DNA of 64,000 nucleotides from sequence record OR167180. One strand, written 5' to 3'. The stretch comes from Escherichia phage MIZ4. The position numbers were made by a program, and so were the translations under genes. This document shows positions 1 to 64,000 of the stretch, one piece after another. Position 1 is the stretch's first letter. Each line of letters starts with the position of its first letter. Below the pieces are notes generated by a model that worked only from the letters and a program-made list of their open reading frames with translations, did not search any database and was not told the origin of the DNA.

Positions 1-53
1 GGTTGGCGCGGTTCCGCTCAATGCGGTAATTGATTTTGGTACTTTCTAATATT

Positions 54-78
54 AGCGGGGATTCTCCCCGCTTTTCTA
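54..78 (+). terminator. Rho-independent terminator-like hairpin (GCGGGGA..TCCCCGC) followed by T-run, upstream of gene 37
   Basis: Inverted repeat gcgggga/tccccgc then ttttct read directly in sequence; sits before the gp37 start. Confidence 0.5.
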
Positions 79-117
79 AATAATATTATTCTAATAACCG
101 TTTAAGGATTTTATAAA

Positions 118-2886
118 ATGGCAGATTTAAACAGAATCCAGTTTAAACGCACTAGCGCAGCCGGACGTAAACCGGATGCTGGTACGATGAATCCGGGAGA
201 GTTGGCAATTAACTTAGCAGACCAATATCTGCTTACAAAAAATGATGGTGGGCAAATTGTTAATTTAAGTTGCCCACCAGTTTATGACAAGAGCGTTAAT
301 GTAAAAGGTCGTGTGGTTGCAGATGACCTTATGTGGAGTAATACCGCAAACTATTTCGATGACCCAACCGCACGAAATCTTGATAAATTTGGGGCATTTC
401 GTACTAATGATATGGATGGTCATCTAGCACTTGCTTTGCATATTCCCCATCCTAGCGGTATAAATCATGCTCGTGGGTTTGATTTTACTTATGGTTCTAA
501 CGTTGTTCCTACTGTAAAAACCTATGGTTATAACGCTGATGGTGTATTGGCATATTCATATCGCATGTATCACGAAGGTGATAAGCCTAGTCCGTCAGAA
601 TTAAATGTGTACAGCAAACAAGAAGTAGATCGGATGTTCCAGAAGACACTTGATTTTGGAATTGAGTCCGGTTGGTTTAAAATCGCTACAGTATATCTAC
701 CACAACAATATGGGCGTAGTGCTAAAATTAGATTGGTTGGTGGTAATGGTTATAATGTAGGACAGACCGGGCAAGCTAATATTATTGAATTGGTTCTGCG
801 TAGCGGGAATGGAAATCCGGTTGGTGTTGTGTTTAACGCTTATATGACCATCTGGTATATAGACCAGAAGTTTTGTGCTATTCCTACTGGTGGTGACTCT
901 TATGATATATACGGTAGCTATTCCGGTCATAGTGGATTTGTGTTGGCTGAATACCAGACTAGCCCTGATGTTAACCTGACTTTATATGATAAACCACAAT
1001 TTATAGGAAGTCAATTACCGGAAGCTGAAACAAAGTTCGATGCTTATACAATCACTTCATTTAGTAATTATCGCAACCGCGGGACATTAAATTTTGGTGC
1101 TAATTCTCAAGGCCAATATGACATTGAGCATTTGAACGAACAACCGACAAATGCTAAAAAGATGTTGCGTCGCTTCCGTAGTTGTGCTCCTGCCACTATC
1201 TGGCATGAGACAGTTGATGATAACTCATATCGTCTTGCTACTGGATACGAAGATACAAATCAGGAATTATTGCTTTCGGCTGTAACCGGGTTACATGTCA
1301 AGAGATTAACATTGGATGGCGGTGTTGGTAATGCCGGTATTGACATTCGTCGAGGACCAAACGAAGCAAGCCATTTTAATTTCATGGACTATCGCACTGG
1401 ACAAGATGTTCGTAATGGCTGGTTTGGCTTCGGTGATGGTCAGACCAAAGATTTTATTTGGTGGAACGATAACGGTCAAAACTCGATAAACCTGATTGAA
1501 GATGGTGAATTGCATATTACTGGAGGTAAAGGGCAGAAAATTGTAATGAATAGCGAAGTTGCATTATCCGAAAATGCTCGTTTGGCTGTCAAAGGCGGTA
1601 ACTATGGTTTGATTTTACGCAATGATGGTTCTGGTTTCCATATTCTTACTACCAACTTAAAAGATTCTTTTGGTAGTTGGAATAATCGCAGACCATTCAG
1701 TTATGATTTTGCGGACGGTGGATTATATTTAGGTGGTACTGAAACCGCTCGTTGTTTGCATCTTGGAATTGATGGTAGCACTCGTCTTGAAGACAACCTG
1801 TTCTTTAAAGCTGGTTCTCGTCAATCTATGGACTATATGGAACTCGTCCATTGGGGGGCAAGCAATACAGGTCGAAATAACGTTTTAAGTCTTCGTGACT
1901 CAAAAGGATTTTTAGCAGAATTTGAACGATTGGGTGATAATACCATTAAAAACACCTTCTTCGGGAAACTGAAAGTTAATCGTGGTTCTGACGCTATTAC
2001 CATTAATGCCGAAACGGGAGATTCGTCGGTATATTTGTTGGGTACGTGTGCCGATAATAACAACTGGTATATCGGTAAAGGTGGTGCGGATAATGGATTA
2101 GCGTTCTATAGTTATGCTACTAATGCTGCTGTAAACATTACAAACGGAGGGGATATCGCACTAAGTCCAAAAGGCATCGAAATGACTCATGTCAATAACG
2201 TTCGATTCTATGTTCATGGTGAACGTTGGACTGCTAGCCAATCTGGAGGTTGGAACGACCAATGGGGATTAGAAGCGCCGATATTTGTTGACCACGGCTA
2301 TGTTGGACCAGACAGTTATTATCCGATTATCAAAGGAAGAAGTTTAATCACCAATCAAGGATATACAACTGCCGTTGATCTTGGTATTCGTCGTGTCCCT
2401 AACAATTGGGGGCAAGCAATTATTCGTGTTGGATCTGCGGAGGCATCGCCAGCGGCTGGTCACCCTCAAGCTGTATTCGAGTTCCATCATGATGGTACTT
2501 TCTATTCTCCTGGTAATGGTAACTTTAACGATGTTTATATTCGTTCTGATGATCGTCTTAAGATTAATAAAGAAGAGTTAGAATATGGAGCACTTGAAAA
2601 AGTATGCCGTCTGAAAGTTTATACTTACGATAAAGTTAAGTCTATTAAAGACCGTAGTGTTATTAAACGTGAAGCTGGTATTATTGCTCAGGATCTTGAA
2701 AAAGAACTACCGGAAGCTGTATCTAAAGTTGAAGTTGATGGATCTGATGTTCTGACAATTTCTAACTCGGCAGTGAATGCTCTTTTAATTAAGGCTATTC
2801 AGGAAATGAGTGAAGAAATTAAAGAATTGAAAACTCCTTTCTTTACTAAAATTGCTCGCAAAATTAGTAAATATTTTAAATTCTAA
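118..2886 (+). CDS. 37: Long tail fiber distal subunit gp37 with C-terminal intramolecular chaperone-like (S74-type) segment
   Basis: N-terminus MADLNRIQFKRTSAAGRKPD..GELAINL matches the conserved gp37 N-terminus (T4 MATLKQIQFKRSK..GELAINL); 922 aa; C-terminal ~110 aa SDDRLK..AIQEMSEEIKELK resembles auto-cleaving chaperone domains; AAGGA SD before ATG. Confidence 0.9.
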   Translation: MADLNRIQFKRTSAAGRKPDAGTMNPGELAINLADQYLLTKNDGGQIVNLSCPPVYDKSVNVKGRVVADDLMWSNTANYFDDPTARNLDKFGAFRTNDMDGHLALALHIPHPSGINHARGFDFTYGSNVVPTVKTYGYNADGVLAYSYRMYHEGDKPSPSELNVYSKQEVDRMFQKTLDFGIESGWFKIATVYLPQQYGRSAKIRLVGGNGYNVGQTGQANIIELVLRSGNGNPVGVVFNAYMTIWYIDQKFCAIPTGGDSYDIYGSYSGHSGFVLAEYQTSPDVNLTLYDKPQFIGSQLPEAETKFDAYTITSFSNYRNRGTLNFGANSQGQYDIEHLNEQPTNAKKMLRRFRSCAPATIWHETVDDNSYRLATGYEDTNQELLLSAVTGLHVKRLTLDGGVGNAGIDIRRGPNEASHFNFMDYRTGQDVRNGWFGFGDGQTKDFIWWNDNGQNSINLIEDGELHITGGKGQKIVMNSEVALSENARLAVKGGNYGLILRNDGSGFHILTTNLKDSFGSWNNRRPFSYDFADGGLYLGGTETARCLHLGIDGSTRLEDNLFFKAGSRQSMDYMELVHWGASNTGRNNVLSLRDSKGFLAEFERLGDNTIKNTFFGKLKVNRGSDAITINAETGDSSVYLLGTCADNNNWYIGKGGADNGLAFYSYATNAAVNITNGGDIALSPKGIEMTHVNNVRFYVHGERWTASQSGGWNDQWGLEAPIFVDHGYVGPDSYYPIIKGRSLITNQGYTTAVDLGIRRVPNNWGQAIIRVGSAEASPAAGHPQAVFEFHHDGTFYSPGNGNFNDVYIRSDDRLKINKEELEYGALEKVCRLKVYTYDKVKSIKDRSVIKREAGIIAQDLEKELPEAVSKVEVDGSDVLTISNSAVNALLIKAIQEMSEEIKELKTPFFTKIARKISKYFKF

Positions 2887-2890
2887 CAAC

Positions 2891-2910
2891 AAGGGGGCAA
2901 CGCCCCCTTT
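2891..2910 (+). other. GC-rich stem-loop in the 37-38 intercistronic region
   Basis: aaggggg-caacg-ccccctt inverted repeat immediately before the gp38 SD. Confidence 0.4.
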
Positions 2911-2922
2911 GGAGTATAAATT

Positions 2923-3705
2923 ATGGCAGTAGTTGGTGTTCCTGGTTGGATTGGAAGTTCAGCCGCAAATGAAACAGGGCAACGATGGATGAGTCAAGCG
3001 GCTGGTCAACTAAGATTGGGTGTTCCTTGCTGGATGAGTCAATTTTCAGGTCGCTCGCGAGAAATTATTCATACACTTGGTGCAGACCATAACTTCAATG
3101 GTCAGTGGTTCCGTGATAGATGCTTTGAGGCAGGTAGTACACCTATAGTGTTTAATATTACAGGTGATTTAGTATCATATTCTAAAGATGTTCCTTTATT
3201 CTTCATGTACGGGGATACACCAAATGAATATGTTCAGTTGAATATACATGGCGTAACGATGTATGGTCGTGGCGGGAATGGCGGTAGCAATGGTCCTGGA
3301 TCAGCCGGGGGGCATTGTATTCAAAATGATATTGGTGGGAGGCTAAGAATTAATAATGGCGGTGCTATCGCTGGCGGCGGTGGCGGTGGCGGTGGCGGGT
3401 ATTATTCTCCTTTTTCACAAATGAGATTAACCTTTGGCGGTGGCGGTGGGCGTCCGTTTGGTGCGCCCGGCGGATCTATTGATATGCAATCAGGCGCAAC
3501 TGCTGGTACTCTTTATGCGCCCGGATCGGGGTCCGTGAACGGTATCTATAATGGCGGAAGCGGTGGTGAGGTAGGCGCCGCAGGAGGTAGATGTAATATT
3601 CGTGGTCAAGGATCTGAATATAATGGCGGCGATTCTGGATATGCTGTTATAGGGTCTTCTCCAACGTGGCAAAATCGCGGAGCTATTTACGGACCGGCTG
3701 TTTAG
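2923..3705 (+). CDS. 38: Long tail fiber tip adhesin gp38 (T2/T6-type with glycine-rich motifs)
   Basis: 260 aa; conserved N-terminal gp37-binding region [13 protein letters not shown]..; multiple poly-Gly motifs ([24 protein letters not shown]) separating short variable segments; located directly after gene 37. Confidence 0.85.
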
Positions 3706-3769
3706 ATGTAATTATAAAAAGAATTAAGGAAAACTCCCACGGAAGGGGAACTACTAAGGAGAAACGGCT

Positions 3770-4009
3770 ATGGTCTATAATATCGTCATTGGTGCTTTGT
3801 CTAATTTCGGAATGAAACTATTGTCAAAGTTAATTAGTGAAAAGATGCTCACTAAAATTTTCTTCTATTGCGCTCGTCGTCTTGCGGCTTATACCAATAC
3901 GCCAATTGATGATCGTTTTGTGGAAGAACTTTATAAGGAGTTTAATAAAGATCAGTCAGAAGATAGTAACGAGCAAGATAAACCTAGTGATAGTCAAGTA
4001 CCTAAATAA
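3770..4009 (+). CDS. Hypothetical small protein (hydrophobic N-terminus, acidic C-terminus)
   Basis: 79-aa ORF with strong SD (AAGGAG) 7 nt upstream; same strand as 38 and t. Confidence 0.45.
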   Translation: MVYNIVIGALSNFGMKLLSKLISEKMLTKIFFYCARRLAAYTNTPIDDRFVEELYKEFNKDQSEDSNEQDKPSDSQVPK

Positions 4010-4042
4010 GAGTACACTGTCATAGTTATCTTAGGGCATTAT

Positions 4043-4699
4043 ATGCAAGTTTCTGAAAAAGGGAAAGACTTTGCTATCTCAAATGTCCTGCGCGCTATTT
4101 TCACAACTAAAAGCACGGAGTTGCTCGTACTTCGTGTTTTTGCTGCCGTCGTGTTGTCCATATTAGCATTTGTCGTTTATAGTAAAAACGAGTTATTTGC
4201 GCTTTATAAAGAGACTCGTTATGAGACTTATGCTCACGTTCTCCAGGTAGAGAAAGACCGCAATTTTGATAATGCAGCACAGGAGCAGTTACAGATAGTT
4301 CATGTGTCGGCTGATGCCGATTTTTCTGCTGTTTTTAGTTTTCGTCCGAAAAACCTAAACTATTTTGTTGATTTGGTGGCATATGAAGGAAAGTTACCGC
4401 ATACAATCGATGAAAAAAATTTAGGCGGATTCCCTATCAATAAAACGAGTGAAGAATATCGTAGGCATCTTTTAGGTAAATCCTATTTTACCGATAAAGA
4501 TTTCCAGTATATTCCATCAAGAGAAAAGAAATTAGAGAGTATCGATATAGGGGTTATGTATTCTTGTCCTATATTCAATCTCGACAATGTCTATTCTGGT
4601 AGTATCTCCATTGCATGGAAGAATAAACCGGATATTGACATTGAGAATTTAGATACTCTTTGCAATCAATCTGCCAGAATCCTCGGAAGGATTAGATAA
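4043..4699 (+). CDS. t: Holin (lysis protein T)
   Basis: 218 aa, same length as T4 holin T; shared blocks ..ETYAHVL..EQLQIVHVSADADFSAVFSFRPKNLNYFVDLVAYEGKLP..MYSCPIFNLDNVY..ARILGR; N-terminal TM segment; position after 38. Confidence 0.9.
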   Translation: MQVSEKGKDFAISNVLRAIFTTKSTELLVLRVFAAVVLSILAFVVYSKNELFALYKETRYETYAHVLQVEKDRNFDNAAQEQLQIVHVSADADFSAVFSFRPKNLNYFVDLVAYEGKLPHTIDEKNLGGFPINKTSEEYRRHLLGKSYFTDKDFQYIPSREKKLESIDIGVMYSCPIFNLDNVYSGSISIAWKNKPDIDIENLDTLCNQSARILGRIR

Positions 4700-4703
4700 C
4701 TTA

Positions 4704-4737
4704 AAGGGGAAGCCTTTCGGCCTCCCCTTCTTTTTTA
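4704..4737. terminator. Bidirectional terminator hairpin at convergent junction (t vs leftward genes)
   Basis: aaggggaagcc-tttc-ggcctcccctt imperfect inverted repeat followed by tttttt. Confidence 0.5.
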
Positions 4738-4983
4738 TTGGCGCATAGAAGCCCCTGAATCACATTTTGACGCTGTATGATGAAAACATGTAGCGTACCA
4801 GTCATCGGCTTGTTTGTCTTCGTCAGAGAACGCATAATTTCGTTGTATACCGTTTTCTACTTTGACCAGTGCAATAGCTGTTTCTGGAAGATCAATCAAT
4901 CGGACAAAATCACCATCTTCCCACTCTACACGAGCAATATCATAACCCATCTCAAAATATACAATCGCTTGTTCTAATTTCAT
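4735..4983 (-). CDS. Hypothetical protein (82 aa)
   Basis: ORF in leftward gene array; no recognisable domain. Confidence 0.4.
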   Translation of the reverse strand: MKLEQAIVYFEMGYDIARVEWEDGDFVRLIDLPETAIALVKVENGIQRNYAFSDEDKQADDWYATCFHHTASKCDSGASMRQ

Positions 4984-5312
4984 TCTGGAAACTTCCCGTA
5001 AATGTTCTCTGCCAACATACGCGCATCGCTAATGATATCTTTCATGCTATGACCGTAGTGTTCAGTCATTGAGTTGACACAATCAACAAAGAAATTATAA
5101 CGGCGACGGTTTAAGATTTCTTCTCTGTTATAGTTTTCATACTTGACGGTCGAGTGTGCTTTCTCGATTGCCTTAATCGCTATATTGACTTCATTAATAA
5201 TGGTTTTAGCATTATATGCGCCACGACGGATCAGGATATTTGTCAATTCTCTTGCAATATCTTGCAATTCTTCATATTCATGTTCAAACATAATCAACCT
5301 CTCAAAATACAA
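4980..5312 (-). CDS. Hypothetical protein (110 aa)
   Basis: ORF with 4-nt overlap to neighbour (translational coupling pattern). Confidence 0.5.
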   Translation of the reverse strand: MYFERLIMFEHEYEELQDIARELTNILIRRGAYNAKTIINEVNIAIKAIEKAHSTVKYENYNREEILNRRRYNFFVDCVNSMTEHYGHSMKDIISDARMLAENIYGKFPE

Positions 5313-5315
5313 TCC

Positions 5316-5660
5316 TTACAGATGAAAACCCGTTACGATCACCGCATCGATCATACCGCTAGGGATAAACGGTTCACCCTCTTTTATCTCAACTTTGAAT
5401 TGATGCCATTTCGCTAATACTTCTTCCGGTACACCCAGCGATTCGGCGTCTGCTTTAGTTTCATCCATAATCCAGCTAGGCTGCATGAGAGCATAGTTTA
5501 CATAGTCCATTTCTGGGGTCATGTCATCAATGTTAATATATTTGCAGTTGACGCGTTTCAGAATTTCAAATTCTTTATCATCAACCTGTACCATGTACAA
5601 TTCGGTAGTTTCTGGAATCAGTTCCCATACAATCAGTACATTTTTCATAATTAGCCTCAC
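5316..5660 (-). CDS. Hypothetical protein (114 aa)
   Basis: ORF in tight leftward array. Confidence 0.5.
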   Translation of the reverse strand: MRLIMKNVLIVWELIPETTELYMVQVDDKEFEILKRVNCKYINIDDMTPEMDYVNYALMQPSWIMDETKADAESLGVPEEVLAKWHQFKVEIKEGEPFIPSGMIDAVIVTGFHL

Positions 5661-6025
5661 TTAACAAAGATTTTCTTTAATGCTTTCAGGATAGTTGCTT
5701 CCGGTGATTCTTCCGGTGGAGGAAGCAATTCTACCACTTCCTCTTCCAACTCGATATAGTCTACCAGATATTCTACATAGAATGCAAGTGCTTCCATGAA
5801 ATTAGATGCTACATCCGATTCACCACAAGCGCCTACATGCATTGTATAAACATCACTGCGATCAAGTTTGTGGATGCTTCCCAGATAGTTTCGGTTATAC
5901 CAGACTTCCCACACTTTCAGCTTTCCGGTTTTGGTTGCTGTTTTATAATCGGTTTCGTAATGATGCAATTGACGTTGCAAATCATTGATAATAACACATT
6001 TTTCGTAATTGTTTTGAATTTCCAT
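5657..6025 (-). CDS. Hypothetical protein (122 aa)
   Basis: ORF in tight leftward array; start overlaps upstream stop. Confidence 0.5.
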   Translation of the reverse strand: MEIQNNYEKCVIINDLQRQLHHYETDYKTATKTGKLKVWEVWYNRNYLGSIHKLDRSDVYTMHVGACGESDVASNFMEALAFYVEYLVDYIELEEEVVELLPPPEESPEATILKALKKIFVK

Positions 6026-6035
6026 GATGTAATCC

Positions 6036-6227
6036 TCACTTATCGTTAAGAAGTTCTAAAACTTTCTGTCGTACTTTGTCAATATTAGTTGATTCAAAAA
6101 CTGTACGGTATCCCCAGCTTTGACCGTATGATCGCGAGCAATCCCCATATCCCCATTGTTCAACCTGATAGTATTCAAGGAATGGGTGCTGCCGAACTAT
6201 GATACCATCGCGATTAAAAATTACCAT
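6036..6227 (-). CDS. Hypothetical protein (63 aa)
   Basis: Short ORF in array. Confidence 0.35.
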   Translation of the reverse strand: MVIFNRDGIIVRQHPFLEYYQVEQWGYGDCSRSYGQSWGYRTVFESTNIDKVRQKVLELLNDK

Positions 6228-6250
6228 AATATAATCCTCACGTCAACAAC

Positions 6251-6538
6251 TTATTTTCGGTTGTGGTCACGATATGTTTTAAAATATCCCTCGTACCACG
6301 GTAAAACATCTGGATTTTTACCACTATACAGACCTTTAACCATCATGTCAATAAGGCCATCTGGTGTTTGATAGTTTCCAGCTTTTATAAGCTCTCTGAT
6401 TAAAATCTCTCTGTATATGTCTTTCGGATCTTCGTAATCAACTTGTATTGTGGTTGTGGTCTCATTCAATTTGGTTTCTGGAGTATCTCGCATTGCATCC
6501 CACCAATCTTTTGTGATCTTCATGTTATTGAATTGCAT
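6251..6538 (-). CDS. Hypothetical protein (95 aa)
   Basis: ORF in array. Confidence 0.45.
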   Translation of the reverse strand: MQFNNMKITKDWWDAMRDTPETKLNETTTTIQVDYEDPKDIYREILIRELIKAGNYQTPDGLIDMMVKGLYSGKNPDVLPWYEGYFKTYRDHNRK

Positions 6539-6549
6539 AATTTAACCTC

Positions 6550-7308
6550 TTACTTGCACACGTATTGATCTACATCAATTGCGCCACCGAATGTAGGATG
6601 ACGTTTTTCAAATCGAATCGTTCCGTCGTTTGGTTCGAAAACGGAGTATTCATATAGATCTTTCTTGCCAACATTCTTATAAAACCCGCCTTTAGTCATA
6701 ACGGTTTCTTGTACGTTTGCTTTGTGTACGTTGTATTCGTCAATGTATACAAAATCAACCATCTTCCCATTTTTAATGGTTACTTTAAGATCTCCTGGTT
6801 GGTTTCCATATTTTGCATACAGTGGAGCTTCTTTAATTTTGGTGGAAATTCCATCTTTCATACTCCACTCATAACGAACGGTGCATTGATAGGTAAAAGT
6901 TTCGACCTTCGGTTCTTCCACCACTTTTTCTTCCTGTTTCGGTTGTTCTTCTTCAACCTTCGCAGAAGTCTCTGAATCGCTTTCTGACGCGGTTTCTTCT
7001 TTAGGTAATACATTCATCAAGTTTTGGATTTGAGCGTTGTATACAGCCTCCAGTGGCTGAATCTGCCCGATATTGATCATTGTATCACGAACAGTTTTAT
7101 TCCAGTTGCGTTGCTCTTGTTTAAGAGACGGATCAATCTTAACAGCCTTAACATATACTTCATGAAGTTTCGAATCCAGTGCGGAGATTGACTCATTAGC
7201 ACAAATAAACTTCTCTGATTTGGTAGTGGCTTTAGCGCAATCAAAGGACGCAGCATTAGCACCGAAAGCAGTAGCGGAAAGAACGATAGCAGCGATAATG
7301 TTTTTCAT
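6550..7308 (-). CDS. Secreted protein with N-terminal DUF1311/LprI-like (lysozyme-inhibitor-like) domain
   Basis: Signal peptide MKNIIAAIVLSATAFGANA; Cys-framed motif FDCAKATTKSEKFICANESISALDSKLHEVY..QRNWNKTVRD typical of DUF1311; acidic/Lys-rich linker; own promoter upstream. Confidence 0.6.
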   Translation of the reverse strand: MKNIIAAIVLSATAFGANAASFDCAKATTKSEKFICANESISALDSKLHEVYVKAVKIDPSLKQEQRNWNKTVRDTMINIGQIQPLEAVYNAQIQNLMNVLPKEETASESDSETSAKVEEEQPKQEEKVVEEPKVETFTYQCTVRYEWSMKDGISTKIKEAPLYAKYGNQPGDLKVTIKNGKMVDFVYIDEYNVHKANVQETVMTKGGFYKNVGKKDLYEYSVFEPNDGTIRFEKRHPTFGGAIDVDQYVCK

Positions 7309-7342
7309 AATATATTCCTCAATGTTTTGTCTTGATGGGAGT

Positions 7343-7372
7343 ATCTTACTACTCCCTTAATCCGGTGTCAAC
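7343..7372 (-). promoter_or_regulatory. Sigma70-like early promoter (TTGACA-18-TAAGAT) with GGGAGTA/TACTCCC palindrome around the -10
   Basis: Minus-strand read of 7372..7343; conserved upstream AAAAAGTAGTTGACA block. Confidence 0.55.
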
Positions 7373-7378
7373 TACTTT

Positions 7379-7591
7379 TTAATTTTTACCCGCTCGTGCA
7401 TTAATACGCATTTTCTGCATAGCCATGATCTGGTTTACTGCTTCTTCTTTACGTTCTTGCGTGATAACGTGACTAGATTCAGCAAACTCTCCCGCAACTT
7501 CTTCGACGATCTCGCGAACTTGAGAACGTCCAAAGATGCGGTTTCCTTCGTAGCTCATAAATTCAGTCACTACTTGCTCAATAGATTTCAT
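7379..7591 (-). CDS. Hypothetical small protein (70 aa)
   Basis: ORF with GGAGAA SD, preceded by promoter. Confidence 0.5.
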   Translation of the reverse strand: MKSIEQVVTEFMSYEGNRIFGRSQVREIVEEVAGEFAESSHVITQERKEEAVNQIMAMQKMRINARAGKN

Positions 7592-7624
7592 GTGATTCTC
7601 CTTCTTTCGTTTCGGTGTGGGAGT

Positions 7625-7653
7625 ATGTTAATACTCCCATTTCTTTACGTCAA
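7625..7653 (-). promoter_or_regulatory. Sigma70-like early promoter (TTGACG-17-TAACAT) with GGGAGTA palindrome
   Basis: Minus-strand motif; upstream AAAAACTGGTTGAC block. Confidence 0.45.
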
Positions 7654-7660
7654 CCAGTTT

Positions 7661-7903
7661 TTAGAAATTTTTCGCTTCTTCTTCGGTCATCATCACCGCG
7701 CATTCGTGCATAACTTTGAAAACCGGGTCAATCATATCGAATGCTTCGCGGGACAGTTTACGAGAAGCGATTTTGATTGCTTCAACGTCTTCTACTACAG
7801 GAACAAAAACAGTTTTCAGTTCGTCGAGCATGGCAGCTTCTTTTTCATTCAGGAAGATTCCAGCGTCGTACAATGCAACTTCGATAACATTAACTTTAAC
7901 CAT
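7661..7903 (-). CDS. Hypothetical small protein (80 aa; start moved to internal ATG with GGAGG SD)
   Basis: ORF-track start at 7966 would overlap the promoter; ATG at 7903 has AACTGGAGGAAATAAAA upstream. Confidence 0.5.
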   Translation of the reverse strand: MVKVNVIEVALYDAGIFLNEKEAAMLDELKTVFVPVVEDVEAIKIASRKLSREAFDMIDPVFKVMHECAVMMTEEEAKNF

Positions 7904-7937
7904 TTTTATTTCCTCCAGTTCGTTTCGGTATGGGAGT

Positions 7938-7966
7938 ATAATACTACCGATGACCTTTGGCGTCAA
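7938..7966 (-). promoter_or_regulatory. Sigma70-like early promoter (TTGACG-17-TATTAT)
   Basis: Minus-strand motif with GGGAGTA palindrome arm nearby. Confidence 0.5.
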
Positions 7967-8167
7967 CTAGTTTTTGTTATTTTCGTGAAAATTTTTAGTC
8001 GCCTCATGTGCTTTTCGCTGGGCTTCTTGTTGTGCTTGCTGGCGTGCTGCCTCTTGTGAAGCCATAACGGAAGCATTTGCAGCAGTTACAGCCGCTACCA
8101 TCGCTGCGGTATTAGCATTTACAGTACATGCACTAGCCAGCAAAGCAATTGCAATCATTTTCTTCAT
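7967..8167 (-). CDS. Small secreted/lipoprotein-like protein (66 aa)
   Basis: N-terminal signal MKKMIAIALLASAC with lipobox-like LASAC; Ala/Gln-rich body. Confidence 0.45.
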   Translation of the reverse strand: MKKMIAIALLASACTVNANTAAMVAAVTAANASVMASQEAARQQAQQEAQRKAHEATKNFHENNKN

Positions 8168-8334
8168 AGTTTCCCCTTTAGGTTATTTTCGACCTTCATC
8201 CATTCCGCGTATTCTTGTGCGGCTACTTTCGGATCTAGTCCGTCTTCGTACATTGCATCAAGTAATTCTTTGTCGGTGGGCTTATATCCTAGATAAGCCT
8301 CCACCCGATTTTTCCAAATTTTATACCAGTTCAT
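8164..8334 (-). CDS. Hypothetical small protein (start at internal ATG)
   Basis: Trimmed from ORF 8164..8403 to avoid overlap with upstream gene; start uncertain. Confidence 0.35.
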   Translation of the reverse strand: MNWYKIWKNRVEAYLGYKPTDKELLDAMYEDGLDPKVAAQEYAEWMKVENNLKGKL

Positions 8335-8338
8335 ATTA

Positions 8339-8611
8339 TCACCAATCAAGAGCGCGTGTCTCTGCGTCTTCCCATGCTTGATCCATAACAGCCTTGAAAA
8401 CATATTCTAAAGTATCATCTTTAGAGAATCCGAAGACCTTAGACGGGATATCTTCAATTGCTACTCCAGCAACTTCTGCATTACGCGCTTGGCAATAATG
8501 CAACTCTAAGTTATCGAGATAGCGACCGCCTAATTTCTCCATATCATCCCAGCATTTCCAGTAACCTACTTTATTTGCAATTGCTAACACTTTGCTGTTT
8601 TCGTTGCACAT
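8339..8611 (-). CDS. Hypothetical protein (start at internal ATG with AAGGAGAATCAAAG SD)
   Basis: ORF 8339..8674 trimmed to ATG preceded by strong SD; promoter upstream. Confidence 0.45.
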   Translation of the reverse strand: MCNENSKVLAIANKVGYWKCWDDMEKLGGRYLDNLELHYCQARNAEVAGVAIEDIPSKVFGFSKDDTLEYVFKAVMDQAWEDAETRALDW

Positions 8612-8642
8612 CTTTGATTCTCCTTTTGTTTGGTATGTGTGT

Positions 8643-8672
8643 ATTATGCGAGGCTGGATTCGTGAAGTCAAC
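8643..8672 (-). promoter_or_regulatory. Sigma70-like early promoter (TTGACT-18-CATAAT)
   Basis: Minus-strand motif immediately downstream of a terminator hairpin. Confidence 0.45.
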
Positions 8673-8676
8673 AACT

Positions 8677-8711
8677 TTTTAAAATAAAAAAGCCGACCAC
8701 AAGGATCGGCT
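8677..8711 (-). terminator. Rho-independent terminator-like hairpin after ORF 8722..9117
   Basis: agccgacc..ggatcggct inverted repeat followed on the minus strand by a T-run. Confidence 0.45.
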
Positions 8712-8721
8712 TAATAATCAG

Positions 8722-9117
8722 TTACTTACTAAATTTCTTTTTGGCTTCGTCTACCGCATGAGATGCCAGTACCGCAGCCGCATGTGCACTTTTATCTGTG
8801 TTGCAGAGAACGCCCAGATAAACATCACGCCAAAGTTTAATCATCTCGTAGATCATATCAATATCATTTTCTTGTTTGTTGGCGATGCTATTCGTTGTTA
8901 TCTGGTAAGGTAACGGCTTAATCTGTACTGGTTCCGCCATAGGGCTAATCGGTTGCGGATCAGTCATAATAGGTGCTGTTGTGGGTGGTGTTTTCCATAC
9001 GCCATTATTCCACGGTTTAATCGTTGTATCGTAAAGTTTATAAGGATTTTTGTCTGGGTCAACCATCCAGGCATGATGAGTACCCAAACCATTTGAAGTA
9101 ATGCGTCGTTCAGTCAT
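8722..9117 (-). CDS. Hypothetical protein (131 aa)
   Basis: ORF in array. Confidence 0.5.
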   Translation of the reverse strand: MTERRITSNGLGTHHAWMVDPDKNPYKLYDTTIKPWNNGVWKTPPTTAPIMTDPQPISPMAEPVQIKPLPYQITTNSIANKQENDIDMIYEMIKLWRDVYLGVLCNTDKSAHAAAVLASHAVDEAKKKFSK

Positions 9118-9319
9118 ACTTTCCCTCCAAAAATTCTTTCATCAAATAGTCTATCGTTGCTCTGTGTTCTGGTGTGTTTGTTATCTCTGCTAACTTGTTC
9201 AGAGATTCAATAGTGATCCGGTTGGCTTCTTCCATAGTCTCAACGACCATTGGTACAATCTTTTTATTGTTGTACACGAAAGCCACATAACCGCCTTCTG
9301 GATATTCTTTCATAATCAA
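9110..9319 (-). CDS. Hypothetical protein (69 aa)
   Basis: ORF overlapping neighbours by a few nt. Confidence 0.45.
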   Translation of the reverse strand: MIMKEYPEGGYVAFVYNNKKIVPMVVETMEEANRITIESLNKLAEITNTPEHRATIDYLMKEFLEGKYD

Positions 9320-10695
9320 CCCTTCTTAAGTTCTTTAAGATCTTTCTTATATTCCTTCATTGCGGTCGTCTTTGTCCAATACTCATATTCACTATGATGT
9401 TTATCGGCATCTTTGACCAGTCGATCATACTCTTCTTGAGTAACGCTATACAATGGCATAGAAACTAGCTTATCGGCGTATGGACGCAGTTTTTCATGTC
9501 CATTGATGGATTGCATTACCTCGGCCTTTTTCTTGCCCTGTAGCTCGATTTCGCCCTTAATTACGCGATCGATAAATTCAGCTTTAGCCATTGCATAATT
9601 GTATGCTTCCAGCGTTTCCGCTTGCATCAATTCAATTCGTTTATCTACATACCCTAATCGGATTTCGACGAATCGACGGATCAGATCGCTCGCTTTCTCG
9701 AATACTTCTACTAAACCACGTTCATTAACCACTACGATATTCTGGGCTACTAACTGTGTTAGTTTAAAATCCTTCATGATTTGCTCATGTCGAGCGGATT
9801 CATCTTCGCTTTTGAAATAATCGCGTTTCAGTGTTACTTCAAATCTGAATCCATCCTTAGAGCAACGGTCATTATACGATACAATCAGATCTTTTTCTTC
9901 CAGTGCATCCAGTACCGCTACATATTCTTCACGGTCGAACTTATAAGGAACTTCTGATATTGTCAGCTTAGTCTTGCCGTTTAGTTCATATGTACCCTCA
10001 AGAATCACACCATCGCGGTCATCACGAGGGATAACTTTACCCGTGAATTTCGGGAATTGAACACTAGGTTCTTTATCCAGTTTTCCGGCGAGTGCTAGCT
10101 CTGTGCATTCAATAAGGCTTTCCAGTGAATGCGGTAAAATGTCAGTTTTATACCCTGTAGCAATACCACTAATACCATTAGCCAATACCATTGGCACAAC
10201 TGGCAAGTAGAACGCTGGCGGGATGTGTTCCAGATCTTCGTGCTTAGGTGCGCAATTCATATCTTTATAGATTTTAAAGAAGTTTTCATGCACACGAGCA
10301 AAAATATAACGTGCTGCACCTGCTTTCTGGACTAAACGCGATCCGAAGTTACCTTGACCGTCAAGCAGTGGAGTATTATTGCTCCATGTATTCGCCATGA
10401 GTGATCCGGCTTCTACGGCATTAGTTTCCCCGTGGTGATACCCCAACTCAGCGACACCAGATCCAATATCTGCCATCTTACGGAATTTCTTACGGTCGCC
10501 TTTACTCTTTTGCAAAGCACATTCCATAACAAAGCGTTGCACTGGTTTAAGCCCATCCACTAATTGAGGAATCCCGCGTTCCTCGGCAGAATAGATCGCA
10601 TATTCCTTAGCTTCATTATGTACAATGCTTTCAAGGCTGCGGTAAGTAAATGTGTTTACAATTTGACTAATTTTATCCATCTTCACCTCATACAC
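9316..10695 (-). CDS. 52: DNA topoisomerase II medium subunit gp52 (GyrA-like)
   Basis: 459 aa; GyrA-type N-terminal motif GLKPVQRFV; extensive block similarity to T4 gp52 as recalled (..ADLGYHHGE..LLDGQGNFGSR..YIFARV..). Confidence 0.9.
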   Translation of the reverse strand: MYEVKMDKISQIVNTFTYRSLESIVHNEAKEYAIYSAEERGIPQLVDGLKPVQRFVMECALQKSKGDRKKFRKMADIGSGVAELGYHHGETNAVEAGSLMANTWSNNTPLLDGQGNFGSRLVQKAGAARYIFARVHENFFKIYKDMNCAPKHEDLEHIPPAFYLPVVPMVLANGISGIATGYKTDILPHSLESLIECTELALAGKLDKEPSVQFPKFTGKVIPRDDRDGVILEGTYELNGKTKLTISEVPYKFDREEYVAVLDALEEKDLIVSYNDRCSKDGFRFEVTLKRDYFKSEDESARHEQIMKDFKLTQLVAQNIVVVNERGLVEVFEKASDLIRRFVEIRLGYVDKRIELMQAETLEAYNYAMAKAEFIDRVIKGEIELQGKKKAEVMQSINGHEKLRPYADKLVSMPLYSVTQEEYDRLVKDADKHHSEYEYWTKTTAMKEYKKDLKELKKG

Positions 10696-11050
10696 GCTTA
10701 CAAATCACATTCTTTACTTTATCAGATTTATCAGCCCAATCCAATAGCCATTTTAACGGAAGGATTGACACAATAAACGGGGCAGCAATCAAAGCAAACA
10801 TGATACACCTGATAATCAGGAAAACGCAAGTGACAAAACTAGCGATAGAGATCCCGACAAAACAAAATACCATAGAAAACAGAGTAATGATATAGAAAGG
10901 CCAGAATACCCACTCCCGCATCTTAACGCCTTTGTATTCTCTGAATTGCTTAAAATCTACAAACAACTCTCGGATAGACGCGTACAGGACCGAAAAATCA
11001 TCTTTCATTGCTCTGAATGAGCAATCTTCTATTTTAGAATGACCTAGCAT
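10688..11050 (-). CDS. Hypothetical membrane protein (120 aa, 2-3 TM helices)
   Basis: Long hydrophobic stretches; occupies the rIIB-52 interval where T4 has ac/stp/ndd. Confidence 0.45.
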   Translation of the reverse strand: MLGHSKIEDCSFRAMKDDFSVLYASIRELFVDFKQFREYKGVKMREWVFWPFYIITLFSMVFCFVGISIASFVTCVFLIIRCIMFALIAAPFIVSILPLKWLLDWADKSDKVKNVICKRV

Positions 11051-11052
11051 TA

Positions 11053-11346
11053 TTAACCGCCTTTAACCATTGATACCGGAATTGTTTTCTGATTTGTGTA
11101 TAATTGGCCTACTTCAATTTTTTCTTGAATCACCACGACGTTACAATATCCACTGTCTTTAAGTTTTCTGATAATAACTCGCTTTTGTTCGTCGGTGATA
11201 GGATTGACTGTTCTCACCAATTCACCGCAAATAATAGCACCATCTTTACAATTACCAGTAACTTTCATGCTACGACCGTGAACAACAACCGCATCACCGT
11301 AAATCACATTTTCGTCGTCGTATTTGGTAATAACCGTGACCGTCAT
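11053..11346 (-). CDS. Hypothetical protein (97 aa)
   Basis: ORF in array. Confidence 0.45.
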   Translation of the reverse strand: MTVTVITKYDDENVIYGDAVVVHGRSMKVTGNCKDGAIICGELVRTVNPITDEQKRVIIRKLKDSGYCNVVVIQEKIEVGQLYTNQKTIPVSMVKGG

Positions 11347-11391
11347 AATGTATTCCCTCTAAGAAAGGCCGCGCAAAGCGGCCTATGTTGA

Positions 11392-11718
11392 TTATTGTTC
11401 TACAGTATAGCCGTTGTTTTCAAGCCATGCAATAACAATCTTTTCGCCAATTTCATCGAGCATTTCATCAGCGCCATATTCTTTAATGAAAGTCGATGGA
11501 TCATTATTGCTTACTACGTGCTGGATCACAACATGTTCAGGAATTGCGTCTAGCAGTTCGCTATGATCATACTCATTAACGATATCTTCAACACTAACAT
11601 TATTAACCAAATCAACATCATCCATAGTCACAGTAACGCGACCGGACGGACGCAATGAATATTGGCTACTTTCAACTTCAACATGTGCACTTTCGCAAGT
11701 AACTTTCATATCAACCAT
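11392..11718 (-). CDS. Hypothetical acidic protein (108 aa)
   Basis: ORF in array, Asp/Glu-rich. Confidence 0.45.
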   Translation of the reverse strand: MVDMKVTCESAHVEVESSQYSLRPSGRVTVTMDDVDLVNNVSVEDIVNEYDHSELLDAIPEHVVIQHVVSNNDPSTFIKEYGADEMLDEIGEKIVIAWLENNGYTVEQ

Positions 11719-11732
11719 AATTAATTCCTCTG

Positions 11733-12734
11733 TTAGTAATGGCTAAAACCTTCGGTTACATCTTCAACCACATAGTAACGATGACAGCGCATTTTGGCAT
11801 TCGCATAATCTTTCGGGATACTTACAACGTGACGCGGATCAACTTTACATTTAATGATTCGGCCTCGTCCACCGCCATAGTGCGGAATATAGTGTTTCGC
11901 TGCAACGTGGAGTCCATTAGAGCAAGTGCGATCATCATCTGGGTCCACGTCTTTACGCTTCATTTTAACCGTGCGCCCTGGGCTATTATCAAACGTATGC
12001 GTAAAGAAATCTTTATAATCAACATCAACACGTTTCCATGCATAGAAACAACCATCTTCCCCGATCTCAATGTCGTTGTGCTCTAAGAAGTCAAATAGAC
12101 GATCTACCGCCTTACGGCTAGGGTTTTTCTTGCACTTCTCAAAGAAGTTCAGATAGTGCGTATATGGCTTATTCTCTTTAATCGACTCCACAACTCGACG
12201 AGTCAGATTATTATCAAGAACAATATTATGATAATACACAATACCATTTTCGATACGGAAAGCGCCGTGATAATATACTTCAACCGCTTTCTTAATGTCA
12301 ATCAGCGTAATAGCTTTGATGAAATCATTATGTTTAATCACTTCCAGTGCTTCATTAAAGTTAACATGCGACGGATCAGCAGTATAAACAATGTCACCAC
12401 ATGTAATAGTAATAAACTTAGTTGAGGCTATTGCTACGATTTTTGAGGAAGTAGTCACGGGCTTTTTTGCGCGTTCACCTCCTTTTCCTTTACTGGTTTT
12501 ACGGCGTGCTTTACGTTTTTCTAGTGCCTTGCGACCTTCCGCTACTGCGTCTTTCTGAATCAGTAATACACGGGAAGCAGTACGACGAGATACCCCAAAT
12601 GCTGCCGCAAGTGCTTCGCGGGTAGTAAACTTACCTTCGCCCCACTGTTTAGCCAGTTTGATTTGTTTTTCAGAATCCAGGCATTGAACGTTACGGTCAG
12701 AGACGGTGATTTTTGCTTTAGTCATAGTATTCAT
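11733..12734 (-). CDS. rIIB: rIIB protein
   Basis: 333 aa; conserved rIIB blocks AVDRLFDFLEHNDIEIGEDGCFYAWK, TFDNSPGRTVKM, TCSNGLHV, PRHVVSIPKDYANAKMR, YVVEDVTE; adjacent to rIIA. Confidence 0.85.
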   Translation of the reverse strand: MNTMTKAKITVSDRNVQCLDSEKQIKLAKQWGEGKFTTREALAAAFGVSRRTASRVLLIQKDAVAEGRKALEKRKARRKTSKGKGGERAKKPVTTSSKIVAIASTKFITITCGDIVYTADPSHVNFNEALEVIKHNDFIKAITLIDIKKAVEVYYHGAFRIENGIVYYHNIVLDNNLTRRVVESIKENKPYTHYLNFFEKCKKNPSRKAVDRLFDFLEHNDIEIGEDGCFYAWKRVDVDYKDFFTHTFDNSPGRTVKMKRKDVDPDDDRTCSNGLHVAAKHYIPHYGGGRGRIIKCKVDPRHVVSIPKDYANAKMRCHRYYVVEDVTEGFSHY

Positions 12735-12787
12735 TCCTCTATTAGTTGGGCGACTATCGCCGCCCGATTCACATCATTATACCAGAA

Positions 12788-12919
12788 TTATTTTGCTTCT
12801 ACAACCTTGCGGATTGTGCGGTCTGATACATTATAGATTCGTGCCAGTTCGCCTTTAGTCAAGCCGCGAGCGTATTGTTTACGGATGGTTTCTTTCTGGA
12901 TAGCGGTCAGTTTAGTCAT
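12788..12919 (-). CDS. Small HTH protein resembling the rIIB N-terminal domain (43 aa)
   Basis: Hand-translated minus-strand ORF MTKLTAIQKETIRKQYARGLTKGELARIYNVSDRTIRKVVEAK with strong GAGGTGAT SD; resembles the T4 rIIB N-terminus as recalled. Confidence 0.5.
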   Translation of the reverse strand: MTKLTAIQKETIRKQYARGLTKGELARIYNVSDRTIRKVVEAK

Positions 12920-12930
12920 AATATCACCTC

Positions 12931-15039
12931 TTAAAATTTAACATTCTTAACCAGTTTCATAAAGTCTTGTGCGCGTTTGTCGTTATGCAGAATACGATAC
13001 CAGTTATCTACAATATCATACAGTAACGGGCTATTCTCTTTAAACTTCGCACAAACTGCTTTAATTCGTTCGTTTGCTGCCGTGAATTTTTCATCACAGA
13101 TCTTTTTAGTTTCTTCGTCCATAATCCAACGAGTATGAAGGAGTAACTTGGAAACCTCTTTATTATAATGACGACCGTACAGTCTGTCAATAAATTCTGG
13201 AACACAGCGTTCTAGTTCATCGTCATGAAACAACATAGTGATCACACCCAGATATTCGCCATACCCCAGATGATTGGTCTTAACCTTCTTAGCCAGACCA
13301 GCCAGCTTACCGCGAACAAATTCTAGCGCACATTCCAATTGTTCGTCAACGAGATATTTTTGTGTCTCGTTACGAGTAATAATATACTTTGTTACCCCGA
13401 AGTAGTCAAGCGCCGTGTGTAATGTATTTTCACTATAGATCGATTTACGACTACGGCTTTCGAATGCATCACCTACGCGGAACATGTGCAAGCCGGATAA
13501 CTCGCGAATCTCTGCCGATTTCATGTGATGGCTGGTTTTATGCCAACTGTCACCAATCTTTTCCATAATATACACGTTAGGCAGCTTAGGAGTCGCTTCA
13601 CGTTGTGTGCGCTCGGTCTTCTCCGGTTTAACTGCTTTAGCACGCAGATCATCGGCCTCAGACACTTTAATCACGGTCATTTCAGAATCATCATAATACT
13701 GTTTGATGTACTCGAAAGTCTCCATATGTTTTTCGTTGCGCTGACGGAACACAAGTACCTTTTTATTGATGCCGTATTCCTGGACCATACCGTTAAGAGT
13801 CAGTGCACGCAGTTTCGGTTTATCGGTATCATCAATAAGACACGTAATATCTTCTTTATGCATCCATACAAAATGCGTAATGTTGTATTGACTGCTAACG
13901 AAAGCAGGGCGCAATTTACTGATTGTGTGACGAGTACGATACAGAGTATACACCTGACCTTCTACGTCATTAGGCGAATCTTTACCCGCATTCACAAACT
14001 TATTATAGATTGCTACCGGATCATCCCACTTCCCGATCTTACCCATCTTGCTAATAATATTGCGTTGAGTCGATGAATACTCGCTCATAAATTGCGCAAG
14101 TTTACGCTCTGTTTTAATGTTGGCGATCTTTTCTTTAACCTTTTCCAACATCATTTCATTGATTTCTGCAATACGTTTTTCGATGTTTGCTTTAGTCTCA
14201 ATTGACAAGTGAACTTCTTCACGCGATGGCATCAGGTCCAGATCACCCAACTCAAAATTAATGTAAATGGTCTGGTGCTGGCGGTTTACAGCTTCTAACC
14301 ATGTTCCGCGAACATATTCATACGGGATCGGATACTGAATCTTACCCATGATTGCATATACTACCCAGGAATCGTTATCACGCCCATTACACACATAATA
14401 ATTATCAAAGCTAGGGAAATAATTAATTTCGATTGCATTGATATTAGGTTTATGTTCCCCAAAATGACGCAGTACAAATTGCGCTTCTCGATGCCATGTC
14501 TGAATATCTTTTTCTTTCACCGGAATAGTGATTTTCAGACCATTGTCTTCATAGGTCGGTTCGTCGAAAATCTGCACCATTTTCGGCATCGAGTTTTGCA
14601 CAAATGCCGTAAAGCCATAAGCGCGACCATTGTAATAGTTTACGATTGTAAAGGTGTCGGTATAGCTATAAGCAGACTTCGCACCCAAACCAAAAGACCC
14701 GATATAGTCATTAGTCTGGTCTTTTGTTGATTCAAAGTAAACCGTAAACAGTTGTTCTAATTCTTTCTTAGACGGAATACCAGTACCATAATCACGCACA
14801 GAAAAATACGGTTCGATTGCAGTCGGTAAATGAATATCAAACGGACGATCTAAGGTTCCGGCTTCTTTGTGAGTGTCGGTAGCATTGCACGAATACTCAC
14901 GGACGCAAGCACGCTCACAATATTGATAAGTGTTCTTAGAAAGCACCATAAAAGCCTTGCTACTTGCTTTCAGTGAAAAATCAACCGCACCGCTCAAGTC
15001 ACTGCCAAATACTTCTTCATTATCAATATGCATTTTCAT
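12931..15039 (-). CDS. rIIA: rIIA protein
   Basis: 702 aa (T4 rIIA ~725 aa); position between 39 and rIIB in T4 synteny; conserved SD-spacer GAGGATTATATTATG at the start. Confidence 0.75.
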   Translation of the reverse strand: MKMHIDNEEVFGSDLSGAVDFSLKASSKAFMVLSKNTYQYCERACVREYSCNATDTHKEAGTLDRPFDIHLPTAIEPYFSVRDYGTGIPSKKELEQLFTVYFESTKDQTNDYIGSFGLGAKSAYSYTDTFTIVNYYNGRAYGFTAFVQNSMPKMVQIFDEPTYEDNGLKITIPVKEKDIQTWHREAQFVLRHFGEHKPNINAIEINYFPSFDNYYVCNGRDNDSWVVYAIMGKIQYPIPYEYVRGTWLEAVNRQHQTIYINFELGDLDLMPSREEVHLSIETKANIEKRIAEINEMMLEKVKEKIANIKTERKLAQFMSEYSSTQRNIISKMGKIGKWDDPVAIYNKFVNAGKDSPNDVEGQVYTLYRTRHTISKLRPAFVSSQYNITHFVWMHKEDITCLIDDTDKPKLRALTLNGMVQEYGINKKVLVFRQRNEKHMETFEYIKQYYDDSEMTVIKVSEADDLRAKAVKPEKTERTQREATPKLPNVYIMEKIGDSWHKTSHHMKSAEIRELSGLHMFRVGDAFESRSRKSIYSENTLHTALDYFGVTKYIITRNETQKYLVDEQLECALEFVRGKLAGLAKKVKTNHLGYGEYLGVITMLFHDDELERCVPEFIDRLYGRHYNKEVSKLLLHTRWIMDEETKKICDEKFTAANERIKAVCAKFKENSPLLYDIVDNWYRILHNDKRAQDFMKLVKNVKF

Positions 15040-15053
15040 AATATAATCCTCAC

Positions 15054-15311
15054 TTAATTAAAATCTTCTTTGTCCATCTCTGCGTAGATTACATCCCACG
15101 CCCATAAATCAATAAACGCATTATATGTCACGGTGCAATCGTTGTCAATCACTTCTTTCGCATATTTCTTGATGTTTTCGTAGGAAACTTGCGGGTCAAT
15201 TTTGTGTTTACGAAGGTGCGCATATTCATATCTCAGACATTTCATAAATAGGTCCATCGATTTCTTTTCTCGATGACACTTGGCGATCATAAAATCAAAA
15301 CTTCGACTCAT
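15054..15311 (-). CDS. Hypothetical protein (85 aa)
   Basis: ORF in array. Confidence 0.45.
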   Translation of the reverse strand: MSRSFDFMIAKCHREKKSMDLFMKCLRYEYAHLRKHKIDPQVSYENIKKYAKEVIDNDCTVTYNAFIDLWAWDVIYAEMDKEDFN

Positions 15312-15322
15312 TTTTCTACTCC

Positions 15323-15517
15323 TTATACATTTTCAATTACCCATTGCAGATGGGCTTCTGCGTCAACCAGTTCAGCGCGGCTTTTCTCTAAGCACTTGCT
15401 GTATTCTTTACGTTCCCACTCGGCAATTTCGTTTTTCAGGACTTCTTCATAGTAAGCAATTACGCCTTTCAGGTCTGAAACTTTACGGCTTGCCAATTCG
15501 ATGTAATGGTTACGCAT
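15323..15517 (-). CDS. Hypothetical protein (64 aa)
   Basis: ORF in array. Confidence 0.4.
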   Translation of the reverse strand: MRNHYIELASRKVSDLKGVIAYYEEVLKNEIAEWERKEYSKCLEKSRAELVDAEAHLQWVIENV

Positions 15518-15713
15518 TTTGATTCTCCTTTGTTACTAGATAACGAATTTGGTCTTGCATTGCGATCAGTTCCCAGCGTGCTACTTTCATCATGGAAACT
15601 GACTCTTTGAACATAATATTAGCTTTTTCCTTCTCCCCTGTCAAGTAGATTTCTGCAATTTTTTCACAAAATTTTTGAGTTTCTTCATTCTTAAACGGTT
15701 TCATATAAGTCAA
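15510..15713 (-). CDS. Hypothetical protein (67 aa)
   Basis: ORF preceded by promoter. Confidence 0.45.
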   Translation of the reverse strand: MTYMKPFKNEETQKFCEKIAEIYLTGEKEKANIMFKESVSMMKVARWELIAMQDQIRYLVTKENQNA

Positions 15714-15734
15714 CCTTTTGTTTTCGATGGGGAC

Positions 15735-15763
15735 ATTATGATATATCCCCGATCCAGTGTCAA
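15735..15763 (-). promoter_or_regulatory. Sigma70-like early promoter (TTGACA-17-CATAAT) with GGGGAT/ATCCCC spacer palindrome
   Basis: Minus-strand motif; upstream AAAAATCTGTTGACA. Confidence 0.5.
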
Positions 15764-15770
15764 CAGATTT

Positions 15771-16070
15771 TTAATCTTTTTTCAGTGCATCCATTACTCG
15801 CTCTGCGATCAGTTCTCGTAAGCACTGATAACCATGATATTTGATGGCAATGTCACGCAGATCATTAACCAGTTCCCGTACTTCATGGTCTTTCAGATCG
15901 TCTCTGTATTTCGATTTAACCGTGTCTTTAGGTGGATTGCGGATAACCTGAAAACCTTGTTCTGCAATCACTGCGGCTTCGCGCTGGCGTTCATGTTGTA
16001 CTGTATTTTTGATCAGGTCTGCTTCCATGAACTTTGCCATACTCATCATCATGTTATTCTTTTTGCTCAT
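15771..16070 (-). CDS. Hypothetical protein (start at internal ATG MSKKNN..)
   Basis: ORF 15771..16151 trimmed because the promoter lies at 16095..16122; ATG at 16070 has GAGGA SD. Confidence 0.45.
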   Translation of the reverse strand: MSKKNNMMMSMAKFMEADLIKNTVQHERQREAAVIAEQGFQVIRNPPKDTVKSKYRDDLKDHEVRELVNDLRDIAIKYHGYQCLRELIAERVMDALKKD

Positions 16071-16094
16071 TATTAAATCCTCATAAAAGAAAAG

Positions 16095-16122
16095 GGAGAC
16101 TCCCATTATAGAGAATCTCCCT
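16095..16122 (-). promoter_or_regulatory. Sigma70-like early promoter (TTGACA-16-TATAAT) with GGGAGA..TCTCCC palindrome
   Basis: Consensus -35 and -10 hexamers on the minus strand just downstream of the gp39 stop. Confidence 0.55.
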
Positions 16123-16135
16123 TGTCTGTCAAGTG

Positions 16136-17959
16136 TTATGATTGCATCCAAATTTTGCGCTGATCTGCATCTTCACTATAGAGCAAATCGAATAGCTCTT
16201 TATAGTTTTCCGGTAACGTGATGATCTCCATGACAGGATCGTTGATCACGCGATGATAGTCTGATTCTGTGAGCGATGCTAAACCTTTGATATATCGAAT
16301 GTTGTAACCTTTGATATTATCTCGGTCGTTCTCGAAATCTTCTAGGTCATAATACCATCGAACATCATCACCTTTCTTTGGTTCAGCAATGATAATAGGT
16401 GTTTTGATAAACCGGATTCGTCCATCTTCGAACAATTCAGGCCAACGTGCAAAGAAAGAGATCAGACTAGGTTTAATAGACCCGATCCCGTCAGTATCAG
16501 CGTCGGTCATAATCGCAATATTTTTGTATTGCATAACTTCCAATGCATCAACACCAAATTGCAAGCCAGTGATCGCCATGATGTTAAAAATTTCGGCGTT
16601 CTTAACGATCTTTGCCTCCGGTTGTTCCCACGTTGTAAGAGTTTTGCCTCGCAACGGGAAACCTCCATGTAAATCTTGATCGCGTACAGAGATCAGATAG
16701 TTGATCGCGGAATCACCTTCCGTCAAAAACAGGGTAGTTTCTGCGTCAGTTCCAATAAGGTTAGCTTTAACGTGTTTTGCCACCTTAGCCCGTTTCGCTG
16801 CCTTTGCTGCCTTAGTCGCTGCCGCTTTATCTGCTGCCTCTTTGCGTGCCAGGACTACAGCAATAATAGGCATGATAATGTTTTCTTTCTTAGCAATGAC
16901 TTTAGCCAGCTTTTTAAAATCAAGATCAATATGACGCTTGATATCACCAGTTGGATTAGTCAATCGTTCTTTTGTCTGTGAATCAAAACGGAGGTTTGGC
17001 AATTCACGAACAATAAGAATACAGGTCAATCCAGACTTAACCGCAGCTTTAGTAACATCAACCTTATATTCTTTCTTGATTCGTTTTACAATCTCTTCAC
17101 AAAGATCATCTGTCACATAATCAACGTGTGTTCCCCCGTTTTTGGTAAACAGACCATTAGCAAAGGATACTGATTTAAAACCTTCTCCCTCGACCGCAGG
17201 AACTAGGGCAAGTGAAAAGTTTTTATCTTCAATGACAAACGGATCATCATTGTATAGTTTAGCATAATCCTTGAACTTGCTGGTTATCTTTTTTCCATTA
17301 AACTTAAACGTGATCTTAGGAAAGATTACACTTAAGGAATACATACGGTCACAAATTACATCTGAAATTTCTTGTGACATGATCATACCTTCAAAATGAT
17401 CGAAATCGGGGCAGAACGTAACCTTAGTTCCTTTCAGTTTTGACGGCTTAGATGACCAGCTAATATTTTCTGCACCATTGGTACATTGAACGGTCAGTTC
17501 ATTCTCTCCGTCACACGTCACACCAGTAAACCAGGACGAGAAAAATGATGTGAGCGCGCTTCCGATCCCATTCATACCCATAGTAACACGATTTGTATCA
17601 TCAAAGTTAGACCCTGCTTTAGCTCGTGTCCATGCAGCAACTGGTTGTGGAATCTGTTTCCCTTCTGGCGTCGTAACAATATGTTGCGGAATACCGCGAC
17701 CATTATCTGTTACTGACACAATGTTATCTTTTATATCCACACTAATAACATTAGCGTACTCAAAATTAGTGCGGATCGCCTCGTCTACAGAATTGTCGAT
17801 AATTTCATCAATAATTTTAACTAGACCGGGAACGTATGAAACTTTGGTCCATTTTCCAAATAGGAAACGATTGTGTGATTCATAAGTCGTTGACCCGATG
17901 TACATTGAAGGTCTCTTAAGACAGTGAGCGCGATCATCCAACAGCAAAAATTCAGACAT
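16136..17959 (-). CDS. 39: DNA topoisomerase II large subunit, fused gp39+gp60 (GyrB-like)
   Basis: 607 aa; GHKL ATPase N-terminus ..MYIGS..DEIIDNSVDE..DNGRGIP; C-terminal region continues through gp60-like sequence without interruption. Confidence 0.9.
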   Translation of the reverse strand: MSEFLLLDDRAHCLKRPSMYIGSTTYESHNRFLFGKWTKVSYVPGLVKIIDEIIDNSVDEAIRTNFEYANVISVDIKDNIVSVTDNGRGIPQHIVTTPEGKQIPQPVAAWTRAKAGSNFDDTNRVTMGMNGIGSALTSFFSSWFTGVTCDGENELTVQCTNGAENISWSSKPSKLKGTKVTFCPDFDHFEGMIMSQEISDVICDRMYSLSVIFPKITFKFNGKKITSKFKDYAKLYNDDPFVIEDKNFSLALVPAVEGEGFKSVSFANGLFTKNGGTHVDYVTDDLCEEIVKRIKKEYKVDVTKAAVKSGLTCILIVRELPNLRFDSQTKERLTNPTGDIKRHIDLDFKKLAKVIAKKENIIMPIIAVVLARKEAADKAAATKAAKAAKRAKVAKHVKANLIGTDAETTLFLTEGDSAINYLISVRDQDLHGGFPLRGKTLTTWEQPEAKIVKNAEIFNIMAITGLQFGVDALEVMQYKNIAIMTDADTDGIGSIKPSLISFFARWPELFEDGRIRFIKTPIIIAEPKKGDDVRWYYDLEDFENDRDNIKGYNIRYIKGLASLTESDYHRVINDPVMEIITLPENYKELFDLLYSEDADQRKIWMQS

Positions 17960-17965
17960 ATTATA

Positions 17966-18799
17966 TCATTCTCCGTCAGTTCGTTTCAGATATTCCAATG
18001 CCGCATATAATCTCTGAGGATCGTCTTTGAACATCCCTAATCCGGCATTACATTTTCCACAAAGAACACCTCTTATCTTACCAGTCTTATGATTATGGTC
18101 AAGATGTTTCCACTTTTGGCGTTTTCTCACGCCGCATCGTTCATTTATGAATTTTACACCGCATATCTCGCAATTGTCAACTCTGCCTAAAATTTCTAAC
18201 GCTTCTCTTTTTGATATTTTTATACCATTTTCGGCATGATGATATGGCCTATCTAGTTCTCGCTCTCGCTTCTCAAACAATCGACACTCATCAGAACAAT
18301 ACTTTTGAGATACGTTTATTGCAACAAATGGTTTACCACATTTAGCGCATTCTCGTTCAATCTTTATGTTTTGTGCTTGGTCCAACGATGCGCAACGAGA
18401 ACAGCAAAATTTATGATATCCTTTAGAGTATGTATGATAATTTACAGGATTTGGGCATCTTGCACATTTAACTATTCCTGTTATTCCGTGGCGCAATCTA
18501 TAAACAGCCTCGTTATATGGTTGTTGATTTCTGAGACCTCCATTACAGAACTTAAACTCATTCCTTATAATCTGAAATTCCGCAGGATACAATTTTTCCA
18601 TTTCTGGAATTTTATTTTCTTTAAAAAGATTTGAGTTTAGTCTATTTCCGCTTTTCGCCTCCAGAACATCAACAATAAACTTTTTGATGTTCACTTTTTC
18701 TCTCCAATACATAACATAACCATAACTTACTGCAACCGCCACAAAGACGGCTGCAACAATCATATTAAAAATTGAGTGATTGTCAAGTATATGACTCAT
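17966..18799 (-). CDS. Membrane-anchored Cys-rich protein with endonuclease VII-type HNH motif
   Basis: N-terminal TM helix (MIVAAVFVAVAVSYGYVMYW); multiple CxxC clusters; C-terminal LDHNHKTGKIRGVLCGKCNAGLGMF resembles the EndoVII/HNH His-Cys box. Confidence 0.55.
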   Translation of the reverse strand: MSHILDNHSIFNMIVAAVFVAVAVSYGYVMYWREKVNIKKFIVDVLEAKSGNRLNSNLFKENKIPEMEKLYPAEFQIIRNEFKFCNGGLRNQQPYNEAVYRLRHGITGIVKCARCPNPVNYHTYSKGYHKFCCSRCASLDQAQNIKIERECAKCGKPFVAINVSQKYCSDECRLFEKRERELDRPYHHAENGIKISKREALEILGRVDNCEICGVKFINERCGVRKRQKWKHLDHNHKTGKIRGVLCGKCNAGLGMFKDDPQRLYAALEYLKRTDGE

Positions 18800-18969
18800 G
18801 ACACGCGCACATTTTTATCATAGTACCCGCCATTAATCCCGCGCGGGGCAGTTAATCCCTGTTTGCATTCTTTACCACATTCAGGGCATTCTGCCTTTTC
18901 ACGCTCGGAAATTTTGCGGATTTTCTGAAATTGACCGTGTTCTTCACAAGAATAATCGTATAATGGCAT
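18796..18969 (-). CDS. Small zinc-ribbon protein (FmdB-like; start at MPLYDY)
   Basis: MPLYDYSCEEHGQF..CPECG pattern; ORF 18796..19050 trimmed so it does not overlap dexA. Confidence 0.45.
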   Translation of the reverse strand: MPLYDYSCEEHGQFQKIRKISEREKAECPECGKECKQGLTAPRGINGGYYDKNVRVS

Positions 18970-18970
18970 A

Positions 18971-19639
18971 TTATCCCCTTTGTTTCTTAACTGAATTTGG
19001 ATCTGGATTTTCTGGTAGGTCTTCCAGACCCATAGCATAACGTTGTGCATAGATTAGCATAAGAATATCGCGAGCGCAATCATGAATTGCATCATGTGCG
19101 ATAAAACCATCTAGCGTACCCATTGGTAACGGACACTCACACATCCCGCGATGCATCAATGTACGCTCAATGGCGGTGCGAACATCTCGGATATTCCAGA
19201 ATCGCACAGGTTCAAGGCTGAACGTCTCTCGTGTATTGTGTGCACGGCGGATCATATCAACTAGTAACGGAATATCAAACGCATTACCGCGTGACCACAA
19301 TACGGATTTAACCGGATCTACTCCTACGGCTTCACAGAATGCGTTAAAACGCGCTAAACCTTCTTTAGTTGATACTTCCGTACCATTTGTGATTAATTGC
19401 TTTCTCATGCCTTCTGAGGCGGTATTCTTCCACCATTCAACCACACCATGATCAAACACCCTTACACCTTTCTGGGAAGGAATATCAAATTTTACCAGAA
19501 AGGAATTGTCAACCAGTTCTTTAAATGTAGGTGGATTGTGCGGATCTTCTTTAAATCCGATTGCCGCCATATTGATATCCGCCCCATCAGGCGGATAACC
19601 TAAACTTTCAAAGTCAATCATTAAATCCACTGGAAGCAT
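18971..19639 (-). CDS. dexA: Exonuclease A (DnaQ-like 3'-5' exonuclease)
   Basis: DEDD-type motif MIDFESLG near the N-terminus; ~222 aa from ATG at 19639 with GGAGG SD; adjacent to dda as in T4. Confidence 0.75.
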   Translation of the reverse strand: MLPVDLMIDFESLGYPPDGADINMAAIGFKEDPHNPPTFKELVDNSFLVKFDIPSQKGVRVFDHGVVEWWKNTASEGMRKQLITNGTEVSTKEGLARFNAFCEAVGVDPVKSVLWSRGNAFDIPLLVDMIRRAHNTRETFSLEPVRFWNIRDVRTAIERTLMHRGMCECPLPMGTLDGFIAHDAIHDCARDILMLIYAQRYAMGLEDLPENPDPNSVKKQRG

Positions 19640-19640
19640 T

Positions 19641-19883
19641 TTAAATATCCTCCGCGATATGCCGGAACAACTCCAGATCGTTTTTATCCAGAATGAAACC
19701 GCTACAATCAATAATCCCGTTACCGTAATTATCGGTTAACAGTCGTTCCGTTGCCATGTATGCGCGTACTTTGTTGTTAAAATTCATTACATGTTGTGCA
19801 TAGTCACAATGAATCTTTTGACGGTTCCACGCGACAATTGATTGTAGATGTATTACATTAGCCACATTATTAATAACAACCAT
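19641..19883 (-). CDS. Hypothetical protein (80 aa)
   Basis: ORF with ATGA overlap to upstream small ORF. Confidence 0.4.
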   Translation of the reverse strand: MVVINNVANVIHLQSIVAWNRQKIHCDYAQHVMNFNNKVRAYMATERLLTDNYGNGIIDCSGFILDKNDLELFRHIAEDI

Positions 19884-19884
19884 A

Positions 19885-20052
19885 TCAAAACCCTCGCTTA
19901 GTGAAATATTCGATCATTTTATTGATACATTCAGCTTCACTGTCGCCGGATACGTTCCATCCATAATGACCCCAACTAAAACACATGGTAACAGTTCCAT
20001 TGTGACGGCGTACCGTCACATCATCAAATTCTGGGATACTTCGCATAATCAT
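19885..20052 (-). CDS. Hypothetical small protein (55 aa)
   Basis: Hand-translated ORF MIMRSIPEFDDVTVRRHNGTV.. with GAGGAAATTATTATG SD; not in ORF track (<60 aa). Confidence 0.4.
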   Translation of the reverse strand: MIMRSIPEFDDVTVRRHNGTVTMCFSWGHYGWNVSGDSEAECINKMIEYFTKRGF

Positions 20053-20062
20053 AATAATTTCC

Positions 20063-21454
20063 TCAAATATAGTCTACTCGATACCGCGCACGGGTAACAC
20101 CCACATATAATAACTGCATTGCCAATTCAAAGTCAACATTGTCTGTACACATGCAAGGAGTATACAGGAACACGCGGTCTACGCTGATCCCTTGTGACTT
20201 ATGAATGGTGCAAGCTGGTAATGCTTTTACATTCAAGAACATACGCTTCATCGTCCAGAATGAATCCCAATCTGGTTTAAATTTTGGATTCTCTTTCTTC
20301 ATTTCGCGATATTGTCCGGCGACCGTATTCAGATAGATAGAGAAAATGTTCTTCTGACGTTGTTCTGTCAGAATGTTGATTTCTACCAAATCCGGTTTAT
20401 CTGTAGTGATTCCGACTGCATCTAAACCTACTTTCTGATTTAGGATTTCTTTGTCTTCGTCATCATCGACGCTTTCCACTTTCAGAGTATATCCTAAAAC
20501 TGGTTGCGGATCTACCCCCGTGCAACGTAATGTAAATTCACGCGGGATGACCTCTTTAACTCGGATCATCTCACCATTGTTAAAAATAACATTGGGAATC
20601 TTCTTCCCGCGTTCATCTCGCAGATATTCGATCAATGGTTCCTGAGTAACCAGAATTTCATCTACAATCACTGGTTCATCGGTGTTATAAACGCGCTTAC
20701 GTACAATTTCATTGAGTTTTTCGACGCTCTTGTTAGTGTAGGCCAGAATACGGTTTTCTAGAAGGTCTTCCGGCGTTTTAACGGTTTCGAAATAATGCTT
20801 CATAAACTCCGGCAGAGTTGAGCTATGGAATACACCCTCGTTACCGCACTGCTTTTCGAATACCCATTTACCGTTACGGACAGCGGTCGCCACATCAATT
20901 ATTGGTGCATTGGACCGTTTAATCTCTGTGAGTTCTACATTCTGGAATCTTTCATCGGTGAAGAAAGGAGAGATCGACGTTGCACCGCTCGGATCAACTG
21001 GTCGTAACTGGTGCGGATCGCCAACTGCAATAACAACAATTCGACCGTTGATACTCTTCATGAGAATATCAAATAGTTTCTTATCGACCATACTCGCTTC
21101 ATCCACAATGATGATCTGAACATCATCTAGCTTAGGAGTATCTTTTTGTTCAAATACTTGAGTATCTTCATAGTTGGTCGGGTTTAGTCGCAGTAGTGCA
21201 TGTAAAGTAAATGCTTGACGACCTACCGCTTTACTCAAAACTTTTTTAGCCTGGTGTGTAGGCGTTGCCAAAACCACACCAGTTACACCACGGCGGACCA
21301 TTTCCTGAACAATGAATTTCATCATTGCGGTTTTACCAGTACCCGCCGCACCCCGGACAGTTGTATGCTTCTTTTGTTCAATGCGTTTCATTAGAACATC
21401 AAAAGCATGTTTTTGCCCGTCTGTTAACATATCGAAAGTTAATACTCTGCTCAT
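20063..21454 (-). CDS. dda: Dda DNA helicase (SF1)
   Basis: 463 aa; Walker A GAAGTGKT; strong block similarity to T4 Dda as recalled (FD.LT.GQK.AF..VMK.I..KKH, PTH.AKK.LSK, IIDVATAVRNGKW, LLYVGVTRARY). Confidence 0.9.
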   Translation of the reverse strand: MSRVLTFDMLTDGQKHAFDVLMKRIEQKKHTTVRGAAGTGKTAMMKFIVQEMVRRGVTGVVLATPTHQAKKVLSKAVGRQAFTLHALLRLNPTNYEDTQVFEQKDTPKLDDVQIIIVDEASMVDKKLFDILMKSINGRIVVIAVGDPHQLRPVDPSGATSISPFFTDERFQNVELTEIKRSNAPIIDVATAVRNGKWVFEKQCGNEGVFHSSTLPEFMKHYFETVKTPEDLLENRILAYTNKSVEKLNEIVRKRVYNTDEPVIVDEILVTQEPLIEYLRDERGKKIPNVIFNNGEMIRVKEVIPREFTLRCTGVDPQPVLGYTLKVESVDDDEDKEILNQKVGLDAVGITTDKPDLVEINILTEQRQKNIFSIYLNTVAGQYREMKKENPKFKPDWDSFWTMKRMFLNVKALPACTIHKSQGISVDRVFLYTPCMCTDNVDFELAMQLLYVGVTRARYRVDYI

Positions 21455-21768
21455 TATCCTAAAATCCTCACCTTGCGAACACAGATAGTATTGAGTTCTC
21501 GCCGTACCCGTTCTTTTTCATATTCAGGAATTTTGTATTCTATACCATCCCGAACAATTTCAGAAGACCGGATTATACCAAATTTTCTTTTAGGCACAAC
21601 CTTGTATTTCGGTTCACCTGCTAATAGACTCTCACAATAATCTATCTGATCACACATTGACGCTAACGCAGCATCATGTGTTTCGCAAGTTAGGACGCGA
21701 CCTTTCGCGTCCACTGAGTATTGAAAGAATCCGTCTTTATCACGATAACATACAGCAAATACATGCAT
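21454..21768 (-). CDS. Hypothetical protein (104 aa; dda.1 position)
   Basis: ORF immediately downstream of dda. Confidence 0.45.
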   Translation of the reverse strand: MHVFAVCYRDKDGFFQYSVDAKGRVLTCETHDAALASMCDQIDYCESLLAGEPKYKVVPKRKFGIIRSSEIVRDGIEYKIPEYEKERVRRELNTICVRKVRILG

Positions 21769-22523
21769 TATAAACCTACCTTCGCTTTCATCAATTCAAT
21801 CCACGACGCATCAATCGGAAGCCCGTATTTCACGCGTTCTTTTTGTGCTGGCGTTAAGTTCTCATACTTAGAAAGAGATTCAATCAAAACGCTGGTATAT
21901 TTTAGCACGATTTCGGTATTGTTTGCAATAGCCTTAAGTTTTTCTTCTTTCTTGTTGATTTCGCTAAGGGCTTGCTTGAGATCTGCAATTTTCTGATAAC
22001 GTTCTTCCATACGGAAGAGAGTATTTTTAATCGCTCGCTCGGCTGCCTCTGCTTTCTCCGGTTCGTTGTGCTTTTTGTGGCGCTCGATTGCTAATTTCTT
22101 TTCTTCGATTGCCAGTTCCTGATTTTTGATTCGATTCTCGTTAAGTTCGATCCACTCGATGTACTTCGCACGTAGGGCAATTTCATCATCAGAAAGTTTA
22201 CCGTTAGTTCCTAGTTCCTGGATCTCTTTAAGAGATTCGATAGTGTGATTGCCACGGAAAGAATTATATTTCAGTTTAACCGGAATTACATTGCCATCAA
22301 CATATCCCAGATTGCAATCAATGCGCTCTAAGGATAGTCCATCATCACCTTCACCGAAAGCCTCACCGGAATAGGCGCAATGAGTCTGTCGGTAAATGTT
22401 ACGCACAGTGACTAAGCTCATAGAGAAGTCTTTGTTGCGACGTGAAGCACCAGCCATGATAGAGTTCAGCCGGAAAACAACCAGCGCCAATTCTTCGTTA
22501 GATTTAAAAGCAAACAGTTTCAT
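21768..22523 (-). CDS. Hypothetical coiled-coil protein (251 aa; Srd-like by position)
   Basis: Size and location match T4 srd; sequence identity not verified. Confidence 0.45.
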   Translation of the reverse strand: MKLFAFKSNEELALVVFRLNSIMAGASRRNKDFSMSLVTVRNIYRQTHCAYSGEAFGEGDDGLSLERIDCNLGYVDGNVIPVKLKYNSFRGNHTIESLKEIQELGTNGKLSDDEIALRAKYIEWIELNENRIKNQELAIEEKKLAIERHKKHNEPEKAEAAERAIKNTLFRMEERYQKIADLKQALSEINKKEEKLKAIANNTEIVLKYTSVLIESLSKYENLTPAQKERVKYGLPIDASWIELMKAKVGL

Positions 22524-22551
22524 AATTGATTCTCCTTAGTTGGCATGTGTG

Positions 22552-22581
22552 TATTATTGTCTATCTGGTTTGTGCTGTCAA
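22552..22581 (-). promoter_or_regulatory. Sigma70-like early promoter (TTGACA-18-ATAATA)
   Basis: Minus-strand motif upstream of ORF 21768..22523. Confidence 0.4.
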
Positions 22582-22584
22582 CAC

Positions 22585-23088
22585 TTAAATTAAAGAAAAT
22601 TTGTAAATCTCTATCAGATCGCCATTACACGCGTAAACTTCCTCGATCTCATCAAGGATCATGGTCGTCCCTGTCTTGTATATGCACTCGCGCTCATCTG
22701 CCAACATAGCATACAAAGACAGTCGAGTAGTCGGATTGTCATACTCTTTAGACACCACTCGGTCAATAGCATGTTCGTAATAATTCATGCAAGGCTTGGT
22801 AGGTTTTATTGCAATAATCTTTCCTGTTGCATAAACATCGGTTGCAAAGTCCTCTGCTGTTGATTGCAGTGGCGTAAAGCTCATAGGACGCTCTACAACG
22901 AAAGAATCACCTACAATTAAGGTATCCAGCTTACGACCTTCTCTTTTGCTCACACCGCGATACAAGGCTTCATGATGCACTAACCGCTCAGTCTTTTCAA
23001 TCAATCCATTAAGGATCGACATATCGATATTTTCTTTAGAGTTCATCACCTCATCAATGATGTTAAGTTCTTCTGGTGTAAATTGCAT
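22585..23088 (-). CDS. Putative ADP-ribosyltransferase (ModA/ModB-like)
   Basis: R / S-x-T / E-x-E catalytic triad candidates (ALYRGV, MSFTPL, DERECIY); size and position match the T4 mod genes. Confidence 0.55.
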   Translation of the reverse strand: MQFTPEELNIIDEVMNSKENIDMSILNGLIEKTERLVHHEALYRGVSKREGRKLDTLIVGDSFVVERPMSFTPLQSTAEDFATDVYATGKIIAIKPTKPCMNYYEHAIDRVVSKEYDNPTTRLSLYAMLADERECIYKTGTTMILDEIEEVYACNGDLIEIYKFSLI

Positions 23089-23157
23089 AATAAAAAAGCC
23101 TCCAATCTTTCGATGGGAGGCATAATAAAACCATTATAGAGTAGTGTCAACTAATTT

Positions 23158-23682
23158 TTAGTAGCCGCGTTCTTGACGGGCGAAGTTTTCAGCATTTTTC
23201 AGATAGTACAGAATAAAGAGTTCTTGAGCGTCAATACCCAGCGGGATCATCTTTGACAGAATGAAGTGGATCGCGTCCACAAATTCAAATTTCACTTCAA
23301 GCTGATCTTCTGGTGACAGTTCAGAGAATTTACGCGCTCGCGCTTCTCCGTGGTTCTTTTTCCACATTTTCCAGATTGCACTTGCATCTTTACCATTGGA
23401 CATTCCACCCAGCGATGTGTAAAGCTCTCGTGTTTCGTCTGCGATAGCGTCATCCATCCGTTGCATCCAATCCAGCATTTCACCGCAAGTCTCTAGCTTA
23501 GTTGGATTTGGGACCCAATCAAATTTTTCGGATAATGCAACCTGCAAACCAGTTTGCATTTCGAGCATCACCTGAAACGGATCTTTACCTTCTGCAATCG
23601 CGTGATGATATGCGGCGATAGCCGCGTTAATATCTTTTTCGTTAACCAGACCAGCACAAGAATTAAATTCTGACATATTCAC
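23158..23682 (-). CDS. 56: dCTP pyrophosphatase gp56-like (MazG-type NTP pyrophosphohydrolase)
   Basis: 174 aa; block similarity to T4 gp56 as recalled (DPFQVMLEMQ, PEDQLEVKFEFVD, LYYLKNAENFARQERGY); position upstream of primase. Confidence 0.7.
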   Translation of the reverse strand: MNMSEFNSCAGLVNEKDINAAIAAYHHAIAEGKDPFQVMLEMQTGLQVALSEKFDWVPNPTKLETCGEMLDWMQRMDDAIADETRELYTSLGGMSNGKDASAIWKMWKKNHGEARARKFSELSPEDQLEVKFEFVDAIHFILSKMIPLGIDAQELFILYYLKNAENFARQERGY

Positions 23683-23690
23683 CTCATTAA

Positions 23691-24719
23691 TTAAAATTTA
23701 CAATATTTCATAAACCGCATTTTAGCCATCAGACCTTGTACGGTGTTCTCTTTGATGTATTCCATGATCTGGTCGCGTGTAGCGCCCTCGTCCTGAATCA
23801 TGGCGTTAACGTCTTTAGAATGCCACGGGCAACGATCCCACAATACAATCTTTTCCCCTGCATTGATAAACTTTTCCAGTCGGTGCATTGTATCGGCAGA
23901 CCGTGGTTCCGCATCAAGTACAAACACTCGCTGGTCTGGGAAAGGGATTTCATCTAATCCCAAAGTACCGCCAGTAATTGCACACCCGTTATCAATAAAC
24001 AATGAATCGATCGGACCTTCTAAGAAATACACTGGTTTACTCGGATCGGCGCGTTCAAGACCATAGACCTTACTCGCTAACTCATGAGTTTTAATCGTCA
24101 TATATTTGGTCTTTCCGTAATCCTTTCTCAATGCTCGCCCCTGAATGGATTCTATCTTGTTCTCGCGGTTAAAGATAGGAATCACTAAACGCGGTTCAGG
24201 TTGTGGATTCTTGAAAGTATCAGCCTTAATGTGATTTGCTACCTTTTGCCATTCTCTCGTGAAATACAGAAGATCCCATTTATCGTGAGGGATGCAACGA
24301 TCACTGACATACTTTATTATAGGATGATTAGCCGGAAGAGTATCTAATCTCTCGCAGAAAGGCAATGTTTGCACTTTCTTAATCTCCGGCTTTTCTACCT
24401 TTTTCAGTGGCTTGAACGTGGTGTTCTTGTGGTCGCCTTGTTCCTTCCGTCGTTCCATAAGCCATTCCCTGAATAGGTCCGGCTTATACTGTTTGAGAAA
24501 TTCACCTAACGGCTGATTGTAGTTACAGTTGAAACAGCCGCAACGCAAACTATCCTTATAGGTATAGATACGGAATCGCGCTTGAGTATGATTTTTCTTT
24601 GAGTCACCGCAGATCGGACAACTACAGACCAGCGTAAATGAACTAGTATGCAACCGTTTAAAATTTCGTTCGCCGTATATGGCTTTTTCCGCTATTTCAT
24701 AATCTGCGTAGTAAATCAT
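23691..24719 (-). CDS. 61: DNA primase gp61
   Basis: 342 aa, same length as T4 gp61; N-terminal zinc-binding region CSCPICGDS..C..C; synteny with 41. Confidence 0.85.
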   Translation of the reverse strand: MIYYADYEIAEKAIYGERNFKRLHTSSFTLVCSCPICGDSKKNHTQARFRIYTYKDSLRCGCFNCNYNQPLGEFLKQYKPDLFREWLMERRKEQGDHKNTTFKPLKKVEKPEIKKVQTLPFCERLDTLPANHPIIKYVSDRCIPHDKWDLLYFTREWQKVANHIKADTFKNPQPEPRLVIPIFNRENKIESIQGRALRKDYGKTKYMTIKTHELASKVYGLERADPSKPVYFLEGPIDSLFIDNGCAITGGTLGLDEIPFPDQRVFVLDAEPRSADTMHRLEKFINAGEKIVLWDRCPWHSKDVNAMIQDEGATRDQIMEYIKENTVQGLMAKMRFMKYCKF

Positions 24720-24728
24720 AATAACCTC

Positions 24729-24932
24729 TTATAGCTCAAATTTCATGAAAGTTCCTACACTTTCATTTTCATTCTCTCCGTTTTCATCTAAGCCAAATTT
24801 GTAGACACTACCATCTGGCGATGTGTAAGAGAATACACGAAAACGTCCTACTGGGTCAAGTTCTGTAAATTCATATTCTTTTCCGGCTTCAAAAAGTGCA
24901 TATGTGCTTTTAAGACATTTCATCGTAATCAT
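24729..24932 (-). CDS. Hypothetical protein (67 aa)
   Basis: ORF; ATGA overlap with upstream small ORF. Confidence 0.45.
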   Translation of the reverse strand: MITMKCLKSTYALFEAGKEYEFTELDPVGRFRVFSYTSPDGSVYKFGLDENGENENESVGTFMKFEL

Positions 24933-25072
24933 TTAAGCGCCACCGACAACAGAATGAGAACTACACCAACATACATTGTGATCTCGGATAACTTTTCTGT
25001 TTTTGTTTTGTGTCCAGATAATCCGAAAACAACAACACCGATAATAGCGGACAGCAAGCCAACGATAAACAT
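24929..25072 (-). CDS. Small two-TM membrane protein (47 aa)
   Basis: Hand-translated MFIVGLLSAIIGVVVFGLSGHKTKTEKLSEITMYVGVVLILLSVALK; stop overlaps the next start (ATGA). Confidence 0.4.
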   Translation of the reverse strand: MFIVGLLSAIIGVVVFGLSGHKTKTEKLSEITMYVGVVLILLSVALK

Positions 25073-25079
25073 GATGATA

Positions 25080-25256
25080 CTAAGCACCGTCTTTCTCCTT
25101 TTTGCGTTTTTCTTTACCCGCTACACTAGGTCCACGATTGGTAATAGATCCGCTCGTTTCACCTGCTGCGATCTTCTCAGGATTGCCGCCAGCATCGCCA
25201 GCGGTCATATCTTCTTTGAGTTTATTTTCTTCAACAAACTGTTTAAATCCAATCAT
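25080..25256 (-). CDS. Small hydrophilic protein (58 aa)
   Basis: Hand-translated MIGFKQFVEENKLKEDMTAGDAGGNPEKIAAGETSG..; start overlaps upstream stop (ATGA). Confidence 0.35.
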   Translation of the reverse strand: MIGFKQFVEENKLKEDMTAGDAGGNPEKIAAGETSGSITNRGPSVAGKEKRKKEKDGA

Positions 25257-25630
25257 AGAATAATCTCTTTCAGTAAGTCAACAATCTGGTCTTTCGTCAG
25301 TTTATCCTGATTCTCTACAATCTTGATAACACAAGCATTAACATCTTTTCGAGTCACGCGGGAGATCGTTTTAATACGATGAAACGGTTCGTAGAAATAT
25401 ACTGCTTCATTATAGAGAGCGGATACTTTACGACGCATTTGATCTTTATCTGACAAGAAAACAAGTGCTGTTTTATGACCTTCTACACCCGCCACGTTAT
25501 ATAGTTCAGCAACACCCCAGCGACCTTCCGGTTCAATCATTCCGGCGTGTTTACCGTCGATAAAAATAAGAATATCTCCGTTGAATGCGGTTTTGAATGC
25601 TACATCTTCCGGCGTAATCATATTTTTCAT
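25253..25630 (-). CDS. Hypothetical protein (125 aa)
   Basis: ORF in the 41-61 interval. Confidence 0.5.
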   Translation of the reverse strand: MKNMITPEDVAFKTAFNGDILIFIDGKHAGMIEPEGRWGVAELYNVAGVEGHKTALVFLSDKDQMRRKVSALYNEAVYFYEPFHRIKTISRVTRKDVNACVIKIVENQDKLTKDQIVDLLKEIIL

Positions 25631-25660
25631 AATATAGTCTCCTTAGAGTTTCATTATAGA

Positions 25661-26296
25661 TCAAGCGAATGTAGAAAGCAAATGTTTTGTTTCTTTCAGT
25701 TGTCGTTCAAGATCTTTGCGTTTCTCTTTAAGTTGCATTTTAGCATTATTTCGCTGTTTTTCAACATCTTTATCAATGCTCTTATTCCAGTTATCAATAT
25801 CAGAATAAGTTGGCATACCCAATTCTAGACCTAATGCGGTTGGATACAGGGTAACAGTCCATAAACCGCTAATCTTCTTAAATAGGTCTGGGTGTAGTGT
25901 ACTATCTACATCTTCCGGTGTCAACTCTTTTTCTTCTTTCGGTGGTGGGATCTCGTCATATGGTTCCAGTGCATTTACTTTAATATCAGATACCTCATCA
26001 AAGAATCCGCGTACATCCGCAGGAAATACACAAGCAATTTCCCAACCGTGATCACGCAGAGAAGTAATATTTTTCACTCCCCCACCATGTGTGATGATTG
26101 ATGTGACATTGCCATCGAGGTCCACCGAATTTACGAGAAATGGCTTATCGTCTGTCAGATCATTATAAAACTGTGCTTCGGCTGTAGTCATCTCCAGAAA
26201 CAGATCTCGGATCGGACGACCATCAGGTGCGTTACCTTCCTTGAGAGTATAAAAGCGACTTACGATCCATTTTGGCGGTAAAGCATTAGCGATCAT
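25661..26296 (-). CDS. Hypothetical protein (211 aa)
   Basis: ORF in the 41-61 interval. Confidence 0.5.
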   Translation of the reverse strand: MIANALPPKWIVSRFYTLKEGNAPDGRPIRDLFLEMTTAEAQFYNDLTDDKPFLVNSVDLDGNVTSIITHGGGVKNITSLRDHGWEIACVFPADVRGFFDEVSDIKVNALEPYDEIPPPKEEKELTPEDVDSTLHPDLFKKISGLWTVTLYPTALGLELGMPTYSDIDNWNKSIDKDVEKQRNNAKMQLKEKRKDLERQLKETKHLLSTFA

Positions 26297-26346
26297 GTTA
26301 TATCTCCTATCAAATCATTCACCAGCGCCCCGCAGGGCGCGTTTTA

Positions 26347-27759
26347 TTAGAAAGTCATGTTATTTGCTAGCTCGTCGAGTTTTTCTCGTTTCTCGGCTTG
26401 CTGTGCGCTTTGTGGTTTAACTTGTGCATTCTCCTGATCTGCGATCTGGTTTGGTACTTCATACCAACGCTGATTGCCTTTCTTCACACCAACGTTAAAC
26501 CGTGAATAATAGTTCTTATCACCGTAACGAGACTTGATCTGCTTCATGAGTTGGACGCCCATTTTAGCCAGGTCTTCGGTTTCGATAACACCCAACATAA
26601 AGTCGGCAGTAGCCGGAAGACCTGCTGATTCAGCGGTATCACTCATGTTAAGGTCGGAAGCATCCCAACCCGCGCGGGTAGTCTGTGCCGCAGTCCAACC
26701 AACAACATCCCACTTAACAAAAAATCCTCGCAGTTCTTCCGCAATCGCCTTAACTAGTGTGTAACTATTTTCAGAGTATACACGCAAGCGAGACGATGCG
26801 CAAATCCCAAGATAGTCAACAATCACAACATCAGGTTTAAACTGTTTCTTGAGTCGCAATTCATTCATTAACGCCTCAAAGTGATTGGAGTTCGCGCCAC
26901 CAGTCGGATACTGCTTGATCATCAATTTTCCAACCGGACGATCTCCGATCTTCTTATTCTTAACACGCTTCATGCGTGCGGAATATTCCGCAAAAGAAAC
27001 ATTACCATTATCCAATTCATCTAATGTAATGTCAAGCAAGTTTGCGTCGATACGTTTGGCTACGACATGCTCTGCCATCTCCATTGAGATATACAATACA
27101 TCATAACCACATTCCATATAATCCGCAGCAAGAGAACACAATCCAAGCGATTTACCAACGTTTACACCAGCAAGCAACACATTTAGCGTTTTTCTTTCCG
27201 CCCCTCCTTTCGTGATTTTATTCAACATCGGCAGCTTAAACGGGATCTTATTCGCCTTAGTCTGATATAGCAAGAATCGTTTTTCAAAGTCATTAAACCA
27301 GTCATGACCTACATCAGAATCAAACGTAATGGATAGTGCTTCCTGCATGATCTCAGGAATAGCACCCTCACTAGGCAATTTCTTATTCTGTTTCTCTTTT
27401 GGTAGTTGTGCGTTCGCCTGAATCTCTAGCGCCCGTGACATTGCATTGTACATAGCACGGTCACGAATAAATTTTTCGGTTTCCTTCATTAACCAATCAA
27501 GGTCTTCCGGTGTATTCTCAAGCGAATCAAGAAGAGTTTTAGCCCCTTCATATGTTGTCTGATTGCCTCTCTCCTTGTCTAAAGCAATCTGTAATGCAGT
27601 TGGCGTAGGAATATTGGAATATTCGTCTACGTGCTTTTTAATCAGCTTATAAATCAGTTTTTCTTCGTCTTCGGTGAAGTAGTCCGCTTTAAGGTGAGGC
27701 CATACATTCGTAAAGAATGCGCCATTGTAAATCAACTGTGAAAAGATAGTTTTAATCAT
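26347..27759 (-). CDS. 41: Replicative DNA helicase gp41 (DnaB-like)
   Basis: 470 aa; Walker A GVNVGKS; DnaB-family layout; synteny 41-61. Confidence 0.9.
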   Translation of the reverse strand: MIKTIFSQLIYNGAFFTNVWPHLKADYFTEDEEKLIYKLIKKHVDEYSNIPTPTALQIALDKERGNQTTYEGAKTLLDSLENTPEDLDWLMKETEKFIRDRAMYNAMSRALEIQANAQLPKEKQNKKLPSEGAIPEIMQEALSITFDSDVGHDWFNDFEKRFLLYQTKANKIPFKLPMLNKITKGGAERKTLNVLLAGVNVGKSLGLCSLAADYMECGYDVLYISMEMAEHVVAKRIDANLLDITLDELDNGNVSFAEYSARMKRVKNKKIGDRPVGKLMIKQYPTGGANSNHFEALMNELRLKKQFKPDVVIVDYLGICASSRLRVYSENSYTLVKAIAEELRGFFVKWDVVGWTAAQTTRAGWDASDLNMSDTAESAGLPATADFMLGVIETEDLAKMGVQLMKQIKSRYGDKNYYSRFNVGVKKGNQRWYEVPNQIADQENAQVKPQSAQQAEKREKLDELANNMTF

Positions 27760-28073
27760 ACATAGCCCCCAACTACACGCATAACAAAGGTCTTGAGTTT
27801 ATACCAGAAAGTTTCTTTTTTCAACTTTTCTTCTGCTTCTTTGATTTGCGCGGTTAACGCCTTAATGACGTGTGGATATACCACATCACGATCTGACGGC
27901 GTGGAGTAGTCGACCACAATACCTTTAGTGTCTGGATCGTATTCAACATTATGAATATAGACAATATGATGTTCTCCCTCTTCATCAACAATTATCAATT
28001 CCTGAATAACTGTCTTCATTGCTTCTTGAATCAAGCTGTGTGCTTCTTCTAAACTTGTTGGTTTCTTATCCAT
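27756..28073 (-). CDS. Hypothetical protein at the gene 40 position (105 aa)
   Basis: Located between uvsX and 41 as T4 gene 40; identity not verified. Confidence 0.4.
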   Translation of the reverse strand: MDKKPTSLEEAHSLIQEAMKTVIQELIIVDEEGEHHIVYIHNVEYDPDTKGIVVDYSTPSDRDVVYPHVIKALTAQIKEAEEKLKKETFWYKLKTFVMRVVGGYV

Positions 28074-28128
28074 AATATAATCCTCTCTAGATATGAAAAA
28101 GGGGCACGTAGCCCCTTTACTACCATTG

Positions 28129-29199
28129 TTATGCTAACATATCTTCGATTTCTTTGTCAACTGCTTCGTCGCTGATCACTTGCCCCAGCTTATAATGATC
28201 GTTGATTGCTTCGTTAAACTTATCGTTTGTCAGAAGTGGTTTCCAGAACTCAATGCTATTGGTTTCTTTAGCACGGAACTTGCGTTCTTCTGTTTCCATC
28301 TCTCCGGTCTCGGTATTTAGGATTGAACGAGAATACCAGCCGTTTGACGGTTTCACTACCCAGCCTAACTCTACAGCCAATTCCAGCAAGCCGGAATAAG
28401 GATCGATGCCACCGCTAAATGTTACGCTAATCGGGAACTTCGATTTTTCTTTAACGGTTCGTGATTTTTCCGCATTCAGGATAAAATCATAACCAGTAAT
28501 TTCGGTTCCTTCTTTCTGCTGACGACGACCAATAATGAAAACTTCATTGGCTGAATACATCGCGCCCGTACCGCCGGACATAACGGTCTTACTAAACATT
28601 TCTTGCGTTTCGTAAGTGTGGTTAATAGCGATGCACGGGATATCATTCATAGTCAGATACGGCGTAACCATACGGAACAAGCCTTTAAGTGCTTTCGCTC
28701 GCGTCATATCCTGTGCGGATTTCTCATTAATCGCGTCTTCAACTTCTTTTTTACTTGCCAAGTTACCGATTGAGTCAATAAAGATGATCACTTTATCTTC
28801 ACGGGTAATTTGCTCAAGCTGGTTCATGATTTCAAATTTAAGTTCTTCGATGTTCTTGATTGGAACATGCACTACGCGATCAGGATCTACGCCCATAGAT
28901 TCCAGATAAGCGGGCGTAATACCGAACTCAGAATCAAAGAACAAACAAGCCGCATCGGGATTCTGTTTCATGTATGCACTAACACAAGTTAATCCCATGT
29001 TTGATTTAAAGTGCTTAGACGGACCAGCAAAGAAAATCAGACCAGATTGAAAGCCTTTTTTAAGATCACCGGAAAACGCAATATTCAGCATCGGGATCTT
29101 AGTGCGAGTATTTGTTTTTTCGTTAAAGAAGCTGGATTTAGACAGTACCGCAGTAGTTTTCAGGGTAGAGTTCTTTTTCAGTTTTTCCAGTACAGACAT
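28129..29199 (-). CDS. uvsX: UvsX recombinase (RecA-like)
   Basis: Strong block similarity to T4 UvsX as recalled (RTKIPMLNIAFSG, GLIFFAGPSKHFKSN, CIAINHTYETQEMFSKTVMSGGTG, EKSRTVKEKSKF). Confidence 0.9.
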   Translation of the reverse strand: MSVLEKLKKNSTLKTTAVLSKSSFFNEKTNTRTKIPMLNIAFSGDLKKGFQSGLIFFAGPSKHFKSNMGLTCVSAYMKQNPDAACLFFDSEFGITPAYLESMGVDPDRVVHVPIKNIEELKFEIMNQLEQITREDKVIIFIDSIGNLASKKEVEDAINEKSAQDMTRAKALKGLFRMVTPYLTMNDIPCIAINHTYETQEMFSKTVMSGGTGAMYSANEVFIIGRRQQKEGTEITGYDFILNAEKSRTVKEKSKFPISVTFSGGIDPYSGLLELAVELGWVVKPSNGWYSRSILNTETGEMETEERKFRAKETNSIEFWKPLLTNDKFNEAINDHYKLGQVISDEAVDKEIEDMLA

Positions 29200-29210
29200 T
29201 ATTAATACCT

Positions 29211-29438
29211 CTATTCAGTTAATCCGTAATACTTTAATTGCTTCATTGTTATTCGACCTTTGTAGTGCTCTTGAATTAACTTTTTCATCGCATCAACATC
29301 GATCGTCACAAATACTTCGTTGCTGTGATTTCCGTGAACTTTCTTGAAATGCTCTATGCCTTCCTCACGTTCACGTTTAATCTTTTCAATGTCTCTCATA
29401 ATATATTTCTCACGTTGGCGGGTATCGTCACCCAACAC
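29211..29438 (-). CDS. Hypothetical protein (75 aa), the only ORF between uvsX and 43
   Basis: Charged soluble ORF; occupies the locus where T4 carries beta-gt, 42 and imm. Confidence 0.45.
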   Translation of the reverse strand: MLGDDTRQREKYIMRDIEKIKREREEGIEHFKKVHGNHSNEVFVTIDVDAMKKLIQEHYKGRITMKQLKYYGLTE

Positions 29439-29460
29439 CCGCCATTATACACACTTTATC

Positions 29461-30937
29461 TTAAATGTCAAACAGGTCAGTCAGAGATGCCACTTTTTCA
29501 TATTGCAGCTTTGCAGCCGTGGTAATGTTCTCCAGTGGTTTGACGAAAGTCTTATTAAACAACAAAGGCCAGTCCAACCACTTCAACACCTCTGATTCAA
29601 TTTCTGGCGGAATACGAGTACCAGACAACCAACCAAAACAGATTTCACCAAACGGATTTCGATCTTTCAGCGGTACAATCATAACCTTCTCGCCCTCACG
29701 AATCGGATCTAGTCCGAATTTTCGAGCATTACGATTATAACACAATACACTCTTAACCGCATACGGACAACCCTTAATCGGATACCCGTTTGAATCGCTG
29801 TATTTCTGTAGGTTGTTTGCAGATGATACCGCAGCAACATCAAGATAGTCAAGTTTTCTAAATTCTTGCTCAAAAATACCGTAGTATTCCTGCAATGAAT
29901 CTTCACCTTCCTGCAACATACGGCGAATACATTCTTTCAGTGATTTCTGACATGCTTTAGGGGTGGAGCTACGTTGCGTTTCCAAGCCCATGATTTTTAG
30001 CTTAGGTTCAGCAAAGCGCGTTCCTTCCATATCCCAAACATTAAGAGCATACCGCTTTTTACCAGTCCAGAATCCACCGATACCCGCAGATTTCAACGGA
30101 GGACCAGCAATTGCCTCTCGGTCCATAAACATCAAGTGCTCATAGTTGTTCATGTACTCGCATAACTCGCGATATCCCTTGTCGATAATAGGTTCCATTC
30201 GATGTTTACCGAAATTATCAAGGAAGTCAACAAGTTTTTCGGTATCGTCGAAACGGTCTTCCCCGCCAACCTTATCAATAACATTGTTAACCAGCACATA
30301 AACGGAGTCAGTATCACAATAACGAACATATGCAAAATCAGTCGTTCCGCAAAGCTCGTTTAAGTATTCGTTAATCTTACGCTCAATCCACTGAATTGCA
30401 AGCTGACCGAACAGTGTGATCGCACTAGCGTTACGGAGATCATAAAAACGGAATTTAGGATTCCCCAACGCACCATAAAGGGAGTTGATCAAAACTTTTC
30501 GAGAAAGCTGGTTTGTATTGCACAAGATCGACTCGTCTTTACATTCTTCCAGCAATTTCTCTAAGGCATCTTTACTTAATTCAGAAAGCATCGATTTAAA
30601 CGCTTCATCAAAGTCGTGACGCACTTCAACGCTATAGCTAATGGTTCCCCCATAAACATGATTTTCATCGTGTAGAATCGCTTTACATAGTTCAGCATTG
30701 CGATCACATGCCAACATCATGTTTTTGTACTGCTTACGCTGATCGAATACCTTTTTAATCTCAATCGGTACGATACCATGAATATCTTTTCGATACATCC
30801 ATCCGTTAGGCGAGCAAGAATACTCATCACTAGGACGCGGTGCAGTTTTATTGATATACTCGTGCATCGGTGCAGCATCAAAAGATCCAGCGATTGTTTC
30901 AGGCGAAATATTAACCTGACGGATGATTGATGGATAC
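29461..30937 (-). CDS. 43: DNA polymerase gp43, exon 2 (palm C-terminal part, fingers and thumb)
   Basis: Contains family-B motif B KVLINSLYGALGN and motif C YCDTDSVY; reading frame continues upstream of the annotated ATG through YPSIIRQVNISPETIAGSFDAAP to the intron 3' end. Confidence 0.85.
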
Positions 30938-32051
30938 CATTATGTTCAGCGCGGTTCGCTACTCCCGCGCCCGTTCTCTTGCGAACTGCTACATGTCACC
31001 ATGTAGATCAGACTATATCACATTCTCATAGAGAATCCTGCCATTTCGAATCGCTTGATTCTACTCTACTCGGTTCGTTACCCTTTCGATAGTCGTTGAA
31101 CAACTGCATCTTTAAGCTCATTTTGATCAAACGGTGTTCTCTTACAGTACCCGCTATAATTCTTGGCAAAAGGTTTCTTCTTACCAAAGATCTCTTTTCC
31201 TGAATTATGTGCTTCAACAAGAAAATTCACCATTTCATCAAATGTGAAACTTGTAAATTTAGCATAAGTTTCATTACGTTTTGACATTATTTTACTCATA
31301 ACTTCCGGTCGTTTAGACGCTGAATTTTCGCGCTTCTCGCCAGCATTAAATGATACTAACTCACCGGAAACATATCTAGGATCATCACAACTAACTCTAA
31401 ACCGATTTCCTTCCTTATCCTTAACGATAACAGTATTCTTTAGCTTTTCTGCCATAGAATCAAGACCTTTTCGTATAGTGTCCTCATCAGCCCCGAAATA
31501 TTTCTTTCCGCTCATATCGGTTCTGGCTTTTCCGGTCTTGTTTTCGGATATTTTCAGTCTAACTTCCTCTCGCTTGGCTGGGTTATTGTCTCCAGCGAAT
31601 GCATCTTTGGTTAACGCCTTCACTTTATCGTCATAAGATCCTCTAGAGATGAAAGCATATGCTCTCTTGCATTCACCGTTATTGAATATTAAGCACAATA
31701 ACCGATGCGCCTCGACGTGGTCTTCAAACTTAAGCCTAACAAGATTCCATTTATCTAACCGATATTCAGGGAACATTGACTTCGGGCATATATGATGCAC
31801 CTCGGAATATTCTTCACCCTGATACGGATTAGACACCAGTTTAATGTAGTCGTTTAATGCTTCCTCGTTATGTATTTCGTACTTTCTTAAAATGTCTTTC
31901 ATCTCGCGCCTCCAATGTATATCAATATTTATATACATTATAAGACACGTTAGCTCAAAATGCAACTGCTGCTGATTGTCTCCTTAGAGATTTCCCAGCA
32001 ATTAAGCAGGTTATTCGATCACTGTCACCAGTGAAAGCCCCATATCAGTTT
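30938..32051 (-). mobile_element. Group I self-splicing intron (td-like) interrupting gene 43 in motif A, carrying an HNH homing endonuclease gene
   Basis: Exon junction restores DLTSL|YPSIIRQ; intron ends ..GATATAGTCTG..CATGGTGACATG..CTGAACATAATG (resembles the T4 td intron 3' terminus as recalled); 5' part contains GACAATC-type core element; 5' exon ends in T, intron ends in G. Confidence 0.75.
31078..31902 (-). CDS. Intron-encoded HNH homing endonuclease
   Basis: HNH motif ..EVHHICPKS..EDHVEAHRLL; start set at ATG with GGAGG SD (ORF track uses upstream TTG); TATAAATA late-promoter-like element upstream inside the intron. Confidence 0.7.
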   Translation of the reverse strand: MKDILRKYEIHNEEALNDYIKLVSNPYQGEEYSEVHHICPKSMFPEYRLDKWNLVRLKFEDHVEAHRLLCLIFNNGECKRAYAFISRGSYDDKVKALTKDAFAGDNNPAKREEVRLKISENKTGKARTDMSGKKYFGADEDTIRKGLDSMAEKLKNTVIVKDKEGNRFRVSCDDPRYVSGELVSFNAGEKRENSASKRPEVMSKIMSKRNETYAKFTSFTFDEMVNFLVEAHNSGKEIFGKKKPFAKNYSGYCKRTPFDQNELKDAVVQRLSKG

Positions 32052-33253
32052 AGGGAAGTAAGGTCAAAGCTCATCATCCAACGGTAAGCATTCGGCACAG
32101 GTTCTTTTACGAATGCGCCAGGATAAGTCTGCTTAGGCTGTATCTTGTTCTCCGGTACTACTTTACCCTCAGCTTTCAGAGATCCGAAGATAATAGCATC
32201 CCATACTTTCATCGGGTTATAAACATGGTTAAATTTAATCTTTGCATAGAAACATAGGCTATACACCAGATCGATAAATCCACGCTTTTTATCAATCGCC
32301 AGCACACGGTCAACGTCGCCGATGTTATAATCTATGTAAAGTTGATGGTTATCATCACGCAATTTCTTTAACGGACCATCATAATCAACCTTACCGATTC
32401 CTGTCTCATATTCAGCAACATAATCTAACGCATATGTTGGTTGAGTCGTAAAGCTAAATTTCTTGTACAGGTCAATATAATCAAGGCTTTCGATCCCCAT
32501 GATCGTAAATGCTTCACGCTCGTTGCCAAAATCATCCTGTGAGATTCGGGATTTAATCTTACCGCACGGGCTTAGACGGTTAGCGGTTCTACTTCCGAAC
32601 TTATTACTGATACGTTTAATGATATATGGAATATCGAATGTTTCTGTGTTCCAGCCAGTGAAACCAACGGGTCGGTTTTCCTCAAAGAATCGGATGTATT
32701 CTAACAGCAATTCATCTTCTGTGTCATAGACGTTATAAACAACGCGCTCTACAATATCAGGTCGAAGAATAGACTTGCTTGCTTCCCAGATTTCACCGCT
32801 TTTTCCTTTCAAATCAAATACAAAGAAACGATCATGTACGGAATCATAATGCGTAATTGCATCGATAGGATATTTCGCTTCTTCTGGTTTAGGAAATTCC
32901 GGTGCAGTGACCTCGATATCAACCCATGCTACACGGATTTTATTTCGGTCATATCGAATCTCGCCTTTATATGTATCGGACAGATAGGAGATGATAAAAT
33001 CATCCATCCCTAGTGCCTCCTGCCCCATTTCTCCCATCTTTTTACGCCATTTGTTGGCCTCGTTCATAGATGGGAATTTTTTAGCAATGCAAGGCTTGCC
33101 ATAGATATCTTTATAATTCGTAACCATACCAGGCGCGGCATGATGAAATAAAGTTGGCGTATATTCAACGTAACGCTCTTGTTCTTGTCCAGCATCATCA
33201 ATATAACGCTCGTAGATCTTATCACCCACTCGCTCACATGACAGAAAATACAT
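32052..33253 (-). CDS. 43: DNA polymerase gp43, exon 1 (N-terminal and 3'-5' exonuclease domains to motif A)
   Basis: Block similarity to T4 gp43 N-terminus (ERYID, FPSMNEA, DIEVT, YDSVHDRF, GWN.E.FDIPY, YNIGDV, SFDLTSL); start set at ATG 33253 with GAAGGAG SD. Confidence 0.85.
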
Positions 33254-33335
33254 AATATAAACTCCTTCACTTACGAAAGACACTCATTATAGGGGAATCG
33301 ACTTAGTTTGTCAATACCCCTATCCCATCAGTATC

Positions 33336-33698
33336 TTAGCGTCCGATCTGATATTTCTCGATCAGCGTCCACTCTTCTTTCTGTTTGAAAGACAGTACAC
33401 GGAAATTATTAACTTCGGTAGTTTCAAAATCACTATCAATCAGGGTACACAGATTCCACTGCGCAAGAAGTTTTGCAATGTTATTACGGCGCAATTCATC
33501 TTCCCACGTCATTTTAACACTACGACCATCTAATTTCAACAACTCCTTGAAATGAACGATGTAATAGCGCCCTTTCTTCTGGAGAATATGACAAGACTGA
33601 TACAGCGTCTTGTCTCGATTGTTGGCAATGCCGCAGCGGGTTAAAGTTTCCTTAATTTTAAGGAAGTTTTCAGGACTAATCAAATTAATTTCAATCAT
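33336..33698 (-). CDS. regA: Translational repressor RegA
   Basis: 120 aa; near-identical blocks to T4 RegA (KETLTR.GIANN.DK.LYQSCHILQKKG.YYIVHFKE, NNFRV.SFKQK.EW). Confidence 0.9.
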   Translation of the reverse strand: MIEINLISPENFLKIKETLTRCGIANNRDKTLYQSCHILQKKGRYYIVHFKELLKLDGRSVKMTWEDELRRNNIAKLLAQWNLCTLIDSDFETTEVNNFRVLSFKQKEEWTLIEKYQIGR

Positions 33699-33699
33699 T

Positions 33700-34278
33700 T
33701 TACCACCTTTCTATAATCTTTTTAAGTCGTTTCCTTTCTGTCTGATTCTTAGTAACACCCGCCAAAAGTTCATCGGTCGCATACGGTTTAATGTGCTTCA
33801 ATAACTTGTCCATATATCCCTTTTCATTAGCCAAATCGAGATAAAACCGGGCGTCATCCATATTTACACAATATGCTTTCGCCACTGCCATTAAAACCAA
33901 TTTTTGGTCCAATTCTTCTGTTAGTTTAGCCCATTTACCGTATCGTTTCCCCTTAGAAATACTCTGTAAGAGATAATCAAAATGCATTTGATCTGGGAGG
34001 CCATGACCGATTAAATTCATCACATACGCGCTATATAGGCAATCTGCGTGCTGGGAAAGAGCGGTGTTAATCCATCTCTGGTTATATGCAGAATTGTTTC
34101 CCACATTAACACGCTGTTTATCTAAGGTGATATGATCCATCAGAGCAAATAATGCATTGTCGGTTTTCTCGGTGAATGTGTCAGCTAATTCAGACACCTT
34201 TTCCCAATCACGAGAGCGCCATGCAATTTCATGCTCGTTTAATTGTGTATCATCTTCACCGAAAAATTGACCTAACAT
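33700..34278 (-). CDS. 62: Clamp loader small subunit gp62
   Basis: 192 aa; blocks shared with T4 gp62 (QLNEH..AW.S.DW, KRYGKWAKL); synteny. Confidence 0.85.
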   Translation of the reverse strand: MLGQFFGEDDTQLNEHEIAWRSRDWEKVSELADTFTEKTDNALFALMDHITLDKQRVNVGNNSAYNQRWINTALSQHADCLYSAYVMNLIGHGLPDQMHFDYLLQSISKGKRYGKWAKLTEELDQKLVLMAVAKAYCVNMDDARFYLDLANEKGYMDKLLKHIKPYATDELLAGVTKNQTERKRLKKIIERW

Positions 34279-35252
34279 TATACGAACTCCAATTCAACCA
34301 TTAATTGCATTAACAAAAAGACAATGTGAATCTCTTTATCAGCCGCGTGCGCAAACATCTGATTATTTTCACCGATAATCTCAGTGAGACGAATAATAGA
34401 AGCTGGCTTAACTTGAGTATACAACTCATTATAAAGTTTCTTGACAAATTGAGCGTATGTATTGGTATATCGCGGTGCAAGTTTACGTACATTAGCAAAC
34501 TGTTTAGTTTTAAGTGCTTCCACCACATCGGTTACTTCGGTATTGCTACTTTCGATAACCATGCTCAATACGCCAGCATCAATTTTACCATGTTTAGCGT
34601 AGCGGTCCAAAAGTTTCATTACGCGTCGGAAGTCTGGGAAGTTCTGCTTAACCAGTTCCGCTAATACGCGCATTTCTTCTACTGGCACACCTTCTTTATC
34701 AAGAATTGCTTTACACCGGACGATCATTTCTTTCATCATGCGAAGCTGATCATCTTTAGTCGGAGATCCAAACGTGATGGGATCAAATCGAGATCGTAAC
34801 GCTGGGATAATACCTTCTAGATCGTTTGCTGTGATAATGAATGTCACATTGTTTGAGTATGCCTCAGAGAAACTACGCAAGTGTCTTTGAGCGTCAGCTA
34901 GCCCCGCTCGGTCATACTCATCGATAATAACAACTTTGCCTTTTTCTCGTTTTTCTTCATCGAGTGATACACTCTGCGCAAAGCGTGTAATCTCATCGCG
35001 GATAAAATCAATCTTACAATCTGCGCCGTTAACAAACAGATAATCAACACCCACATCTTCGCAAAGTGCCTTAGCAACGGTTGTTTTACCAGTACCCGGC
35101 GATGGGCTATGCAGGATCATAGAAGGGATTCGGCCTTGCTTAACAATCTGCGCGAAGATCTTTTTATCTGCTTCCGGCAGAATACATTCAGAAATTGATT
35201 TCGGACGGTATTTCTGTTCCCACTGAAACTCATTTTCATTAACACTCAGCAT
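34278..35252 (-). CDS. 44: Clamp loader large subunit gp44 (AAA+)
   Basis: Walker A HSPSPGTGKTTVAKAL; blocks shared with T4 gp44; start set at ATG 35252 with GAGGTG SD (track uses upstream GTG). Confidence 0.9.
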   Translation of the reverse strand: MLSVNENEFQWEQKYRPKSISECILPEADKKIFAQIVKQGRIPSMILHSPSPGTGKTTVAKALCEDVGVDYLFVNGADCKIDFIRDEITRFAQSVSLDEEKREKGKVVIIDEYDRAGLADAQRHLRSFSEAYSNNVTFIITANDLEGIIPALRSRFDPITFGSPTKDDQLRMMKEMIVRCKAILDKEGVPVEEMRVLAELVKQNFPDFRRVMKLLDRYAKHGKIDAGVLSMVIESSNTEVTDVVEALKTKQFANVRKLAPRYTNTYAQFVKKLYNELYTQVKPASIIRLTEIIGENNQMFAHAADKEIHIVFLLMQLMVELEFV

Positions 35253-35317
35253 ATAATCACCTCTCACAAATTACATCATTAAAACGGGGAGTATTTACAC
35301 TCCCCACAAACATTATA

Positions 35318-36007
35318 TTAGTCGGTGTAGCTGGAGTCAAGGTCACACGCGATCATATAAGATACGGTTTCACTTGCCAGCCATACAGCCTTACGGCGAG
35401 TGAAGCTCAGTTTGTAATCGCCGAAGTCAGTAGCAACCAGTTTCATGTTATCTTTACGAATAAAGAAATGGAAGTCTGCGGTTCCGGTATATTCGCCCAT
35501 ATCAAGACAAAACATCTCATTAGGATTATTTTTGTCAATCTCTTCCCAACCTTTGATCATCAGACGACCATCAATCGGAAGAAATTCAAGGCGGTCCACT
35601 TTAAGCTGATTGCTCATTTTCATAAGCTGTTTCAGATCGTCGTTGCTCAGTTCGTAATCTACATCGCTTGCAGGTGGAGTAACTCGGCCTTTCGGTGATA
35701 CGATAGCGGCAGCACTAGCACCAGGATAATTAATTTTCAGACGATCATTAGACACACGAATGTTTCCGGTGCGGTCATCAACCGTAATATCTGCTTCATC
35801 GCCCACCAGATTCAGAATACCCAAGAAAGAGTTAAGATCATAGATCCCAATTTCGTGTTCCAGTTCTTGATTCAGAGTCGCTTCACCATATACAACGTTT
35901 GTCATGTTTTTGGTGATCAGGACGTTTCCTTTTTTCAGGATGATACCTGGGTTAATAGCGGAAAAGTTTTTCAGGGTAGCAATGGTTTCTTTAGTCAGTT
36001 TCATCAA
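35318..36007 (-). CDS. 45: Sliding clamp gp45
   Basis: 229 aa; N-terminus MKLTKETIATLKNF.AINPGI resembles T4 gp45; synteny. Confidence 0.85.
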   Translation of the reverse strand: MMKLTKETIATLKNFSAINPGIILKKGNVLITKNMTNVVYGEATLNQELEHEIGIYDLNSFLGILNLVGDEADITVDDRTGNIRVSNDRLKINYPGASAAAIVSPKGRVTPPASDVDYELSNDDLKQLMKMSNQLKVDRLEFLPIDGRLMIKGWEEIDKNNPNEMFCLDMGEYTGTADFHFFIRKDNMKLVATDFGDYKLSFTRRKAVWLASETVSYMIACDLDSSYTD

Positions 36008-36034
36008 ATCACCTTTATCATGTTAATCAATTAA

Positions 36035-36433
36035 TTATGGGTTTACTGCGTGTTCGTTACGAATCTTGAGCATTTTGTTTTGGAAGTTTTCCGCAGCTTG
36101 CTCATCAATAGCATGAGTATACTTAAATCCAATGTATGCTGTCAAGTATTGTTGCAGAGCATAGACAGTAACAGGATTCTTTGCGGTCTTCTTGCCTTCG
36201 AGATATATCAGATCACCACGAACATCAAACGCAAGTTTACGACGAATCACATTATCAACAAACTCATCAACAACAAAATGCCAAATGTTGCTATCGGTTC
36301 CAATATCAAAATTAACCACACAGCCATGTTTGACATAATCAAACGGTATCGGGAATAGTTTATAGTCAAGTTCGATAAACATTAATTGTTCTTTTAAGCT
36401 CATACGTTTCATTCTATCACTTCCCATCAGCAA
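36035..36433 (-). CDS. Hypothetical protein at the rpbA position (132 aa)
   Basis: Position between 45 and 46; identity not verified. Confidence 0.4.
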   Translation of the reverse strand: MLMGSDRMKRMSLKEQLMFIELDYKLFPIPFDYVKHGCVVNFDIGTDSNIWHFVVDEFVDNVIRRKLAFDVRGDLIYLEGKKTAKNPVTVYALQQYLTAYIGFKYTHAIDEQAAENFQNKMLKIRNEHAVNP

Positions 36434-36809
36434 TTGCGATCAGACGAGTTACTACTACGCTAGCGGCTTCAATCAGCAGTTCATCAGTGTCAATCTGATA
36501 ACCCTTTTCGAGAATATCTTTACCTCGAATAGTTTTAGCGCCTTTAGCAATTGAATCATCGTAATACTTGCGCATTGCCGCGATCCATTCTTTTTGCACC
36601 ATATCATCAATATGCGCGTACAGTTCAAAGCGTGCTTGCTGCGGGATAACCTTCATTTTAGCTTTCTCGCTTTCCGGCATTTGTAGTACCCACGCTTTAC
36701 GGATCTTGTTCATTGCTCGGTCAAATTCGAGGCTGGTTTTCTTGTTCTGAATGTCTGCTACAGTAATTTTAGCCAGGTTTGCGGAAGTAGTCATAATATT
36801 AATCTCCAA
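36417..36809 (-). CDS. Hypothetical protein (130 aa)
   Basis: ORF in array. Confidence 0.45.
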   Translation of the reverse strand: MEINIMTTSANLAKITVADIQNKKTSLEFDRAMNKIRKAWVLQMPESEKAKMKVIPQQARFELYAHIDDMVQKEWIAAMRKYYDDSIAKGAKTIRGKDILEKGYQIDTDELLIEAASVVVTRLIAIADGK

Positions 36810-36824
36810 AATAAAATCAGTATA

Positions 36825-37055
36825 TCACGTTCTAAAGTTTGTTGCAACCCCAGCATCAGGGTAATCAAGTTTATCAAAGTTGGGGACCAGCATAAACTCA
36901 TGATGACGACAAGACAACATTTTTGTTATGTCTTCATCGCTGTATATGCTGTTTTTCATATCCCCCATACTAACTACATATTCTTCACCGGAATATAGAT
37001 TGATTAAGGTATACAATTCTAACTCCGGCTGCGTTACTCTGTCAAATGTTAACAT
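36825..37055 (-). CDS. Hypothetical protein (76 aa)
   Basis: ORF in array. Confidence 0.4.
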   Translation of the reverse strand: MLTFDRVTQPELELYTLINLYSGEEYVVSMGDMKNSIYSDEDITKMLSCRHHEFMLVPNFDKLDYPDAGVATNFRT

Positions 37056-38724
37056 TCATTTCAGTGAATCGCCCACGTTTAACCATCTTGAGATGACGGC
37101 TAAAATCATCAGGGTTATGGTCACGATGGCTGATAATATACACGTTATCATCTAACTTGTCAATGATGGAATCAAGTGCTTTTACGCCTTGAACGTCCGT
37201 AGCCCCATCATAAATTTCGTCGAGTACCAACAAAGAAATATTAGTACCAGATACCTTACCAGCAACATCACGCCATGTAAAGAGCATCGCAAGGTCAATA
37301 CGTGCTTTTTCTCCTTGACTGAATGATGTATACGAAAACGATTCACGCCCCCGTGATTTAATTGTTTCGTTAAACTCTTCATCTAACGTAAAGATATAAT
37401 CAGCTTCCATGATATCAAGATAATACGCAATCCGATCATTGAAATATGGAATATATTTCTTGACGATAGACGCCTTAACACCGGAATCCTTCAACATTTC
37501 TGTTACAAATCCACGGTGATATTTTTCAAGAACTAGCTTTGATTTTTCATTAGTAATCTCTACCAGTTCGTGTTCCAGTTTAGCAAGTTCTTCGGAATTG
37601 TCAACCCTTTCTTTTTGTAATTCCTGAATTGCTTTCTGGATCTGTTTAGCCCGACCTACAGATGCCGTTAAATTCGCTCTCTGTGACTCTATAGCGCGTT
37701 TAATTTCCAAGACCTTAGTTTGTGCTGTCTGGAAAGAATTGGCCTTCTCTGCGTATTCTACGCGTTTCTCGTCAATCAGAGACAGTTTATGTTCTGCTTG
37801 TGCTTTTTGTTCGCGTACAGCTTGATCATTACCCTGAATGATCGGTTGTGTGCACGTAGGACAGACCCCGCCTTTCTCATGCATATGAATAACACGGTCA
37901 AAGTTCTGGATCTGCGCACCAATCTGTGCGATAGCCGTATTAATTTTAGCCAATGCCGCGCTAGGATCTTCCGGCATAACAACAGCCAATAGCTCATCGG
38001 TCAAGCGCGTTTCTTCGGCTTTAAATGCTTTAGCCGATTCTACCTCTTTATCATACATATTCTGTAAACGCTGGAGATTCTCGGCACTCGCCTTGCTAGC
38101 GTCTTCTATGTACTTTTTATGAGTGTTGATTTGTTGCTGAACGTGATTAGCTTTCATTTCCTGCATTTGGATATTCTGGGTTATCTCGCGCACATACGCT
38201 TTATTCAGTTTATCCATTTCTCCCAATGTGGCAATATCAAGCAAATCCTCGACCAGCTTACGGCGACCCGCTGCCGGAAGACTCATAAACGGAACATAAC
38301 CAGCAGTGCCTAAAACAACGATCTGTTTAAAGCTGGCTAGGTTCATGCCTATGATACCTTCAAAATATTCCTGAAAGTCTTTGGTGCTTGCGCTCTCGTC
38401 GATCTTTTGTCCGTCGCGATGCACTTCGAATACTTCCGGCTTTTGTCCACGTTTAATATAAAATTCTTTCCCGTCCAGTTCAAACCAGACTTCGACTAAC
38501 AGTTTCTTTTTGTTGACGCTGTTAATCAATTGGCCTTTCTTGATACTACGAAACGGTTTACCAAACAATACAAAGCAAAGCGCCTCAATCATGGTCGATT
38601 TACCAGCACCGTTAACACCAGTGATTAGTGTCTTTTTGAATCCGTCTAGCTGAATCTCAACAGGTTCAGCACCCACGCTCATTATATTTTGATAGCGCAA
38701 GGTTTTAAAATTTAACTTTGCCAT
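37042..38724 (-). CDS. 46: Recombination endonuclease subunit gp46 (Rad50/SbcC-like ATPase)
   Basis: Walker A GVNGAGKST; N-terminus MAKLNFKTLRYQNIMSVG matches T4 gp46; Cys hook-like C..C; start set at MAKL. Confidence 0.9.
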   Translation of the reverse strand: MAKLNFKTLRYQNIMSVGAEPVEIQLDGFKKTLITGVNGAGKSTMIEALCFVLFGKPFRSIKKGQLINSVNKKKLLVEVWFELDGKEFYIKRGQKPEVFEVHRDGQKIDESASTKDFQEYFEGIIGMNLASFKQIVVLGTAGYVPFMSLPAAGRRKLVEDLLDIATLGEMDKLNKAYVREITQNIQMQEMKANHVQQQINTHKKYIEDASKASAENLQRLQNMYDKEVESAKAFKAEETRLTDELLAVVMPEDPSAALAKINTAIAQIGAQIQNFDRVIHMHEKGGVCPTCTQPIIQGNDQAVREQKAQAEHKLSLIDEKRVEYAEKANSFQTAQTKVLEIKRAIESQRANLTASVGRAKQIQKAIQELQKERVDNSEELAKLEHELVEITNEKSKLVLEKYHRGFVTEMLKDSGVKASIVKKYIPYFNDRIAYYLDIMEADYIFTLDEEFNETIKSRGRESFSYTSFSQGEKARIDLAMLFTWRDVAGKVSGTNISLLVLDEIYDGATDVQGVKALDSIIDKLDDNVYIISHRDHNPDDFSRHLKMVKRGRFTEMNVNI

Positions 38725-38968
38725 TAATCCACTCCGCAATCACACATTCCATAATATTAAATGCTAACACATCTTCATCAATGTTGTAAACACTTGCCGC
38801 CTTCACTTTAACTAATGTGTCTCTGCGATCTGGCAACATGATCACATAATCCAGTGTCGCCGGATCATATGTCATAAAGGGATCAACATAAATCCCTTTA
38901 TTCAATGCCAGATATTCGCGAAGACCTTCTATAACCCTGTGTCTAAGGTAGGTCATCGATAGAATCAT
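38705..38968 (-). CDS. Hypothetical protein (87 aa)
   Basis: ORF between 46 and 47. Confidence 0.45.
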   Translation of the reverse strand: MILSMTYLRHRVIEGLREYLALNKGIYVDPFMTYDPATLDYVIMLPDRRDTLVKVKAASVYNIDEDVLAFNIMECVIAEWINGKVKF

Positions 38969-39561
38969 TTTAGTTTATGTTCCTCTAAAAATTCTTCAAT
39001 TTCACCTTGCAGGTCTTCCGCTTGTTGTTCCAGAATATCGCGAAATTCACCTACAGTCAAGCGGTAATCACACTTCACTAGTCGATGCGGGAGAATATAC
39101 CCTTTATACATTGTCTCTGACGCTTCCAGGAATACCCCACTATGCATGACAGAGATCCAACCTGTTAGCGTCAATGGAGTATTCGGAAAATAATACTTGC
39201 TGGATTGTTTCCACTGGACGAAAGCACCATATACAATCGGATTATATTCACCAACCACACTCTTAATAATGGATTCTACTTTGTCTTTTACAAAGTCGCC
39301 AATGCCCATAGTCACCATCAACTCTTGTGGGTGAATCACTTTAAGGTAACGACGGTAGCCGTCATCATACCACAGCTTAACCACTGGCTGACCCCACATT
39401 TTAGCAATACGCGCTTTCAGATAACCATAGATCGGATTCTTGTAATATGATTGTTTTAGTGTGTATGCGTGCACCAATTCAATAAAATATTCCATTGCTA
39501 TCGAATCAGGATCAGCCGCGACCATAGTCGTATTCATAATATGTTCCTCGTTCAATTTCAT
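38965..39561 (-). CDS. Hypothetical protein (198 aa; start uncertain)
   Basis: ORF between 46 and 47; N-terminus overlaps the next ORF. Confidence 0.45.
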   Translation of the reverse strand: MKLNEEHIMNTTMVAADPDSIAMEYFIELVHAYTLKQSYYKNPIYGYLKARIAKMWGQPVVKLWYDDGYRRYLKVIHPQELMVTMGIGDFVKDKVESIIKSVVGEYNPIVYGAFVQWKQSSKYYFPNTPLTLTGWISVMHSGVFLEASETMYKGYILPHRLVKCDYRLTVGEFRDILEQQAEDLQGEIEEFLEEHKLK

Positions 39562-39829
39562 ATTGTTTCAGGTCTTCTAAAAGTTCATCCACTGCTTGTT
39601 TCAGTGTATGACGCAGCGTAAAGTAATAGCTTTCATCAAATTCTATTTCCGCGCGAGGAATAGAGCGAATCTTACACTTAACAGTAGTATCGGTGAGTCG
39701 CTTTTCGACCATCATCCGAACTTCTTCATGCTCTTTGGAATACCATACATCAACGGAGATTCCCTTACGGCGAGCGAACATAGGCAACGCTGCATTAAAT
39801 TCCATTACTTTTTGTGCAAGTGTTTTCAT
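39512..39829 (-). CDS. Hypothetical protein (105 aa)
   Basis: ORF between 46 and 47. Confidence 0.4.
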   Translation of the reverse strand: MKTLAQKVMEFNAALPMFARRKGISVDVWYSKEHEEVRMMVEKRLTDTTVKCKIRSIPRAEIEFDESYYFTLRHTLKQAVDELLEDLKQYEIERGTYYEYDYGRG

Positions 39830-40089
39830 CGTACAGACTCCATAGATCCACGGGCAATTACATTCTGGGTAATATCAGCAATCTTACGGGATACGATATT
39901 TGTTAGCCCCTCTTTGGTGATATTTTCACGATCAAATGGGATTTCGTCATGAGTCCATAAACCATAGTTAGACCGAAATGATAGCATATACTGACCATCT
40001 CGCACAACCTCAAATACATGGATCTTAGTGAATTTCGATAAACCTTCGTTGATTTCTTTCAGTGCATTAGTAATCATAACAACCTCCAA
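39826..40089 (-). CDS. Hypothetical protein (87 aa)
   Basis: ORF preceded by promoter. Confidence 0.45.
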   Translation of the reverse strand: MEVVMITNALKEINEGLSKFTKIHVFEVVRDGQYMLSFRSNYGLWTHDEIPFDRENITKEGLTNIVSRKIADITQNVIARGSMESVR

Positions 40090-40102
40090 TCAATTTTTAT
40101 AG

Positions 40103-40131
40103 AGTATAACGGGGATTTCTCCCCGCGTCAA
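40103..40131 (-). promoter_or_regulatory. Sigma70-like early promoter (TTGACG-17-TATACT) with CGGGGAGAAATCCCCG spacer hairpin
   Basis: Minus-strand motif; palindrome lies exactly between -35 and -10. Confidence 0.5.
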
Positions 40132-41166
40132 CTAACTTTTTGCGCTATTTACTTCGGCTAAAAGTTCATCAGAAATACGCTTGACCGCCGCAAGTTCTTC
40201 CGGTTCTAGGTTTTGTTCTTCCAGATATTCATAGACCATCTGAATAGTGCTTTTAACTTCAATAACACCTGTTTCCTGTGATGCGCTACTCTCCAGCTTA
40301 TGGACCACTTTTAGCTTGTGTACAACGGCCTCTAACGCGCTTTCTAACTTAGTTAACCCATTATCAGCGACCGTTGCGATAAGACGCACACTAAGCCCCT
40401 TAAAGCGTTCTACATCGATTTTATCATCTGACGGGTAAGTGATACGCACATGATAAGTTTTGTCATTCTGGATAAACTCTTTTTTGTGTGTATCGGTATC
40501 GAATACCCAAAACCCACGCGGATCGTTTTCGTCACCCGCCGTTAGTGTGTATGGTGTACCTATATACGTTACGTTACCGCCATCACTGATAGTATGAAAG
40601 TGACCCGAAAACACTTCACGGTATTTCTTTAGGAAGTCCGCGCTATAACCTTCGGATTTTAGCCCTTTATAGAAATAGTAACCGGACAATTCCCAATGGC
40701 CTACACAATATTCGCTGAATGAGTTTTGAATAAACTCTAAAATCTCTGATTTATTGTCATCACAAAACCACGGGAACAGATCAAATGATACACCATCAAA
40801 GGTGACTGTTTCCGGCTTATCAATAACCTTAATGCAATCATACTGGCTTAACACTTCACGCGGTGCGTTAGGCTGGATCTTGTTTCGTTTAAACATATCA
40901 TGATTCCCAACCGTGATATAACAAGTAATACCAGCCTCTTCCAGTAGCGGGATGATTTTCGTTCTATTAAAACGCATAGTTGCATGTGTGATTGCTTTTC
41001 GGCAATCAAACCAGTCCCCTGTCTGAATCCATGCCTTAATATTATGTTTTTTTGAATAATCGACTGCCTTTTTAATAGTATCAAGAATATACTCATGTAT
41101 CCACGGATCATCGTTGCCGATACCAGTATGCAGATCACCCAAAAGCAAAATTTTCATATTATACAT
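40132..41166 (-). CDS. 47: Recombination endonuclease subunit gp47 (Mre11/SbcD-like phosphoesterase)
   Basis: Metallophosphatase motifs LLGDLH, GDWFD, GNHD; blocks shared with T4 gp47 (GHWEL.G, SGHFHTIS, TAGDENDPRGFW). Confidence 0.9.
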   Translation of the reverse strand: MYNMKILLLGDLHTGIGNDDPWIHEYILDTIKKAVDYSKKHNIKAWIQTGDWFDCRKAITHATMRFNRTKIIPLLEEAGITCYITVGNHDMFKRNKIQPNAPREVLSQYDCIKVIDKPETVTFDGVSFDLFPWFCDDNKSEILEFIQNSFSEYCVGHWELSGYYFYKGLKSEGYSADFLKKYREVFSGHFHTISDGGNVTYIGTPYTLTAGDENDPRGFWVFDTDTHKKEFIQNDKTYHVRITYPSDDKIDVERFKGLSVRLIATVADNGLTKLESALEAVVHKLKVVHKLESSASQETGVIEVKSTIQMVYEYLEEQNLEPEELAAVKRISDELLAEVNSAKS

Positions 41167-41172
41167 AATCTC

Positions 41173-41727
41173 CTAAAAATTTTTAACACCATATTCACCA
41201 AAATAAAGATCAACCGCTTTGTCATAAGCTCTGGCCGCATCTTCTTCGTTGACATAATACCCAAGAGATATTAGTTTATCATTATTTCGTATTCTTGCAA
41301 CCCATTTCTTCGTATGTTTATGCCAGCTAACCCCTTTATACTTGCTTGCTTTATTCTTGTACTTTCCAACGTTACAAGCATTTTTCTTTGCGTCGGACTC
41401 TCTAAGATTGCGTGGTGCGTTGTTTAAAGGATTTCGGTCTATATGATCTATAATTTCTGGTTGTGTTCCATGCTCAAGAAACCATACAATACGATGTACA
41501 TATGGCTTTAAAACCCTCCCATTATCCATAACAATTGCAATTTGGAGATGATCCTGACTTTTAAAAGTTTTTACTTTATCTCCTGCCTTATAAAACTTTC
41601 CTTCGTAATTCTTTCCTCCGGCTCGGCTATTCTTTAAATGATAAAGAATACCATCGTCGTCATGTCTATATCTTTCTCGTATAATTCGTTGCGTTTCTTC
41701 ATCCCACAATTTGGAACGTCTACTCAT
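41173..41727 (-). CDS. HNH homing endonuclease with AP2 DNA-binding domain
   Basis: HNH core HRIVWFLEHG..IDHIDRNPLNN..N; C-terminal AP2-like YKGVSWHKHTKKWVARIRN..LGYYVNEEDAARAYD; sits where T4 has alpha-gt. Confidence 0.7.
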   Translation of the reverse strand: MSRRSKLWDEETQRIIRERYRHDDDGILYHLKNSRAGGKNYEGKFYKAGDKVKTFKSQDHLQIAIVMDNGRVLKPYVHRIVWFLEHGTQPEIIDHIDRNPLNNAPRNLRESDAKKNACNVGKYKNKASKYKGVSWHKHTKKWVARIRNNDKLISLGYYVNEEDAARAYDKAVDLYFGEYGVKNF

Positions 41728-41770
41728 AGTCTCTTCCTCTCTTCGTTTTCGATGCTCTCACTATATCACA

Positions 41771-41794
41771 GAAAAATAAAAAGGGAAACCCCTT
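41771..41794 (-). terminator. Terminator-like hairpin (AAGGG-AAAC-CCCTT) with T-run on the minus strand
   Basis: Inverted repeat and flanking A/T-run read in sequence. Confidence 0.35.
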
Positions 41795-41817
41795 TCAGAG
41801 TCTCCCTTATAAAGCCA

Positions 41818-42105
41818 TTACAGCATACTTAATACCGTTTGCCGTGTACTAATCCACATAGCAGAAAGCAGTTCTGGTGTGTGTGGCTGTTTGTAGATAT
41901 CACGTAATTTTCCGATAGCGTAGATATACGCATCACGATTATCATCGATGATAGCTTGCTCAGCCCACCGCTTAAGTCGTGCAATCTCTCGCGAGTTCTT
42001 ACGCAAGATCTTTTCCGCTTTCTTAGCGGCTTTAGCCTCTAGTTCTGCTTGTACTTTGTCTACTTCATTCACTGCAATCTTGTCATGCTGTTCATTGCAA
42101 GTCAT
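41818..42105 (-). CDS. Hypothetical protein (95 aa)
   Basis: ORF downstream of 55. Confidence 0.45.
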   Translation of the reverse strand: MTCNEQHDKIAVNEVDKVQAELEAKAAKKAEKILRKNSREIARLKRWAEQAIIDDNRDAYIYAIGKLRDIYKQPHTPELLSAMWISTRQTVLSML

Positions 42106-42106
42106 A

Positions 42107-42340
42107 TTATTTTACCTCTGGGATATAATCAATTATTAAAGAAAATTCATCTTCTGATACATTATAGCTATGTGAGATTGTACCCGTCAAGACCTCAAGA
42201 TCCGGTGATTTGATATTGCACGGATCGATAATCACCGGAACGCCGCAATCTCTCAAAAATAATTTGGCGAAATACGGCACAAGGTCAGTTTCAAACTCTG
42301 CTTCTTCCAGCAAACGGGAAATGTTAATTTTCAATCTCAT
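42107..42340 (-). CDS. Hypothetical protein (77 aa)
   Basis: ORF downstream of 55. Confidence 0.4.
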
Positions 42341-42857
42341 AAAATTGGTCCAGGCTAGGCAATTCCTCGGTCAATACATCTTCAACCTTTGGCGCTTTCG
42401 GTTTATTGACCGATTCCTCGTAGTTGTTGATTTTATCGTAAATGTCCTGTATGAATGCCTCATCAGCAATCTGGCACATATCAGCGTCGCGTTCGTCATA
42501 TACATGATGCACAAAATATTTGTATTTTGCGGCTGTCGCTGTTCTTTCTTTTTTAATGCGCTGCACAAAAGCATTAAAGCACGCTTGCGTGATGTAAGCA
42601 TGAGGATTTTTATACTTTGTCTCGTCAAAATTAATCAAACCCTTGACCGCCGCTTCGATTCCATCGTCGATCATTTCTTCGCGCCATGTTTGACTATAGC
42701 CAGAAAAGTTAAAACGCCGTGATAGATTTTTAGAGATTTGCATAATTGCCAGGCCGATTTGGTCACTCATTGGCACTTGCCGACCTTCTGCTGCAATTCG
42801 TTGTTTCCAACGGCAAATTTCTTCGTAAAGCTCTTTATTGTTTACATAATCAGACAC
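42324..42857 (-). CDS. 55: Late sigma factor gp55
   Basis: 177 aa; long near-identical block to T4 gp55 ([57 protein letters not shown]). Confidence 0.95.
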
Positions 42858-42897
42858 TTCGCACCCTCGCTATTATTTAGGAAATAACCCTTTCGGG

Positions 42898-44367
42898 CTA
42901 TTCCCCATTACCATTATACTTTCTTTGCTTAGTTATCCACACTCTAACCATCTCTACTGATTCACCGTCAGAGGGATCAAGAGTTTTTCCTTTTTTCTTC
43001 ATGCGGTACTTAAATCCGTTAAATCTTGCATTCTCTTGCTCGTTAAAGTCGAACATCTTTTTAAATGATTTTCTCCCTTTACGCTCACCGCATTCTAGCG
43101 GAATCATTCGGTCTGTTATTACATTGGCATTAGGTAGAAACGTTTTTAGATAATCTACCAACGCCCAATCAGGAACATATAGATTAACATTCTCCTTGCT
43201 CTCGTTGTCTCTCAGGTTACAACGCAAACATAATTGAAATGCTGGTTCCAGATAATCAGACACATGACGCGCTTTCAAAAACTCATTTGTCGGGAGATCA
43301 CAACTATTAGCAAGACCTTTTAAAATATCAATCTCCCATCGTTGAGGGTTAAAGCTGAACATCACAGCAACATTTTTATGATGAATGTAAGAGTTAAGAC
43401 CATAAGATCCGTAAGGTATCCGCTCACCAATACCATTTGTACACGCTTCACGGTCCCGATTCACGGTATAAATGAAGTCATCACCACATTCATTTTTAAC
43501 CATATCAACCAGACGTTCAAAGGTATTGTTTGTTTCTGACTGGTGACGCGACCATCGTTCGGAGTCCGTCATAAGGATGATGTTAACTCTATCTGTATTT
43601 TTATACTCTTTGAAATATAGTCTGGATTCTAGCGCACTCGGAACAAAATCGCAATTTGCATAGTATCGTAGATACTTCCCACTATATGTATCAAAGAGAT
43701 TTGCACATGCTATCGTAACCTTTTTAAAGTCTCCCCACGTACCGTGTTTGTTATCGTTCAAGAAAACAATTTTCGACCCATTCTTCCGGTGGCCTTCGTT
43801 ATGTTTTACCATAACGTTGATTTTCTTCTCTAATAACGCCTCATAAAGCCCTCTAAGAGAAGAATCGATCATATCAGTACCATCCTTTGCACTTTCTATC
43901 TTTTCTTTGATAGCGGCCTTCTCAGAGTCTTTTAGAACTAAGTTCTGTAGGCATTCCGATTCGTCGGCGATTGGTTCGCAATGCTTCGTGATAAGTTCAA
44001 GATTAGACTTAAACGGATACTCATTAAATTCAACCAGTTGAGGAACTTCATCAATGTAAAGAGCATAATCACCAAACATTTTTGAACGTTCCATATTAGA
44101 TAACGCTGTATGTGTAATGAATATCACATCAGCACCATCTTTAACTGATTGCATTATCGACGCTTGCACTGTCTTAAGGCTTCTTAGTCTTGTGCTATCA
44201 ATCAAGACAGCACGACCGCCCATTCTTTTAAACTTATTGTAAGATTGTTCACTTAAAACACGAGATGGCGAAGCAATAACCGCTTTTTCTTTTGTCTCTA
44301 GGACGTGGGAAAGTATAGCATCAGTTTTCCCCGCCGCTGGCAATGCGATTAATGTTTCAATCTTCAT
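42898..44367 (-). CDS. P-loop NTPase / helicase-like protein of unknown function (489 aa)
   Basis: Walker A-like ALPAAGKT at residues 8-15, Walker B-like LYIDEV ~100 aa downstream; Cys/His-rich basic C-terminal half; no confident family assignment. Confidence 0.55.
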   Translation of the reverse strand: MKIETLIALPAAGKTDAILSHVLETKEKAVIASPSRVLSEQSYNKFKRMGGRAVLIDSTRLRSLKTVQASIMQSVKDGADVIFITHTALSNMERSKMFGDYALYIDEVPQLVEFNEYPFKSNLELITKHCEPIADESECLQNLVLKDSEKAAIKEKIESAKDGTDMIDSSLRGLYEALLEKKINVMVKHNEGHRKNGSKIVFLNDNKHGTWGDFKKVTIACANLFDTYSGKYLRYYANCDFVPSALESRLYFKEYKNTDRVNIILMTDSERWSRHQSETNNTFERLVDMVKNECGDDFIYTVNRDREACTNGIGERIPYGSYGLNSYIHHKNVAVMFSFNPQRWEIDILKGLANSCDLPTNEFLKARHVSDYLEPAFQLCLRCNLRDNESKENVNLYVPDWALVDYLKTFLPNANVITDRMIPLECGERKGRKSFKKMFDFNEQENARFNGFKYRMKKKGKTLDPSDGESVEMVRVWITKQRKYNGNGE

Positions 44368-44672
44368 TAGAAACCCTTACGTCGTGCTTTCTGGCATTTC
44401 TTGATCATTTTATCAGAAATTTCGCGCTTAGGTGCAATCTCTTTCACACCGAAAGCACTAATGCCAAATTCAGAGAGAATATATTCAACTAACAATTCAC
44501 GCACACGCGCTTTACCGATATTCACGCCGTTATTTTTCAGATATGTCTGGCCTTCGACTTGCATCAGATCTAAATCAGCGTCGGTAATATTGATTTCTTC
44601 CATGCGCCCAAATCGAGAATAAACCATGTGTGCGATTGCATTGTGTACTAACATAATATATTCCTCACTCAA
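44367..44672 (-). CDS. Hypothetical protein (101 aa)
   Basis: ORF whose stop abuts the NTPase start. Confidence 0.45.
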   Translation of the reverse strand: MSEEYIMLVHNAIAHMVYSRFGRMEEINITDADLDLMQVEGQTYLKNNGVNIGKARVRELLVEYILSEFGISAFGVKEIAPKREISDKMIKKCQKARRKGF

Positions 44673-44675
44673 GAA

Positions 44676-44834
44676 TTACTTAATGATACTTACTTTACCA
44701 GATCCATGACAATGAGCGCAACACCCATCACCACGCAATCCTGTTCCGTTACAGTGTTTACACTTCTTCAACGGTAAAGCCATTATAGCAAATAAAGCAA
44801 TAATGAACACCGAAACTAAATTCTCAATAATCAT
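44676..44834 (-). CDS. Small membrane peptide with tandem CxxCxGxG (DnaJ-type) zinc-finger motifs (52 aa)
   Basis: Hand-translated MIIENLVSVFIIALFAIMALPLKKCKHCNGTGLRGDGCCAHCHGSGKVSIIK; not in ORF track (<60 aa). Confidence 0.4.
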   Translation of the reverse strand: MIIENLVSVFIIALFAIMALPLKKCKHCNGTGLRGDGCCAHCHGSGKVSIIK

Positions 44835-45093
44835 AAATCTCCCTCAGTTCTTTATAGCCTCCAATGTGCTCGTTGTCAATGAATATCTGGGGGTATACAA
44901 ATCGGAGGCTCTTTGAGTTCAGCCTCCCCGCCAGTTCTTCAATCATATCACGGTCGGGAATAATGTCAACCCCAACCTGCTTGAATACTGGTTTAAGTGT
45001 ATACGGAATACCCAGATCATCCAGTAGCTTCATTGCACTAATACAACCATAACAATGATAAGCCTCTTTCGGTATGCCGTATATCTCGATCAT
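44824..45093 (-). CDS. Glutaredoxin/NrdH-like redoxin
   Basis: 89 aa; CYGC active-site motif near the N-terminus; thioredoxin-fold pattern. Confidence 0.6.
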   Translation of the reverse strand: MIEIYGIPKEAYHCYGCISAMKLLDDLGIPYTLKPVFKQVGVDIIPDRDMIEELAGRLNSKSLRFVYPQIFIDNEHIGGYKELREIYDY

Positions 45094-45611
45094 TTCTCAG
45101 CCTTTAATCTTTCTAGTTCTTCTTCCAGTTCCTTGATCCGTTGGTCACGTTCAAAGTCACGCTGCAACTTAGTGGCGAATACTCGTTTAAACTGATTGTA
45201 ATCATCGATTTTAAACACTTCTTCTTCGCCATAGCGACGCACAGAAACTTCGTAGTTGTTGAAAAATTGTTCCAACATTGCATCAGTAGTCAGTTCTGAC
45301 GACACCACTTTAAAATAACGTTCTTCGGATTGCAAAAACCAGTTGTGCGCGTATTCCCGTACATCATCAACATCTCGACAGGTGTATGTTTTTCCATCAA
45401 TTTCAATCGCAGAAACATATTCGATATCTGATGCAATTTTTTCAAAAGCGATAACTTTAAATGTACGGTCACCGATAAAGTCTGCTATTGCATCATTTGC
45501 AACACTGGTTGCAAAGGCTTTCCGCGCTCGCTCGTTTTTCCACTGATAGGTCATACCAACAACAAACATATTACCATCAACAAACATATTACCATCCTCG
45601 CTCTTTACCAA
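45090..45611 (-). CDS. Paralog family A member (173 aa; true start possibly internal)
   Basis: N-terminal G(K/M)TY.WK motif; DGNMFV repeat from an 18-bp tandem duplication; C-terminal coiled coil. Confidence 0.45.
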   Translation of the reverse strand: MVKSEDGNMFVDGNMFVVGMTYQWKNERARKAFATSVANDAIADFIGDRTFKVIAFEKIASDIEYVSAIEIDGKTYTCRDVDDVREYAHNWFLQSEERYFKVVSSELTTDAMLEQFFNNYEVSVRRYGEEEVFKIDDYNQFKRVFATKLQRDFERDQRIKELEEELERLKAEK

Positions 45612-46413
45612 TCAAAAATTCAACTTCACGACGTTTAATGTCTTCTTGAAGGTCTTTAATCTTCTGGCGATCTTGCATTATTTCGTCCATCTTGTCAAGT
45701 GCTGCGATGAAATCATCGAAACGTTCAAAGGTTTTACCTTCATTTGCTTCGCCAAATTTAACCATTGTCAGGCCGTAACGACTACTAAACAGACGTTTCA
45801 ACTGTCCAACGATTTTAGAATCAGTGGTTATAACTTCCAATTCTTCTACTTCACGAAAGAATTTTCTATCAGAATCAATAAACCAGCTAGTTCCTTTATG
45901 GTTGCTATCTTCGGTTGCACTCATTAGAGTATGGTCTTTACCATCAATTTCAATTACATCAATTTGCCCACATGGACGAACATTTTTAACAGTAAAAGGT
46001 CTATAATTTATTGCTCGTGCAATAACATAATTAAGATTAGATACGTTTTCAGCATAATGGCAGAAGTCGGTCATAGCATTCACGTCTTTCCAAGTATAAG
46101 TTTTACCAACTTCCCATTTCTGGGGAACTTCTTCAACTTCACGAAAGAATTTTCTATCGAATGGACTAAAGAAATATGTTGCAGTCCAAATGTCTTTTCC
46201 TGTAGCAGTTTTCGCCGTATGATAAACACCGTCTAGCTCTATTGCATTAATCCAACCGTTGCCATCGATCTCGATGATGGTAAATGGCTTGTCACCAATA
46301 GCTGCACTAATATCGCTGTTAAGTGGAGAAAGAACACCTTCTCCGTTAGTAATAAACTCAGTTTTAGCGTTTACATCTTTCCAAGTGTAAGTTTTACCAA
46401 TTTCCCATTTCAT
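45589..46413 (-). CDS. Paralog family A member with internal domain duplication (274 aa)
   Basis: Two copies of KWE.GKTYTWKDVNA..DRKFFREVEE module. Confidence 0.5.
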   Translation of the reverse strand: MKWEIGKTYTWKDVNAKTEFITNGEGVLSPLNSDISAAIGDKPFTIIEIDGNGWINAIELDGVYHTAKTATGKDIWTATYFFSPFDRKFFREVEEVPQKWEVGKTYTWKDVNAMTDFCHYAENVSNLNYVIARAINYRPFTVKNVRPCGQIDVIEIDGKDHTLMSATEDSNHKGTSWFIDSDRKFFREVEELEVITTDSKIVGQLKRLFSSRYGLTMVKFGEANEGKTFERFDDFIAALDKMDEIMQDRQKIKDLQEDIKRREVEFLIGKERGW

Positions 46414-46425
46414 AATATATTCCCC

Positions 46426-46905
46426 TTAACCGATTTTATCAAGTTCGTTTAATGCTTTCTCAGCTTCCTGTATAGCTTGCACCCTTTCCGGCATTTTGTC
46501 AAGAAAATCTTTCAACTCTTCAAAACTGGAGATATGACGCAAGGCATTAGCACCGATAGCCGCATGTGATTTGCATTCAAAGCGAATTTTATAATTATCC
46601 ATAGCCAATTTGAGAAGATCAATTAATTTAGATTCTTCTGGAATAATAATTTCTTCAAATCTGCTACGGTCATGATCCAGAAACCAACAAGATAGACCTA
46701 CATCGGTTGAACTCATATAAGTTCCATCATGAAGATAAACAGACCGCACGTATCCTTTTTTCGCATCAACCGACGCAACTTTAAACGGTAATCGCAGATA
46801 TTTCAAATAATCAACATCATACCATTTAAAAAATTGATTTGCATCTTTTACATCTTTCCACGCATAGGTCTTACCAGCTTCCCATTTCATAATATCATCT
46901 CTCAT
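46426..46905 (-). CDS. Paralog family A member (159 aa)
   Basis: MKWEAGKTYAWKDV.. N-terminus shared with neighbours. Confidence 0.5.
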   Translation of the reverse strand: MRDDIMKWEAGKTYAWKDVKDANQFFKWYDVDYLKYLRLPFKVASVDAKKGYVRSVYLHDGTYMSSTDVGLSCWFLDHDRSRFEEIIIPEESKLIDLLKLAMDNYKIRFECKSHAAIGANALRHISSFEELKDFLDKMPERVQAIQEAEKALNELDKIG

Positions 46906-47431
46906 TTTTGATACGTGATTCTAATTGGATCATACGGTCGCGCGTTTGTTTGTATTCTCGGATAGCACCGATCCGGCTAGGCATACCATCCAGTACGCTC
47001 TTAATACCTTCTAGGGTAGTAATTTTGGCAATGCTATTATGTAACCCCATCTTATCGATCAACTGAATGTCGTAGGCTTCCATAAGCAGACCCAGGCGTT
47101 CTAAAGTTAGGTCTTCTTCTTTTTCTTCCGAATCTGGAATCTTATGTTCAATAGTAACTTCGGTAAAGAAACGACGCTCACCCGACCAAAACCACACGCC
47201 GGAACAGCCAATAGGGGATTCTTTTAACGTCATAGAGTCGAAATTACTACCAATAATAGTAATTTCTCTAACATCACCATCATCGTCAAGGTCTTCTACC
47301 CTAAACGGGCGACCAGCCAACAAGTCAACAATACATCTGTTAATAGACGACGAAAATTTAGTCAGTTCGGCTTTCGACGCTTCGCATTCAATCTTGTAAG
47401 TTTTACCAACTTCCCATTCCATAATAATCAC
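46895..47431 (-). CDS. Paralog family A member (178 aa)
   Basis: MEWEVGKTYK.. and ERRFFTEV motifs shared with neighbours. Confidence 0.5.
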   Translation of the reverse strand: MIIMEWEVGKTYKIECEASKAELTKFSSSINRCIVDLLAGRPFRVEDLDDDGDVREITIIGSNFDSMTLKESPIGCSGVWFWSGERRFFTEVTIEHKIPDSEEKEEDLTLERLGLLMEAYDIQLIDKMGLHNSIAKITTLEGIKSVLDGMPSRIGAIREYKQTRDRMIQLESRIKNER

Positions 47432-47432
47432 C

Positions 47433-47942
47433 TCAAATAATTTTCACTGGAATACTATTAACAATCTTGTATTGTACTTGATTGTCAGACCCCCGCCACG
47501 GCTTCTTCGTTGGCATATCTTTAATATAACGCCCATCGATGAACATGTCAACTGATTCTACAATTTTTCTTTGCTCATCATTCAATTGGTCAAGGGTATA
47601 ACCAGACCATAGCCAAATATCTTTATTTGGCATCCATGATTTTACTTCATCGATGATCCGCTGTACACCCTTTAAATTGCGTTTATACAGTGGATCGCCA
47701 CCTAAGAATGTTAGCCCCTGAATAAAATCAGGTCTAAGCAGATCCAGAATCAATCCCATTGTATCATCGGTGAATGGTTCCCCGTTCTTAGGATTGAGTA
47801 GGCTAGCATTAAAGCAACCATCACATGCGTGTGAACATCCGGTAACGTAAAGGGAGACTCTCACTCCCTCACCGTTCACCATATCACAATCTTTAATATC
47901 GGCATAGCGTAGTTTGCCGTATGTATCAGAACTCATATTCAA
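47433..47942 (-). CDS. nrdG: Anaerobic ribonucleotide reductase activating protein NrdG (radical SAM)
   Basis: CSHACDGC cluster plus GGDP motif; 169 aa; adjacent to the nrdD region. Confidence 0.85.
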   Translation of the reverse strand: MNMSSDTYGKLRYADIKDCDMVNGEGVRVSLYVTGCSHACDGCFNASLLNPKNGEPFTDDTMGLILDLLRPDFIQGLTFLGGDPLYKRNLKGVQRIIDEVKSWMPNKDIWLWSGYTLDQLNDEQRKIVESVDMFIDGRYIKDMPTKKPWRGSDNQVQYKIVNSIPVKII

Positions 47943-48078
47943 TTACCCCGAACTCGTTTACAATCTGCGCTTTATAGTAACCACCGCGAGATGCTAATAG
48001 ATAAGCTGGGCTTAGGTATTCGTATTCACGGATTTCTACTTGTGCGTTTTCAGTTTCCCAAATCAGTAAAGTCCACAT
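47926..48078 (-). CDS. Hypothetical small protein (50 aa; start at internal ATG with GGAGAAT SD)
   Basis: ORF 47926..48153 trimmed; promoter at 48121..48149. Confidence 0.35.
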   Translation of the reverse strand: MWTLLIWETENAQVEIREYEYLSPAYLLASRGGYYKAQIVNEFGVIEYEF

Positions 48079-48120
48079 ATTTGATTCTCCTGTAAAGTTG
48101 TATCTCGTCTTGATGAATAT

Positions 48121-48149
48121 AGTATAGGGGATCTCGTGATCCCCGTCAA
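48121..48149 (-). promoter_or_regulatory. Sigma70-like early promoter (TTGACG-17-TATACT) with GGGATC/GATCCC spacer palindrome
   Basis: Minus-strand motif. Confidence 0.45.
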
Positions 48150-48153
48150 GCAT

Positions 48154-48687
48154 TTATTTTAAATTTTTTCGAATGTATTCAGACCATTCCTTCCCTGTCA
48201 TTTCGGACCCATTCTGGAAACTGAAATATTCATACGGCATCGAGTCAAGATAAAACAGGATCATACATCGCGCCATATAATACCAATCACGATTAAAGTA
48301 AACTACGTTATCGCCAGTACCATCAACCCCTTTATCATAACCATCGCGGGTACGGGCGACCCATTGAATAGTATCAGTTTTCTCACGGATAGTAACAGGT
48401 TCCCAATATCCAGCACATCCAGCATGACCACACGAACAAGTAAGGAAATATTGACCTTTTGCTTTGTTGTCATCCCATTCACGATGAATTGGTTTGATTT
48501 CGTGAAACAGTGCCAAACAATCATGATTATGCAACACTGGCTTACCATCAATCAATGCATGGAATGTATACAAACGACCCGTAGACAAATAGCTATCCTC
48601 ACGCTCAACCAGTTCAATAGCAATCTTTTTAGCTCGTTCTTTGTGTCGTTGTGCTTTACGTTTACGGTTTAATGATTTCATAGTCAC
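48154..48687 (-). CDS. Hypothetical protein (177 aa)
   Basis: ORF between nrdD and nrdG. Confidence 0.5.
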   Translation of the reverse strand: MTMKSLNRKRKAQRHKERAKKIAIELVEREDSYLSTGRLYTFHALIDGKPVLHNHDCLALFHEIKPIHREWDDNKAKGQYFLTCSCGHAGCAGYWEPVTIREKTDTIQWVARTRDGYDKGVDGTGDNVVYFNRDWYYMARCMILFYLDSMPYEYFSFQNGSEMTGKEWSEYIRKNLK

Positions 48688-48698
48688 CTCACATTATT

Positions 48699-49238
48699 TC
48701 AAAGATCGCGATATTGTACATTATGAAAATGAGAACTTGCATTACCAATATTGTAGATAACAAATTCTTCATCCGGCGCTTGCGCTACAAATTGAGTATG
48801 AGCAACCGCTACGACTTTAAAAATACGATCCGTGATCTTGTGCTTAATTTCTGCCCCTACTTCCATAGGAACATATTCATTTGTTTCTGTTTCAGTCGCA
48901 AAACAGCCATCTTCTTCATAAGCACGAACAAATCGGTCGCAATCAGTACGCTTAACAAATTCAAGAGTATATAATTCTCGTGAATTGTCGGTATAGACCA
49001 ATACAGAATTATTATGATAGCGAATCACATACAGGTTATTATCATCGTCAATTACGCAAAAGCTACGGATTCCTTCGCCTTGACTCCAGCAGACATTAAC
49101 CACCGTTCCTCTAATAAAAAAACTTTCCTTTAAATTAAAACTAGTCAATGTGCTAGCGTGCATTTTAACAACAACACCATCACCAATTTCCAGTTTACGA
49201 AGTTTAACTTCTTTGCTCAGTACACAAAACATCATCAT
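48699..49238 (-). CDS. Hypothetical protein (179 aa)
   Basis: ORF between nrdD and nrdG. Confidence 0.5.
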   Translation of the reverse strand: MMMFCVLSKEVKLRKLEIGDGVVVKMHASTLTSFNLKESFFIRGTVVNVCWSQGEGIRSFCVIDDDNNLYVIRYHNNSVLVYTDNSRELYTLEFVKRTDCDRFVRAYEEDGCFATETETNEYVPMEVGAEIKHKITDRIFKVVAVAHTQFVAQAPDEEFVIYNIGNASSHFHNVQYRDL

Positions 49239-49267
49239 GTTGTCCTCTCGTTGTTTTCGATGTGAGC

Positions 49268-49295
49268 ATTATACATTAGCTAATCATATTGTCAA
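49268..49295 (-). promoter_or_regulatory. Sigma70-like early promoter (TTGACA-16-TATAAT)
   Basis: Minus-strand consensus hexamers immediately downstream of the nrdD terminator. Confidence 0.55.
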
Positions 49296-49300
49296 CACCC

Positions 49301-49332
49301 CAAAACGAAAAGCCGACCCTTTCGGATCGGCT
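49301..49332 (-). terminator. Terminator-like hairpin after nrdD
   Basis: agccgaccctttcggatcggct imperfect inverted repeat with flanking T-run on the minus strand; near-identical copy at ~61691. Confidence 0.45.
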
Positions 49333-49337
49333 AAAAA

Positions 49338-51200
49338 TTACATGTGCTTAACGCGGTTTACCATCTCGGAGTGTTTCCCGTGGTTGAATGGACGCAGATC
49401 AACAGATCCAAGATATCCACTAACGCGACGGATAACATTCATCTTTTCCAGATTGTCATTGCCGCAATCAGGACAAACAAAACCAGACTCGGTCGCTCTC
49501 ATTTCCTTAGTAGATCCGCATACATGACATACATCAGAAGGAGTATTAACACCGAAGTAGTGCAATTTATCCATTGCATAATCGACTACAGTTTCAAGAC
49601 CTTTCAGGTTGTTTTTCATGTCTGGGAACTCAACATAAGAGATCATGCCACCGGACGCCAGCCAGTGATAATCTTTCTCAAAGTCGATTTTCTCAAATGG
49701 AGTGACTTTCCGGTCTACGTCAAGGTGGAATGAGTTTGTGTACCAGTCTTTATCGGTAGCACCCTTAACAATACCAAACTGCTCTCTGTCCAGTCGATTA
49801 AATCGATAGCAAAGGCTCTCGGCTGGCGTACCGTAAAGACTAAACCCAAGTCCGGTTTCGTCCTTCCATTTTTCAGTATAATGACGCAAGATCTTAAGAA
49901 TATGTTTACCGTATCGCTGCGCATCTTCCGAATCAAACGGATGAACACCAAACAGGACGCTCAATACCTCATGTAAACCAATATATCCAAGAGAGATACT
50001 AGCGCGACCATCTTTCAACACTTCCAAAATTTCATCGTTTTGATGAATACGGAAAAATGCACCTTCTGTATACAGCACCGGAGCAACATTGGCTTTAGCC
50101 CCTTTTAAAGCGTCTACGCGACTCATGAGCGCATCAAAGCAAATATGCATACGATTAGCTAGCTCTTGTTCGAATAGCTCAATTCTGCGCATTACAGACG
50201 CTTTACCAGCACGACGAGCGGCAATAAGGGCAATACGCGGAAGATTCAGAGTCACAACACCTAAGTTATTACGTCCGTCTAATACTTCCTCGCCTTTCTC
50301 ATTATGCCACACACCCAGGAAGCTACGACAACCCATCGGGCTAACCGGAACACTAGATCCAGTGATGCTACGGTTATTCTTCGCAGAGATATAATCAGGG
50401 TAAAGACGCTTACTAGAACATTCCAATGCAAGTTGCTTAATGTCGTAGTTCGGATCTTCCGGTTTAAGGTTTAATCCTTCTTCTAAGAACATCACCAGCT
50501 TAGGAAACACCGGAGTGATACCATCTTTACCTAAACCTTTAGTTCGAACGTTCAGGATCGCTTTCTGAATCAGTTTTTCTTCCCAGCTAGTACCCATACC
50601 AAAGGTTAAAGTCACAAAAGGCGTTTGACCGTTGGTGGAGAACAAAGTGTTGATTTCATATTCCAACGCTTGATACCCGTCTAGCGTTTCTTTTTCTGTC
50701 TTCTCTTGTGCATAGAGAGTATCAGCTTTGATTCCGTAGGTCTCGGCATCAGCAAGGTGTTTATGATATGTTTTCTCAACGTATGGCGCTAAAACCTGAT
50801 CGATGTTTGCAATTGTGGTCCCGCCATATTGATGACTTGCCACCTGTGCGATAATTTGAGCGGTTACAGCACAAGCAACGCCGATTGATTTCGGACTTTC
50901 GATTTGTGCGCTACCCAATTTAAAACCATTCTCTAACATGTCTTTGAGATTAACAAGACAGCAGTTAGTAAACGGCATAGCGGGTGCATAATCCATATCA
51001 TGATAATGAATGTCACCGTCTACATGCGCTTTATAGATGTGCTCAGGTAACACGGTTTTAGCAATCTGTTTAGACACAGCACCAGCAATCAGATCTCGAC
51101 GTGTCGGGAATGTTCGCGCGTCTTTGTTCGCGTTCTCTTTGCTTACTTCGTTTTCTTTACCCGTTGCGATCTCTGTAATGTCTTTGATTAGTTTTTCCAT
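49338..51200 (-). CDS. nrdD: Anaerobic ribonucleoside-triphosphate reductase NrdD (uninterrupted)
   Basis: 620 aa; glycyl-radical motif RVSGYLG and C-terminal Zn ribbon CHVCGS..CPDCG; no intron. Confidence 0.9.
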   Translation of the reverse strand: MEKLIKDITEIATGKENEVSKENANKDARTFPTRRDLIAGAVSKQIAKTVLPEHIYKAHVDGDIHYHDMDYAPAMPFTNCCLVNLKDMLENGFKLGSAQIESPKSIGVACAVTAQIIAQVASHQYGGTTIANIDQVLAPYVEKTYHKHLADAETYGIKADTLYAQEKTEKETLDGYQALEYEINTLFSTNGQTPFVTLTFGMGTSWEEKLIQKAILNVRTKGLGKDGITPVFPKLVMFLEEGLNLKPEDPNYDIKQLALECSSKRLYPDYISAKNNRSITGSSVPVSPMGCRSFLGVWHNEKGEEVLDGRNNLGVVTLNLPRIALIAARRAGKASVMRRIELFEQELANRMHICFDALMSRVDALKGAKANVAPVLYTEGAFFRIHQNDEILEVLKDGRASISLGYIGLHEVLSVLFGVHPFDSEDAQRYGKHILKILRHYTEKWKDETGLGFSLYGTPAESLCYRFNRLDREQFGIVKGATDKDWYTNSFHLDVDRKVTPFEKIDFEKDYHWLASGGMISYVEFPDMKNNLKGLETVVDYAMDKLHYFGVNTPSDVCHVCGSTKEMRATESGFVCPDCGNDNLEKMNVIRRVSGYLGSVDLRPFNHGKHSEMVNRVKHM

Positions 51201-51244
51201 TGTATCACCTATGAAAAAGCGGGATTTCTCCCGCTCGTTGATAG

Positions 51245-51739
51245 TTATTTTACCAGTTCTGCTAATTCTTTTTCCGCCGCTTCCAGTTCAGCTTTAAGCT
51301 GTTTAATCTCTTGTCGCTTCTTATTAGCGGCTTCCTGCTTACTATTTCGGATAACCTGATCTAGATACAACTCCCAATCCTGAATATTTTTGATAATGTA
51401 TCCGTCAACATTAATTGGTCGGAGATTCAGTACAGCTTCCAGTTTAGTCGCAAAAACTTTAATTGCTGGTGTGAAGTATTCATATTCGTTATCTTCAAAC
51501 CAATAACCTAGACTTGCATTATCAATACGAAGACGAAGTTTAAGATCAAGGTCTTTATCGTCGGTGTAAAGATCTTTCACCTGCCCCATCGAGCTAACAA
51601 CAACTTTAAAACGAATTTTATCTACACCGCCAAAAACATCTTCAAGAATATCAGCAATTGAGCTATTAGCGCAAGATTGGTCGCTGAATGCGTCAAGGTT
51701 TTCTTTAGTTACAGTATACCAAACATCTTGTACCCACAT
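51245..51739 (-). CDS. Paralog family B member (164 aa)
   Basis: C-terminal coiled coil; conserved SD-spacer; promoter upstream. Confidence 0.45.
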   Translation of the reverse strand: MWVQDVWYTVTKENLDAFSDQSCANSSIADILEDVFGGVDKIRFKVVVSSMGQVKDLYTDDKDLDLKLRLRIDNASLGYWFEDNEYEYFTPAIKVFATKLEAVLNLRPINVDGYIIKNIQDWELYLDQVIRNSKQEAANKKRQEIKQLKAELEAAEKELAELVK

Positions 51740-51769
51740 AATATAATCCTCTCGTTGTTAAGTGGGAGT

Positions 51770-51798
51770 ATTATAGCATACTCCCTTCGCATGTCAAG
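51770..51798 (-). promoter_or_regulatory. Sigma70-like early promoter (TTGACA-17-TATAAT) with GGGAGTAT/ATACTCCC palindrome
   Basis: Minus-strand motif. Confidence 0.55.
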
Positions 51799-52972
51799 CA
51801 CTAACTTTTTTCTTTACTGCTTTCACCTTCTGGCGAATTGCTCGAATCTCTTCGATCTCTTTTTCAGTATCTTTAACAATTTCTTTGCGATTCTGAATAT
51901 CTTTATCGAGATTATCATCAAGTTTAGGCAGCATGTCAATCAAGAACTTTTTAAGGTCTTTCAGGTTGCGAATAACAGTACCTTCACCCATTACCGCCAC
52001 GCCTACACCATCCGGCAGATCACCAAACAGTTTAACCAGTTCAGACAGATGATCATGATCTTCTAGTGCTTCTTCCGGTTCAGATGGCAGTTCAACAAAG
52101 TAATAACGTTCATCATTGCTGATCAGGTGATACCAGCAAAGCCCAAAAGATTTAGGAGTATATTCTACACCACCAACTTCAACTGCGTCAACACTTCCAT
52201 AATCATCTACTTTAGTTACCTTAAATCCTTGTCCCAGCTTTTGAACAATTTCAACAACATGACTTGATACAGTTTCAGCGGTAAACCAATATGGCAAATT
52301 ATGCTGATTTGGCTTGTAGCGTTCACCTACTTTAAATCTCTGACCAGCCGCTTGCATAGAATGAAATTGTTGTTTCGTGATTTCCGCGAAGTATTCAAAT
52401 TCGCCACCATCAAACACACAAGCCCATTGATCACAAAAACGATCTGCCTTAACAGTTTCACCTTTCGCGGTGATCATGGTAGCTGATCCGTGCAATTCTT
52501 CTTCAACTAAAAAGCCATATTCGACAAAATCAACAAGTTTCATAGCTTCTTTGTGATCTGGATCATGCTCTCCCCAGAATCGCTTAAATTCTTGCAAACC
52601 TTCTGGGGTAAACGAATAACATTTACCTTTTTCAAAGTAAGTCGGCATTGCATCCTCTTTCTTGTTCATCGCTTCGTATGCCTCTTTTGAGATGCGTTTA
52701 AAGTATTTACGCTCATTGTGCATAATCATAGTAGCCCAATAATCAACAATATCATTAGCGGAATAAACTACATCTCCAGCTTCAATAGTAATAACATGAC
52801 CGTGGTCATCTTTTTCTAATACTTTAAAGCCCTTTTCTACGATTTCAGCAACTCGAATATGACCACGGCGCGAAGCATCGGTCAGAATAATTGAATAGCG
52901 AGAAAAGTCTAGAAACTCATCTTTACCGCCTTCACGGAATGCATAGTAATGACCTTCAAAGAATTTAGCCAT
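51794..52972 (-). CDS. Paralog family B member, multi-repeat (392 aa)
   Basis: Repeated GFKVL..VD..G and NERKYFKRI(S/T)K modules shared with 53036..53596 and 53611..53883. Confidence 0.5.
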   Translation of the reverse strand: MAKFFEGHYYAFREGGKDEFLDFSRYSIILTDASRRGHIRVAEIVEKGFKVLEKDDHGHVITIEAGDVVYSANDIVDYWATMIMHNERKYFKRISKEAYEAMNKKEDAMPTYFEKGKCYSFTPEGLQEFKRFWGEHDPDHKEAMKLVDFVEYGFLVEEELHGSATMITAKGETVKADRFCDQWACVFDGGEFEYFAEITKQQFHSMQAAGQRFKVGERYKPNQHNLPYWFTAETVSSHVVEIVQKLGQGFKVTKVDDYGSVDAVEVGGVEYTPKSFGLCWYHLISNDERYYFVELPSEPEEALEDHDHLSELVKLFGDLPDGVGVAVMGEGTVIRNLKDLKKFLIDMLPKLDDNLDKDIQNRKEIVKDTEKEIEEIRAIRQKVKAVKKKVSA

Positions 52973-53003
52973 AATATAATCCTCTCGTTGTTTAGATGGG
53001 AGT

Positions 53004-53032
53004 ATCTTACTACTCCCGTTTCATCATGTCAA
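53004..53032 (-). promoter_or_regulatory. Sigma70-like early promoter (TTGACA-17-TAAGAT) with GGGAGTA/TACTCCC palindrome
   Basis: Minus-strand motif. Confidence 0.5.
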
Positions 53033-53035
53033 GCG

Positions 53036-53596
53036 TTAAAGTGACTTTTTAATCTCTTTCAGTTCTTCCACTTTCTCGGCGCTGAATTTAGCGTAGGTAT
53101 CATGTCGAATAATTTCACTTTCAAGAAAGGTTTCCAGTCGAGATCTATTTTCAATAAGGAACTCTTTCAGGTCTTCCGCGTTCTTGACAAAGATTTTATT
53201 GTCGGTAATGTCATCTTCAATCGCAAAGGAGATAGAGCGAACTTTACCAAACAAGTTAATCAGATCTTCCAGAGATTCTTCTTTCTTAACTGGTTTCATT
53301 TCTTCAAACTGCTTTTTAGTGATGCGTTTAAAGTATTTGCGCTCGTTTGCAGCAATCAGAACAGATGCACCTTCATACCCATGAGTTTCTACCAGATACA
53401 CACGCCCCATCGCATCAACAGTGAGAACTTTAAAGCCGTTACAAAGCACGTCATACAAGAACTTATTATGTTGCGGACATCGTTTGATAAATTCTGCGGC
53501 TGTTTCTGCACTACGGAAAGTGTAATAACGACCTCGTTCAAAAACAGCATCATTTGAAGACTTAGCCGGATACAATTTATACATTTTCTGTACCAT
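53036..53596 (-). CDS. Paralog family B member (start at MVQKMYKLY with GAGGATTATATT SD)
   Basis: NERKYFKRITKKQFEEM module; ORF 53036..53614 trimmed to the ATG with SD. Confidence 0.5.
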   Translation of the reverse strand: MVQKMYKLYPAKSSNDAVFERGRYYTFRSAETAAEFIKRCPQHNKFLYDVLCNGFKVLTVDAMGRVYLVETHGYEGASVLIAANERKYFKRITKKQFEEMKPVKKEESLEDLINLFGKVRSISFAIEDDITDNKIFVKNAEDLKEFLIENRSRLETFLESEIIRHDTYAKFSAEKVEELKEIKKSL

Positions 53597-53610
53597 AATA
53601 TAATCCTCTA

Positions 53611-53883
53611 TCATTTCACTAATTGAACAGCACGAAACAGAATGCGGTCACACGGAAGCAGCATAAATTCCCAACGCGGATCAAAGTCTTTAGCGGTGTA
53701 TGTTTTCCCATCAACAGAGATTTCACTTACATAACCAATAGGTGACACTTTAAGAACAGTAAATCCATTCTTGATTGCTTCGTAGGTATCTTTCAGACCT
53801 TCGTAGTCATCCTCTAGGAAGTCTTTACGTGCTTGCTCAGATTTAAAAACATAGGCCACACCAGCTTTAAACATCTTACGCAT
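53611..53883 (-). CDS. Paralog family B member (90 aa)
   Basis: GFTVLKV..GKTYTAKDF module. Confidence 0.45.
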   Translation of the reverse strand: MRKMFKAGVAYVFKSEQARKDFLEDDYEGLKDTYEAIKNGFTVLKVSPIGYVSEISVDGKTYTAKDFDPRWEFMLLPCDRILFRAVQLVK

Positions 53884-53914
53884 TGTTGATTCTCCTTCTT
53901 GATTAGATGGGAGT

Positions 53915-53943
53915 ATTTTACTACTCCCGTTTCATGTTGTCAA
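53915..53943 (-). promoter_or_regulatory. Sigma70-like early promoter (TTGACA-17-TAAAAT) with GGGAGTA/TACTCCC palindrome
   Basis: Minus-strand motif just downstream of gene 49. Confidence 0.5.
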
Positions 53944-53946
53944 CTC

Positions 53947-54420
53947 CTATCTTAATCTTTGTATGAATTGTTTCTTATACTTCTTCGTGATTTCTTCTCG
54001 TGTATCAGCGTCGCAGTATTCGAAACCTTCTGCGTCCATAATATCAACCATCTCCGCGCGTGTCAAGCGTGAAAATCGTTTTACTTTATCAACAGCATAT
54101 TGAGGATGTAAATGATTGTTGGTGTAGTCTCCTTTGATGTAATTAACATAGTTTGTAGCCCAAACAACGAAATCAGCACCTAAAGCACCAACACCAAACC
54201 GTTTAAAGTCTCCGGTCAACGATCCTTCTAGGCGGTTGCAACACGAATGAAGCAATCCCCTTACGCGGCCTTGCCCTTTCCCATCTAGATCATGATCATG
54301 GTCAAGATGGTTTTTGCTCATATCCTCAAAAAGTGGCAATTGACAAAGGGGGCAAATGCCCCCCTGTTTTTCGAATAGTTCTTGTTTGTACTCTTTAGCA
54401 CTCTTAGCAGTCAGTAACAT
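53947..54420 (-). CDS. 49: Endonuclease VII (Holliday junction resolvase) gp49
   Basis: Blocks matching T4 EndoVII (C.LCQ, NHLDHDH, VRGLL, IKGDYTNNHLHP, FSRL..EM, GFEY, KKQ); start set at MLLTAK with GGAGGG SD. Confidence 0.9.
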   Translation of the reverse strand: MLLTAKSAKEYKQELFEKQGGICPLCQLPLFEDMSKNHLDHDHDLDGKGQGRVRGLLHSCCNRLEGSLTGDFKRFGVGALGADFVVWATNYVNYIKGDYTNNHLHPQYAVDKVKRFSRLTRAEMVDIMDAEGFEYCDADTREEITKKYKKQFIQRLR

Positions 54421-54444
54421 AAATTCACCCTCCAAAGAAGGTAT

Positions 54445-54726
54445 TTAACCATTAATCTTGTTTTTGACTACAAAGGATCTGAACTCATCAAAACCACCTA
54501 TATAATCACCATTATAGAAAATCTGCGGCATGGTGGCAATAACTTCTACCCCTGCGCGATCCTGAATGTCGGCAATGATAGAATCAATCTTTACCGGACG
54601 ACCGTTTTCGTCCACACCATCATTAACCGGAATGTAGATGTAAGGGATCTTACGCGATTCACAAAGGCGCTTTGCATTCTGGCAATACTTACAGTTGTAA
54701 CCTTCAAAACCAAAAATTTCTACCAT
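54445..54726 (-). CDS. nrdC: Glutaredoxin/thioredoxin NrdC-like
   Basis: CKYCQNAKRL active site resembling T4 NrdC CVYCDNAKRL; ..MPQIF..IGGFD.. Confidence 0.8.
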   Translation of the reverse strand: MVEIFGFEGYNCKYCQNAKRLCESRKIPYIYIPVNDGVDENGRPVKIDSIIADIQDRAGVEVIATMPQIFYNGDYIGGFDEFRSFVVKNKING

Positions 54727-54734
54727 GTTATACC

Positions 54735-55547
54735 TCAATCTACGTTAGTTACATAAACTTCTTGCGTATCAGAAGACTTACCACCTGAACGATCTAGGCA
54801 ATAGGTCTTATTCAACAAGACGCAGTTTAAATCATTCCGCTTGATAAAGTCAAGAAGATGATCATTTACCTTTCCCTTATGATGTGTGACATTACTGATA
54901 CCAAACTGAAAACCACGCGCCATAATAGATTCTACCCACTGATAGAATTTAATCTCTTCTTCTTCACTCCAGAACTTATTATATTCTGCCGATGTGATCC
55001 AATATGGCGGGTCCAAATAAACGAAATCACCTGGCAAGATCTCGATCTCGTCATAGCGACCAGACGTAAAACTGATTCGACCGTCTTTGTTTTCTTCCTT
55101 AAAATTCAGGACACGCTCTACCGCGTTTTCGTTAAAAGTCCGGCGACCAAAATTAGCATTAAATTCTCCCTTCCTGTTATGGCGGTTAATGTTGCTAAAA
55201 CTGTGCTGAATCAGAACAAACAGAGATAGCGGATCTGGATTCTCATTATACTTCTTACGGAATGCCATGTAAGCGTCTTTATCTTCGCGAGACAAACCAT
55301 TTTCGGCAATAATACGCTTGATCGTAGAAACCGGATCAGGACACTCGTCAATCGCTTTGTACGCGTCAATTAAGCGGTGATCATAGTCATTAGCCAGCAC
55401 ATCCCCTTCTACGTACAGAGACACGCTCAAGCCACCACAAAAGGCATCGACAAAGCGGTTATAGTGCTTAGGGAAATACTTACTAACACCAGGCAATAAC
55501 TTTTCCTTATTGCCCGTATAGGGAATTAAACCTAATGCTTTCTTCAT
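54735..55547 (-). CDS. dam: DNA adenine methyltransferase (Dam-like, N6-adenine)
   Basis: Motif I FCGGLSV and motif IV DPPY; 270 aa. Confidence 0.85.
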   Translation of the reverse strand: MKKALGLIPYTGNKEKLLPGVSKYFPKHYNRFVDAFCGGLSVSLYVEGDVLANDYDHRLIDAYKAIDECPDPVSTIKRIIAENGLSREDKDAYMAFRKKYNENPDPLSLFVLIQHSFSNINRHNRKGEFNANFGRRTFNENAVERVLNFKEENKDGRISFTSGRYDEIEILPGDFVYLDPPYWITSAEYNKFWSEEEEIKFYQWVESIMARGFQFGISNVTHHKGKVNDHLLDFIKRNDLNCVLLNKTYCLDRSGGKSSDTQEVYVTNVD

Positions 55548-55978
55548 TATCCCTTCCTCAAATAAGTTCGCTCAATCTCTACCAGTTCGAAAAATTCATC
55601 CCAATCACACGGAAAGTTGCAGTTTCCAAAATGGTCTTCGTTATAGAGTTCTTTACCGGATGGCAGCTTAATATCTGTTACAGTATACCAACCGCAACAA
55701 TCGCAATCACCCTCAGCAACAGAAACCTTCGTAGGAATTTGCATCATTGCCAGATAGGTCGGTACGTCAGACTGCTCAAAGATCATGTAACCTTCATGGT
55801 CAAACGAGACAAAATTGTCATCACCCAAAAAAGGAATGTAATGGTCATAATCGGTTACAGGTTGACCGTGCAATTCCCATTCTACAATTTTAACATTACC
55901 ACTAAACTTTATACCCATCATATCAACCATAAAATGGGTATCATCAATGTAAATCTTACTAGGAGTTGGATAAACCAT
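55547..55978 (-). CDS. Hypothetical Cys-rich protein (143 aa)
   Basis: ORF in array. Confidence 0.45.
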   Translation of the reverse strand: MVYPTPSKIYIDDTHFMVDMMGIKFSGNVKIVEWELHGQPVTDYDHYIPFLGDDNFVSFDHEGYMIFEQSDVPTYLAMMQIPTKVSVAEGDCDCCGWYTVTDIKLPSGKELYNEDHFGNCNFPCDWDEFFELVEIERTYLRKG

Positions 55979-55988
55979 TATATAATCC

Positions 55989-56285
55989 TCATATCTCAGA
56001 GAATAGAATCTCTGTTAGCTTCACTGACTGCTCTCTGAATGTTAGCGTATACTCGAAAGGAAAGTCAACACCTAATTTCAGAAGAGAATAGCCTACCGCC
56101 TCTTTATGCTTATCGGTTAGGGCGATCCTAACCAATTCCCGTTGAATCTCTTTAGGAGGTGAATGGATAGTAACACGGGTATCATGCAATGTCCAGTCAC
56201 CATTACGAATCAAGATTAACGGTTTATCGTCATTGAAGATCACCGACCCCTTTCCGGTCGGTGAGTGTTTTATACTAATCATCAA
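55989..56285 (-). CDS. Hypothetical protein (98 aa)
   Basis: ORF in array. Confidence 0.4.
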   Translation of the reverse strand: MMISIKHSPTGKGSVIFNDDKPLILIRNGDWTLHDTRVTIHSPPKEIQRELVRIALTDKHKEAVGYSLLKLGVDFPFEYTLTFREQSVKLTEILFSEI

Positions 56286-56496
56286 ATTCTAAGAAATATT
56301 CTGGAACGATATAACCGTTAAAGTCATTACACTTATAAAAATGTGGTGCATTTAATGCTGGATGAGCATTAGTAAAGAGTTTACCCTCTAGAAACAGAAT
56401 GTAATTAATAGGTCTAATACCTACAGAATCAGGGTCTAAACCTTTTTCTTTCAGTTCAGCCAGCGTTAAAACTCGTCCAGATCGTAACTTAGCCAT
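56275..56496 (-). CDS. Hypothetical protein (73 aa)
   Basis: ORF in array. Confidence 0.4.
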   Translation of the reverse strand: MAKLRSGRVLTLAELKEKGLDPDSVGIRPINYILFLEGKLFTNAHPALNAPHFYKCNDFNGYIVPEYFLEFDD

Positions 56497-56782
56497 GATT
56501 TACCCCTAATTCATCAAGATTATGTCGCAGCATTTCAGAGTATTTTTCTACTTCCTTGATCTTAGTGTGGATCTCCACGATCTCATCTTCACTATCAGAT
56601 AGTTTAATGGCAATCGCGAGCGTGCTTTTACCAGCCTTGATCGCTTCTTTCAGTTCAACCAACATGTCCGCGTGTTTCAATAGCAATTCTTCACGTCGAA
56701 CATAAGCGACGGTCAAAGCCTCATCAGCGATTTCTAAAGCATTTTCAGCGACACCAACAACCATTTTACGAGTAGACAGCAT
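56489..56782 (-). CDS. Hypothetical protein (97 aa)
   Basis: ORF in array. Confidence 0.4.
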   Translation of the reverse strand: MLSTRKMVVGVAENALEIADEALTVAYVRREELLLKHADMLVELKEAIKAGKSTLAIAIKLSDSEDEIVEIHTKIKEVEKYSEMLRHNLDELGVNHG

Positions 56783-56796
56783 AAATTCACCTCACA

Positions 56797-57105
56797 TTAT
56801 TTCACATTAACGCCGTTATCAATCCAGCCGACGCTATTTGGTTTAACAGTTTTACCATAGGATGCATACTTAATCAAGCATGGTTTAACATAATTATCAA
56901 ATCTTCCTAAACGTACTCCCAAATCAGGAATATCCATGTATGCGGCTTTATATCCCCATGTGCCATATTCAGAATCAATCTCAACCGGACGGCCTTTAAA
57001 AGCATAAACTACACCGTGACGGTCAACGATAACATAACAATAACCAGCCGGAAGATACACAGTTTCGCCGTAAACTTTAACTGGAGTAGCAGAAGAGATA
57101 AACAT
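56797..57105 (-). CDS. Hypothetical protein (start at MFISSATPV with GAGGATTATATT SD)
   Basis: ORF 56797..57141 trimmed to the ATG with conserved SD. Confidence 0.45.
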   Translation of the reverse strand: MFISSATPVKVYGETVYLPAGYCYVIVDRHGVVYAFKGRPVEIDSEYGTWGYKAAYMDIPDLGVRLGRFDNYVKPCLIKYASYGKTVKPNSVGWIDNGVNVK

Positions 57106-57139
57106 AATATAATCCTCACATCGTTCATTTGATGCGGTC

Positions 57140-57169
57140 ATTATATGATAACCGCATTTTCATGTCAAC
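57140..57169 (-). promoter_or_regulatory. Sigma70-like early promoter (TTGACA-18-TATAAT)
   Basis: Minus-strand motif; upstream AAAAACTGTTGACA. Confidence 0.5.
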
Positions 57170-57174
57170 AGTTT

Positions 57175-57549
57175 TTAAAAATCTTCTTCCGGTTTATATC
57201 GACCGTCATCGACTGGTTTTGGACTGAATCCTTTATGTGTGCGCGGCTTCGCTTCCGGTTTACCAGCAATCATCAAACCAAAACATTTCAGCCCTTTATA
57301 ACACATAACAATATTAACCACGGTCCAAGTTATAGGCCATATAATAGAACAAATGGCATATGCTCCAATATCGACCTCTTTGGTGTCCTTGTCGAATCTG
57401 GCGTACAAGCAAATTATAAGATAGGTGATCATTGCACCAGTAGGCCAAATATAAAGCACATTAACAATATCTTGTGTTGTCACGTTATCCTCCTTACATG
57501 TCTTGCAGTGCATAAAAGCATTTTTCTTCGTAGTCATAGAAAATGTCAA
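57175..57549 (-). CDS. Hypothetical membrane protein (124 aa)
   Basis: Several hydrophobic helices; start uncertain. Confidence 0.4.
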   Translation of the reverse strand: MTFSMTTKKNAFMHCKTCKEDNVTTQDIVNVLYIWPTGAMITYLIICLYARFDKDTKEVDIGAYAICSIIWPITWTVVNIVMCYKGLKCFGLMIAGKPEAKPRTHKGFSPKPVDDGRYKPEEDF

Positions 57550-57772
57550 AGTATGCTTTTTCTACATACTCACCATTGATCCAAGCGGCAGTAACAATCA
57601 GAGTGGTCCAGTTAGATCCGCTCTCAACGGTAAAGGTTTTAATACCCAGCTTAACAGCCAAGTCACGAGCAAACTGGTCGCAACCACGGCAGGAAGTGAT
57701 ATTGGAAGTTTTGATTTTAAAGCCACCGCGAGTTTTAGAAATTTCTACTTTAGCGAAAGACAGGTTGCTCAT
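57494..57772 (-). CDS. Hypothetical protein (92 aa)
   Basis: ORF with AAGGAGAATCAAAA SD, promoter upstream. Confidence 0.45.
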   Translation of the reverse strand: MSNLSFAKVEISKTRGGFKIKTSNITSCRGCDQFARDLAVKLGIKTFTVESGSNWTTLIVTAAWINGEYVEKAYFDIFYDYEEKCFYALQDM

Positions 57773-57815
57773 TTTTGATTCTCCTTAAGAAAGTATGTTT
57801 CGTTTTGATGTGTGT

Positions 57816-57844
57816 AGTATAGGGGATACGTGATCCCCTGTCAA
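57816..57844 (-). promoter_or_regulatory. Sigma70-like early promoter (TTGACA-17-TATACT) with GGGGAT/ATCCCC spacer palindrome
   Basis: Minus-strand motif. Confidence 0.5.
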
Positions 57845-57851
57845 CAACTTT

Positions 57852-58181
57852 TTATGATTTTAGTGAATTAACTAATACATCAAAATGATGTACAGAGCAC
57901 ACCTTATTAAACACATATTCATCATGTTTAGGAATAGCGCCTAACCGCTTTATTTCGCTCGTTGACACGATAAACCGTTTATCCGGTGCATTTACCTTAT
58001 ATGCTTCAACAACGCACGGGAAACGCGTTTCAGAGAGTTCTGGATAGTTTTCTGAATCCATCAGGACAATGAATACCCTGTTACATTGATTGTAGAATCC
58101 TGTTTTTGATTTCATCAAGTTTTCTTCTCTGTACAATTCGTGCAATCTTCCTTTCATGATTTCGTTGGTTCTTGTCTTCAC
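57852..58181 (-). CDS. Hypothetical protein (109 aa; overlaps next ORF, start uncertain)
   Basis: ORF overlapping 58081..58422 by ~100 nt in a different frame. Confidence 0.35.
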   Translation of the reverse strand: MKTRTNEIMKGRLHELYREENLMKSKTGFYNQCNRVFIVLMDSENYPELSETRFPCVVEAYKVNAPDKRFIVSTSEIKRLGAIPKHDEYVFNKVCSVHHFDVLVNSLKS

Positions 58182-58422
58182 AGTTTACCCACTCAACAAG
58201 ATCTTTACCTAACTCGAAAGCCCATTCTCGGTCTTGCTTTACATTTTGTAGGTATGGACTTTCCGACACTCGACGAAGTGATCTTGTCGTAACAAGAATG
58301 ATCCCAGGAATGTTCGGATGTTCCTTTCCATATACAATAGGACGCGAGTCACTATCAATACCCTGTAAGAAGGTGTATCCTGAATCACTTAGGATCATAT
58401 ACATTTTCATTTCATCCATCAC
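58081..58422 (-). CDS. Hypothetical protein (113 aa)
   Basis: ORF in array. Confidence 0.4.
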   Translation of the reverse strand: MMDEMKMYMILSDSGYTFLQGIDSDSRPIVYGKEHPNIPGIILVTTRSLRRVSESPYLQNVKQDREWAFELGKDLVEWVNCEDKNQRNHERKIARIVQRRKLDEIKNRILQSM

Positions 58423-58676
58423 AGTTTCCTCAACCAGTTATTAAAGCGAGTAAACCATGATGCTTTTCGTGCTTCTTTTACTTTATATGCACGCAAACCA
58501 CTGAAACACCATTCATAATCATCACTGAAACATGATTCAACAGGAACACCCGCATTTCGTAGTTCTCTGGTCTTTATCATAAATCCTTGACATAAGGGGC
58601 GACCTTCAACAATGATAGGAAGTTTAACTTTTTCCATGAAAGTATACCCAGCACGGTCAATAATTTCAATCTTCAT
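58419..58676 (-). CDS. Small paralog family C member (85 aa)
   Basis: G(Y/F).FM.(K/G).KLPIIVEGRP motif shared with 58695..58898 and 60145..60366. Confidence 0.45.
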   Translation of the reverse strand: MKIEIIDRAGYTFMEKVKLPIIVEGRPLCQGFMIKTRELRNAGVPVESCFSDDYEWCFSGLRAYKVKEARKASWFTRFNNWLRKL

Positions 58677-58694
58677 AATATAATCCTCAATTGA

Positions 58695-58898
58695 TTACAC
58701 TTCCCAGGCTTCTTTGCTAAGAAAACACCATTTATACTCAGGAGAATAACCTTTAATCGGTACTCCAGCTTTTTGTAATTCCTGCGTTTCAACAACATAA
58801 TCATGCCCATACGGTCGGCCTTCCACGATGATAGGAAGTTTAACACCTTTCATGAAAGAATATCCACCATCGTCAAAAATTTCAATTTTAATTTTCAT
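58695..58898 (-). CDS. Small paralog family C member (67 aa)
   Basis: MKIKIEIFDDGGYSFMKGVKLPIIVEGRP.. shared motif. Confidence 0.45.
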   Translation of the reverse strand: MKIKIEIFDDGGYSFMKGVKLPIIVEGRPYGHDYVVETQELQKAGVPIKGYSPEYKWCFLSKEAWEV

Positions 58899-59143
58899 TT
58901 TACATTATCTCCATAGATCTTTCCATCAATATCAATTTCACCAGCGCGAACATCTAGGATAAGATGCGGTAGGTGTATGCAATTTTCCCAACCAATGCGC
59001 TTCATTTCTTCTACGGTAACGTAAGCCCACCCGTTCGCTGTAATAAAGTCTACTTCAACCTTGAGAGGAAAGCAAGACTTTTCTATGTTTTCAAATCCGA
59101 TAATGTGTTTTGTCGTTGAATATGGAATATATCCGGTGATCAT
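58895..59143 (-). CDS. Hypothetical protein (82 aa)
   Basis: ORF in array. Confidence 0.4.
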   Translation of the reverse strand: MITGYIPYSTTKHIIGFENIEKSCFPLKVEVDFITANGWAYVTVEEMKRIGWENCIHLPHLILDVRAGEIDIDGKIYGDNVK

Positions 59144-59601
59144 TTTGTGATCTCCTTATACTCAACACACCATAAGCGGGTAGCCCATGATAAACGCTCA
59201 TAACGCTGGCAGAAATCGGACCATAGATATTGTTTACCGTCTTGCATAGTTGAAATATGCGTTTTCTCGCCTACTTTCACGAAAGAAGTATTCGATTTTG
59301 TGATCTCGACCGGAGTATATCCGAAAGCGGGTTCCAAGTCAACATCTAAACTAAATGCCAATTTAACAGAATTTGTTTTTCTGACCGCTGTCCGGTTTCC
59401 TTCTGGGTATAGCACAGCAGGTTTAGCGCCTAAGCGGATAAACTCAGTATTTTTAATGAACAGAATATCATGATCACCGTCATATTCCGACACTTCCATA
59501 GTAACAGGAAAATCGATATGTGCTAAACCTGGTAGATCTCGCATATCATGAAATGTAGCCATCAACTTTTTCATCCTGTATTCCTCACTCTTCTGTTTCA
59601 T
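59140..59601 (-). CDS. Hypothetical protein (153 aa)
   Basis: ORF in array. Confidence 0.45.
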   Translation of the reverse strand: MKQKSEEYRMKKLMATFHDMRDLPGLAHIDFPVTMEVSEYDGDHDILFIKNTEFIRLGAKPAVLYPEGNRTAVRKTNSVKLAFSLDVDLEPAFGYTPVEITKSNTSFVKVGEKTHISTMQDGKQYLWSDFCQRYERLSWATRLWCVEYKEITK

Positions 59602-59821
59602 TTCTTTTATATGGTACTATAACAGGATTAATACAGCAAGCACCAATTACGTTATGAGCACCACAATTTAAGCATTTATAATCATGGAACTTATTAAGGA
59701 ATCGCCCGAACTCATAACCGACTAACGCCGCGTGTACTTGAGTCTCGATCTCATCCATATCAGCCAATGTTTTAACCTTCATAATATAATCCTCAAATAC
59801 TGGTTTTGCGAAGATGGTCAT
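59585..59821 (-). CDS. Hypothetical Cys-containing small protein (78 aa)
   Basis: C..C and CC clusters. Confidence 0.4.
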   Translation of the reverse strand: MTIFAKPVFEDYIMKVKTLADMDEIETQVHAALVGYEFGRFLNKFHDYKCLNCGAHNVIGACCINPVIVPYKRNETEE

Positions 59822-60083
59822 TACATGATTTTAATGCATCAGTCGAGGTGTCATAGCGAGTATTATCATAGCACCAATAACCATCTGTCAACTGATAAAT
59901 TAATCCATCCTTTTTAGCGTCGATGAAAGACAATTCTTTGAAAGTTTCTACTTTCTTTGCTGATACTCCACGGTCACGGCGTTTATAGAGTTTAGCTAAA
60001 ACGCGTTCAGCTTGTTCCTCTTTATCGCCAGACAGATCCCAGATGACGTTTCTGATATGCTTGATTAATTGTTCAGTGGTCAT
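59793..60083 (-). CDS. Hypothetical protein (96 aa)
   Basis: ORF with AAGGAGAATCAAAT SD, promoter upstream. Confidence 0.45.
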   Translation of the reverse strand: MTTEQLIKHIRNVIWDLSGDKEEQAERVLAKLYKRRDRGVSAKKVETFKELSFIDAKKDGLIYQLTDGYWCYDNTRYDTSTDALKSCNDHLRKTSI

Positions 60084-60113
60084 ATTTGATTCTCCTTAGT
60101 TGGTATGGTTATC

Positions 60114-60142
60114 ATTATACGGGGATTTCTCCCCGTGTCAAC
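60114..60142 (-). promoter_or_regulatory. Sigma70-like early promoter (TTGACA-17-TATAAT) with CGGGGAGAAATCCCCG spacer hairpin
   Basis: Minus-strand consensus hexamers; same spacer palindrome as the promoter at ~40103. Confidence 0.55.
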
Positions 60143-60144
60143 AA

Positions 60145-60366
60145 TTAAATGATCTCTGCTTCACCGTTAAGGAAGAAGGACCATGTTTTGTTAGGATAAC
60201 GAAGCGCCCATGATTCAGCAGTTTTAACACCAGCTTCGAACAATTGACGGCTGGTTACTTTAGCCATACCATCTTCGATGGCAACGTTTTCAATAATCAT
60301 CGGGTACTTAGCGCCACGCATGAAACCGAAGCCAGCGGAAGATTTGATAATTTTAACAGTTGCCAT
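60145..60366 (-). CDS. Small paralog family C member (73 aa; start at MATVKII)
   Basis: ..GFGFMRGAKYPMIIENV.. shared motif; ORF 60145..60420 trimmed to the ATG with AGGAGAATCAAAA SD. Confidence 0.45.
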   Translation of the reverse strand: MATVKIIKSSAGFGFMRGAKYPMIIENVAIEDGMAKVTSRQLFEAGVKTAESWALRYPNKTWSFFLNGEAEII

Positions 60367-60405
60367 TTTTGATTCTCCTAGAAAGTGTCGTGTTTCGATG
60401 GGTGT

Positions 60406-60434
60406 ATTATGCAATAACACCGGATCGCTGTCAA
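60406..60434 (-). promoter_or_regulatory. Sigma70-like early promoter (TTGACA-17-CATAAT)
   Basis: Minus-strand motif. Confidence 0.5.
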
Positions 60435-60452
60435 CACTTTATAAGAAAAATT

Positions 60453-60737
60453 TTAAATTAATCGAATATAACCAAGAATTTCAGCGCCTTTAGCCAGTCC
60501 TAAAACTTCCCATTCAAGGTCGCCGTAGTCATAATTTGCAACCATCAACTGACCATTTTTCATGCAGCAATCATGAGAGAAAATTTGCCCAGCATAAACT
60601 ACGATAGTAATAAACTTTCCTGATTCTGGCGGTGTGGAAGACAAAGCGACCATATGACCATTCAGCTTAGTAACCAGTGATGGAACAATAAAATTCGGGC
60701 TTACCTTAATACCGTTAAATTCGTTTGTGTCTTTCAT
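60453..60737 (-). CDS. Hypothetical protein (94 aa)
   Basis: ORF in array. Confidence 0.4.
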   Translation of the reverse strand: MKDTNEFNGIKVSPNFIVPSLVTKLNGHMVALSSTPPESGKFITIVVYAGQIFSHDCCMKNGQLMVANYDYGDLEWEVLGLAKGAEILGYIRLI

Positions 60738-61084
60738 GCCAGACCTCGCAAAACACTAATAGCATAATCATGCTGGTTATTCATAATATCAATTGCATTG
60801 TGATAACGAGCTAAACCATCAAGGATAAATTCTTGTTTATCCTGTTTCAGTTTGGTATCACGCGCAGCCATAAGAGCATCGAGAACAGGTCCAAAGTGAT
60901 TATCTAATTCATCTTCGGTTGCAATGTTTCCTATTGCCTCGTCGATCCGTGATTCTAATGCTTGCTTTTCGTTGATCACTTGCTGGGTATATTCCAACAC
61001 ATCAAGAATATCGCGGGTAACGTCGCCATGATAAGGTATTCCCGCATGAAGATGATCAATTAATCGCTGAATATCAATGTTCAT
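60734..61084 (-). CDS. Hypothetical protein (116 aa)
   Basis: ORF in array. Confidence 0.45.
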   Translation of the reverse strand: MNIDIQRLIDHLHAGIPYHGDVTRDILDVLEYTQQVINEKQALESRIDEAIGNIATEDELDNHFGPVLDALMAARDTKLKQDKQEFILDGLARYHNAIDIMNNQHDYAISVLRGLA

Positions 61085-61419
61085 TTGTAACCCTCCTCTG
61101 AAAGCACATCCCAGATCGTTGAGTCAAGATGCATTAAATTCCACATAATAGAGTCATAACTACCGAAGCCAGAAGTAAAAATTACATCACACTGGCGATA
61201 GGTCTTATGAAAATCGGTGGCTGTCTCTGCATCAATAGGCATATCGTCACCGGAAAGCACCAGACATTTAAGAATCATAACTCTGTTAGCCGTTGGCGCT
61301 TGCTTAGTCTTTTCAGCATATTTTTCGATGATCCGTTTTGCCTTTTCTTCTTTGATACGTCCAGACCAAATCCGGTTTCGGTATTGATTCATAATAATTT
61401 CAATCACATCATTTTGCAT
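61081..61419 (-). CDS. Hypothetical protein (112 aa)
   Basis: ORF in array. Confidence 0.45.
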   Translation of the reverse strand: MQNDVIEIIMNQYRNRIWSGRIKEEKAKRIIEKYAEKTKQAPTANRVMILKCLVLSGDDMPIDAETATDFHKTYRQCDVIFTSGFGSYDSIMWNLMHLDSTIWDVLSEEGYK

Positions 61420-61618
61420 TCTTCACGGTCTCCATAATTGTTTTGTAAGCCAGTTTAAGATGATCACCGAAAAACTTTGCATTGTTACCCTTCGGATCGC
61501 GGAGCATGGTTTCTACGATCTCATAGGCAGTAACAATTTCTCCTTTCTTTGCTGCATGTTCTACCATATACTTCAAAGTTTCTTCGGAGGAAAGTGCTGC
61601 GGCTACTGGATTAATCAT
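61409..61618 (-). CDS. Hypothetical protein (69 aa)
   Basis: ORF with AAAGGAGAACCAAA SD, promoter upstream. Confidence 0.45.
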   Translation of the reverse strand: MINPVAAALSSEETLKYMVEHAAKKGEIVTAYEIVETMLRDPKGNNAKFFGDHLKLAYKTIMETVKNAK

Positions 61619-61647
61619 TTTGGTTCTCCTTTGTTGTCGATGTGTGC

Positions 61648-61676
61648 ATTATGCTATACCATATTCCGGTTGTCAA
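61648..61676 (-). promoter_or_regulatory. Sigma70-like early promoter (TTGACA-17-CATAAT)
   Basis: Minus-strand motif adjacent to the terminator hairpin. Confidence 0.5.
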
Positions 61677-61688
61677 CACCTAAAAACG

Positions 61689-61718
61689 AAAAAGCCACCC
61701 TTTCGGATGGCTTTTTGA
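61689..61718. terminator. Terminator-like hairpin (AAAGCCACCC-TTTC-GGATGGCTTT) with T-runs on both strands
   Basis: Imperfect inverted repeat; near-identical copy at 49301..49332. Confidence 0.45.
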
Positions 61719-61946
61719 TTATATTTTATTCACGTCCATTTGTATAGTAGTGTTTGAATCGACCTTTGCTAAACTCGTTAAACATAGTAACCAATTCACC
61801 ATCCCTTTCCAATGATAAACCTTCCTCGTCTTAGACGGGTCTTCCGATTAGGTAGTAATTGAACACGCGAAAGTATGAGGAAGCCAAATAGTTGTGTTAA
61901 TGCTAGTATTCTTTTACTTCTGGTATGCATCCCACAGTGACTAACA

Positions 61947-62345
61947 TTAAGCCAGTCGAGTGAGTTTATAAATTGTTTTAAAGCATAGAGCTTTGATATC
62001 GTCTAAAACGCTCTGTAACGAGCTATCAACATCATTATAAATCTCACTAGCCATTTGCGTTAACTCTTGCAAATAGGCAATTTCGCTAATCTCCTTGCGG
62101 ACGACCAACTTTGGCTGATAACGACCAGTGATCCCAATATTGGTTTCAGTGAAATTATCAACCAATTCTTGCATTTCAAGATAGAACTCTTCTAGAGCCT
62201 TATGTTTTGCATAAGATCCAGGACCAGTTACCCCAAAATGCGCAGAATGCATATAAGTAACACTCATCAGACATTCACCGATAAAGCGGTCAACTTTATT
62301 AGCCTTTCCCTCTTCGGACGTCTTTAGAAAATCACTGAATTTCAT
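61947..62345 (-). CDS. Hypothetical protein (132 aa; rI.1 position)
   Basis: ORF immediately downstream of rI. Confidence 0.45.
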   Translation of the reverse strand: MKFSDFLKTSEEGKANKVDRFIGECLMSVTYMHSAHFGVTGPGSYAKHKALEEFYLEMQELVDNFTETNIGITGRYQPKLVVRKEISEIAYLQELTQMASEIYNDVDSSLQSVLDDIKALCFKTIYKLTRLA

Positions 62346-62634
62346 GTTCTCGATTCTCCATATTATTCAACAGAACAAATTGTTGTGCGGCATATCCCCC
62401 CATAATAAAACACTGCCTAGAATCCATACATTTACTACGAGCATACATCTTCATAATATGGGCATGAAATTTCTGGCTGGTTTCAATGGAAGGAGATATT
62501 TTGTTTACATATACTATCATTGCGCCGTCGAAATAATCAGTAAAGTCACCAGTTGGATCATATTGATCAGCACTGACACTTCCGACCGCAGTCAAGCATA
62601 TTGCCGCTGTTAGAGTTTTACGAATAAATGACAT
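62332..62634 (-). CDS. rI: Lysis inhibition antiholin RI-like protein
   Basis: 100 aa; N-terminal signal-anchor MSFIRKTLTAAICLTAVGSVSA; periplasmic domain with a Cys pair (..KCMDSRQC..) and SQKFHAHIMKMYA resembling T4 RI as recalled; adjacent to tk. Confidence 0.65.
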   Translation of the reverse strand: MSFIRKTLTAAICLTAVGSVSADQYDPTGDFTDYFDGAMIVYVNKISPSIETSQKFHAHIMKMYARSKCMDSRQCFIMGGYAAQQFVLLNNMENREHEIQ

Positions 62635-62702
62635 AAGTCATTCCCCCAGATTGAAAATATTCAATTATATTTATAATCTGGGGCTTTATTTATGATTAAC
62701 TC

Positions 62703-63299
62703 TTATTTGGTAGTACCGTCAATAAAATGTTTACGGCACACAGAAACATATTTATCCTCTGCACCAACTTCTATTTGAGCACCATCGCGAATAACATTAC
62801 CCTCTTTATCTACACGAAGGACCATTGTTGCTTTCTTACCACAATGACAAATACCCTTCATTTCGACCAGTTTATCAGCAAATGCCATTAATGCCGCAGA
62901 TCCTTCAAATAGATTGCCCTGAAAGTCAGTGCGAAGGCCATAGCACAGTACAGGGATATTAGCATCATCAACAAGCGCACACAAGCCTAAAACATGCTCT
63001 TTAGTCATAAATTGGGCTTCGTCTACAAAAACTGCATCTGGACGCCATCGATCCGGTCTACGCTTACCTAACGATTCACGATAAACCAAGTCGAAAAGAT
63101 CATCCGATTTAGTGAAGGTGATCGCTGGAGCACTTAGACCAATTCGGGAAACGACTTCACTTTCTGAATCTCGATTATCAATCGCTGGCTTAAGAATTAA
63201 TACTCGCATATCACGTTCGGTATAGTTATAAGCACTTTGTAACAGGGAAGTTGATTTGCCAGCGTTCATAGATGCATAGTAGAAATATAATTGCGCCAT
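62703..63299 (-). CDS. tk: Thymidine kinase
   Basis: P-loop MNAGKST near the N-terminus; C-terminal zinc motif CHCGKKAT..C; 198 aa. Confidence 0.9.
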   Translation of the reverse strand: MAQLYFYYASMNAGKSTSLLQSAYNYTERDMRVLILKPAIDNRDSESEVVSRIGLSAPAITFTKSDDLFDLVYRESLGKRRPDRWRPDAVFVDEAQFMTKEHVLGLCALVDDANIPVLCYGLRTDFQGNLFEGSAALMAFADKLVEMKGICHCGKKATMVLRVDKEGNVIRDGAQIEVGAEDKYVSVCRKHFIDGTTK

Positions 63300-63592
63300 T
63301 AATTAATCTCCAAAAATCCAGCAAGACCTAAACCGATATAAGTCCAGATACAAAGGAAAAAGAAGCAAACACCCATAGCAAAGATAAATCCGCGTAGTGT
63401 CTTTGGATAACCTACCCAATATTCCCGACCATCTTCTAACCGGATCAGTTTATTTCCTTGCGAGTCCATATCAACTACAACATGTTTATTTCGAGATTGC
63501 AATAGATATTGTTTTACAATCTCAATACCCGCCATAATAACAATAACGAAAATAAAAGTCCACACAACAAGATTAATGATAGTCTCAAGCAT
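63299..63592 (-). CDS. Hypothetical membrane protein (97 aa, 2-3 TM)
   Basis: Hydrophobic helices at both ends. Confidence 0.45.
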   Translation of the reverse strand: MLETIINLVVWTFIFVIVIMAGIEIVKQYLLQSRNKHVVVDMDSQGNKLIRLEDGREYWVGYPKTLRGFIFAMGVCFFFLCIWTYIGLGLAGFLEIN

Positions 63593-63827
63593 TTTCTATC
63601 ACCTCCACCCAATCAGGTGTTTCCTGAAAGACTCCTTCACCTTCATGATGGTCACAACCTTTATTGCTGCAATACATCCACCAATCCCACATTCCCCACG
63701 GTAAACGCTGCATATCGTCGTTACAGCAAGTGAATATAATAGGCCAACCACATCTAACACATTGGCAGTTTTCTTTCATGTGAGCGGTATTCGGCTTCTT
63801 CATAGATGACTCCAATATAATCGACAT
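63585..63827 (-). CDS. Hypothetical Cys/Trp-rich small protein (80 aa)
   Basis: Cys clusters C.C..C, CC, C....C.HH. Confidence 0.4.
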   Translation of the reverse strand: MSIILESSMKKPNTAHMKENCQCVRCGWPIIFTCCNDDMQRLPWGMWDWWMYCSNKGCDHHEGEGVFQETPDWVEVIENA

Positions 63828-64000
63828 TTACATTTAGGGCAATGCGGTTCTTTAATATAATACCCGTCTGTCTTTGGAACACTAACAGGAGCGGTTTTTA
63901 TATTGTATTCAGTGAAACAACGAAAACAAGTTACGTTTTCTACAGACTGACGTTTCACCCAATCACCGGAATATAGATCATTTTTATTTGTCATATTCAA
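63800..64000 (-). CDS. Hypothetical Cys-rich protein; 5' end at or beyond the window edge
   Basis: ORF runs to the window end; first in-window ATG at 63994; zinc-ribbon-like C..C....CP.C.C. Confidence 0.35.
   Translation of the reverse strand: MNMTNKNDLYSGDWVKRQSVENVTCFRCFTEYNIKTAPVSVPKTDGYYIKEPHCPKCKCRLYWSHL

Follow-up and report, generated by a model that had tools for sequence, protein, structure and literature searches.

A conserved SF2 helicase-like ATPase predicted between gene 55.2 and gene 55 of RB49-like and other T4-related phages

The window, by which we mean the whole 64,000-nucleotide stretch of Escherichia phage MIZ4 DNA analyzed here, belongs to a Krischvirus (RB49-like) genome, to which that of Escherichia phage MIZ5 is 100% identical. 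Its minus strand carries three ORFs that an earlier, sequence-only reading had described and that are all present: one of 489 aa (42898..44367), one of 101 aa opening with a TTG (44367..44672) and one of 52 aa (44676..44834). The order along the coding strand is nrdH, the 52-aa gene, the 101/95-aa gene, the 489-aa gene and gene 55. The earlier placement of the locus in the nrd–55 interval is thereby borne out; that reading, however, had put the 489-aa gene downstream of the late sigma factor gene and the two small genes after it, whereas on the coding strand the 489-aa gene is upstream of gene 55 and both small genes precede it. Gene 55 itself (42324..42857, minus strand), recognized by its match to phrog_234 (E 4.8e-63) and by the annotation of RB49p043, lies directly downstream of the 489-aa gene. 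The upstream neighbor of the 52-aa gene, in the same gene string, is an nrdH-type glutaredoxin gene (44824..45093, minus strand), annotated as nrdH in RB49; its product scores 23.4 bits with Pfam Glutaredoxin, for which the cut-off is 22.9. The overlap of stop and start noted before is real, in that the stop of the 101-aa ORF and the start of the 489-aa gene share the sequence TAATG. In addition, nrdH and the 52-aa ORF have 11 nt in common. No T4-type late promoter (TATAAATA) was found within the locus, and sigma-70-like sites are located upstream of it on the coding strand.

The product of the 52-aa gene (RB49p046; phrog_3931) is predicted to be membrane-anchored. Its sequence confirms both features ascribed to it earlier, a membrane-like hydrophobic segment at the N-terminus, where 19 residues have a mean Kyte-Doolittle value of about 2.4, and a pair of CxxCxGxG motifs (residues 25 and 39). 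The motifs resemble those of DnaJ and, being 14 residues apart, provide four Cys, sufficient for one zinc site; in contrast to DnaJ, they are joined to a lone hydrophobic helix at the N-terminus. The match to Pfam DnaJ_CXXCXGXG is weak, at 14.6 bits where the cut-off is 32.7, and the NCBIfam matches are far under their cut-offs. The gene is found in 61 phage records, 58 of them from the Krischvirus group (at least 96% identity) and the other three weak partial matches elsewhere; among the sampled loci it was seen only in RB49 and in two Krischvirus contigs. Judged from these matches, the predicted membrane zinc-finger peptide is essentially Krischvirus-specific.

The frame of the second ORF is open to the TTG at 44672, but RB49p045, annotated as gp55.2, has 288 nt (95 aa), the length obtained when translation starts from the ATG at 44654 (44367..44654, minus strand), and this ATG is preceded by GAGGA. 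With 99.2 bits, the product is well above the Pfam DUF7570 cut-off of 27, and it is 42% identical to T4 gp55.2 (E 9e-20). As in T4, its gene lies two genes upstream of gene 55, although it is followed here by the 489-aa gene and in T4 by gene 55.1. By sequence similarity, then, the 101/95-aa ORF codes for the ortholog of T4 gp55.2, a protein that inhibits E. coli topoisomerase I and alters supercoiling (PMC4396842). The sequence-only reading had joined the two small genes to the 489-aa gene in a candidate three-gene accessory module, but the module fails the co-occurrence test: the 52-aa gene is present in just two of the 29 sampled loci with the 489-aa gene, and the supposed 101-aa partner occurs in about 1,092 phage records, as against 243 for the 489-aa gene, most of the former, T4 included, lacking the latter. 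The two small genes are separate genes, independent of the 489-aa gene.

The 489-aa gene, the ortholog of RB49p044 (phrog_2467), is itself real, judging by its codon differences from RB49 (eight synonymous and one non-synonymous, which point to purifying selection) and by 57 columns that are invariant among orthologs at 31–74% identity. Its product is, as had been proposed, an uncharacterized P-loop NTPase, almost all of the phage records listed calling it "hypothetical" and PHROGs listing it as of unknown function. The Walker motifs are also where they had been placed, with ALPAAGKT at residues 8–15 and LYIDEV at residues 103–108. In the former (motif I; 44323..44346, minus strand, as for all parts of the protein given below), which includes GKT, residues P10, G13, K14 and T15 are invariant among 31 orthologs, and G13 and K14 are kept in 86% and 87%, respectively, of 141 distant homologues. 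Motif II (LYIDEVP, residues 103–109; 44041..44061) contains D106 and E107, which, together with G323, N325, Q378, R382 and R386, are conserved in 100% of the same distant homologues. An AlphaFold2 model of the protein (mean pLDDT 86.9, pTM 0.75) shows two tandem RecA-like domains. Motif Ia is separated from motif II by only about 60 residues, which fold into the usual strands and helices of a RecA-like domain; a ~100-aa insertion, delimited by the secondary structure of the model (residues ~112–215; 43723..44034) and with long helices at 147–162 and 166–179, then lies inside the first domain, between motif II and a motif III-like TIAxAN (218–223). The second RecA-like domain (residues ~255–420; 43108..43605) includes HGLN (322–325) and a motif VI-like FQLCLRCNLR (377–386; 43210..43239), in which Q378, R382 and R386 are invariant among the orthologs as well, and are spaced QxxxRxxxR as opposed to the canonical QxxGRxxR. 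A low-confidence linker (426–431) leads to a basic C-terminal tail (residues ~430–489; 42901..43080), modeled as helices 435–438, 443–458 and 468–484 and with E445 and W477 invariant among orthologs. The C-terminal 350 aa or so had been described as Cys/His-rich; with 2.3% Cys, 2.0% His and a pI of 8.6, and with C130 and C380 the only invariant Cys residues of the protein among orthologs, this stretch consists instead of the insertion domain, the second RecA-like domain and the helical tail. A zinc or iron–sulfur reading of the protein is rejected in view of its composition and conservation.

Profile searches recognize only the first RecA-like domain: the protein matches Pfam DEAD with 27.3 bits, against a cut-off of 26, as do 15 of the 31 orthologs, and none of the 31 matches Helicase_C. 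No PDB sequence was matched, whether the query was the protein by itself or a profile of its orthologs, and NCBIfam gave no match for this protein or for the 55.2 product. In a fold search, the model was nearest to XPD/Rad3, DinG and CasDinG, with TM-scores of only about 0.45–0.5; Mfd and TFIIH subunits were also among the structural matches. Like the XPD/Rad3/DinG helicases, the 489-aa protein keeps conserved motifs I, II and VI. In XPD, the first RecA-like domain accommodates an Arch domain after motif II and before motif III, and the insertion (residues 112–215) occupies this position, the two being compared by position alone. In contrast, the protein lacks a 4Fe-4S domain, since there is no Cys in residues 1–129, has DEVP in place of DEAH in motif II and is shorter than most of those helicases. 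Moreover, no match to DEAD_2, Helicase_C_2, DinG or Csf4 was found in Pfam or PADLOC, and a distant relative (P0077) showed only a weak N-terminal match to Csf4. With the Fe-S domain, the DEAH motif and the profile matches all missing, membership of the XPD/Rad3/DinG family is rejected at the sequence level. T4 UvsW, also an SF2 ATPase of a T4-type phage, likewise has two RecA-like domains.

The family to which the protein belongs comprises 243 phage records, which include RB49, RB43/RB16 and Aeromonas T4-like phages, and extends, when matches with E ≤ 1e-3 are counted, to 1,330 clusters at 50% identity (764 with E ≤ 1e-10), spanning phrog_2467 and phrog_31024. Across many genera of the Straboviridae the gene is conserved at a fixed locus with 31–49% identity, which looks like vertical inheritance. 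It occupies the slot upstream of gene 55 in RB49, in Aeromonas phages 65, PX29 and Aes508, and in Proteus PM2, Erwinia Cronus, Serratia PS2 and Cronobacter LPCS28, and gene 55 is directly downstream of it in 21 of 29 IMG/VR loci; in the RB16/RB43 group the gene and 55.2 are together, but gene 55 no longer follows. In Aeromonas phage Aes508, a gene for a DprA-like recombination mediator overlaps the start of the 489-aa gene. T4 lacks the gene, and its slot is held by the 71-aa gene 55.1. Gene 55.1 was considered as a counterpart because of the shared slot, and is unrelated. Since it is missing from T4 and its closest relatives, the 489-aa gene is evidently dispensable.

Longer members of the family, of about 800 aa, have one C-terminal domain in common, which in a 799-aa relative (P0043) matches a "DNA primase" PHROG (E 1e-8). 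In another relative, P0126, motifs like those of AEP primases (IIVFDFDED and GSGHVY) occur in an N-terminal extension ahead of a helicase domain; this helicase part matches the 489-aa family at E 1.5e-27, and its closest matches in cultured phages are T4-like phages, including the MIZ5 copy of the 489-aa gene. Pfam did not recognize the N-terminal part of P0126 as a primase, and comparisons of the extra domains of the longer relatives with AEP primases (Pfam, PDB profiles and hhalign) were negative or aligned only the surroundings of the DxD motif. A plasmid collection returned no match to the 489-aa protein and, with a distant relative as the query, five records only (Sinorhizobium and Komagataeibacter). 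We found no paper that names the protein, and no biochemical or genetic work on any member of the family; the one relevant study describes pVOG1685 and pVOG9714 as uncharacterized proteins of T4-like phages with remote similarity to SF2 helicases, homologous to the C-terminal domains of All3500-family AEP primases, and reports a link of pVOG9714 to UL9 as well as fusions to AEP primases (Kazlauskas et al., 2018; PMC5862659). The 489-aa protein, also an uncharacterized T4-like phage protein with remote SF2 similarity, differs from the All3500-type fusions in having no primase domain, and the AEP-like extension and helicase part of P0126 fit the published description (PMC5862659). Matched in this way by description, the 489-aa family is probably the virus and plasmid family pVOG1685/9714, whose helicase nature Kazlauskas et al. 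(2018) predicted in silico.

With moderate confidence, we favor the view that the 489-aa protein is an SF2 nucleic-acid-dependent ATPase serving as an accessory DNA helicase in replication or recombination. Judged from the motifs and from the model, DNA helicase or translocase is the most likely predicted activity. The protein, with two RecA-like domains of which the first contains the ~100-aa insertion, is predicted to be catalytically competent; by analogy with XPD and DinG, a 5'-3' polarity may be guessed at. In the T4-related phages it would be the product of an old, vertically inherited and dispensable gene, set between 55.2 and gene 55 and presumably transcribed early along with the nrd and 55.x genes, and it may unwind, for example, R-loops, D-loops or other obstacles during phage replication or recombination. 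Fold, motif conservation, distribution and gene order come directly from the analysis; substrate, polarity, expression timing and biological role are inferences. Counting against an accessory helicase, the customary helicases for replication and recombination of the T4 type are present in these phages in any case, which leaves the need for one more to be explained. T4-type phages are the reference for replication and recombination enzymology, yet 243 sequenced relatives carry a conserved predicted motor that T4 is missing. Identifying the substrate of the 489-aa protein would enlarge the set of components known for DNA metabolism in T4-like phages, and would give a first functional anchor to more than 1,300 clusters from viruses and mobile elements, some of them with primase-like fusions. 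The practical gain, re-annotation of what had been a "P-loop NTPase with two partners", is smaller.

Could the predicted helicase act together with gp55.2? The two proteins might form a functional pair that jointly manipulates DNA topology, the helicase, for example, processing R-loops or supercoils that accumulate when topoisomerase I is blocked, or gp55.2 regulating the helicase by binding to it. In 28 of 29 IMG/VR loci, and in each of the nine annotated phage loci checked, a homolog of 55.2 lies on the same strand no more than 2 kb upstream of the helicase gene, and in 21 of the 29 it reaches up to or into the helicase start; the TAATG overlap in the window, the persistence of the two genes side by side in the RB16/RB43 group despite the loss of gene 55 downstream, and the action of T4 gp55.2 on topoisomerase I and supercoiling all fit a pair. 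Nevertheless, we regard it as unlikely. The excess of 55.2 over helicase records argues against it, as does the fact that gp55.2 works in T4 with no helicase beside it. Moreover, two to five other genes intervene between 55.2 and the helicase gene in Aes508, Serratia PS2 and Erwinia Cronus, the distant helicase relatives of Atu_ph07 and PH357 have no 55.2 nearby, and the conserved T4-like gene order alone can explain the adjacency.

A bolder proposal, to which we likewise give a small chance, is that helicase and gp55.2 are a two-protein system or else that the helicase is the pared-down core of a novel primase-helicase replicon family of mobile elements. Were the former true, the two proteins would jointly reshape R-loops or DNA topology in the infected cell, a phage parallel to the cellular partnerships between helicases and topoisomerases, and the helicase half would have been lost from T4-type phages. 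Were the latter true, T4-like phages would be keeping the helicase for some DNA transaction. Somewhat less probable still is a role as a replication initiator, in which the protein, a stand-alone version of the mobile-element primase-helicases, opens phage origins in the manner of herpesvirus UL9. The link of pVOG9714 to UL9 and to AEP primase fusions (PMC5862659), the primase-like extensions of the relatives and the conserved basic helical tail, which could bind DNA or a partner protein, are all compatible with such a role. However, Pfam Herpes_ori_bp is matched by none of the 31 orthologs, the T4-like proteins are devoid of the extension domains, and T4 itself does without the gene. Replication of the T4 type, moreover, starts from R-loops and recombination intermediates through gp41, gp59 and gp61, which also counts against an initiator.

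We judge it equally improbable that the protein is directed at the host. In the neighborhood of the locus in T4, the ORFans 55.1 and 55.2 modify host proteins (PMC4396842), and a host-directed role for the 489-aa protein is therefore conceivable: its ATPase could strip, for instance, R-loop-forming surveillance complexes instead of serving phage DNA metabolism. The plasticity of the region between nrd and gene 55, where these ORFans act on host proteins (PMC4396842), the dispensability of the helicase in the T4 lineage and the presence of a CRISPR-associated DinG among the closest solved folds would agree with an anti-defense effector. On the other hand, the primase-like extensions within the family, and the tie of the family to mobile-element replication (PMC5862659), speak for DNA metabolism. 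PADLOC returned no meaningful match, and the gene keeps a fixed locus in many Straboviridae genera, whereas counter-defense genes are expected to be patchy and scattered. Neither of the proposed partner genes co-varies with the helicase, and the anti-defense or host-takeover module put forward as a possibility by the sequence-only reading is set aside, the analysis having yielded no support for either role of the helicase.

Finally, an RNA-polymerase-associated SF2 translocase (compare Mfd, RapA and XPD/TFIIH) aiding the gp55-dependent late switch is very improbable: the gene is immediately upstream of gene 55 in most loci, and Mfd and TFIIH subunits are among the structural matches, but the two genes are apart in the RB16/RB43 group, no RNA-polymerase-interaction domain was among the profile matches in Pfam and, to our knowledge, late transcription in T4 works without any such translocase.

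The 489-aa protein (44367-42898, minus strand) is real and conserved and, on its motifs and predicted structure, appears to be an SF2 helicase from a family shared by viruses and mobile elements. The Walker A-like ALPAAGKT (residues 8-15) and Walker B-like LYIDEV (residues 103-108) picked out by the sequence-only reading were both confirmed. Alignment of homologues with 31-74% identity to the protein gives the conserved blocks PAAGKT, SxSRxLSxQS, FITH, LYIDEVP, TIAxAN, FIYTxN, HGLN, FSYNP and FQLCxRxNIR, the second of which resembles motif Ia. Searching 1.84 billion representative proteins with a profile (E <= 1e-3) yielded a family of 1,330 clusters; D106, E107, G323, N325, Q378, R382 and R386 are 100% conserved in 141 distant members, 87% of which retain the Walker A lysine, the pattern expected of a working SF2 ATPase. 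The gene is under purifying selection, with eight synonymous codon differences and one non-synonymous difference from RB49. The AlphaFold2 model built from the ortholog alignment is confident (pLDDT 86.9, pTM 0.75) and comprises two RecA-like domains, with ~100 residues inserted behind motif II of the first and a basic helical tail following the second. The description of the region beyond the Walker motifs as Cys/His-rich and basic does not hold, as residues 141-489 contain 2.3% Cys and 2.0% His (pI 8.6), and among 31 orthologs only C130 and C380 are invariant cysteines. Pfam DEAD scores narrowly above its cut-off (residues 11-130), PHROGs places the protein in phrog_2467 (unknown function; E 2.9e-175), and NCBIfam and PDB sequence searches gave zero matches.

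The closest solved folds found by Foldseek, those of XPD/Rad3, DinG and CasDinG, reach a TM of ~0.45-0.5, and the nearest predicted viral structures are unnamed or uncharacterised phage proteins, including those of Agrobacterium phage Atu_ph07, Ralstonia phiRSL1 and Fusobacterium Fnu1. By motif order, the insertion after motif II lies where XPD has its Arch domain. The protein has no Cys upstream of residue 130, and hence no Fe-S domain; unlike in XPD/DinG, its motif II reads DEVP, and DinG and XPD sequence profiles do not match it. On these grounds we describe the modelled protein as XPD/DinG-like in architecture and not as an established member of that family; a 5'-3' polarity would be a guess by analogy.

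Our literature search found no paper naming the 489-aa protein. Its family had probably already been flagged in silico. Kazlauskas et al. (2018; PMC5862659) noted that the C-terminal domains of some All3500-family archaeo-eukaryotic primases (AEPs) bear a remote likeness to SF2 helicases. The closest homologues of these domains were uncharacterised proteins, from "some T4-like phages" (pVOG1685) and from SPbeta (pVOG9714), and the authors predicted a new virus- and plasmid-specific helicase family. One relative, P0126 (877 aa), carries an N-terminal extension (residues 1-370) in which IIVFDFDED and GSGHVY recall AEP primase motifs I and II; the helicase domain behind it belongs to the family of the 489-aa protein. 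With this helicase part, tblastn against cultured phages matched T4-like phages, including MIZ5 at 107060-108337, overlapping the 489-aa gene. Judged by sequence, this architecture and these matches appear to fit the published description. In a larger class of relatives (~750-890 aa; P0043, P0064, P0066, P0070 and P0077 among them), one common C-terminal domain of ~330 aa was present in all 58 of the 58 long relatives tested; its conserved LDxDxG, RYRVFIPT and GIDxSK recall metal-binding primase-polymerase motifs, and its one supporting match is that of P0043 to phrog_9765 ('DNA primase', E 1e-8). Pfam did not recognise the P0126 extension, Pfam and PDB sequence searches with the C-terminal domain were negative, and a primase fold, sought for both kinds of extension, was not confirmed.

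The minus strand carries all real genes of the region, with negative GC skew throughout. MIZ5 is 100% identical to the window across 42000-46000, and 57 further RB49-like (Krischvirus) genomes are 96-99% identical. The three ORFs of the sequence-only reading were correctly located, but their order must be reversed: transcription runs from nrdG (47942-47433) through four paralogous ORFs, nrdH (45093-44824), the 52-aa ORF (44834-44676) and the 101-aa ORF (44672-44367) to the helicase gene and then gene 55 (42857-42324), so that the small ORFs precede the helicase gene and all three are upstream of the late sigma gene. The RB49 counterparts run from RB49p047 down to RB49p043. The reported overlaps are present, the 101-aa stop overlapping the helicase start at TAATG, and nrdH also overlaps the 52-aa ORF. 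In RB49 the 101-aa ORF is annotated with 288 nt (95 aa), which fits an ATG at 44654 behind GAGGA. Its Pfam DUF7570 match (99.2 bits) and 42% identity to T4 gp55.2 identify it, by homology, as an ortholog of a protein known to inhibit E. coli topoisomerase I and to improve phage fitness (PMC4396842). Since the T4 order is 55.2, 55.1 (71 aa) and 55, the helicase gene sits in the 55.1 slot; T4 55.1 shares that slot but is unrelated to the helicase. The 52-aa product (phrog_3931, unknown function) combines a strongly hydrophobic N-terminal segment with two CxxCxGxG motifs, every DnaJ-type profile match fell below threshold, and it is predicted to be a genus-specific membrane zinc-finger peptide. 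The helicase thus adjoins both an ortholog of a known topoisomerase I inhibitor and this peptide.

A three-gene module, as first proposed, is not supported. A tblastn search of 50,697 phage records finds the helicase in 243 (Krischvirus, Aeromonas T4-like phages, the RB16/RB43 group, Proteus, Serratia, Cronobacter, Erwinia and other phages; not T4), gp55.2 in 1,092, T4 among them, and the 52-aa peptide in 61, of which 58 are Krischvirus-group genomes. When 29 helicase-bearing IMG/VR loci were scanned with purpose-built HMMs, 28 had a 55.2 homolog no more than 2 kb upstream on the same strand, which abutted or overlapped the helicase start in 21; gene 55 directly followed the helicase in 21, and a small CxxCxGxG ORF was present in two, both Krischvirus. 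Annotated phage loci give the same picture. In the RB16/RB43 group it is tail-fibre gene 34, not gene 55, that comes after the 55.2-helicase pair (RB16, L004, 3666-9143; also L029-L031, L033, L038 and L041), which places a rearrangement breakpoint just past the helicase gene. Aes508, Serratia PS2 and Erwinia Cronus have other small genes between 55.2 and the helicase. In the Aeromonas phage Aes508 (L005, 3429-4004) one of them is a DprA-like recombination-mediator gene overlapping the helicase start, a second neighbour from DNA metabolism that is peculiar to this lineage; in phages 25 and 50AhydR13PP a DprA-like annotation likewise lies under the helicase match. The 52-aa gene is therefore unrelated to either of the others. 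That the helicase is almost always near 55.2 would suit a working partnership with gp55.2, but 55.2 occurs without the helicase and does not depend on it, and we regard such a partnership as a minority possibility.

The analysis itself shows the modelled fold, the conservation of the motifs, the size of the family and the synteny, while substrate, polarity, timing and role are inferred. The best-supported reading of the role is an accessory helicase/translocase of replication or recombination: driven by ATP, it would act on DNA and serve phage DNA replication or recombination in a non-essential capacity. The protein may instead be an anti-defence effector, a transcription-coupled motor or an origin-opening initiator, but the positive support for these, as for the partnership, comes down to gene position or distant structural resemblance, and both the module and the anti-defence framing of the sequence-only reading should be given up. 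The accessory helicase is probably expressed early, since its locus has no TATAAATA late promoter and sigma-70-like sites lie upstream. Over all 64 kb of the window there are just two copies of the T4 late-promoter core TATAAATA (31926 and 62668, both minus) versus ~6.3 expected by chance, with none near the 55/nrd locus.

A spacer of 40 nt (42858-42897, minus) separates the helicase stop from gene 55, which starts with GTG. In this spacer is a short CCC-GAAA-GGG hairpin with TTATTTCC behind it; the terminator scan did not report this hairpin, which is too short. Between gene 47 and a-gt.4, a 184-aa ORF (41173-41727, minus) is the counterpart of RB49p040, whose annotation is HNH endonuclease with a DNA-binding AP2 domain. 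We read it as a probable homing endonuclease that has inserted between genes 47 and 55. The nrdG-nrdH interval (45090-47431, minus) holds four tandem paralogous ORFs of 173, 274, 159 and 178 aa, hypothetical in the RB49 annotation, which are 27-32% identical (E down to 8e-13) and have in common an N-terminal W-E-x-GKTY-x-WKD-like motif; in the 274-aa paralog the unit is duplicated internally.

Follow-up and report, generated by a model that had tools for sequence, protein, structure and literature searches.

The 64,000-nucleotide stretch of phage DNA analysed here (the window), whose sequence is identical to that of Escherichia phage MIZ5 (OR167181.1; Krischvirus, RB49-like, Straboviridae), carries four neighbouring leftward ORFs between nrdG and a redoxin gene, and the question raised by this locus is whether they form a single gene family, as a first-pass annotation had proposed, and what such a family might do for the phage. 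All four are present, on the minus strand. With gene starts set by the GenBank annotation of OR167181.1 and by the positions of Shine-Dalgarno sites, they are A1 (46895..47422, from its ORF and annotated start; 175 aa, homologue of RB49p051), A2 (46426..46890; 154 aa, homologue of RB49p050), A3 (45589..46413; 274 aa, homologue of RB49p049) and A4 (45090..45587; 165 aa, homologue of RB49p048). The upstream flank is nrdG (47433..47936, minus strand), encoding the anaerobic RNR activase (Pfam Fer4_12, 2e-43), and the redoxin gene downstream is an nrdH-like glutaredoxin gene (44824..45093, minus strand; Pfam Glutaredoxin and RB49 annotation). The span initially given to the array, 45090-47431, places the ORFs properly, but position 47431 corresponds to an in-frame GTG upstream of the A1 start (47422). 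Packing is tight, with gaps of 1-12 nt or ATGA overlaps (intergenic distances of -4 to +12 nt); the A4 stop overlaps the nrdH start (ATGA), and every one of A1-A4 has its own Shine-Dalgarno site (for A1 GGTGA, 6 nt 5' of the ATG).

Just after nrdD lies a PeSL-like element (49268..49332, minus strand), comprised of a terminator stem-loop and a perfect TTGACA-16-TATAAT promoter; PeSLs near nrdD were noted previously (PMC2839356). This is the sole terminator and promoter unit, no such cassette being found between the array genes, and no minus-strand terminator was found from 49.3 kb down to position 44000. Promoter-like matches inside the array (e.g. 46442-46414 and 47551-47523) were left uninterpreted, since they are no commoner than in shuffled sequence (27 versus 22.4 ± 4.7). 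The array genes are located on the early-gene strand, downstream of the perfect sigma-70 promoter (49268-49295). Early transcription from this promoter probably covers nrdG, the array and nrdH together, the timing being deduced from promoter-like sequence. This setting resembles the PeSL-flanked ORFan cassettes in the hyperplastic regions of RB49 and phi1 (Arbiol et al. 2010, PMC2839356): the phage group is the same, the accessory, probably early genes occupy a region that differs among T4-like phages, and the PeSL-like element lies upstream (49.3 kb). In contrast to those cassettes, the array genes are without individual flanking PeSLs, and exchange occurs inside the coding sequence at domain boundaries, with half a gene being replaced.

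Based on HMM, BLASTP and PHROG comparisons, the four adjacent genes are true tandem paralogs with homologous N-domains of approximately 90 aa, in agreement with the first-pass annotation. The N-terminal motif reads MEWEVGKTYK in A1, MKWEAGKTYAWKDV in A2, MKWEIGKTYTWKDV plus an internal QKWEVGKTYTWKDV in A3, and MFVVGMTYQWK in A4, while the second motif is represented by ERRFFTEV (A1), DRSRFEEI (A2), DRKFFREV twice (A3) and EERYFKVV (A4). The similarity of the N-domains lies far above what composition yields: using leave-one-paralog-out HMMs, the excluded N-domain scored 36-88 bits, whereas the best of 1000 shuffles reached 8-14 bits. Pairwise BLASTP among the paralogs, which are 23-37% identical, gave E values of 4e-7 to 4e-3 (database size set to 1e8), and all four match phrog_5347, a family without annotated function, over profile positions 1-165 (A1, 3e-66; A2, 2e-59; A3, 3e-92; A4, 2e-53). 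Given this low identity, and the sharing of the array with phages that have an NrdG of only 71% identity, the array is, to judge by sequence divergence, an old expansion that predates the split from those phages.

In A1, an acidic linker connects the N-domain (aa 1-93) to a helix-hairpin-long-helix tail; A2 (N-domain aa 1-85) and A4 (N-domain aa 6-99) likewise carry a tail. A3 had been described as two tandem copies of the whole module, which applies to its N-domain and not to its tail: two HMM domains (4e-35 and 2e-36), A3n (46123-46413, minus strand, aa 1-97) and A3c (45835-46122, minus strand, aa 98-193), are 50% identical (BLASTP E 4e-22), and a single C-terminal tail (45589-45834, minus strand) follows A3c. 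Tail similarity among A1-A4 was not significant (7-19.5 bits versus 8.5-12 bits for shuffles, leave-one-out HMM). The AF2 model of the tail (pLDDT 85) displays a helix (residues 4-13), two strands (16-18 and 29-31) and a last helix (34-71) of about 38 residues, predicted to be amphipathic. The C-terminal coiled coil of the first-pass annotation thus corresponds to a long predicted amphipathic helix, but a helix and a beta-hairpin precede it and the heptad pattern is weak, with hydrophobic residues at 7-8 of the 12 a/d positions versus 6-9 of the 28 positions elsewhere. The monomer model and this pattern suggest a coiled coil by which the tail may dimerise. Three tail types are found across the GoF-like family.

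The N-domain of A1-A4 is very probably the N-terminal domain of T4 GoF (ComC-alpha), which in terms of both family identity and architecture places the array in the GoF/Frd.2/MotB.1 family. An HMM built from Krischvirus N-domains only scored T4 GoF at 32-35 bits, while no shuffle out of 2000 exceeded 11.5 bits; un-iterated, it retrieved GoF (E 2.6e-9) and Frd.2 (E 1.5e-3) among the T4 ORFs, and after iteration, with GoF in the training set, GoF, Frd.2 (3.5e-12) and MotB.1 (1.4e-6), with nothing beyond these three in 89 kb of sequence from the early regions of T4. The array proteins also cross-match PHROG families labelled 'goF'. They share with the T4 proteins an N-terminal barrel of about 90 aa that starts with F/W-E-x-G-K-x-Y, has a central P-F-x-V and ends in W-F...(F/Y)F-x-E-V, often an acidic linker followed by a separate C-terminal part, and location as small genes in regions of T4-like phages that are early or, for the array, probably early. 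The tails are different (helix-hairpin-long amphipathic helix in the array, short beta-alpha in GoF and Frd.2), as is the occurrence of two or three barrels in one polypeptide and of barrels as swapped alleles; Krischvirus lies outside the Tevenvirinae according to the taxonomy line of the record. Other searches gave little: Pfam had no match at E ≤0.1 for A1 and A4, those of A2 and A3 were all unrelated and below threshold, nothing meaningful was found in Pfam, NCBIfam or PADLOC (sub-threshold HTH_49 and CHS4 in A3, CARF_PIN at E 0.0096), PDB sequence searches with A3 and the N-domain profile gave no credible match, and no Rfam family was found within 44000-54500. A word-indexed protein search returned Krischvirus relatives only, and an exhaustive HMMER protein search only 52 cluster representatives at E ≤1e-3.

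In the AF2 model of A1, the N-domain has five strands with two inserted helices (pLDDT 60-91), and residues 92-100 (pLDDT <50) form a flexible linker ahead of the C-terminal part. The predicted fold is a bent antiparallel beta-barrel of five strands, to which FeoA-type SH3 domains come nearest among solved folds; the T4 family has the same predicted fold and the same FeoA/IdeR structural neighbours. The likeness to FeoA (PF04023) and to the C-terminal SH3-like domain of IdeR/DtxR (CATH 2.30.30.90) is structural only, as the array lacks sequence similarity (no Pfam match) and any iron-transport or metal-regulator context. With Hfq and Sm/LSm proteins the barrel has in common a small five-stranded bent beta-sheet and the effect of a family member, GoF D25Y, on mRNA stability, but A1-A4 have no Pfam LSM or Hfq match and the Sm fold is not the nearest structural neighbour. 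[quoted passage not shown] In that study GoF and MotB.1 ran partly as dimers, AlphaFold3 gave no support for homo-oligomers of either, and the wild-type proteins showed neither a clear phenotype nor a clear effect on the reporter (PMC12152347).

The best overall explanation, to which we assign a probability of about 0.5, is that of a tandem array of GoF-family early-region accessory genes acting through an adaptor mechanism. The mechanism taken by itself, dimeric adaptors binding a partner, is our favoured reading and a tentative one: the long C-terminal helix would dimerise the protein, and the barrel would be the recognition module for the partner. Most of the barrels are acidic (A1-A4 have pI values of 4.8-6.1 and N-domain net charges of -4 to -7, A2 excepted), for which reason a protein or ribonucleoprotein is a likelier partner than naked RNA. 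Genetic work on goF, which was recognised by its suppression of rho (nusD/tabC) restriction, goes back to about 1980, and by analogy with the goF-rho genetics a host transcription-termination or mRNA-decay component is favoured.

Alternatively, A1-A4 could bind RNA directly, as chaperones or mRNA stabilisers in the manner of Hfq/LSm or GoF(D25Y), each protecting different phage transcripts, a reading that is rather unlikely. The one activity demonstrated for a family member is consistent with it: GoF(D25Y) stabilises a gene 41 leader reporter post-transcriptionally (PMC12152347). In addition, four of the five array modules have Arg or Lys in the HMM column that corresponds to the GoF suppressor G84R, and three of the five have Phe, Trp or Tyr in that of D25Y. 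Based on these residues, the natural array proteins resemble gain-of-function GoF alleles, and possibly they already hold the RNA-stabilising activity that GoF gains via D25Y or G84R; if so, they would provide a direct handle on the 45-year-old goF question.

The barrels also vary among phages. Loci were gathered by exact-protein look-up of NrdG (a scan of IMG/VR with NrdG gave two loci only). In 15 loci from Krischvirus genomes that are nearly identical, two deep allele classes with 38-66% amino acid identity were seen for each of the N-domains of A1, A2, A3c and A4. These classes assort independently, and the tails and flanking genes are approximately 95-100% identical across phages with divergent N-domain alleles. 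DNA divergence amounts to 0.18-0.37 per site in the N-domains versus 0.005-0.095 for the other genes of the 8.5-kb region, the locus-choosing tool favouring differing neighbour proteins and hence inflating diversity near nrdG, but not its position within genes. Selection is purifying, with dN/dS of 0.04-0.6 in every array segment and no sign of positive selection within allele classes. Faster amino-acid evolution as the cause of the N-domain divergence was rejected, since dS is saturated between the classes (0.9-2.8), and within each class dN/dS stays below 1. Gene conversion between paralogs was rejected as the source of the alleles because each is nearest to its counterpart at its own position (42-66% identity) and not to the other paralogs (20-37%, with the exception of A3n and A3c at 51%). 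New here, as read from these alignments, is the swapping of barrel alleles between closely related phages with conservation of the tails. That the barrel, and not the tail, is exchanged between co-circulating phages suggests it as the specificity determinant. Under the adaptor mechanism, the paralogs and the two freely reassorting alleles per barrel would supply differing specificities, with the constant tails and the 5' MKWExGKTY-coding motif serving as homologous DNA for allele exchange.

Gene number is nearly fixed within Krischvirus, where the array is conserved at full length in 56 of 58 genomes, and variation there lies in the N-domain alleles and in whether A3 has its second N-domain. 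A 30-nt direct repeat encoding DRKFFREVEE ends each of the two A3 N-domains (45841..45870 and 46129..46158; 97% identical), and its spacing of 288 nt equals the size of the deletion in phages with a single-N-domain A3, such as E26 and L016 (A3 of 175-178 aa, A3c deleted). An 18-bp tandem duplication (45554..45596; 2.4 copies) spans the A3 stop and the A4 start and gives MIZ5 A4 its extra N-terminal MFVDGN; it is absent from RB49 A4 (158 aa) and present in P0072 and P0082. Phage FL15, which is viable, has A2 split by a frameshift, and some array copies of P0090-P0092 are truncated or frameshifted in databases. Across T4-like phages, the copy number at the nrdG-nrdH site is variable (0, at least 2, 4 or 6 genes): T4 has only gene 55.8 (70 aa) at this site, Krischvirus has four array genes, one uncultured metagenomic relative has six and another at least two.

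This variation could also point to a counter-defence or host-range arsenal, in which the barrels bind or decoy strain-variable immunity or restriction factors and frequency-dependent selection keeps the alleles. The two ancient, independently assorting alleles per domain among near-identical phages, the copy number differing by lineage, the split A2 of FL15 and the deleted A3c of E26 and L016, and the location in an early accessory region would all fit; however, the proteins have no likeness to known anti-defence proteins and no meaningful PADLOC match, selection within the allele classes is purifying without visible positive selection, and the restriction to two classes per domain in 15 loci possibly reflects recombination of two phage lineages. 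An arsenal is rather unlikely. More doubtful again is the combined idea that the arrays may diversify binding specificity by exchanging cassettes of hypervariable SH3-like barrels that neutralise strain-variable host factors (immunity, Rho, RNA-decay), with the constant, dimerising tails and the 5' motif providing in-frame substrates for recombination. A reading of the ORFs as functionless, be they decaying duplicates or mis-called genes, to which the damaged copies of FL15 and P0090-P0092 might point, is largely refuted and highly improbable in view of the low dN/dS throughout, the full-length genes in nearly all genomes, the Shine-Dalgarno site of each gene, the confident fold predictions for N-domain and tail, and the retention of the same array by distant phages. 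The locus supplies natural variants, some of which mimic the substitutions of the GoF suppressors, for work on binding, reporters and host range; should such work yield nothing, it would be an ordinary expansion of paralogs among the accessory early-region genes of a T4-like phage.

The local gene-family expansion proposed initially is accurate as to tandem paralogs at a variable site, but five more members are located elsewhere in the window, all on the minus strand. A second array of four genes (51245..53883), between gene 49 (endonuclease VII) and nrdD, encodes proteins of 90 aa (53611-53883; N-domain only), 192 aa (53036-53614), 392 aa (51794-52972; three N-domains and a tail) and 164 aa (51245-51739), and a lone gene (25661..26296; 211 aa) encodes an N-domain with a coiled-coil-like tail. 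The window contains all MIZ5 members, nine genes with 12 domains in tandem arrays around nrdD-nrdG and this lone copy, whereas T4 has three dispersed single-domain genes. RB49-like phages thus devote about 6 kb to the GoF-like family, whose barrel can pair with a tail of another kind, which probably dimerises, and can multiply within one protein. The nrdD gene is flanked by GoF-like arrays on both sides.

Escherichia phage MIZ5 (OR167181.1; Straboviridae, Krischvirus) matches positions 44800-47950 with 100% identity, and a further 57 RB49-like phages match them with 93-99%; at least 80% of the region is covered in 56 of the 58 records. In minus-strand order it contains nrdG (47433-47936), the four genes A1 (46895-47422), A2 (46426-46890), A3 (45589-46413) and A4 (45090-45587), whose counterparts RB49p051 to p048 are each annotated as "hypothetical", and nrdH (44824-45093), confirming the position between nrdG and a redoxin gene given in the first-pass annotation. 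The junctions are gaps of 1-12 nt or ATGA overlaps, and a Shine-Dalgarno site precedes every array gene. The sole terminator-plus-promoter unit near the array is a promoter-early stem-loop (PeSL)-like element (49268-49332, minus strand), located directly after the nrdD stop and preceding ORF 48699-49238; it consists of a stem-loop with a GC-rich stem of 9 bp (AGCCGATCC-GAAA-GGGTCGGCT), a T-run and a perfect TTGACA-16-TATAAT promoter. No minus-strand terminator-like sites were found from this element to position 44000, which, together with the tight junctions and the lone PeSL-like unit, suggests that nrdG, the array and nrdH form one early operon. The start of the DUF7170 ORF upstream of nrdG (47926-48153, minus strand) is uncertain: reading from an upstream ATG gives 75 aa in the window and in phage E26, whereas the annotations of MIZ5, RB49 and most relatives give 50 aa.

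The array proteins share 26-32% pairwise identity (BLASTP E values between 4e-7 and 4e-3 for a database size of 1e8), and each of the four aligns with phrog_5347 over the full length (1e-53 to 1e-92). In a leave-one-paralog-out test the left-out N-terminal domains (~90 aa, hereafter barrels, with a predicted FeoA-like SH3/LSm-like fold) scored 36-88 bits versus at most 14 bits in 1000 shuffles, so that the paralogy proposed from shared motifs holds, and the similarity goes beyond composition. The C-terminal tails did not pass this test (7-19.5 bits versus 8.5-12 bits shuffled); kinship among the four tails is suggested only by their common predicted secondary-structure pattern. The internal duplication described for A3 concerns the barrel, present as A3n (aa 1-97) and A3c (aa 98-193), which are 50% identical (BLASTP E 4e-22), while the tail is present once; the array is thus composed of five barrels and four tails.

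Within Krischvirus, the variation of the array is concentrated in its barrels. Among 15 distinct nrdG-nrdH loci, the mean pairwise nucleotide difference was 0.00-0.03 for nrdG and nrdH, 0.004-0.11 for the tails and 0.13-0.43 for the barrels of A1, A2, A3c and A4, with the A3n barrel being conserved; the locus look-up favours places with differing neighbour proteins, which enriches variation near nrdG and leaves its position within genes unaffected. In a control of 8.5 kb from 11 loci, all with identical encoded NrdG, the four variable barrels differed by 0.18-0.37 and all remaining genes and segments by 0.005-0.095. Each variable barrel occurs in two classes (38-66% protein identity), and the closest relative of each class is the other class at its own position rather than another paralog. 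Class combinations vary freely between phages: for A1, A2, A3c and A4, respectively, they are a, a, a, a in MIZ5; a, a, a, b in RB49; a, b, a, a in ELT3; a, a, b, b in JK32; and b, b, b, a in UPWr_E1. The dN/dS values within barrel classes (0.04-0.6; tails 0.08-0.15) and the saturated dS between them (0.9-2.8) mark these as ancient, functional alleles that homologous recombination has moved. Recombination breakpoints lie at the domain boundary and at a 5' motif that is conserved as a 69-nt repeat family (65-78% identity). This within-genus barrel-allele variation is a new observation.

Several loci display structural variation. The A3c barrel is absent from E26 and from one contig (L016), a loss of 288 nt that equals the spacing of a 30-nt direct repeat (45841-45870 and 46129-46158, 97% identical) encoding DRKFFREVEE. 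A chimeric protein of 154 aa (P0068), from a metagenomic contig of 10.4 kb, begins with the first half (~48 residues) of the A1 barrel and continues with the end of an A3c-type barrel and then the A3 tail, implying an inter-paralog deletion that removed A2 and A3n. FL15 (L028 1812-2292) has two annotated ORFs, of 59 and 113 aa, in place of an intact A2 orthologue; a frameshift in a viable isolate, or else a sequencing error, would account for this. An 18-bp tandem duplication in MIZ5 (2.4 copies, 45554-45596) spans the A3 stop and the A4 start, yielding two in-frame ATGs for A4; it recurs in two proteins from relatives (P0072 and P0082) and is absent from RB49. Indels make the acidic linker of A1 variable, which is reminiscent of T4 goF, whose acidic region lost 21 bp in frame during experimental evolution (PMC9271167).

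Through their barrel, the array genes are members of an already described family. PHROG cross-matches of the proteins lead to families labelled "goF mRNA metabolism modulator", and a Krischvirus-only barrel HMM aligned T4 GoF residues 4-92 with 32-35 bits (best of 2000 shuffles, 11.5). When six-frame ORFs from T4 early regions (89 kb) were scanned, this HMM without iteration retrieved GoF (2.6e-9) and Frd.2 (1.5e-3); an iterated HMM, built with distant homologues and with GoF in its training set, retrieved GoF, Frd.2 (3.5e-12) and MotB.1 (1.4e-6), with no other matches in these regions. Kim et al. 2025 (PMC12152347) defined the "LSm-like fold" family with exactly these three members. Tails across the family are of three types, helix-hairpin-helix, ~60-aa alpha/beta and short beta-alpha; the array has the first, whereas T4 GoF and Frd.2 have the last, so the array proteins possess the head of GoF and not its tail. 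The array genes depart from the described family in their tail, in the multiplication of barrels, in their tandem arrangement and in the swapping of barrel alleles; PMC12152347, the only family paper found, mentions none of these four features, and a text search of it returned no RB49, Krischvirus or "paralog".

GoF-family genes are non-essential; T4 carrying the goF point mutation D25Y or G84R can grow on certain rho mutants, and a reporter RNA with the gene 41 leader is stabilised post-transcriptionally by GoF(D25Y). Wild-type GoF and MotB.1 show little effect, and both proteins migrate partly as dimers (PMC12152347). We tentatively propose, with low confidence, that the array proteins are dimeric adaptors whose barrels would engage protein or RNP partners from the host pathways of transcription termination or RNA decay, with paralogs and alleles supplying different specificities. 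The proteins may instead be direct RNA chaperones: the column of GoF G84 holds Arg or Lys in four of the five barrels and that of D25 holds Phe, Trp or Tyr in three, in a loop of uncertain alignment, so that they resemble the gain-of-function alleles, but their acidity (pI 4.8-6.1; barrels with a net charge of -4 to -7, A2 excepted) argues against general RNA binding. Alternatively, the array may serve in counter-defence, with host variation as the driving force.

Only 52 matches at E ≤1e-3 came from an exhaustive HMMER search against 1.84 billion representatives; the ones examined are short and have one to three barrels each. Of 65 significant structural matches in BFVD (E ≤0.001), the best 50 are uncharacterised proteins; nearly all of those that carry a name belong to T4-like phages, which span many genera and often contribute several proteins each. 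A scan of the whole MIZ5 genome found nine genes with 12 barrels, every one within the window. Four form a second array (51245-53883, minus strand) between gene 49 (endonuclease VII, 53947-54435) and nrdD, an interval in which T4 has nothing: they encode 90 aa (53611-53883, barrel only), 192 aa (53036-53614), 392 aa (51794-52972, three barrels and a tail) and 164 aa (51245-51739), and two of them belong to phrog_8944 ("goF mRNA metabolism modulator"). The ninth, lone member (25661-26296, minus strand; 211 aa, phrog_16187) combines a single barrel with a long coiled-coil-like tail; its ECD7 counterpart in BFVD, also 211 aa, is named "Dc2".

The nrdG-nrdH interval of T4 contains gene 55.8 only. 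Two contigs of an uncultured T4-like phage (L025, SRR8048117; L026, SRR8048113), with NrdG 71% identical to that of MIZ5, carry six GoF-like genes (162, 168, 164, 171, 159 and 151 aa) between nrdG and nrdH, the largest array among the loci compared. On a 24.5-kb T4-like contig (L027), the end of one GoF-like gene is followed by a gene for a two-barrel protein of 274 aa, immediately upstream of nrdH, a gene 55.2 homologue and a DEAD-like gene. Arrays at the same site indicate that the array is old and its copy number lineage-dependent, which supports the earlier interpretation as a local family expansion. The 489-aa protein encoded at 42898-44367 (minus strand), a homologue of RB49p044 with only a weak DEAD-helicase Pfam signal, is conserved beside the gene 55.2 homologue (DUF7570), the distant contig L027 included, and is fairly diverse among Krischvirus loci (0.095).

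What the first reader, a model, noticed from the sequence alone, without database searches (positions are those of the whole stretch)
51245..53883. Second paralogous cluster (family B) with repeated GFKVL..VD and NERKYFKRI modules, each gene behind its own promoter
ORFs 51794..52972 (392 aa, several repeats), 53036..53596 and 53611..53883 share GFKVL(E/T)VD..G and NERKYFKRI(S/T)K(E/K) motifs; 51245..51739 has a related C-terminal coiled coil. Each is preceded by a GGGAGTA-palindrome promoter and the same GAGGATTATATTATG initiation region, suggesting duplication of whole promoter-gene cassettes between nrdD and gene 49.
Basis: seen in the sequence. Interest (0 to 1): 0.5.

Follow-up and report, generated by a model that had tools for sequence, protein, structure and literature searches.

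The report
GoF/Frd.2-type early gene cluster
Four neighbouring early genes of an RB49-like coliphage are real but ancient paralogues of the known T4 GoF/Frd.2/MotB.1 family of small beta-barrel proteins, driven by known promoter-hairpin cassettes (PeSLs), so this is a local expansion of known things.

Summary
The window is Escherichia phage MIZ5, a Krischvirus (RB49-like T4-type phage). The four ORFs between gene 49 and nrdD exist as described. Their protein-level self-similarity is far above chance.

- **Domain content.** The 392-aa protein has three tandem ~100-aa domains plus a helical tail. The 186-aa protein has one domain plus the same tail, and the 90-aa protein is one bare domain. The 164-aa protein is a diverged full member, not just a coiled coil.
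[quoted passage not shown] 2025). RefSeq already labels two of the genes "goF mRNA metabolism modulator".
- **Promoters.** The GGGAGTA palindrome promoters are PeSLs (Arbiol et al. 2010). There are three for four genes, and the same type precedes unrelated genes.
- **Start region.** GAGGATTATATTATG is a phage-wide initiation context.
- **Age.** Coding regions share only 15-37% identity, so the promoter similarity does not date the gene duplications.

Function remains unknown. I infer non-enzymatic, multivalent early binding proteins. What is new is modest: the family expansion, the three-domain protein and the shared tail.

The parts
53915..53943 (-). PeSL 1. Sigma-70 early promoter (TTGACA, 17 nt, TAAAAT). 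The hairpin GGGAGTA/TACTCCC (53909-53928) encloses the -10 hexamer. The gene 49 stop codon lies 3 nt upstream of the -35 hexamer.
   Evidence: Promoter scan 11/12. Exact palindrome. RNA fold -14.1 kcal/mol, z -2.6.
53611..53883 (-). p90: a single GoF/Frd.2-type barrel domain with no tail. First gene of a two-gene early operon.
   Evidence: Domain HMM E 3e-20. blastp to p186, p392 and a173. phrog_16115, phrog_622 and phrog_5347.
53036..53596 (-). p186: one barrel domain (aa ~15-106, basic, pI 9.3) plus a tail (aa ~107-186) of helix, beta-hairpin, helix and a long helix. It has no promoter of its own and starts 14 nt after the p90 stop.
53004..53032 (-). PeSL 2. Promoter TTGACA, 17 nt, TAAGAT, with hairpin 52998-53017. 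The p186 stop codon lies 3 nt upstream of the -35 hexamer.
   Evidence: 76% identical to PeSL 1 over 79 nt.
52655..52972 (-). p392 repeat 1 (aa 1-106). Carries the GFKVLEKDDHG and NERKYFKRISKE motifs.
   Evidence: Domain HMM i-E 3e-17. z 15-19 against repeats 2 and 3 and against p186.
52352..52654 (-). p392 repeat 2 (aa 107-207). The most diverged and most acidic repeat (pI 4.7).
   Evidence: Domain HMM i-E 2e-13..
52064..52351 (-). p392 repeat 3 (aa 208-303).
   Evidence: Domain HMM i-E 5e-18. Groups with T4 Frd.2 in an unbootstrapped NJ tree.
51794..52063 (-). p392 C-terminal tail (aa 304-392) plus the stop codon. Homologous to the p186 tail. The stop TGA lies inside the -35 hexamer of PeSL 3.
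   Evidence: blastp p392 246-383 against p186 51-186, E 2e-12. Tail-tail z 9.4. Alignment A3.
51770..51797 (-). PeSL 3. Perfect sigma-70 promoter TTGACA, 16 nt, TATAAT, with an 8-bp hairpin (51764-51785) around the -10 hexamer.
   Evidence: Promoter scan 12/12. Fold -14.8 kcal/mol, z -3.3.
51245..51739 (-). p164: a diverged family member. It has a barrel domain (aa 1-~95, with a helix in place of the beta3-beta4 loop) and a tail with a 45-residue terminal helix.
   Evidence: hhalign against the other members: probability 82%, E 1e-5. phrog_3710 shared with p392 and cluster A. AF2 pLDDT 90 with the same element order. BFVD hits overlap those of p186, including GoF of phage VR7.
51214..51236 (-). 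Intrinsic terminator (GAGCGGGA-GAAA-UCCCGCUU plus a U run) closing the cluster just before the nrdD ribosome-binding site.
   Evidence: Fold -17 kcal/mol, z -3.6. Annotated as a terminator in phage GEC-3S.
45090..47431 (-). Related cluster ('family A'). Four tightly packed genes of 173, 274 (two domains), 159 and 178 aa, next to nrdG. Same domain plus tail architecture.
   Evidence: HMM of the B units alone hits them at E 2e-10 to 7e-4. Shared PHROG profiles. blastp p90-a173 38% identity, E 6e-9.
25661..26296 (-). Ninth family member (211 aa, domain plus coiled-coil tail), immediately downstream of the gene 41 helicase.
   Evidence: Domain HMM E 3e-7. Sequence. A 211-aa ECD7 protein named 'Dc2', presumably its orthologue, is among the structural hits of p186.

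Best explanation
**What it is.** The region is a Krischvirus expansion of the T4 GoF/Frd.2/MotB.1 family of early proteins.

- Each gene encodes one to three copies of a ~95-residue SH3-like ('LSm-like') five-stranded barrel. Two helices are inserted between beta1 and beta2.
- Three of the four genes also carry a shared C-terminal module: helix, beta-hairpin, helix, then a long amphipathic helix.
- The paralogues are old (15-37% identity). They were generated by gene duplication and by tandem duplication of the domain inside one gene (p392).
- They are still being reshuffled between related phages at sub-gene scale.

**Expression (inferred from sequence).** Host sigma-70 RNA polymerase would start at three PeSL early promoters right after infection. 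This gives the units p90+p186, p392 and p164. The PeSL hairpins may attenuate read-through, and an intrinsic terminator insulates nrdD.

**Function (inferred, not shown).**
- The proteins are non-enzymatic binding modules. Only hydrophobic core residues are conserved across the family.
- The barrel would bind a macromolecular ligand.
- Tandem domains and a dimerising tail would add avidity.
- The net effect would be modulation of host or phage macromolecules during takeover.
- The only experimental lead in the family is the stabilisation of mRNA by T4 GoF(D25Y).

**My probabilities.**

| Claim | Probability |
|---|---|
| Family membership | ~0.95 |
| Early expression from PeSLs | ~0.85 |
| Dimerising tail | ~0.5 |
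| Ligand is protein | ~0.4 |
| Ligand is RNA | ~0.3 |
For: **Identity of the phage and existing annotation.** The region is 100% identical to phage MIZ5 and 95% to RB49. RefSeq names p392 and p186 'goF mRNA metabolism modulator', and RB49 calls p392 frd.2.

**Family membership.**
- A domain HMM built from 74 units hits T4 GoF at 5e-19, Frd.2 at 3e-14 and MotB.1 at 4.5e-8, over the full domain length.
- PHROG profiles are shared across both clusters.

**Fold.**
- AF2 models have pLDDT 85 and 90.
- BFVD hits are almost all from T4-like phages and include a protein named GoF.

**Selection.** dN/dS against RB49 is 0.09-0.24, so the genes are maintained by purifying selection.

**Promoters.** They score 12/12, 11/12 and 10/12 against consensus, with 7-8 bp hairpins over the -10 hexamer. 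They match the PeSL description, and promoter and terminator activity were shown experimentally for other PeSLs.

**No catalytic signature.** Only Y, F and F columns reach 90% conservation in 74 units.

**A conserved site for the family.** A metagenomic relative (nrdD 82% identical) has three single-domain family genes in the same gene 49-nrdD interval. PeSL-like promoters lie in two of its intergenic regions, and a terminator precedes nrdD.

**Reshuffling.** Sharply bounded divergent patches lie inside the domains and tails when MIZ5 is compared with Phi1 and RB49.
Against: - No function has been shown for any wild-type member. [quoted passage not shown]
- Most domains here are acidic (pI 4.2-5.3). 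This argues against generic RNA binding. The p186 domain is the exception (pI 9.3).
- Oligomerisation of the tail was not modelled.
- Expression timing and hairpin attenuation are inferred from sequence only.
Confidence: 0.8

Rival explanations
1. RNA-directed function. The barrels act like Sm/Hfq-type RNA binders. The tandem and dimeric proteins chaperone or shield particular phage or host mRNAs from decay early in infection, as GoF(D25Y) does for the gene 41 message.
For: - T4 GoF(D25Y) lengthens the half-life of an mRNA reporter post-transcriptionally, and the family was proposed to be LSm-like (PMC12152347).
- The p186 domain is basic (pI 9.3). Its conserved beta5-helix motif ERKYFKRITKKQFEEMKPVKK is rich in Lys and Arg.
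- The ninth member lies directly downstream of gene 41.
Against: - Wild-type GoF and MotB.1 had little effect, and D25Y is interpreted as a gain of function.
- Nine of the eleven domains of clusters A and B that were measured are acidic.
- The element order differs from Sm: two helices sit between beta1 and beta2 instead of one N-terminal helix.
- No conserved basic or aromatic surface positions stand out.
Confidence: 0.3
2. Protein-directed adaptors or decoys. The barrels are SH3/FeoA-like protein-interaction modules. Each diverged paralogue targets a different host protein (takeover or counter-defence), and the coiled-coil tails make them bivalent.
For: - The closest solved folds are protein-interaction SH3-type barrels (Mib repeat, FeoA, the IdeR C-terminal domain).
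- The surfaces are mostly acidic.
- The genes lie in hyperplastic, PeSL-rich regions that hold adaptive accessory genes.
- Divergence between related phages is concentrated in the domain cores and tails, while the flanks stay at 95-100%.
- Copy number and architecture vary between related phages.
Against: - No partner is known. Pull-downs of T4 GoF recovered GoF as by far the dominant protein.
- dN/dS of 0.09-0.24 gives no gene-wide sign of positive selection.
- No anti-defence function is reported for any member in the papers searched.
Confidence: 0.4
3. The cluster arose by recent duplication of complete promoter-gene cassettes, so the promoter similarity and the gene similarity share one origin.
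For: - PeSL-plus-ORF cassettes are known to excise and recombine in RB49 and phi1.
- PeSL 1 and PeSL 2 are each other's closest relatives among the seven copies. The hairpin and the spacer upstream of it are near-identical.
Against: - Coding units share 15-37% identity, against 76-96% for the promoter and RBS segments.
- The same PeSL type and the same start context also precede other genes.
- p186 lacks a promoter.
- Much of the duplication in p392 is intragenic.
- The locus already holds three diverged members in a relative whose nrdD is 82% identical.
Confidence: 0.1
4. The similarity is compositional or due to chance, and the ORFs are not a real family.
For: The p164 domain gives no significant pairwise score against the other units (z 0.1-2.5). 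Coiled-coil tails can inflate scores.
Against: - z up to 19 against shuffles.
- HMM E-values of 1e-13 to 1e-24 per domain.
- Independent PHROG profiles agree.
- The predicted structures are concordant.
- The genes are under purifying selection.
Confidence: 0.01

Closest known systems
T4 GoF (ComC-alpha), Frd.2 and MotB.1: the phage 'LSm-like fold' family (Kim et al. 2025, PMC12152347)
   Same: - Homologous ~90-aa N-terminal barrel (HMM E 5e-19, 3e-14 and 4.5e-8).
- Same predicted five-strand SH3-like fold, with FeoA and IdeR among the nearest solved folds.
- Domain, flexible linker, then a variable C-terminal part.
- Sigma-70-type early promoters here; the T4 members are early proteins.
- Confined to T4-like phages.
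   Different: - Three genes are described for T4, each with one domain and at scattered loci. At least nine genes with twelve domains are present in the ~151 kb of MIZ5 scanned, and eight of them lie in two clusters flanking nrdG-nrdD.
- One protein has three tandem domains and another has two.
- Eight of the nine share a tail ending in a long helix. That paper does not describe such a tail.
- Domain charge ranges from pI 4.3 to 9.3.
PeSL (promoter-early stem-loop) cassettes of RB49/phi1 (Arbiol et al. 2010, PMC2839356; Comeau et al. 2014, PMC4122927)
   Same: - Near-perfect TTGACA-N16/17-TATAAT promoters.
- A G-rich/C-rich hairpin overlapping the -10 box, one of the common positions described.
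- The upstream gene's stop codon at the 5' edge, and the Shine-Dalgarno sequence plus ATG at the 3' edge.
- Location next to nrdD, which the paper names as a PeSL-associated gene.
   Different: Nothing essential. The three elements here belong to one sequence subtype (GGGAGTA, loop, TACTCCC), with at least seven copies in the ~151 kb scanned. Three of the seven are in this 2.7-kb cluster.
FeoA / IdeR-C-terminal / Mib-repeat SH3-type barrels (CATH 2.30.30.90)
   Different: - No sequence relationship. There are no Pfam hits, and identity in the structural alignments is 7-16%.
- The two-helix insertion between beta1 and beta2 is specific to the phage family.
- No metal-binding histidines.
Hfq / Sm (LSm) proteins
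   Same: A small bent five-stranded antiparallel sheet, and a suggested link to mRNA stability in the family through GoF(D25Y).
   Different: - No Sm1 or Sm2 sequence motifs and no Pfam LSM or Hfq hit.
- The helices are placed differently.
- There is no evidence of ring hexamers. AlphaFold3 gave no confident multimers for the T4 members.

Membership tests
GoF/Frd.2/MotB.1 phage LSm-like-fold family | [quoted passage not shown] | tested here: met
   An HMM of 74 units (window plus metagenome representatives) hits GoF at 5e-19, Frd.2 at 3e-14 and MotB.1 at 4.5e-8 over the full domain length. blastp GoF against p186, E 2e-4. PHROG 'goF' families phrog_8944, 13003 and 2980.
GoF/Frd.2/MotB.1 phage LSm-like-fold family | Bent five-stranded antiparallel beta-sheet (SH3-like barrel) with FeoA/IdeR-type nearest structural neighbours | tested here: met
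GoF/Frd.2/MotB.1 phage LSm-like-fold family | Domain joined by a flexible linker to a variable C-terminal part | tested here: met
   pLDDT drops to 71-77 (p186, residues ~100-140) and to 54-60 (p164, residues ~91-110) between domain and tail. Tails differ across the family. p90 has no tail.
GoF/Frd.2/MotB.1 phage LSm-like-fold family | Early gene of a T4-like phage | tested here: met
   The host genome is a Krischvirus (Straboviridae). Sigma-70-type promoters score 10-12 of 12. Timing is inferred from sequence and not measured.
GoF/Frd.2/MotB.1 phage LSm-like-fold family | Effect on mRNA stability (shown only for the T4 GoF D25Y mutant) | not testable with these tools
   Needs reporter or half-life assays. 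Position 25 of GoF corresponds to R39 of p186 by manual inspection of the sequences only.
PeSL (promoter-early stem-loop) | Near-consensus sigma-70 promoter (TTGACA-N16-18-TATAAT) | tested here: met
   12/12 (51797-51770), 11/12 (53943-53915) and 10/12 (53032-53004).
PeSL (promoter-early stem-loop) | Stable G-run/C-run stem-loop within or next to the promoter (here overlapping the -10 box) | tested here: met
   Exact palindromes: 5 observed in the window against 0 expected. 7-8 bp stems of -14 to -15 kcal/mol, z -2.6 to -3.3.
PeSL (promoter-early stem-loop) | Intergenic position bounded by the upstream stop codon and the downstream Shine-Dalgarno sequence plus ATG, in a plastic region | tested here: met
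   The stop codons lie 0-3 nt from, or inside, the -35 hexamer, and GAGG/GGAG plus ATG lie downstream. The paper names nrdD as a PeSL-associated gene.
PeSL (promoter-early stem-loop) | Terminator or attenuator activity, and recombination between copies (mini-circles) | not testable with these tools
   No U-tract follows these hairpins. Activity was shown by Arbiol et al. for other PeSLs only.
Hfq/Sm (LSm) proteins | Sm1/Sm2 sequence motifs detectable by the Pfam LSM or Hfq models | tested here: not met
   No LSM or Hfq family appears among the Pfam hits at E<=1 for any of the four proteins.
Hfq/Sm (LSm) proteins | N-terminal helix followed by five strands, and closest structural neighbours that are Sm/Hfq proteins | tested here: not met
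FeoA (Pfam PF04023) / SH3-like metal-regulator domains | Sequence membership in the FeoA family | tested here: not met

The most novel reading that the evidence does not exclude
The gene 49-nrdD and nrdG-flanking loci may work together as a diversity-generating array. PeSLs and the highly conserved beta5-linker patch (NERKYFKRITKKQFEEM...) would serve as recombination joints. Barrel domains and tails would be swapped, fused (p392, a274) or split at these joints among co-infecting Krischviruses. The result would be a repertoire of multivalent binders aimed at variable host factors such as defence or RNA-decay proteins.
Probability: 0.12. Interest if true: 0.6.

Novelty: new member of a known kind. 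Interest (0 to 1): 0.3.

Why it matters
The GoF/Frd.2/MotB.1 family is abundant, early and conserved, yet no wild-type function is known. A recent T4 knock-down screen flagged frd.2 as its only fitness gene of unknown function (PMC11879866).

RB49-like phages carry at least nine members. They include a natural three-domain protein, a two-domain protein, a bare domain, and both acidic and basic versions. This gives experimenters a ready-made series for asking what the barrel binds and whether valency matters.

It also corrects the annotation. Cluster A, p90 and p164 are 'hypothetical' in the records seen, but they belong to the same family. The label 'goF mRNA metabolism modulator' on p392 and p186 rests on distant homology to a gain-of-function mutant phenotype, not on tested activity.

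Tried and rejected
- **Pfam and NCBIfam** gave only sub-threshold noise: RecT, LYR, HALZ, DUF5505 and others. I rejected these as chance.
- **Rfam** found no RNA family in 44000-55000.
- **PDB sequence-profile search** found no solved relative (best E 0.26).
- **The word-indexed homologue search** returned almost only Krischvirus orthologues. The exhaustive profile search was needed to reach distant members.
- **About 14 of the 88 hits in that exhaustive search** are giant VCBS/cadherin-like or other repeat proteins. They match only profile positions ~25-70 many times over. I rejected them as spurious.
- **Gene conversion at the NERKYFKRI motif.** The 53-nt patch is 77% identical at DNA level. 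On reading the sequence, eight of nine identical residues use the same codon. That is too few sites to separate conversion from codon bias, so the question is left open.
Its three domains rest on sequence evidence.
- **The NJ tree of domain units** is unbootstrapped at 15-37% identity and is used only as a hint.
Full report
**Source and layout**

The 2.75-kb region is 100% identical to Escherichia phage MIZ5 (OR167181.1). It is 95-98% identical to about 55 other RB49-like phages of the genus Krischvirus. All genes run on the minus strand. In transcription order they are:

| Gene | Coordinates |
|---|---|
| nrdC | ~54445-54738 |
| Gene 49, endonuclease VII | 53947-54435 |
| p90 | 53611-53883 |
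| p186 | 53036-53596 |
| p392 | 51794-52972 |
| p164 | 51245-51739 |
| nrdD | 49338-51200 |

RefSeq calls p392 and p186 'goF mRNA metabolism modulator'. The original RB49 annotation calls p392 frd.2. p90 and p164 are 'hypothetical'.

Yes, at the protein level.
- blastp shows that p392 holds three consecutive ~100-aa repeats. Each matches the single domain of p186, and repeats 1 and 3 match p90. The last ~85 residues of p392 match the C-terminal half of p186 (E 2e-12).
- Against 500 shuffles, all ten pairs of the five domain units score z = 3.0-19.3. The two tails score z = 9.4.
GFKV..VD..G is the beta2-beta3 hairpin. NERKYFKRI is the short helix plus beta5, followed by another helix.
- The second motif is well preserved only in p392 repeat 1 and p186.

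At the DNA level a self-comparison finds only three things:
- the promoter and RBS segments (79 nt at 76%, 26 nt at 96%);
- one 53-nt patch at 77% over the NERKYFKRI codons;
- nothing else of note.

**The fourth gene**

p164 gives no pairwise signal in its domain (z 0.1-2.5). Three results show it is a diverged full member, not just a protein with a similar coiled coil:
- A profile of its orthologues aligns colinearly with a profile of the other members. The alignment covers 135 columns, residues 1-158 against 18-182, with probability 82% and E 1e-5.
- It shares phrog_3710 with p392 and with the cluster at 45-47 kb.
- Its AF2 model (pLDDT 90) has the same order of elements as p186: beta1, two helices, beta2, beta3, beta4, short helix, beta5, linker, helix, beta-hairpin, long helix. 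A helix replaces the beta3-beta4 loop.

Both models hit an overlapping set of T4-like phage proteins in BFVD. That set includes a protein named GoF in phage VR7.

**One superfamily, not a separate 'family B'**

- An HMM built only from the five B units finds four more genes at 45090-47431. They are 173, 274 (two domains), 159 and 178 aa, with E from 2e-10 to 7e-4.
- These four genes have the same domain-plus-tail architecture and share PHROG profiles with cluster B.
- p90 is closer to a173 (38% identity, E 6e-9) than to its own neighbours.
- I scanned 151.5 of the 165.5 kb of MIZ5 with a broader domain HMM. This found a ninth member at 25661-26296, just downstream of the gene 41 helicase.
- The phage therefore has at least nine genes and twelve domains of this kind.

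**What the domain is**

- It has no Pfam or NCBIfam model and no solved relative by sequence.
- The broader HMM hits T4 GoF (5e-19), Frd.2 (3e-14) and MotB.1 (4.5e-8) over the full domain.
- Kim et al. 2025 (PMC12152347) described these three proteins as a Tevenvirinae family with an N-terminal 'LSm-like' five-stranded barrel and variable C-terminal domains.
- The p186 domain is modelled at pLDDT above 90.
- No Hfq or Sm protein is among the top 60 hits, and no Sm motif is detected. 'SH3-like' therefore describes the fold better than 'LSm'.
- An exhaustive profile search of 1.84 billion representative proteins gives only 88 hits at E<=1e-3. About 14 are spurious repeat proteins.
- The remaining hits are 58-392 aa. 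Three-domain proteins are rare: the p392 orthologue and one 354-aa protein.
- Named relatives come from T4-like phages of Escherichia, Serratia, Proteus, Providencia, Pectobacterium, Aeromonas, Acinetobacter, Citrobacter, Edwardsiella and others.

**Promoters and start regions**

- The three palindromes are exact (5 in the window against 0 expected).
- Each encloses the -10 hexamer of a sigma-70 promoter scoring 12/12, 11/12 or 10/12.
- Each folds into a 7-8 bp hairpin.
- The upstream stop codon lies 0-3 nt from, or inside, the -35 hexamer.
- This is the PeSL element of RB49/phi1. Arbiol et al. 2010 describe a near-perfect early promoter plus a G-run/C-run stem-loop, commonly overlapping the -10 box, preferentially in plastic regions, with nrdD named as an associated gene (PMC2839356; PMC4122927).
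- The same subtype precedes other genes at 7337 and 7619. It also occurs twice elsewhere in the genome.
- p186 has no promoter and is co-transcribed with p90.
- GAGGATTATATTATG occurs nine times exactly in the window, and 16 times within two mismatches. It is the phage's preferred initiation context, not a mark of this family.
- A strong intrinsic terminator at 51214-51236 closes the cluster before nrdD.

**History of the cluster**

- Domain units share 15-37% identity. The two repeats of a274 are the exception at 52%.
- The duplications are therefore old. They include intragenic tandem duplication as well as gene duplication.
- The much higher similarity of the PeSLs reflects functional constraint or homogenisation, not co-duplication with the genes.
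- A metagenomic relative (nrdD 82% and gp49 57% identical) keeps the same dam-nrdC-49-[family genes]-nrdD order. It carries three single-domain-plus-tail genes of 196, 204 and 189 aa. PeSL-like promoters lie in two of its intergenic regions, and a terminator precedes nrdD.
- The interval is thus a long-standing home of the family, with variable content.
- Within the genus, dN/dS against RB49 is 0.09-0.24, compared with 0.02-0.05 for nrdD and gp49. The genes are under purifying selection, but less tightly than the two core neighbours.
- A sliding comparison with Phi1 and RB49 shows sharply bounded divergent patches in a 95-100% background:

| Patch | Coordinates | Identity |
|---|---|---|
| p186 domain core | 53350-53520 | 74-83% to both |
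| p186 tail | 53050-53270 | 58-73% to Phi1, ~98% to RB49 over most of the patch |
| p392 repeat 3 | 52200-52450 | 78-87% to Phi1 |
| p164 domain | 51550-51650 | 85-93% |

- This pattern suggests exchange of sub-gene modules between phages.
- Metagenomic variants of cluster A with one domain instead of two, and a chimera of two paralogues, point the same way.

**Function**

Nothing here or in the literature establishes the wild-type activity.
- In T4 the three genes are dispensable in the laboratory.
- GoF is abundant, at roughly 20,000 copies per cell.
- The D25Y mutant stabilises a reporter mRNA. Wild-type GoF and MotB.1 barely do.
- A dCas13d screen scored frd.2 as a fitness gene.

From the anatomy I infer non-catalytic binding proteins.
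- Only three aromatic core positions reach 90% conservation across 74 units.
- Valency is tuned by tandem domains and probably by a dimerising terminal helix.
- Most domains are acidic (pI 4.2-5.3). The p186 domain is basic (pI 9.3) and p90 is near neutral.
- One common nucleic-acid ligand is therefore unlikely. Different members may have different targets.
- I rate a protein ligand at about 0.4 and an RNA ligand at about 0.3.

**Verdict**

Both components are already known: the GoF/Frd.2/MotB.1 family and the PeSL cassettes. The 'whole cassette duplication' reading is not supported.

What is new is modest:
- the size and clustering of the family in Krischvirus;
- the natural three-domain and two-domain proteins;
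- the shared tail module;
- the domain-scale mosaicism.

Noticed in passing
window 45090-47431 (-): Four tightly packed or overlapping genes (173, 274, 159, 178 aa) next to nrdG belong to the same superfamily as the finding. They share its domain-plus-tail architecture. They have no individual PeSLs and appear to be co-transcribed.
   Followed up: partly
window 25661-26296 (-): A ninth family member (211 aa, domain plus coiled-coil tail) lies directly downstream of the gene 41 helicase (26347-27759). A 211-aa ECD7 protein named 'Dc2' is among the BFVD structural hits and is presumably its orthologue. This is curious because T4 GoF(D25Y) acts on the gene 41 mRNA.
   Followed up: partly
window 51550-51650, 52200-52450, 53050-53270, 53350-53520: Sharply bounded patches of 58-87% nucleotide identity to Phi1 and/or RB49 lie inside the family genes, in a 95-100% background. 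The NERKYFKRITKKQFEEM segment between the two p186 patches stays at 98-99%. One patch ends at a PeSL. This suggests domain- and tail-level recombination.
   Followed up: partly
proteins P0001, P0005, P0006, P0050 (metagenomic relatives of window 45589-47431): Some relatives of the two-domain protein a274 carry only repeat 1 or only repeat 2 plus the tail. P0050 joins the N-terminal half of a178 to the a274 tail. These are signs of recombination between paralogues.
   Followed up: no
L008 5522-9957 (ENA contig k119_34593): A more distant T4-like phage (nrdD 82% identical) keeps the gene 49-nrdD interval but fills it with three single-domain family genes (196, 204, 189 aa). PeSL-like promoters, with a different palindrome (GAGGGTAT...ATACCCTC), lie in two of its intergenic regions. 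A similar terminator precedes nrdD.
   Followed up: partly
window 6225, 15037, 28071, 51737, 52970, 53594, 57103, 58674, 59780 (all -): GAGGATTATATTATG occurs nine times exactly, and 16 times within two mismatches (0.3 expected). It looks like a strongly preferred translation-initiation context across the phage's early genes.
   Followed up: partly
window 7337-7356 and 7619-7638; L005 20272-20291 and 29921-29940: Four further copies of the GGGAGTA...TACTCCC PeSL subtype precede other genes. Three of the seven known copies sit in the 2.7-kb cluster studied here.
   Followed up: partly
window 49268-49332 (-): Immediately after nrdD there is a 9-bp terminator hairpin (49332-49311), followed by a perfect 12/12 sigma-70 promoter (49295-49268). 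This looks like another terminator-promoter junction in front of the next gene (48699-49238).
   Followed up: no
proteins P0056, P0062, P0068, P0075, P0085, P0103 and others: Giant bacterial VCBS/cadherin-like or other repeat proteins score up to E 7e-21 against the domain profile. They do so by summing many partial matches to profile positions ~25-70. They are false positives and worth remembering if a family model is built.
   Followed up: yes
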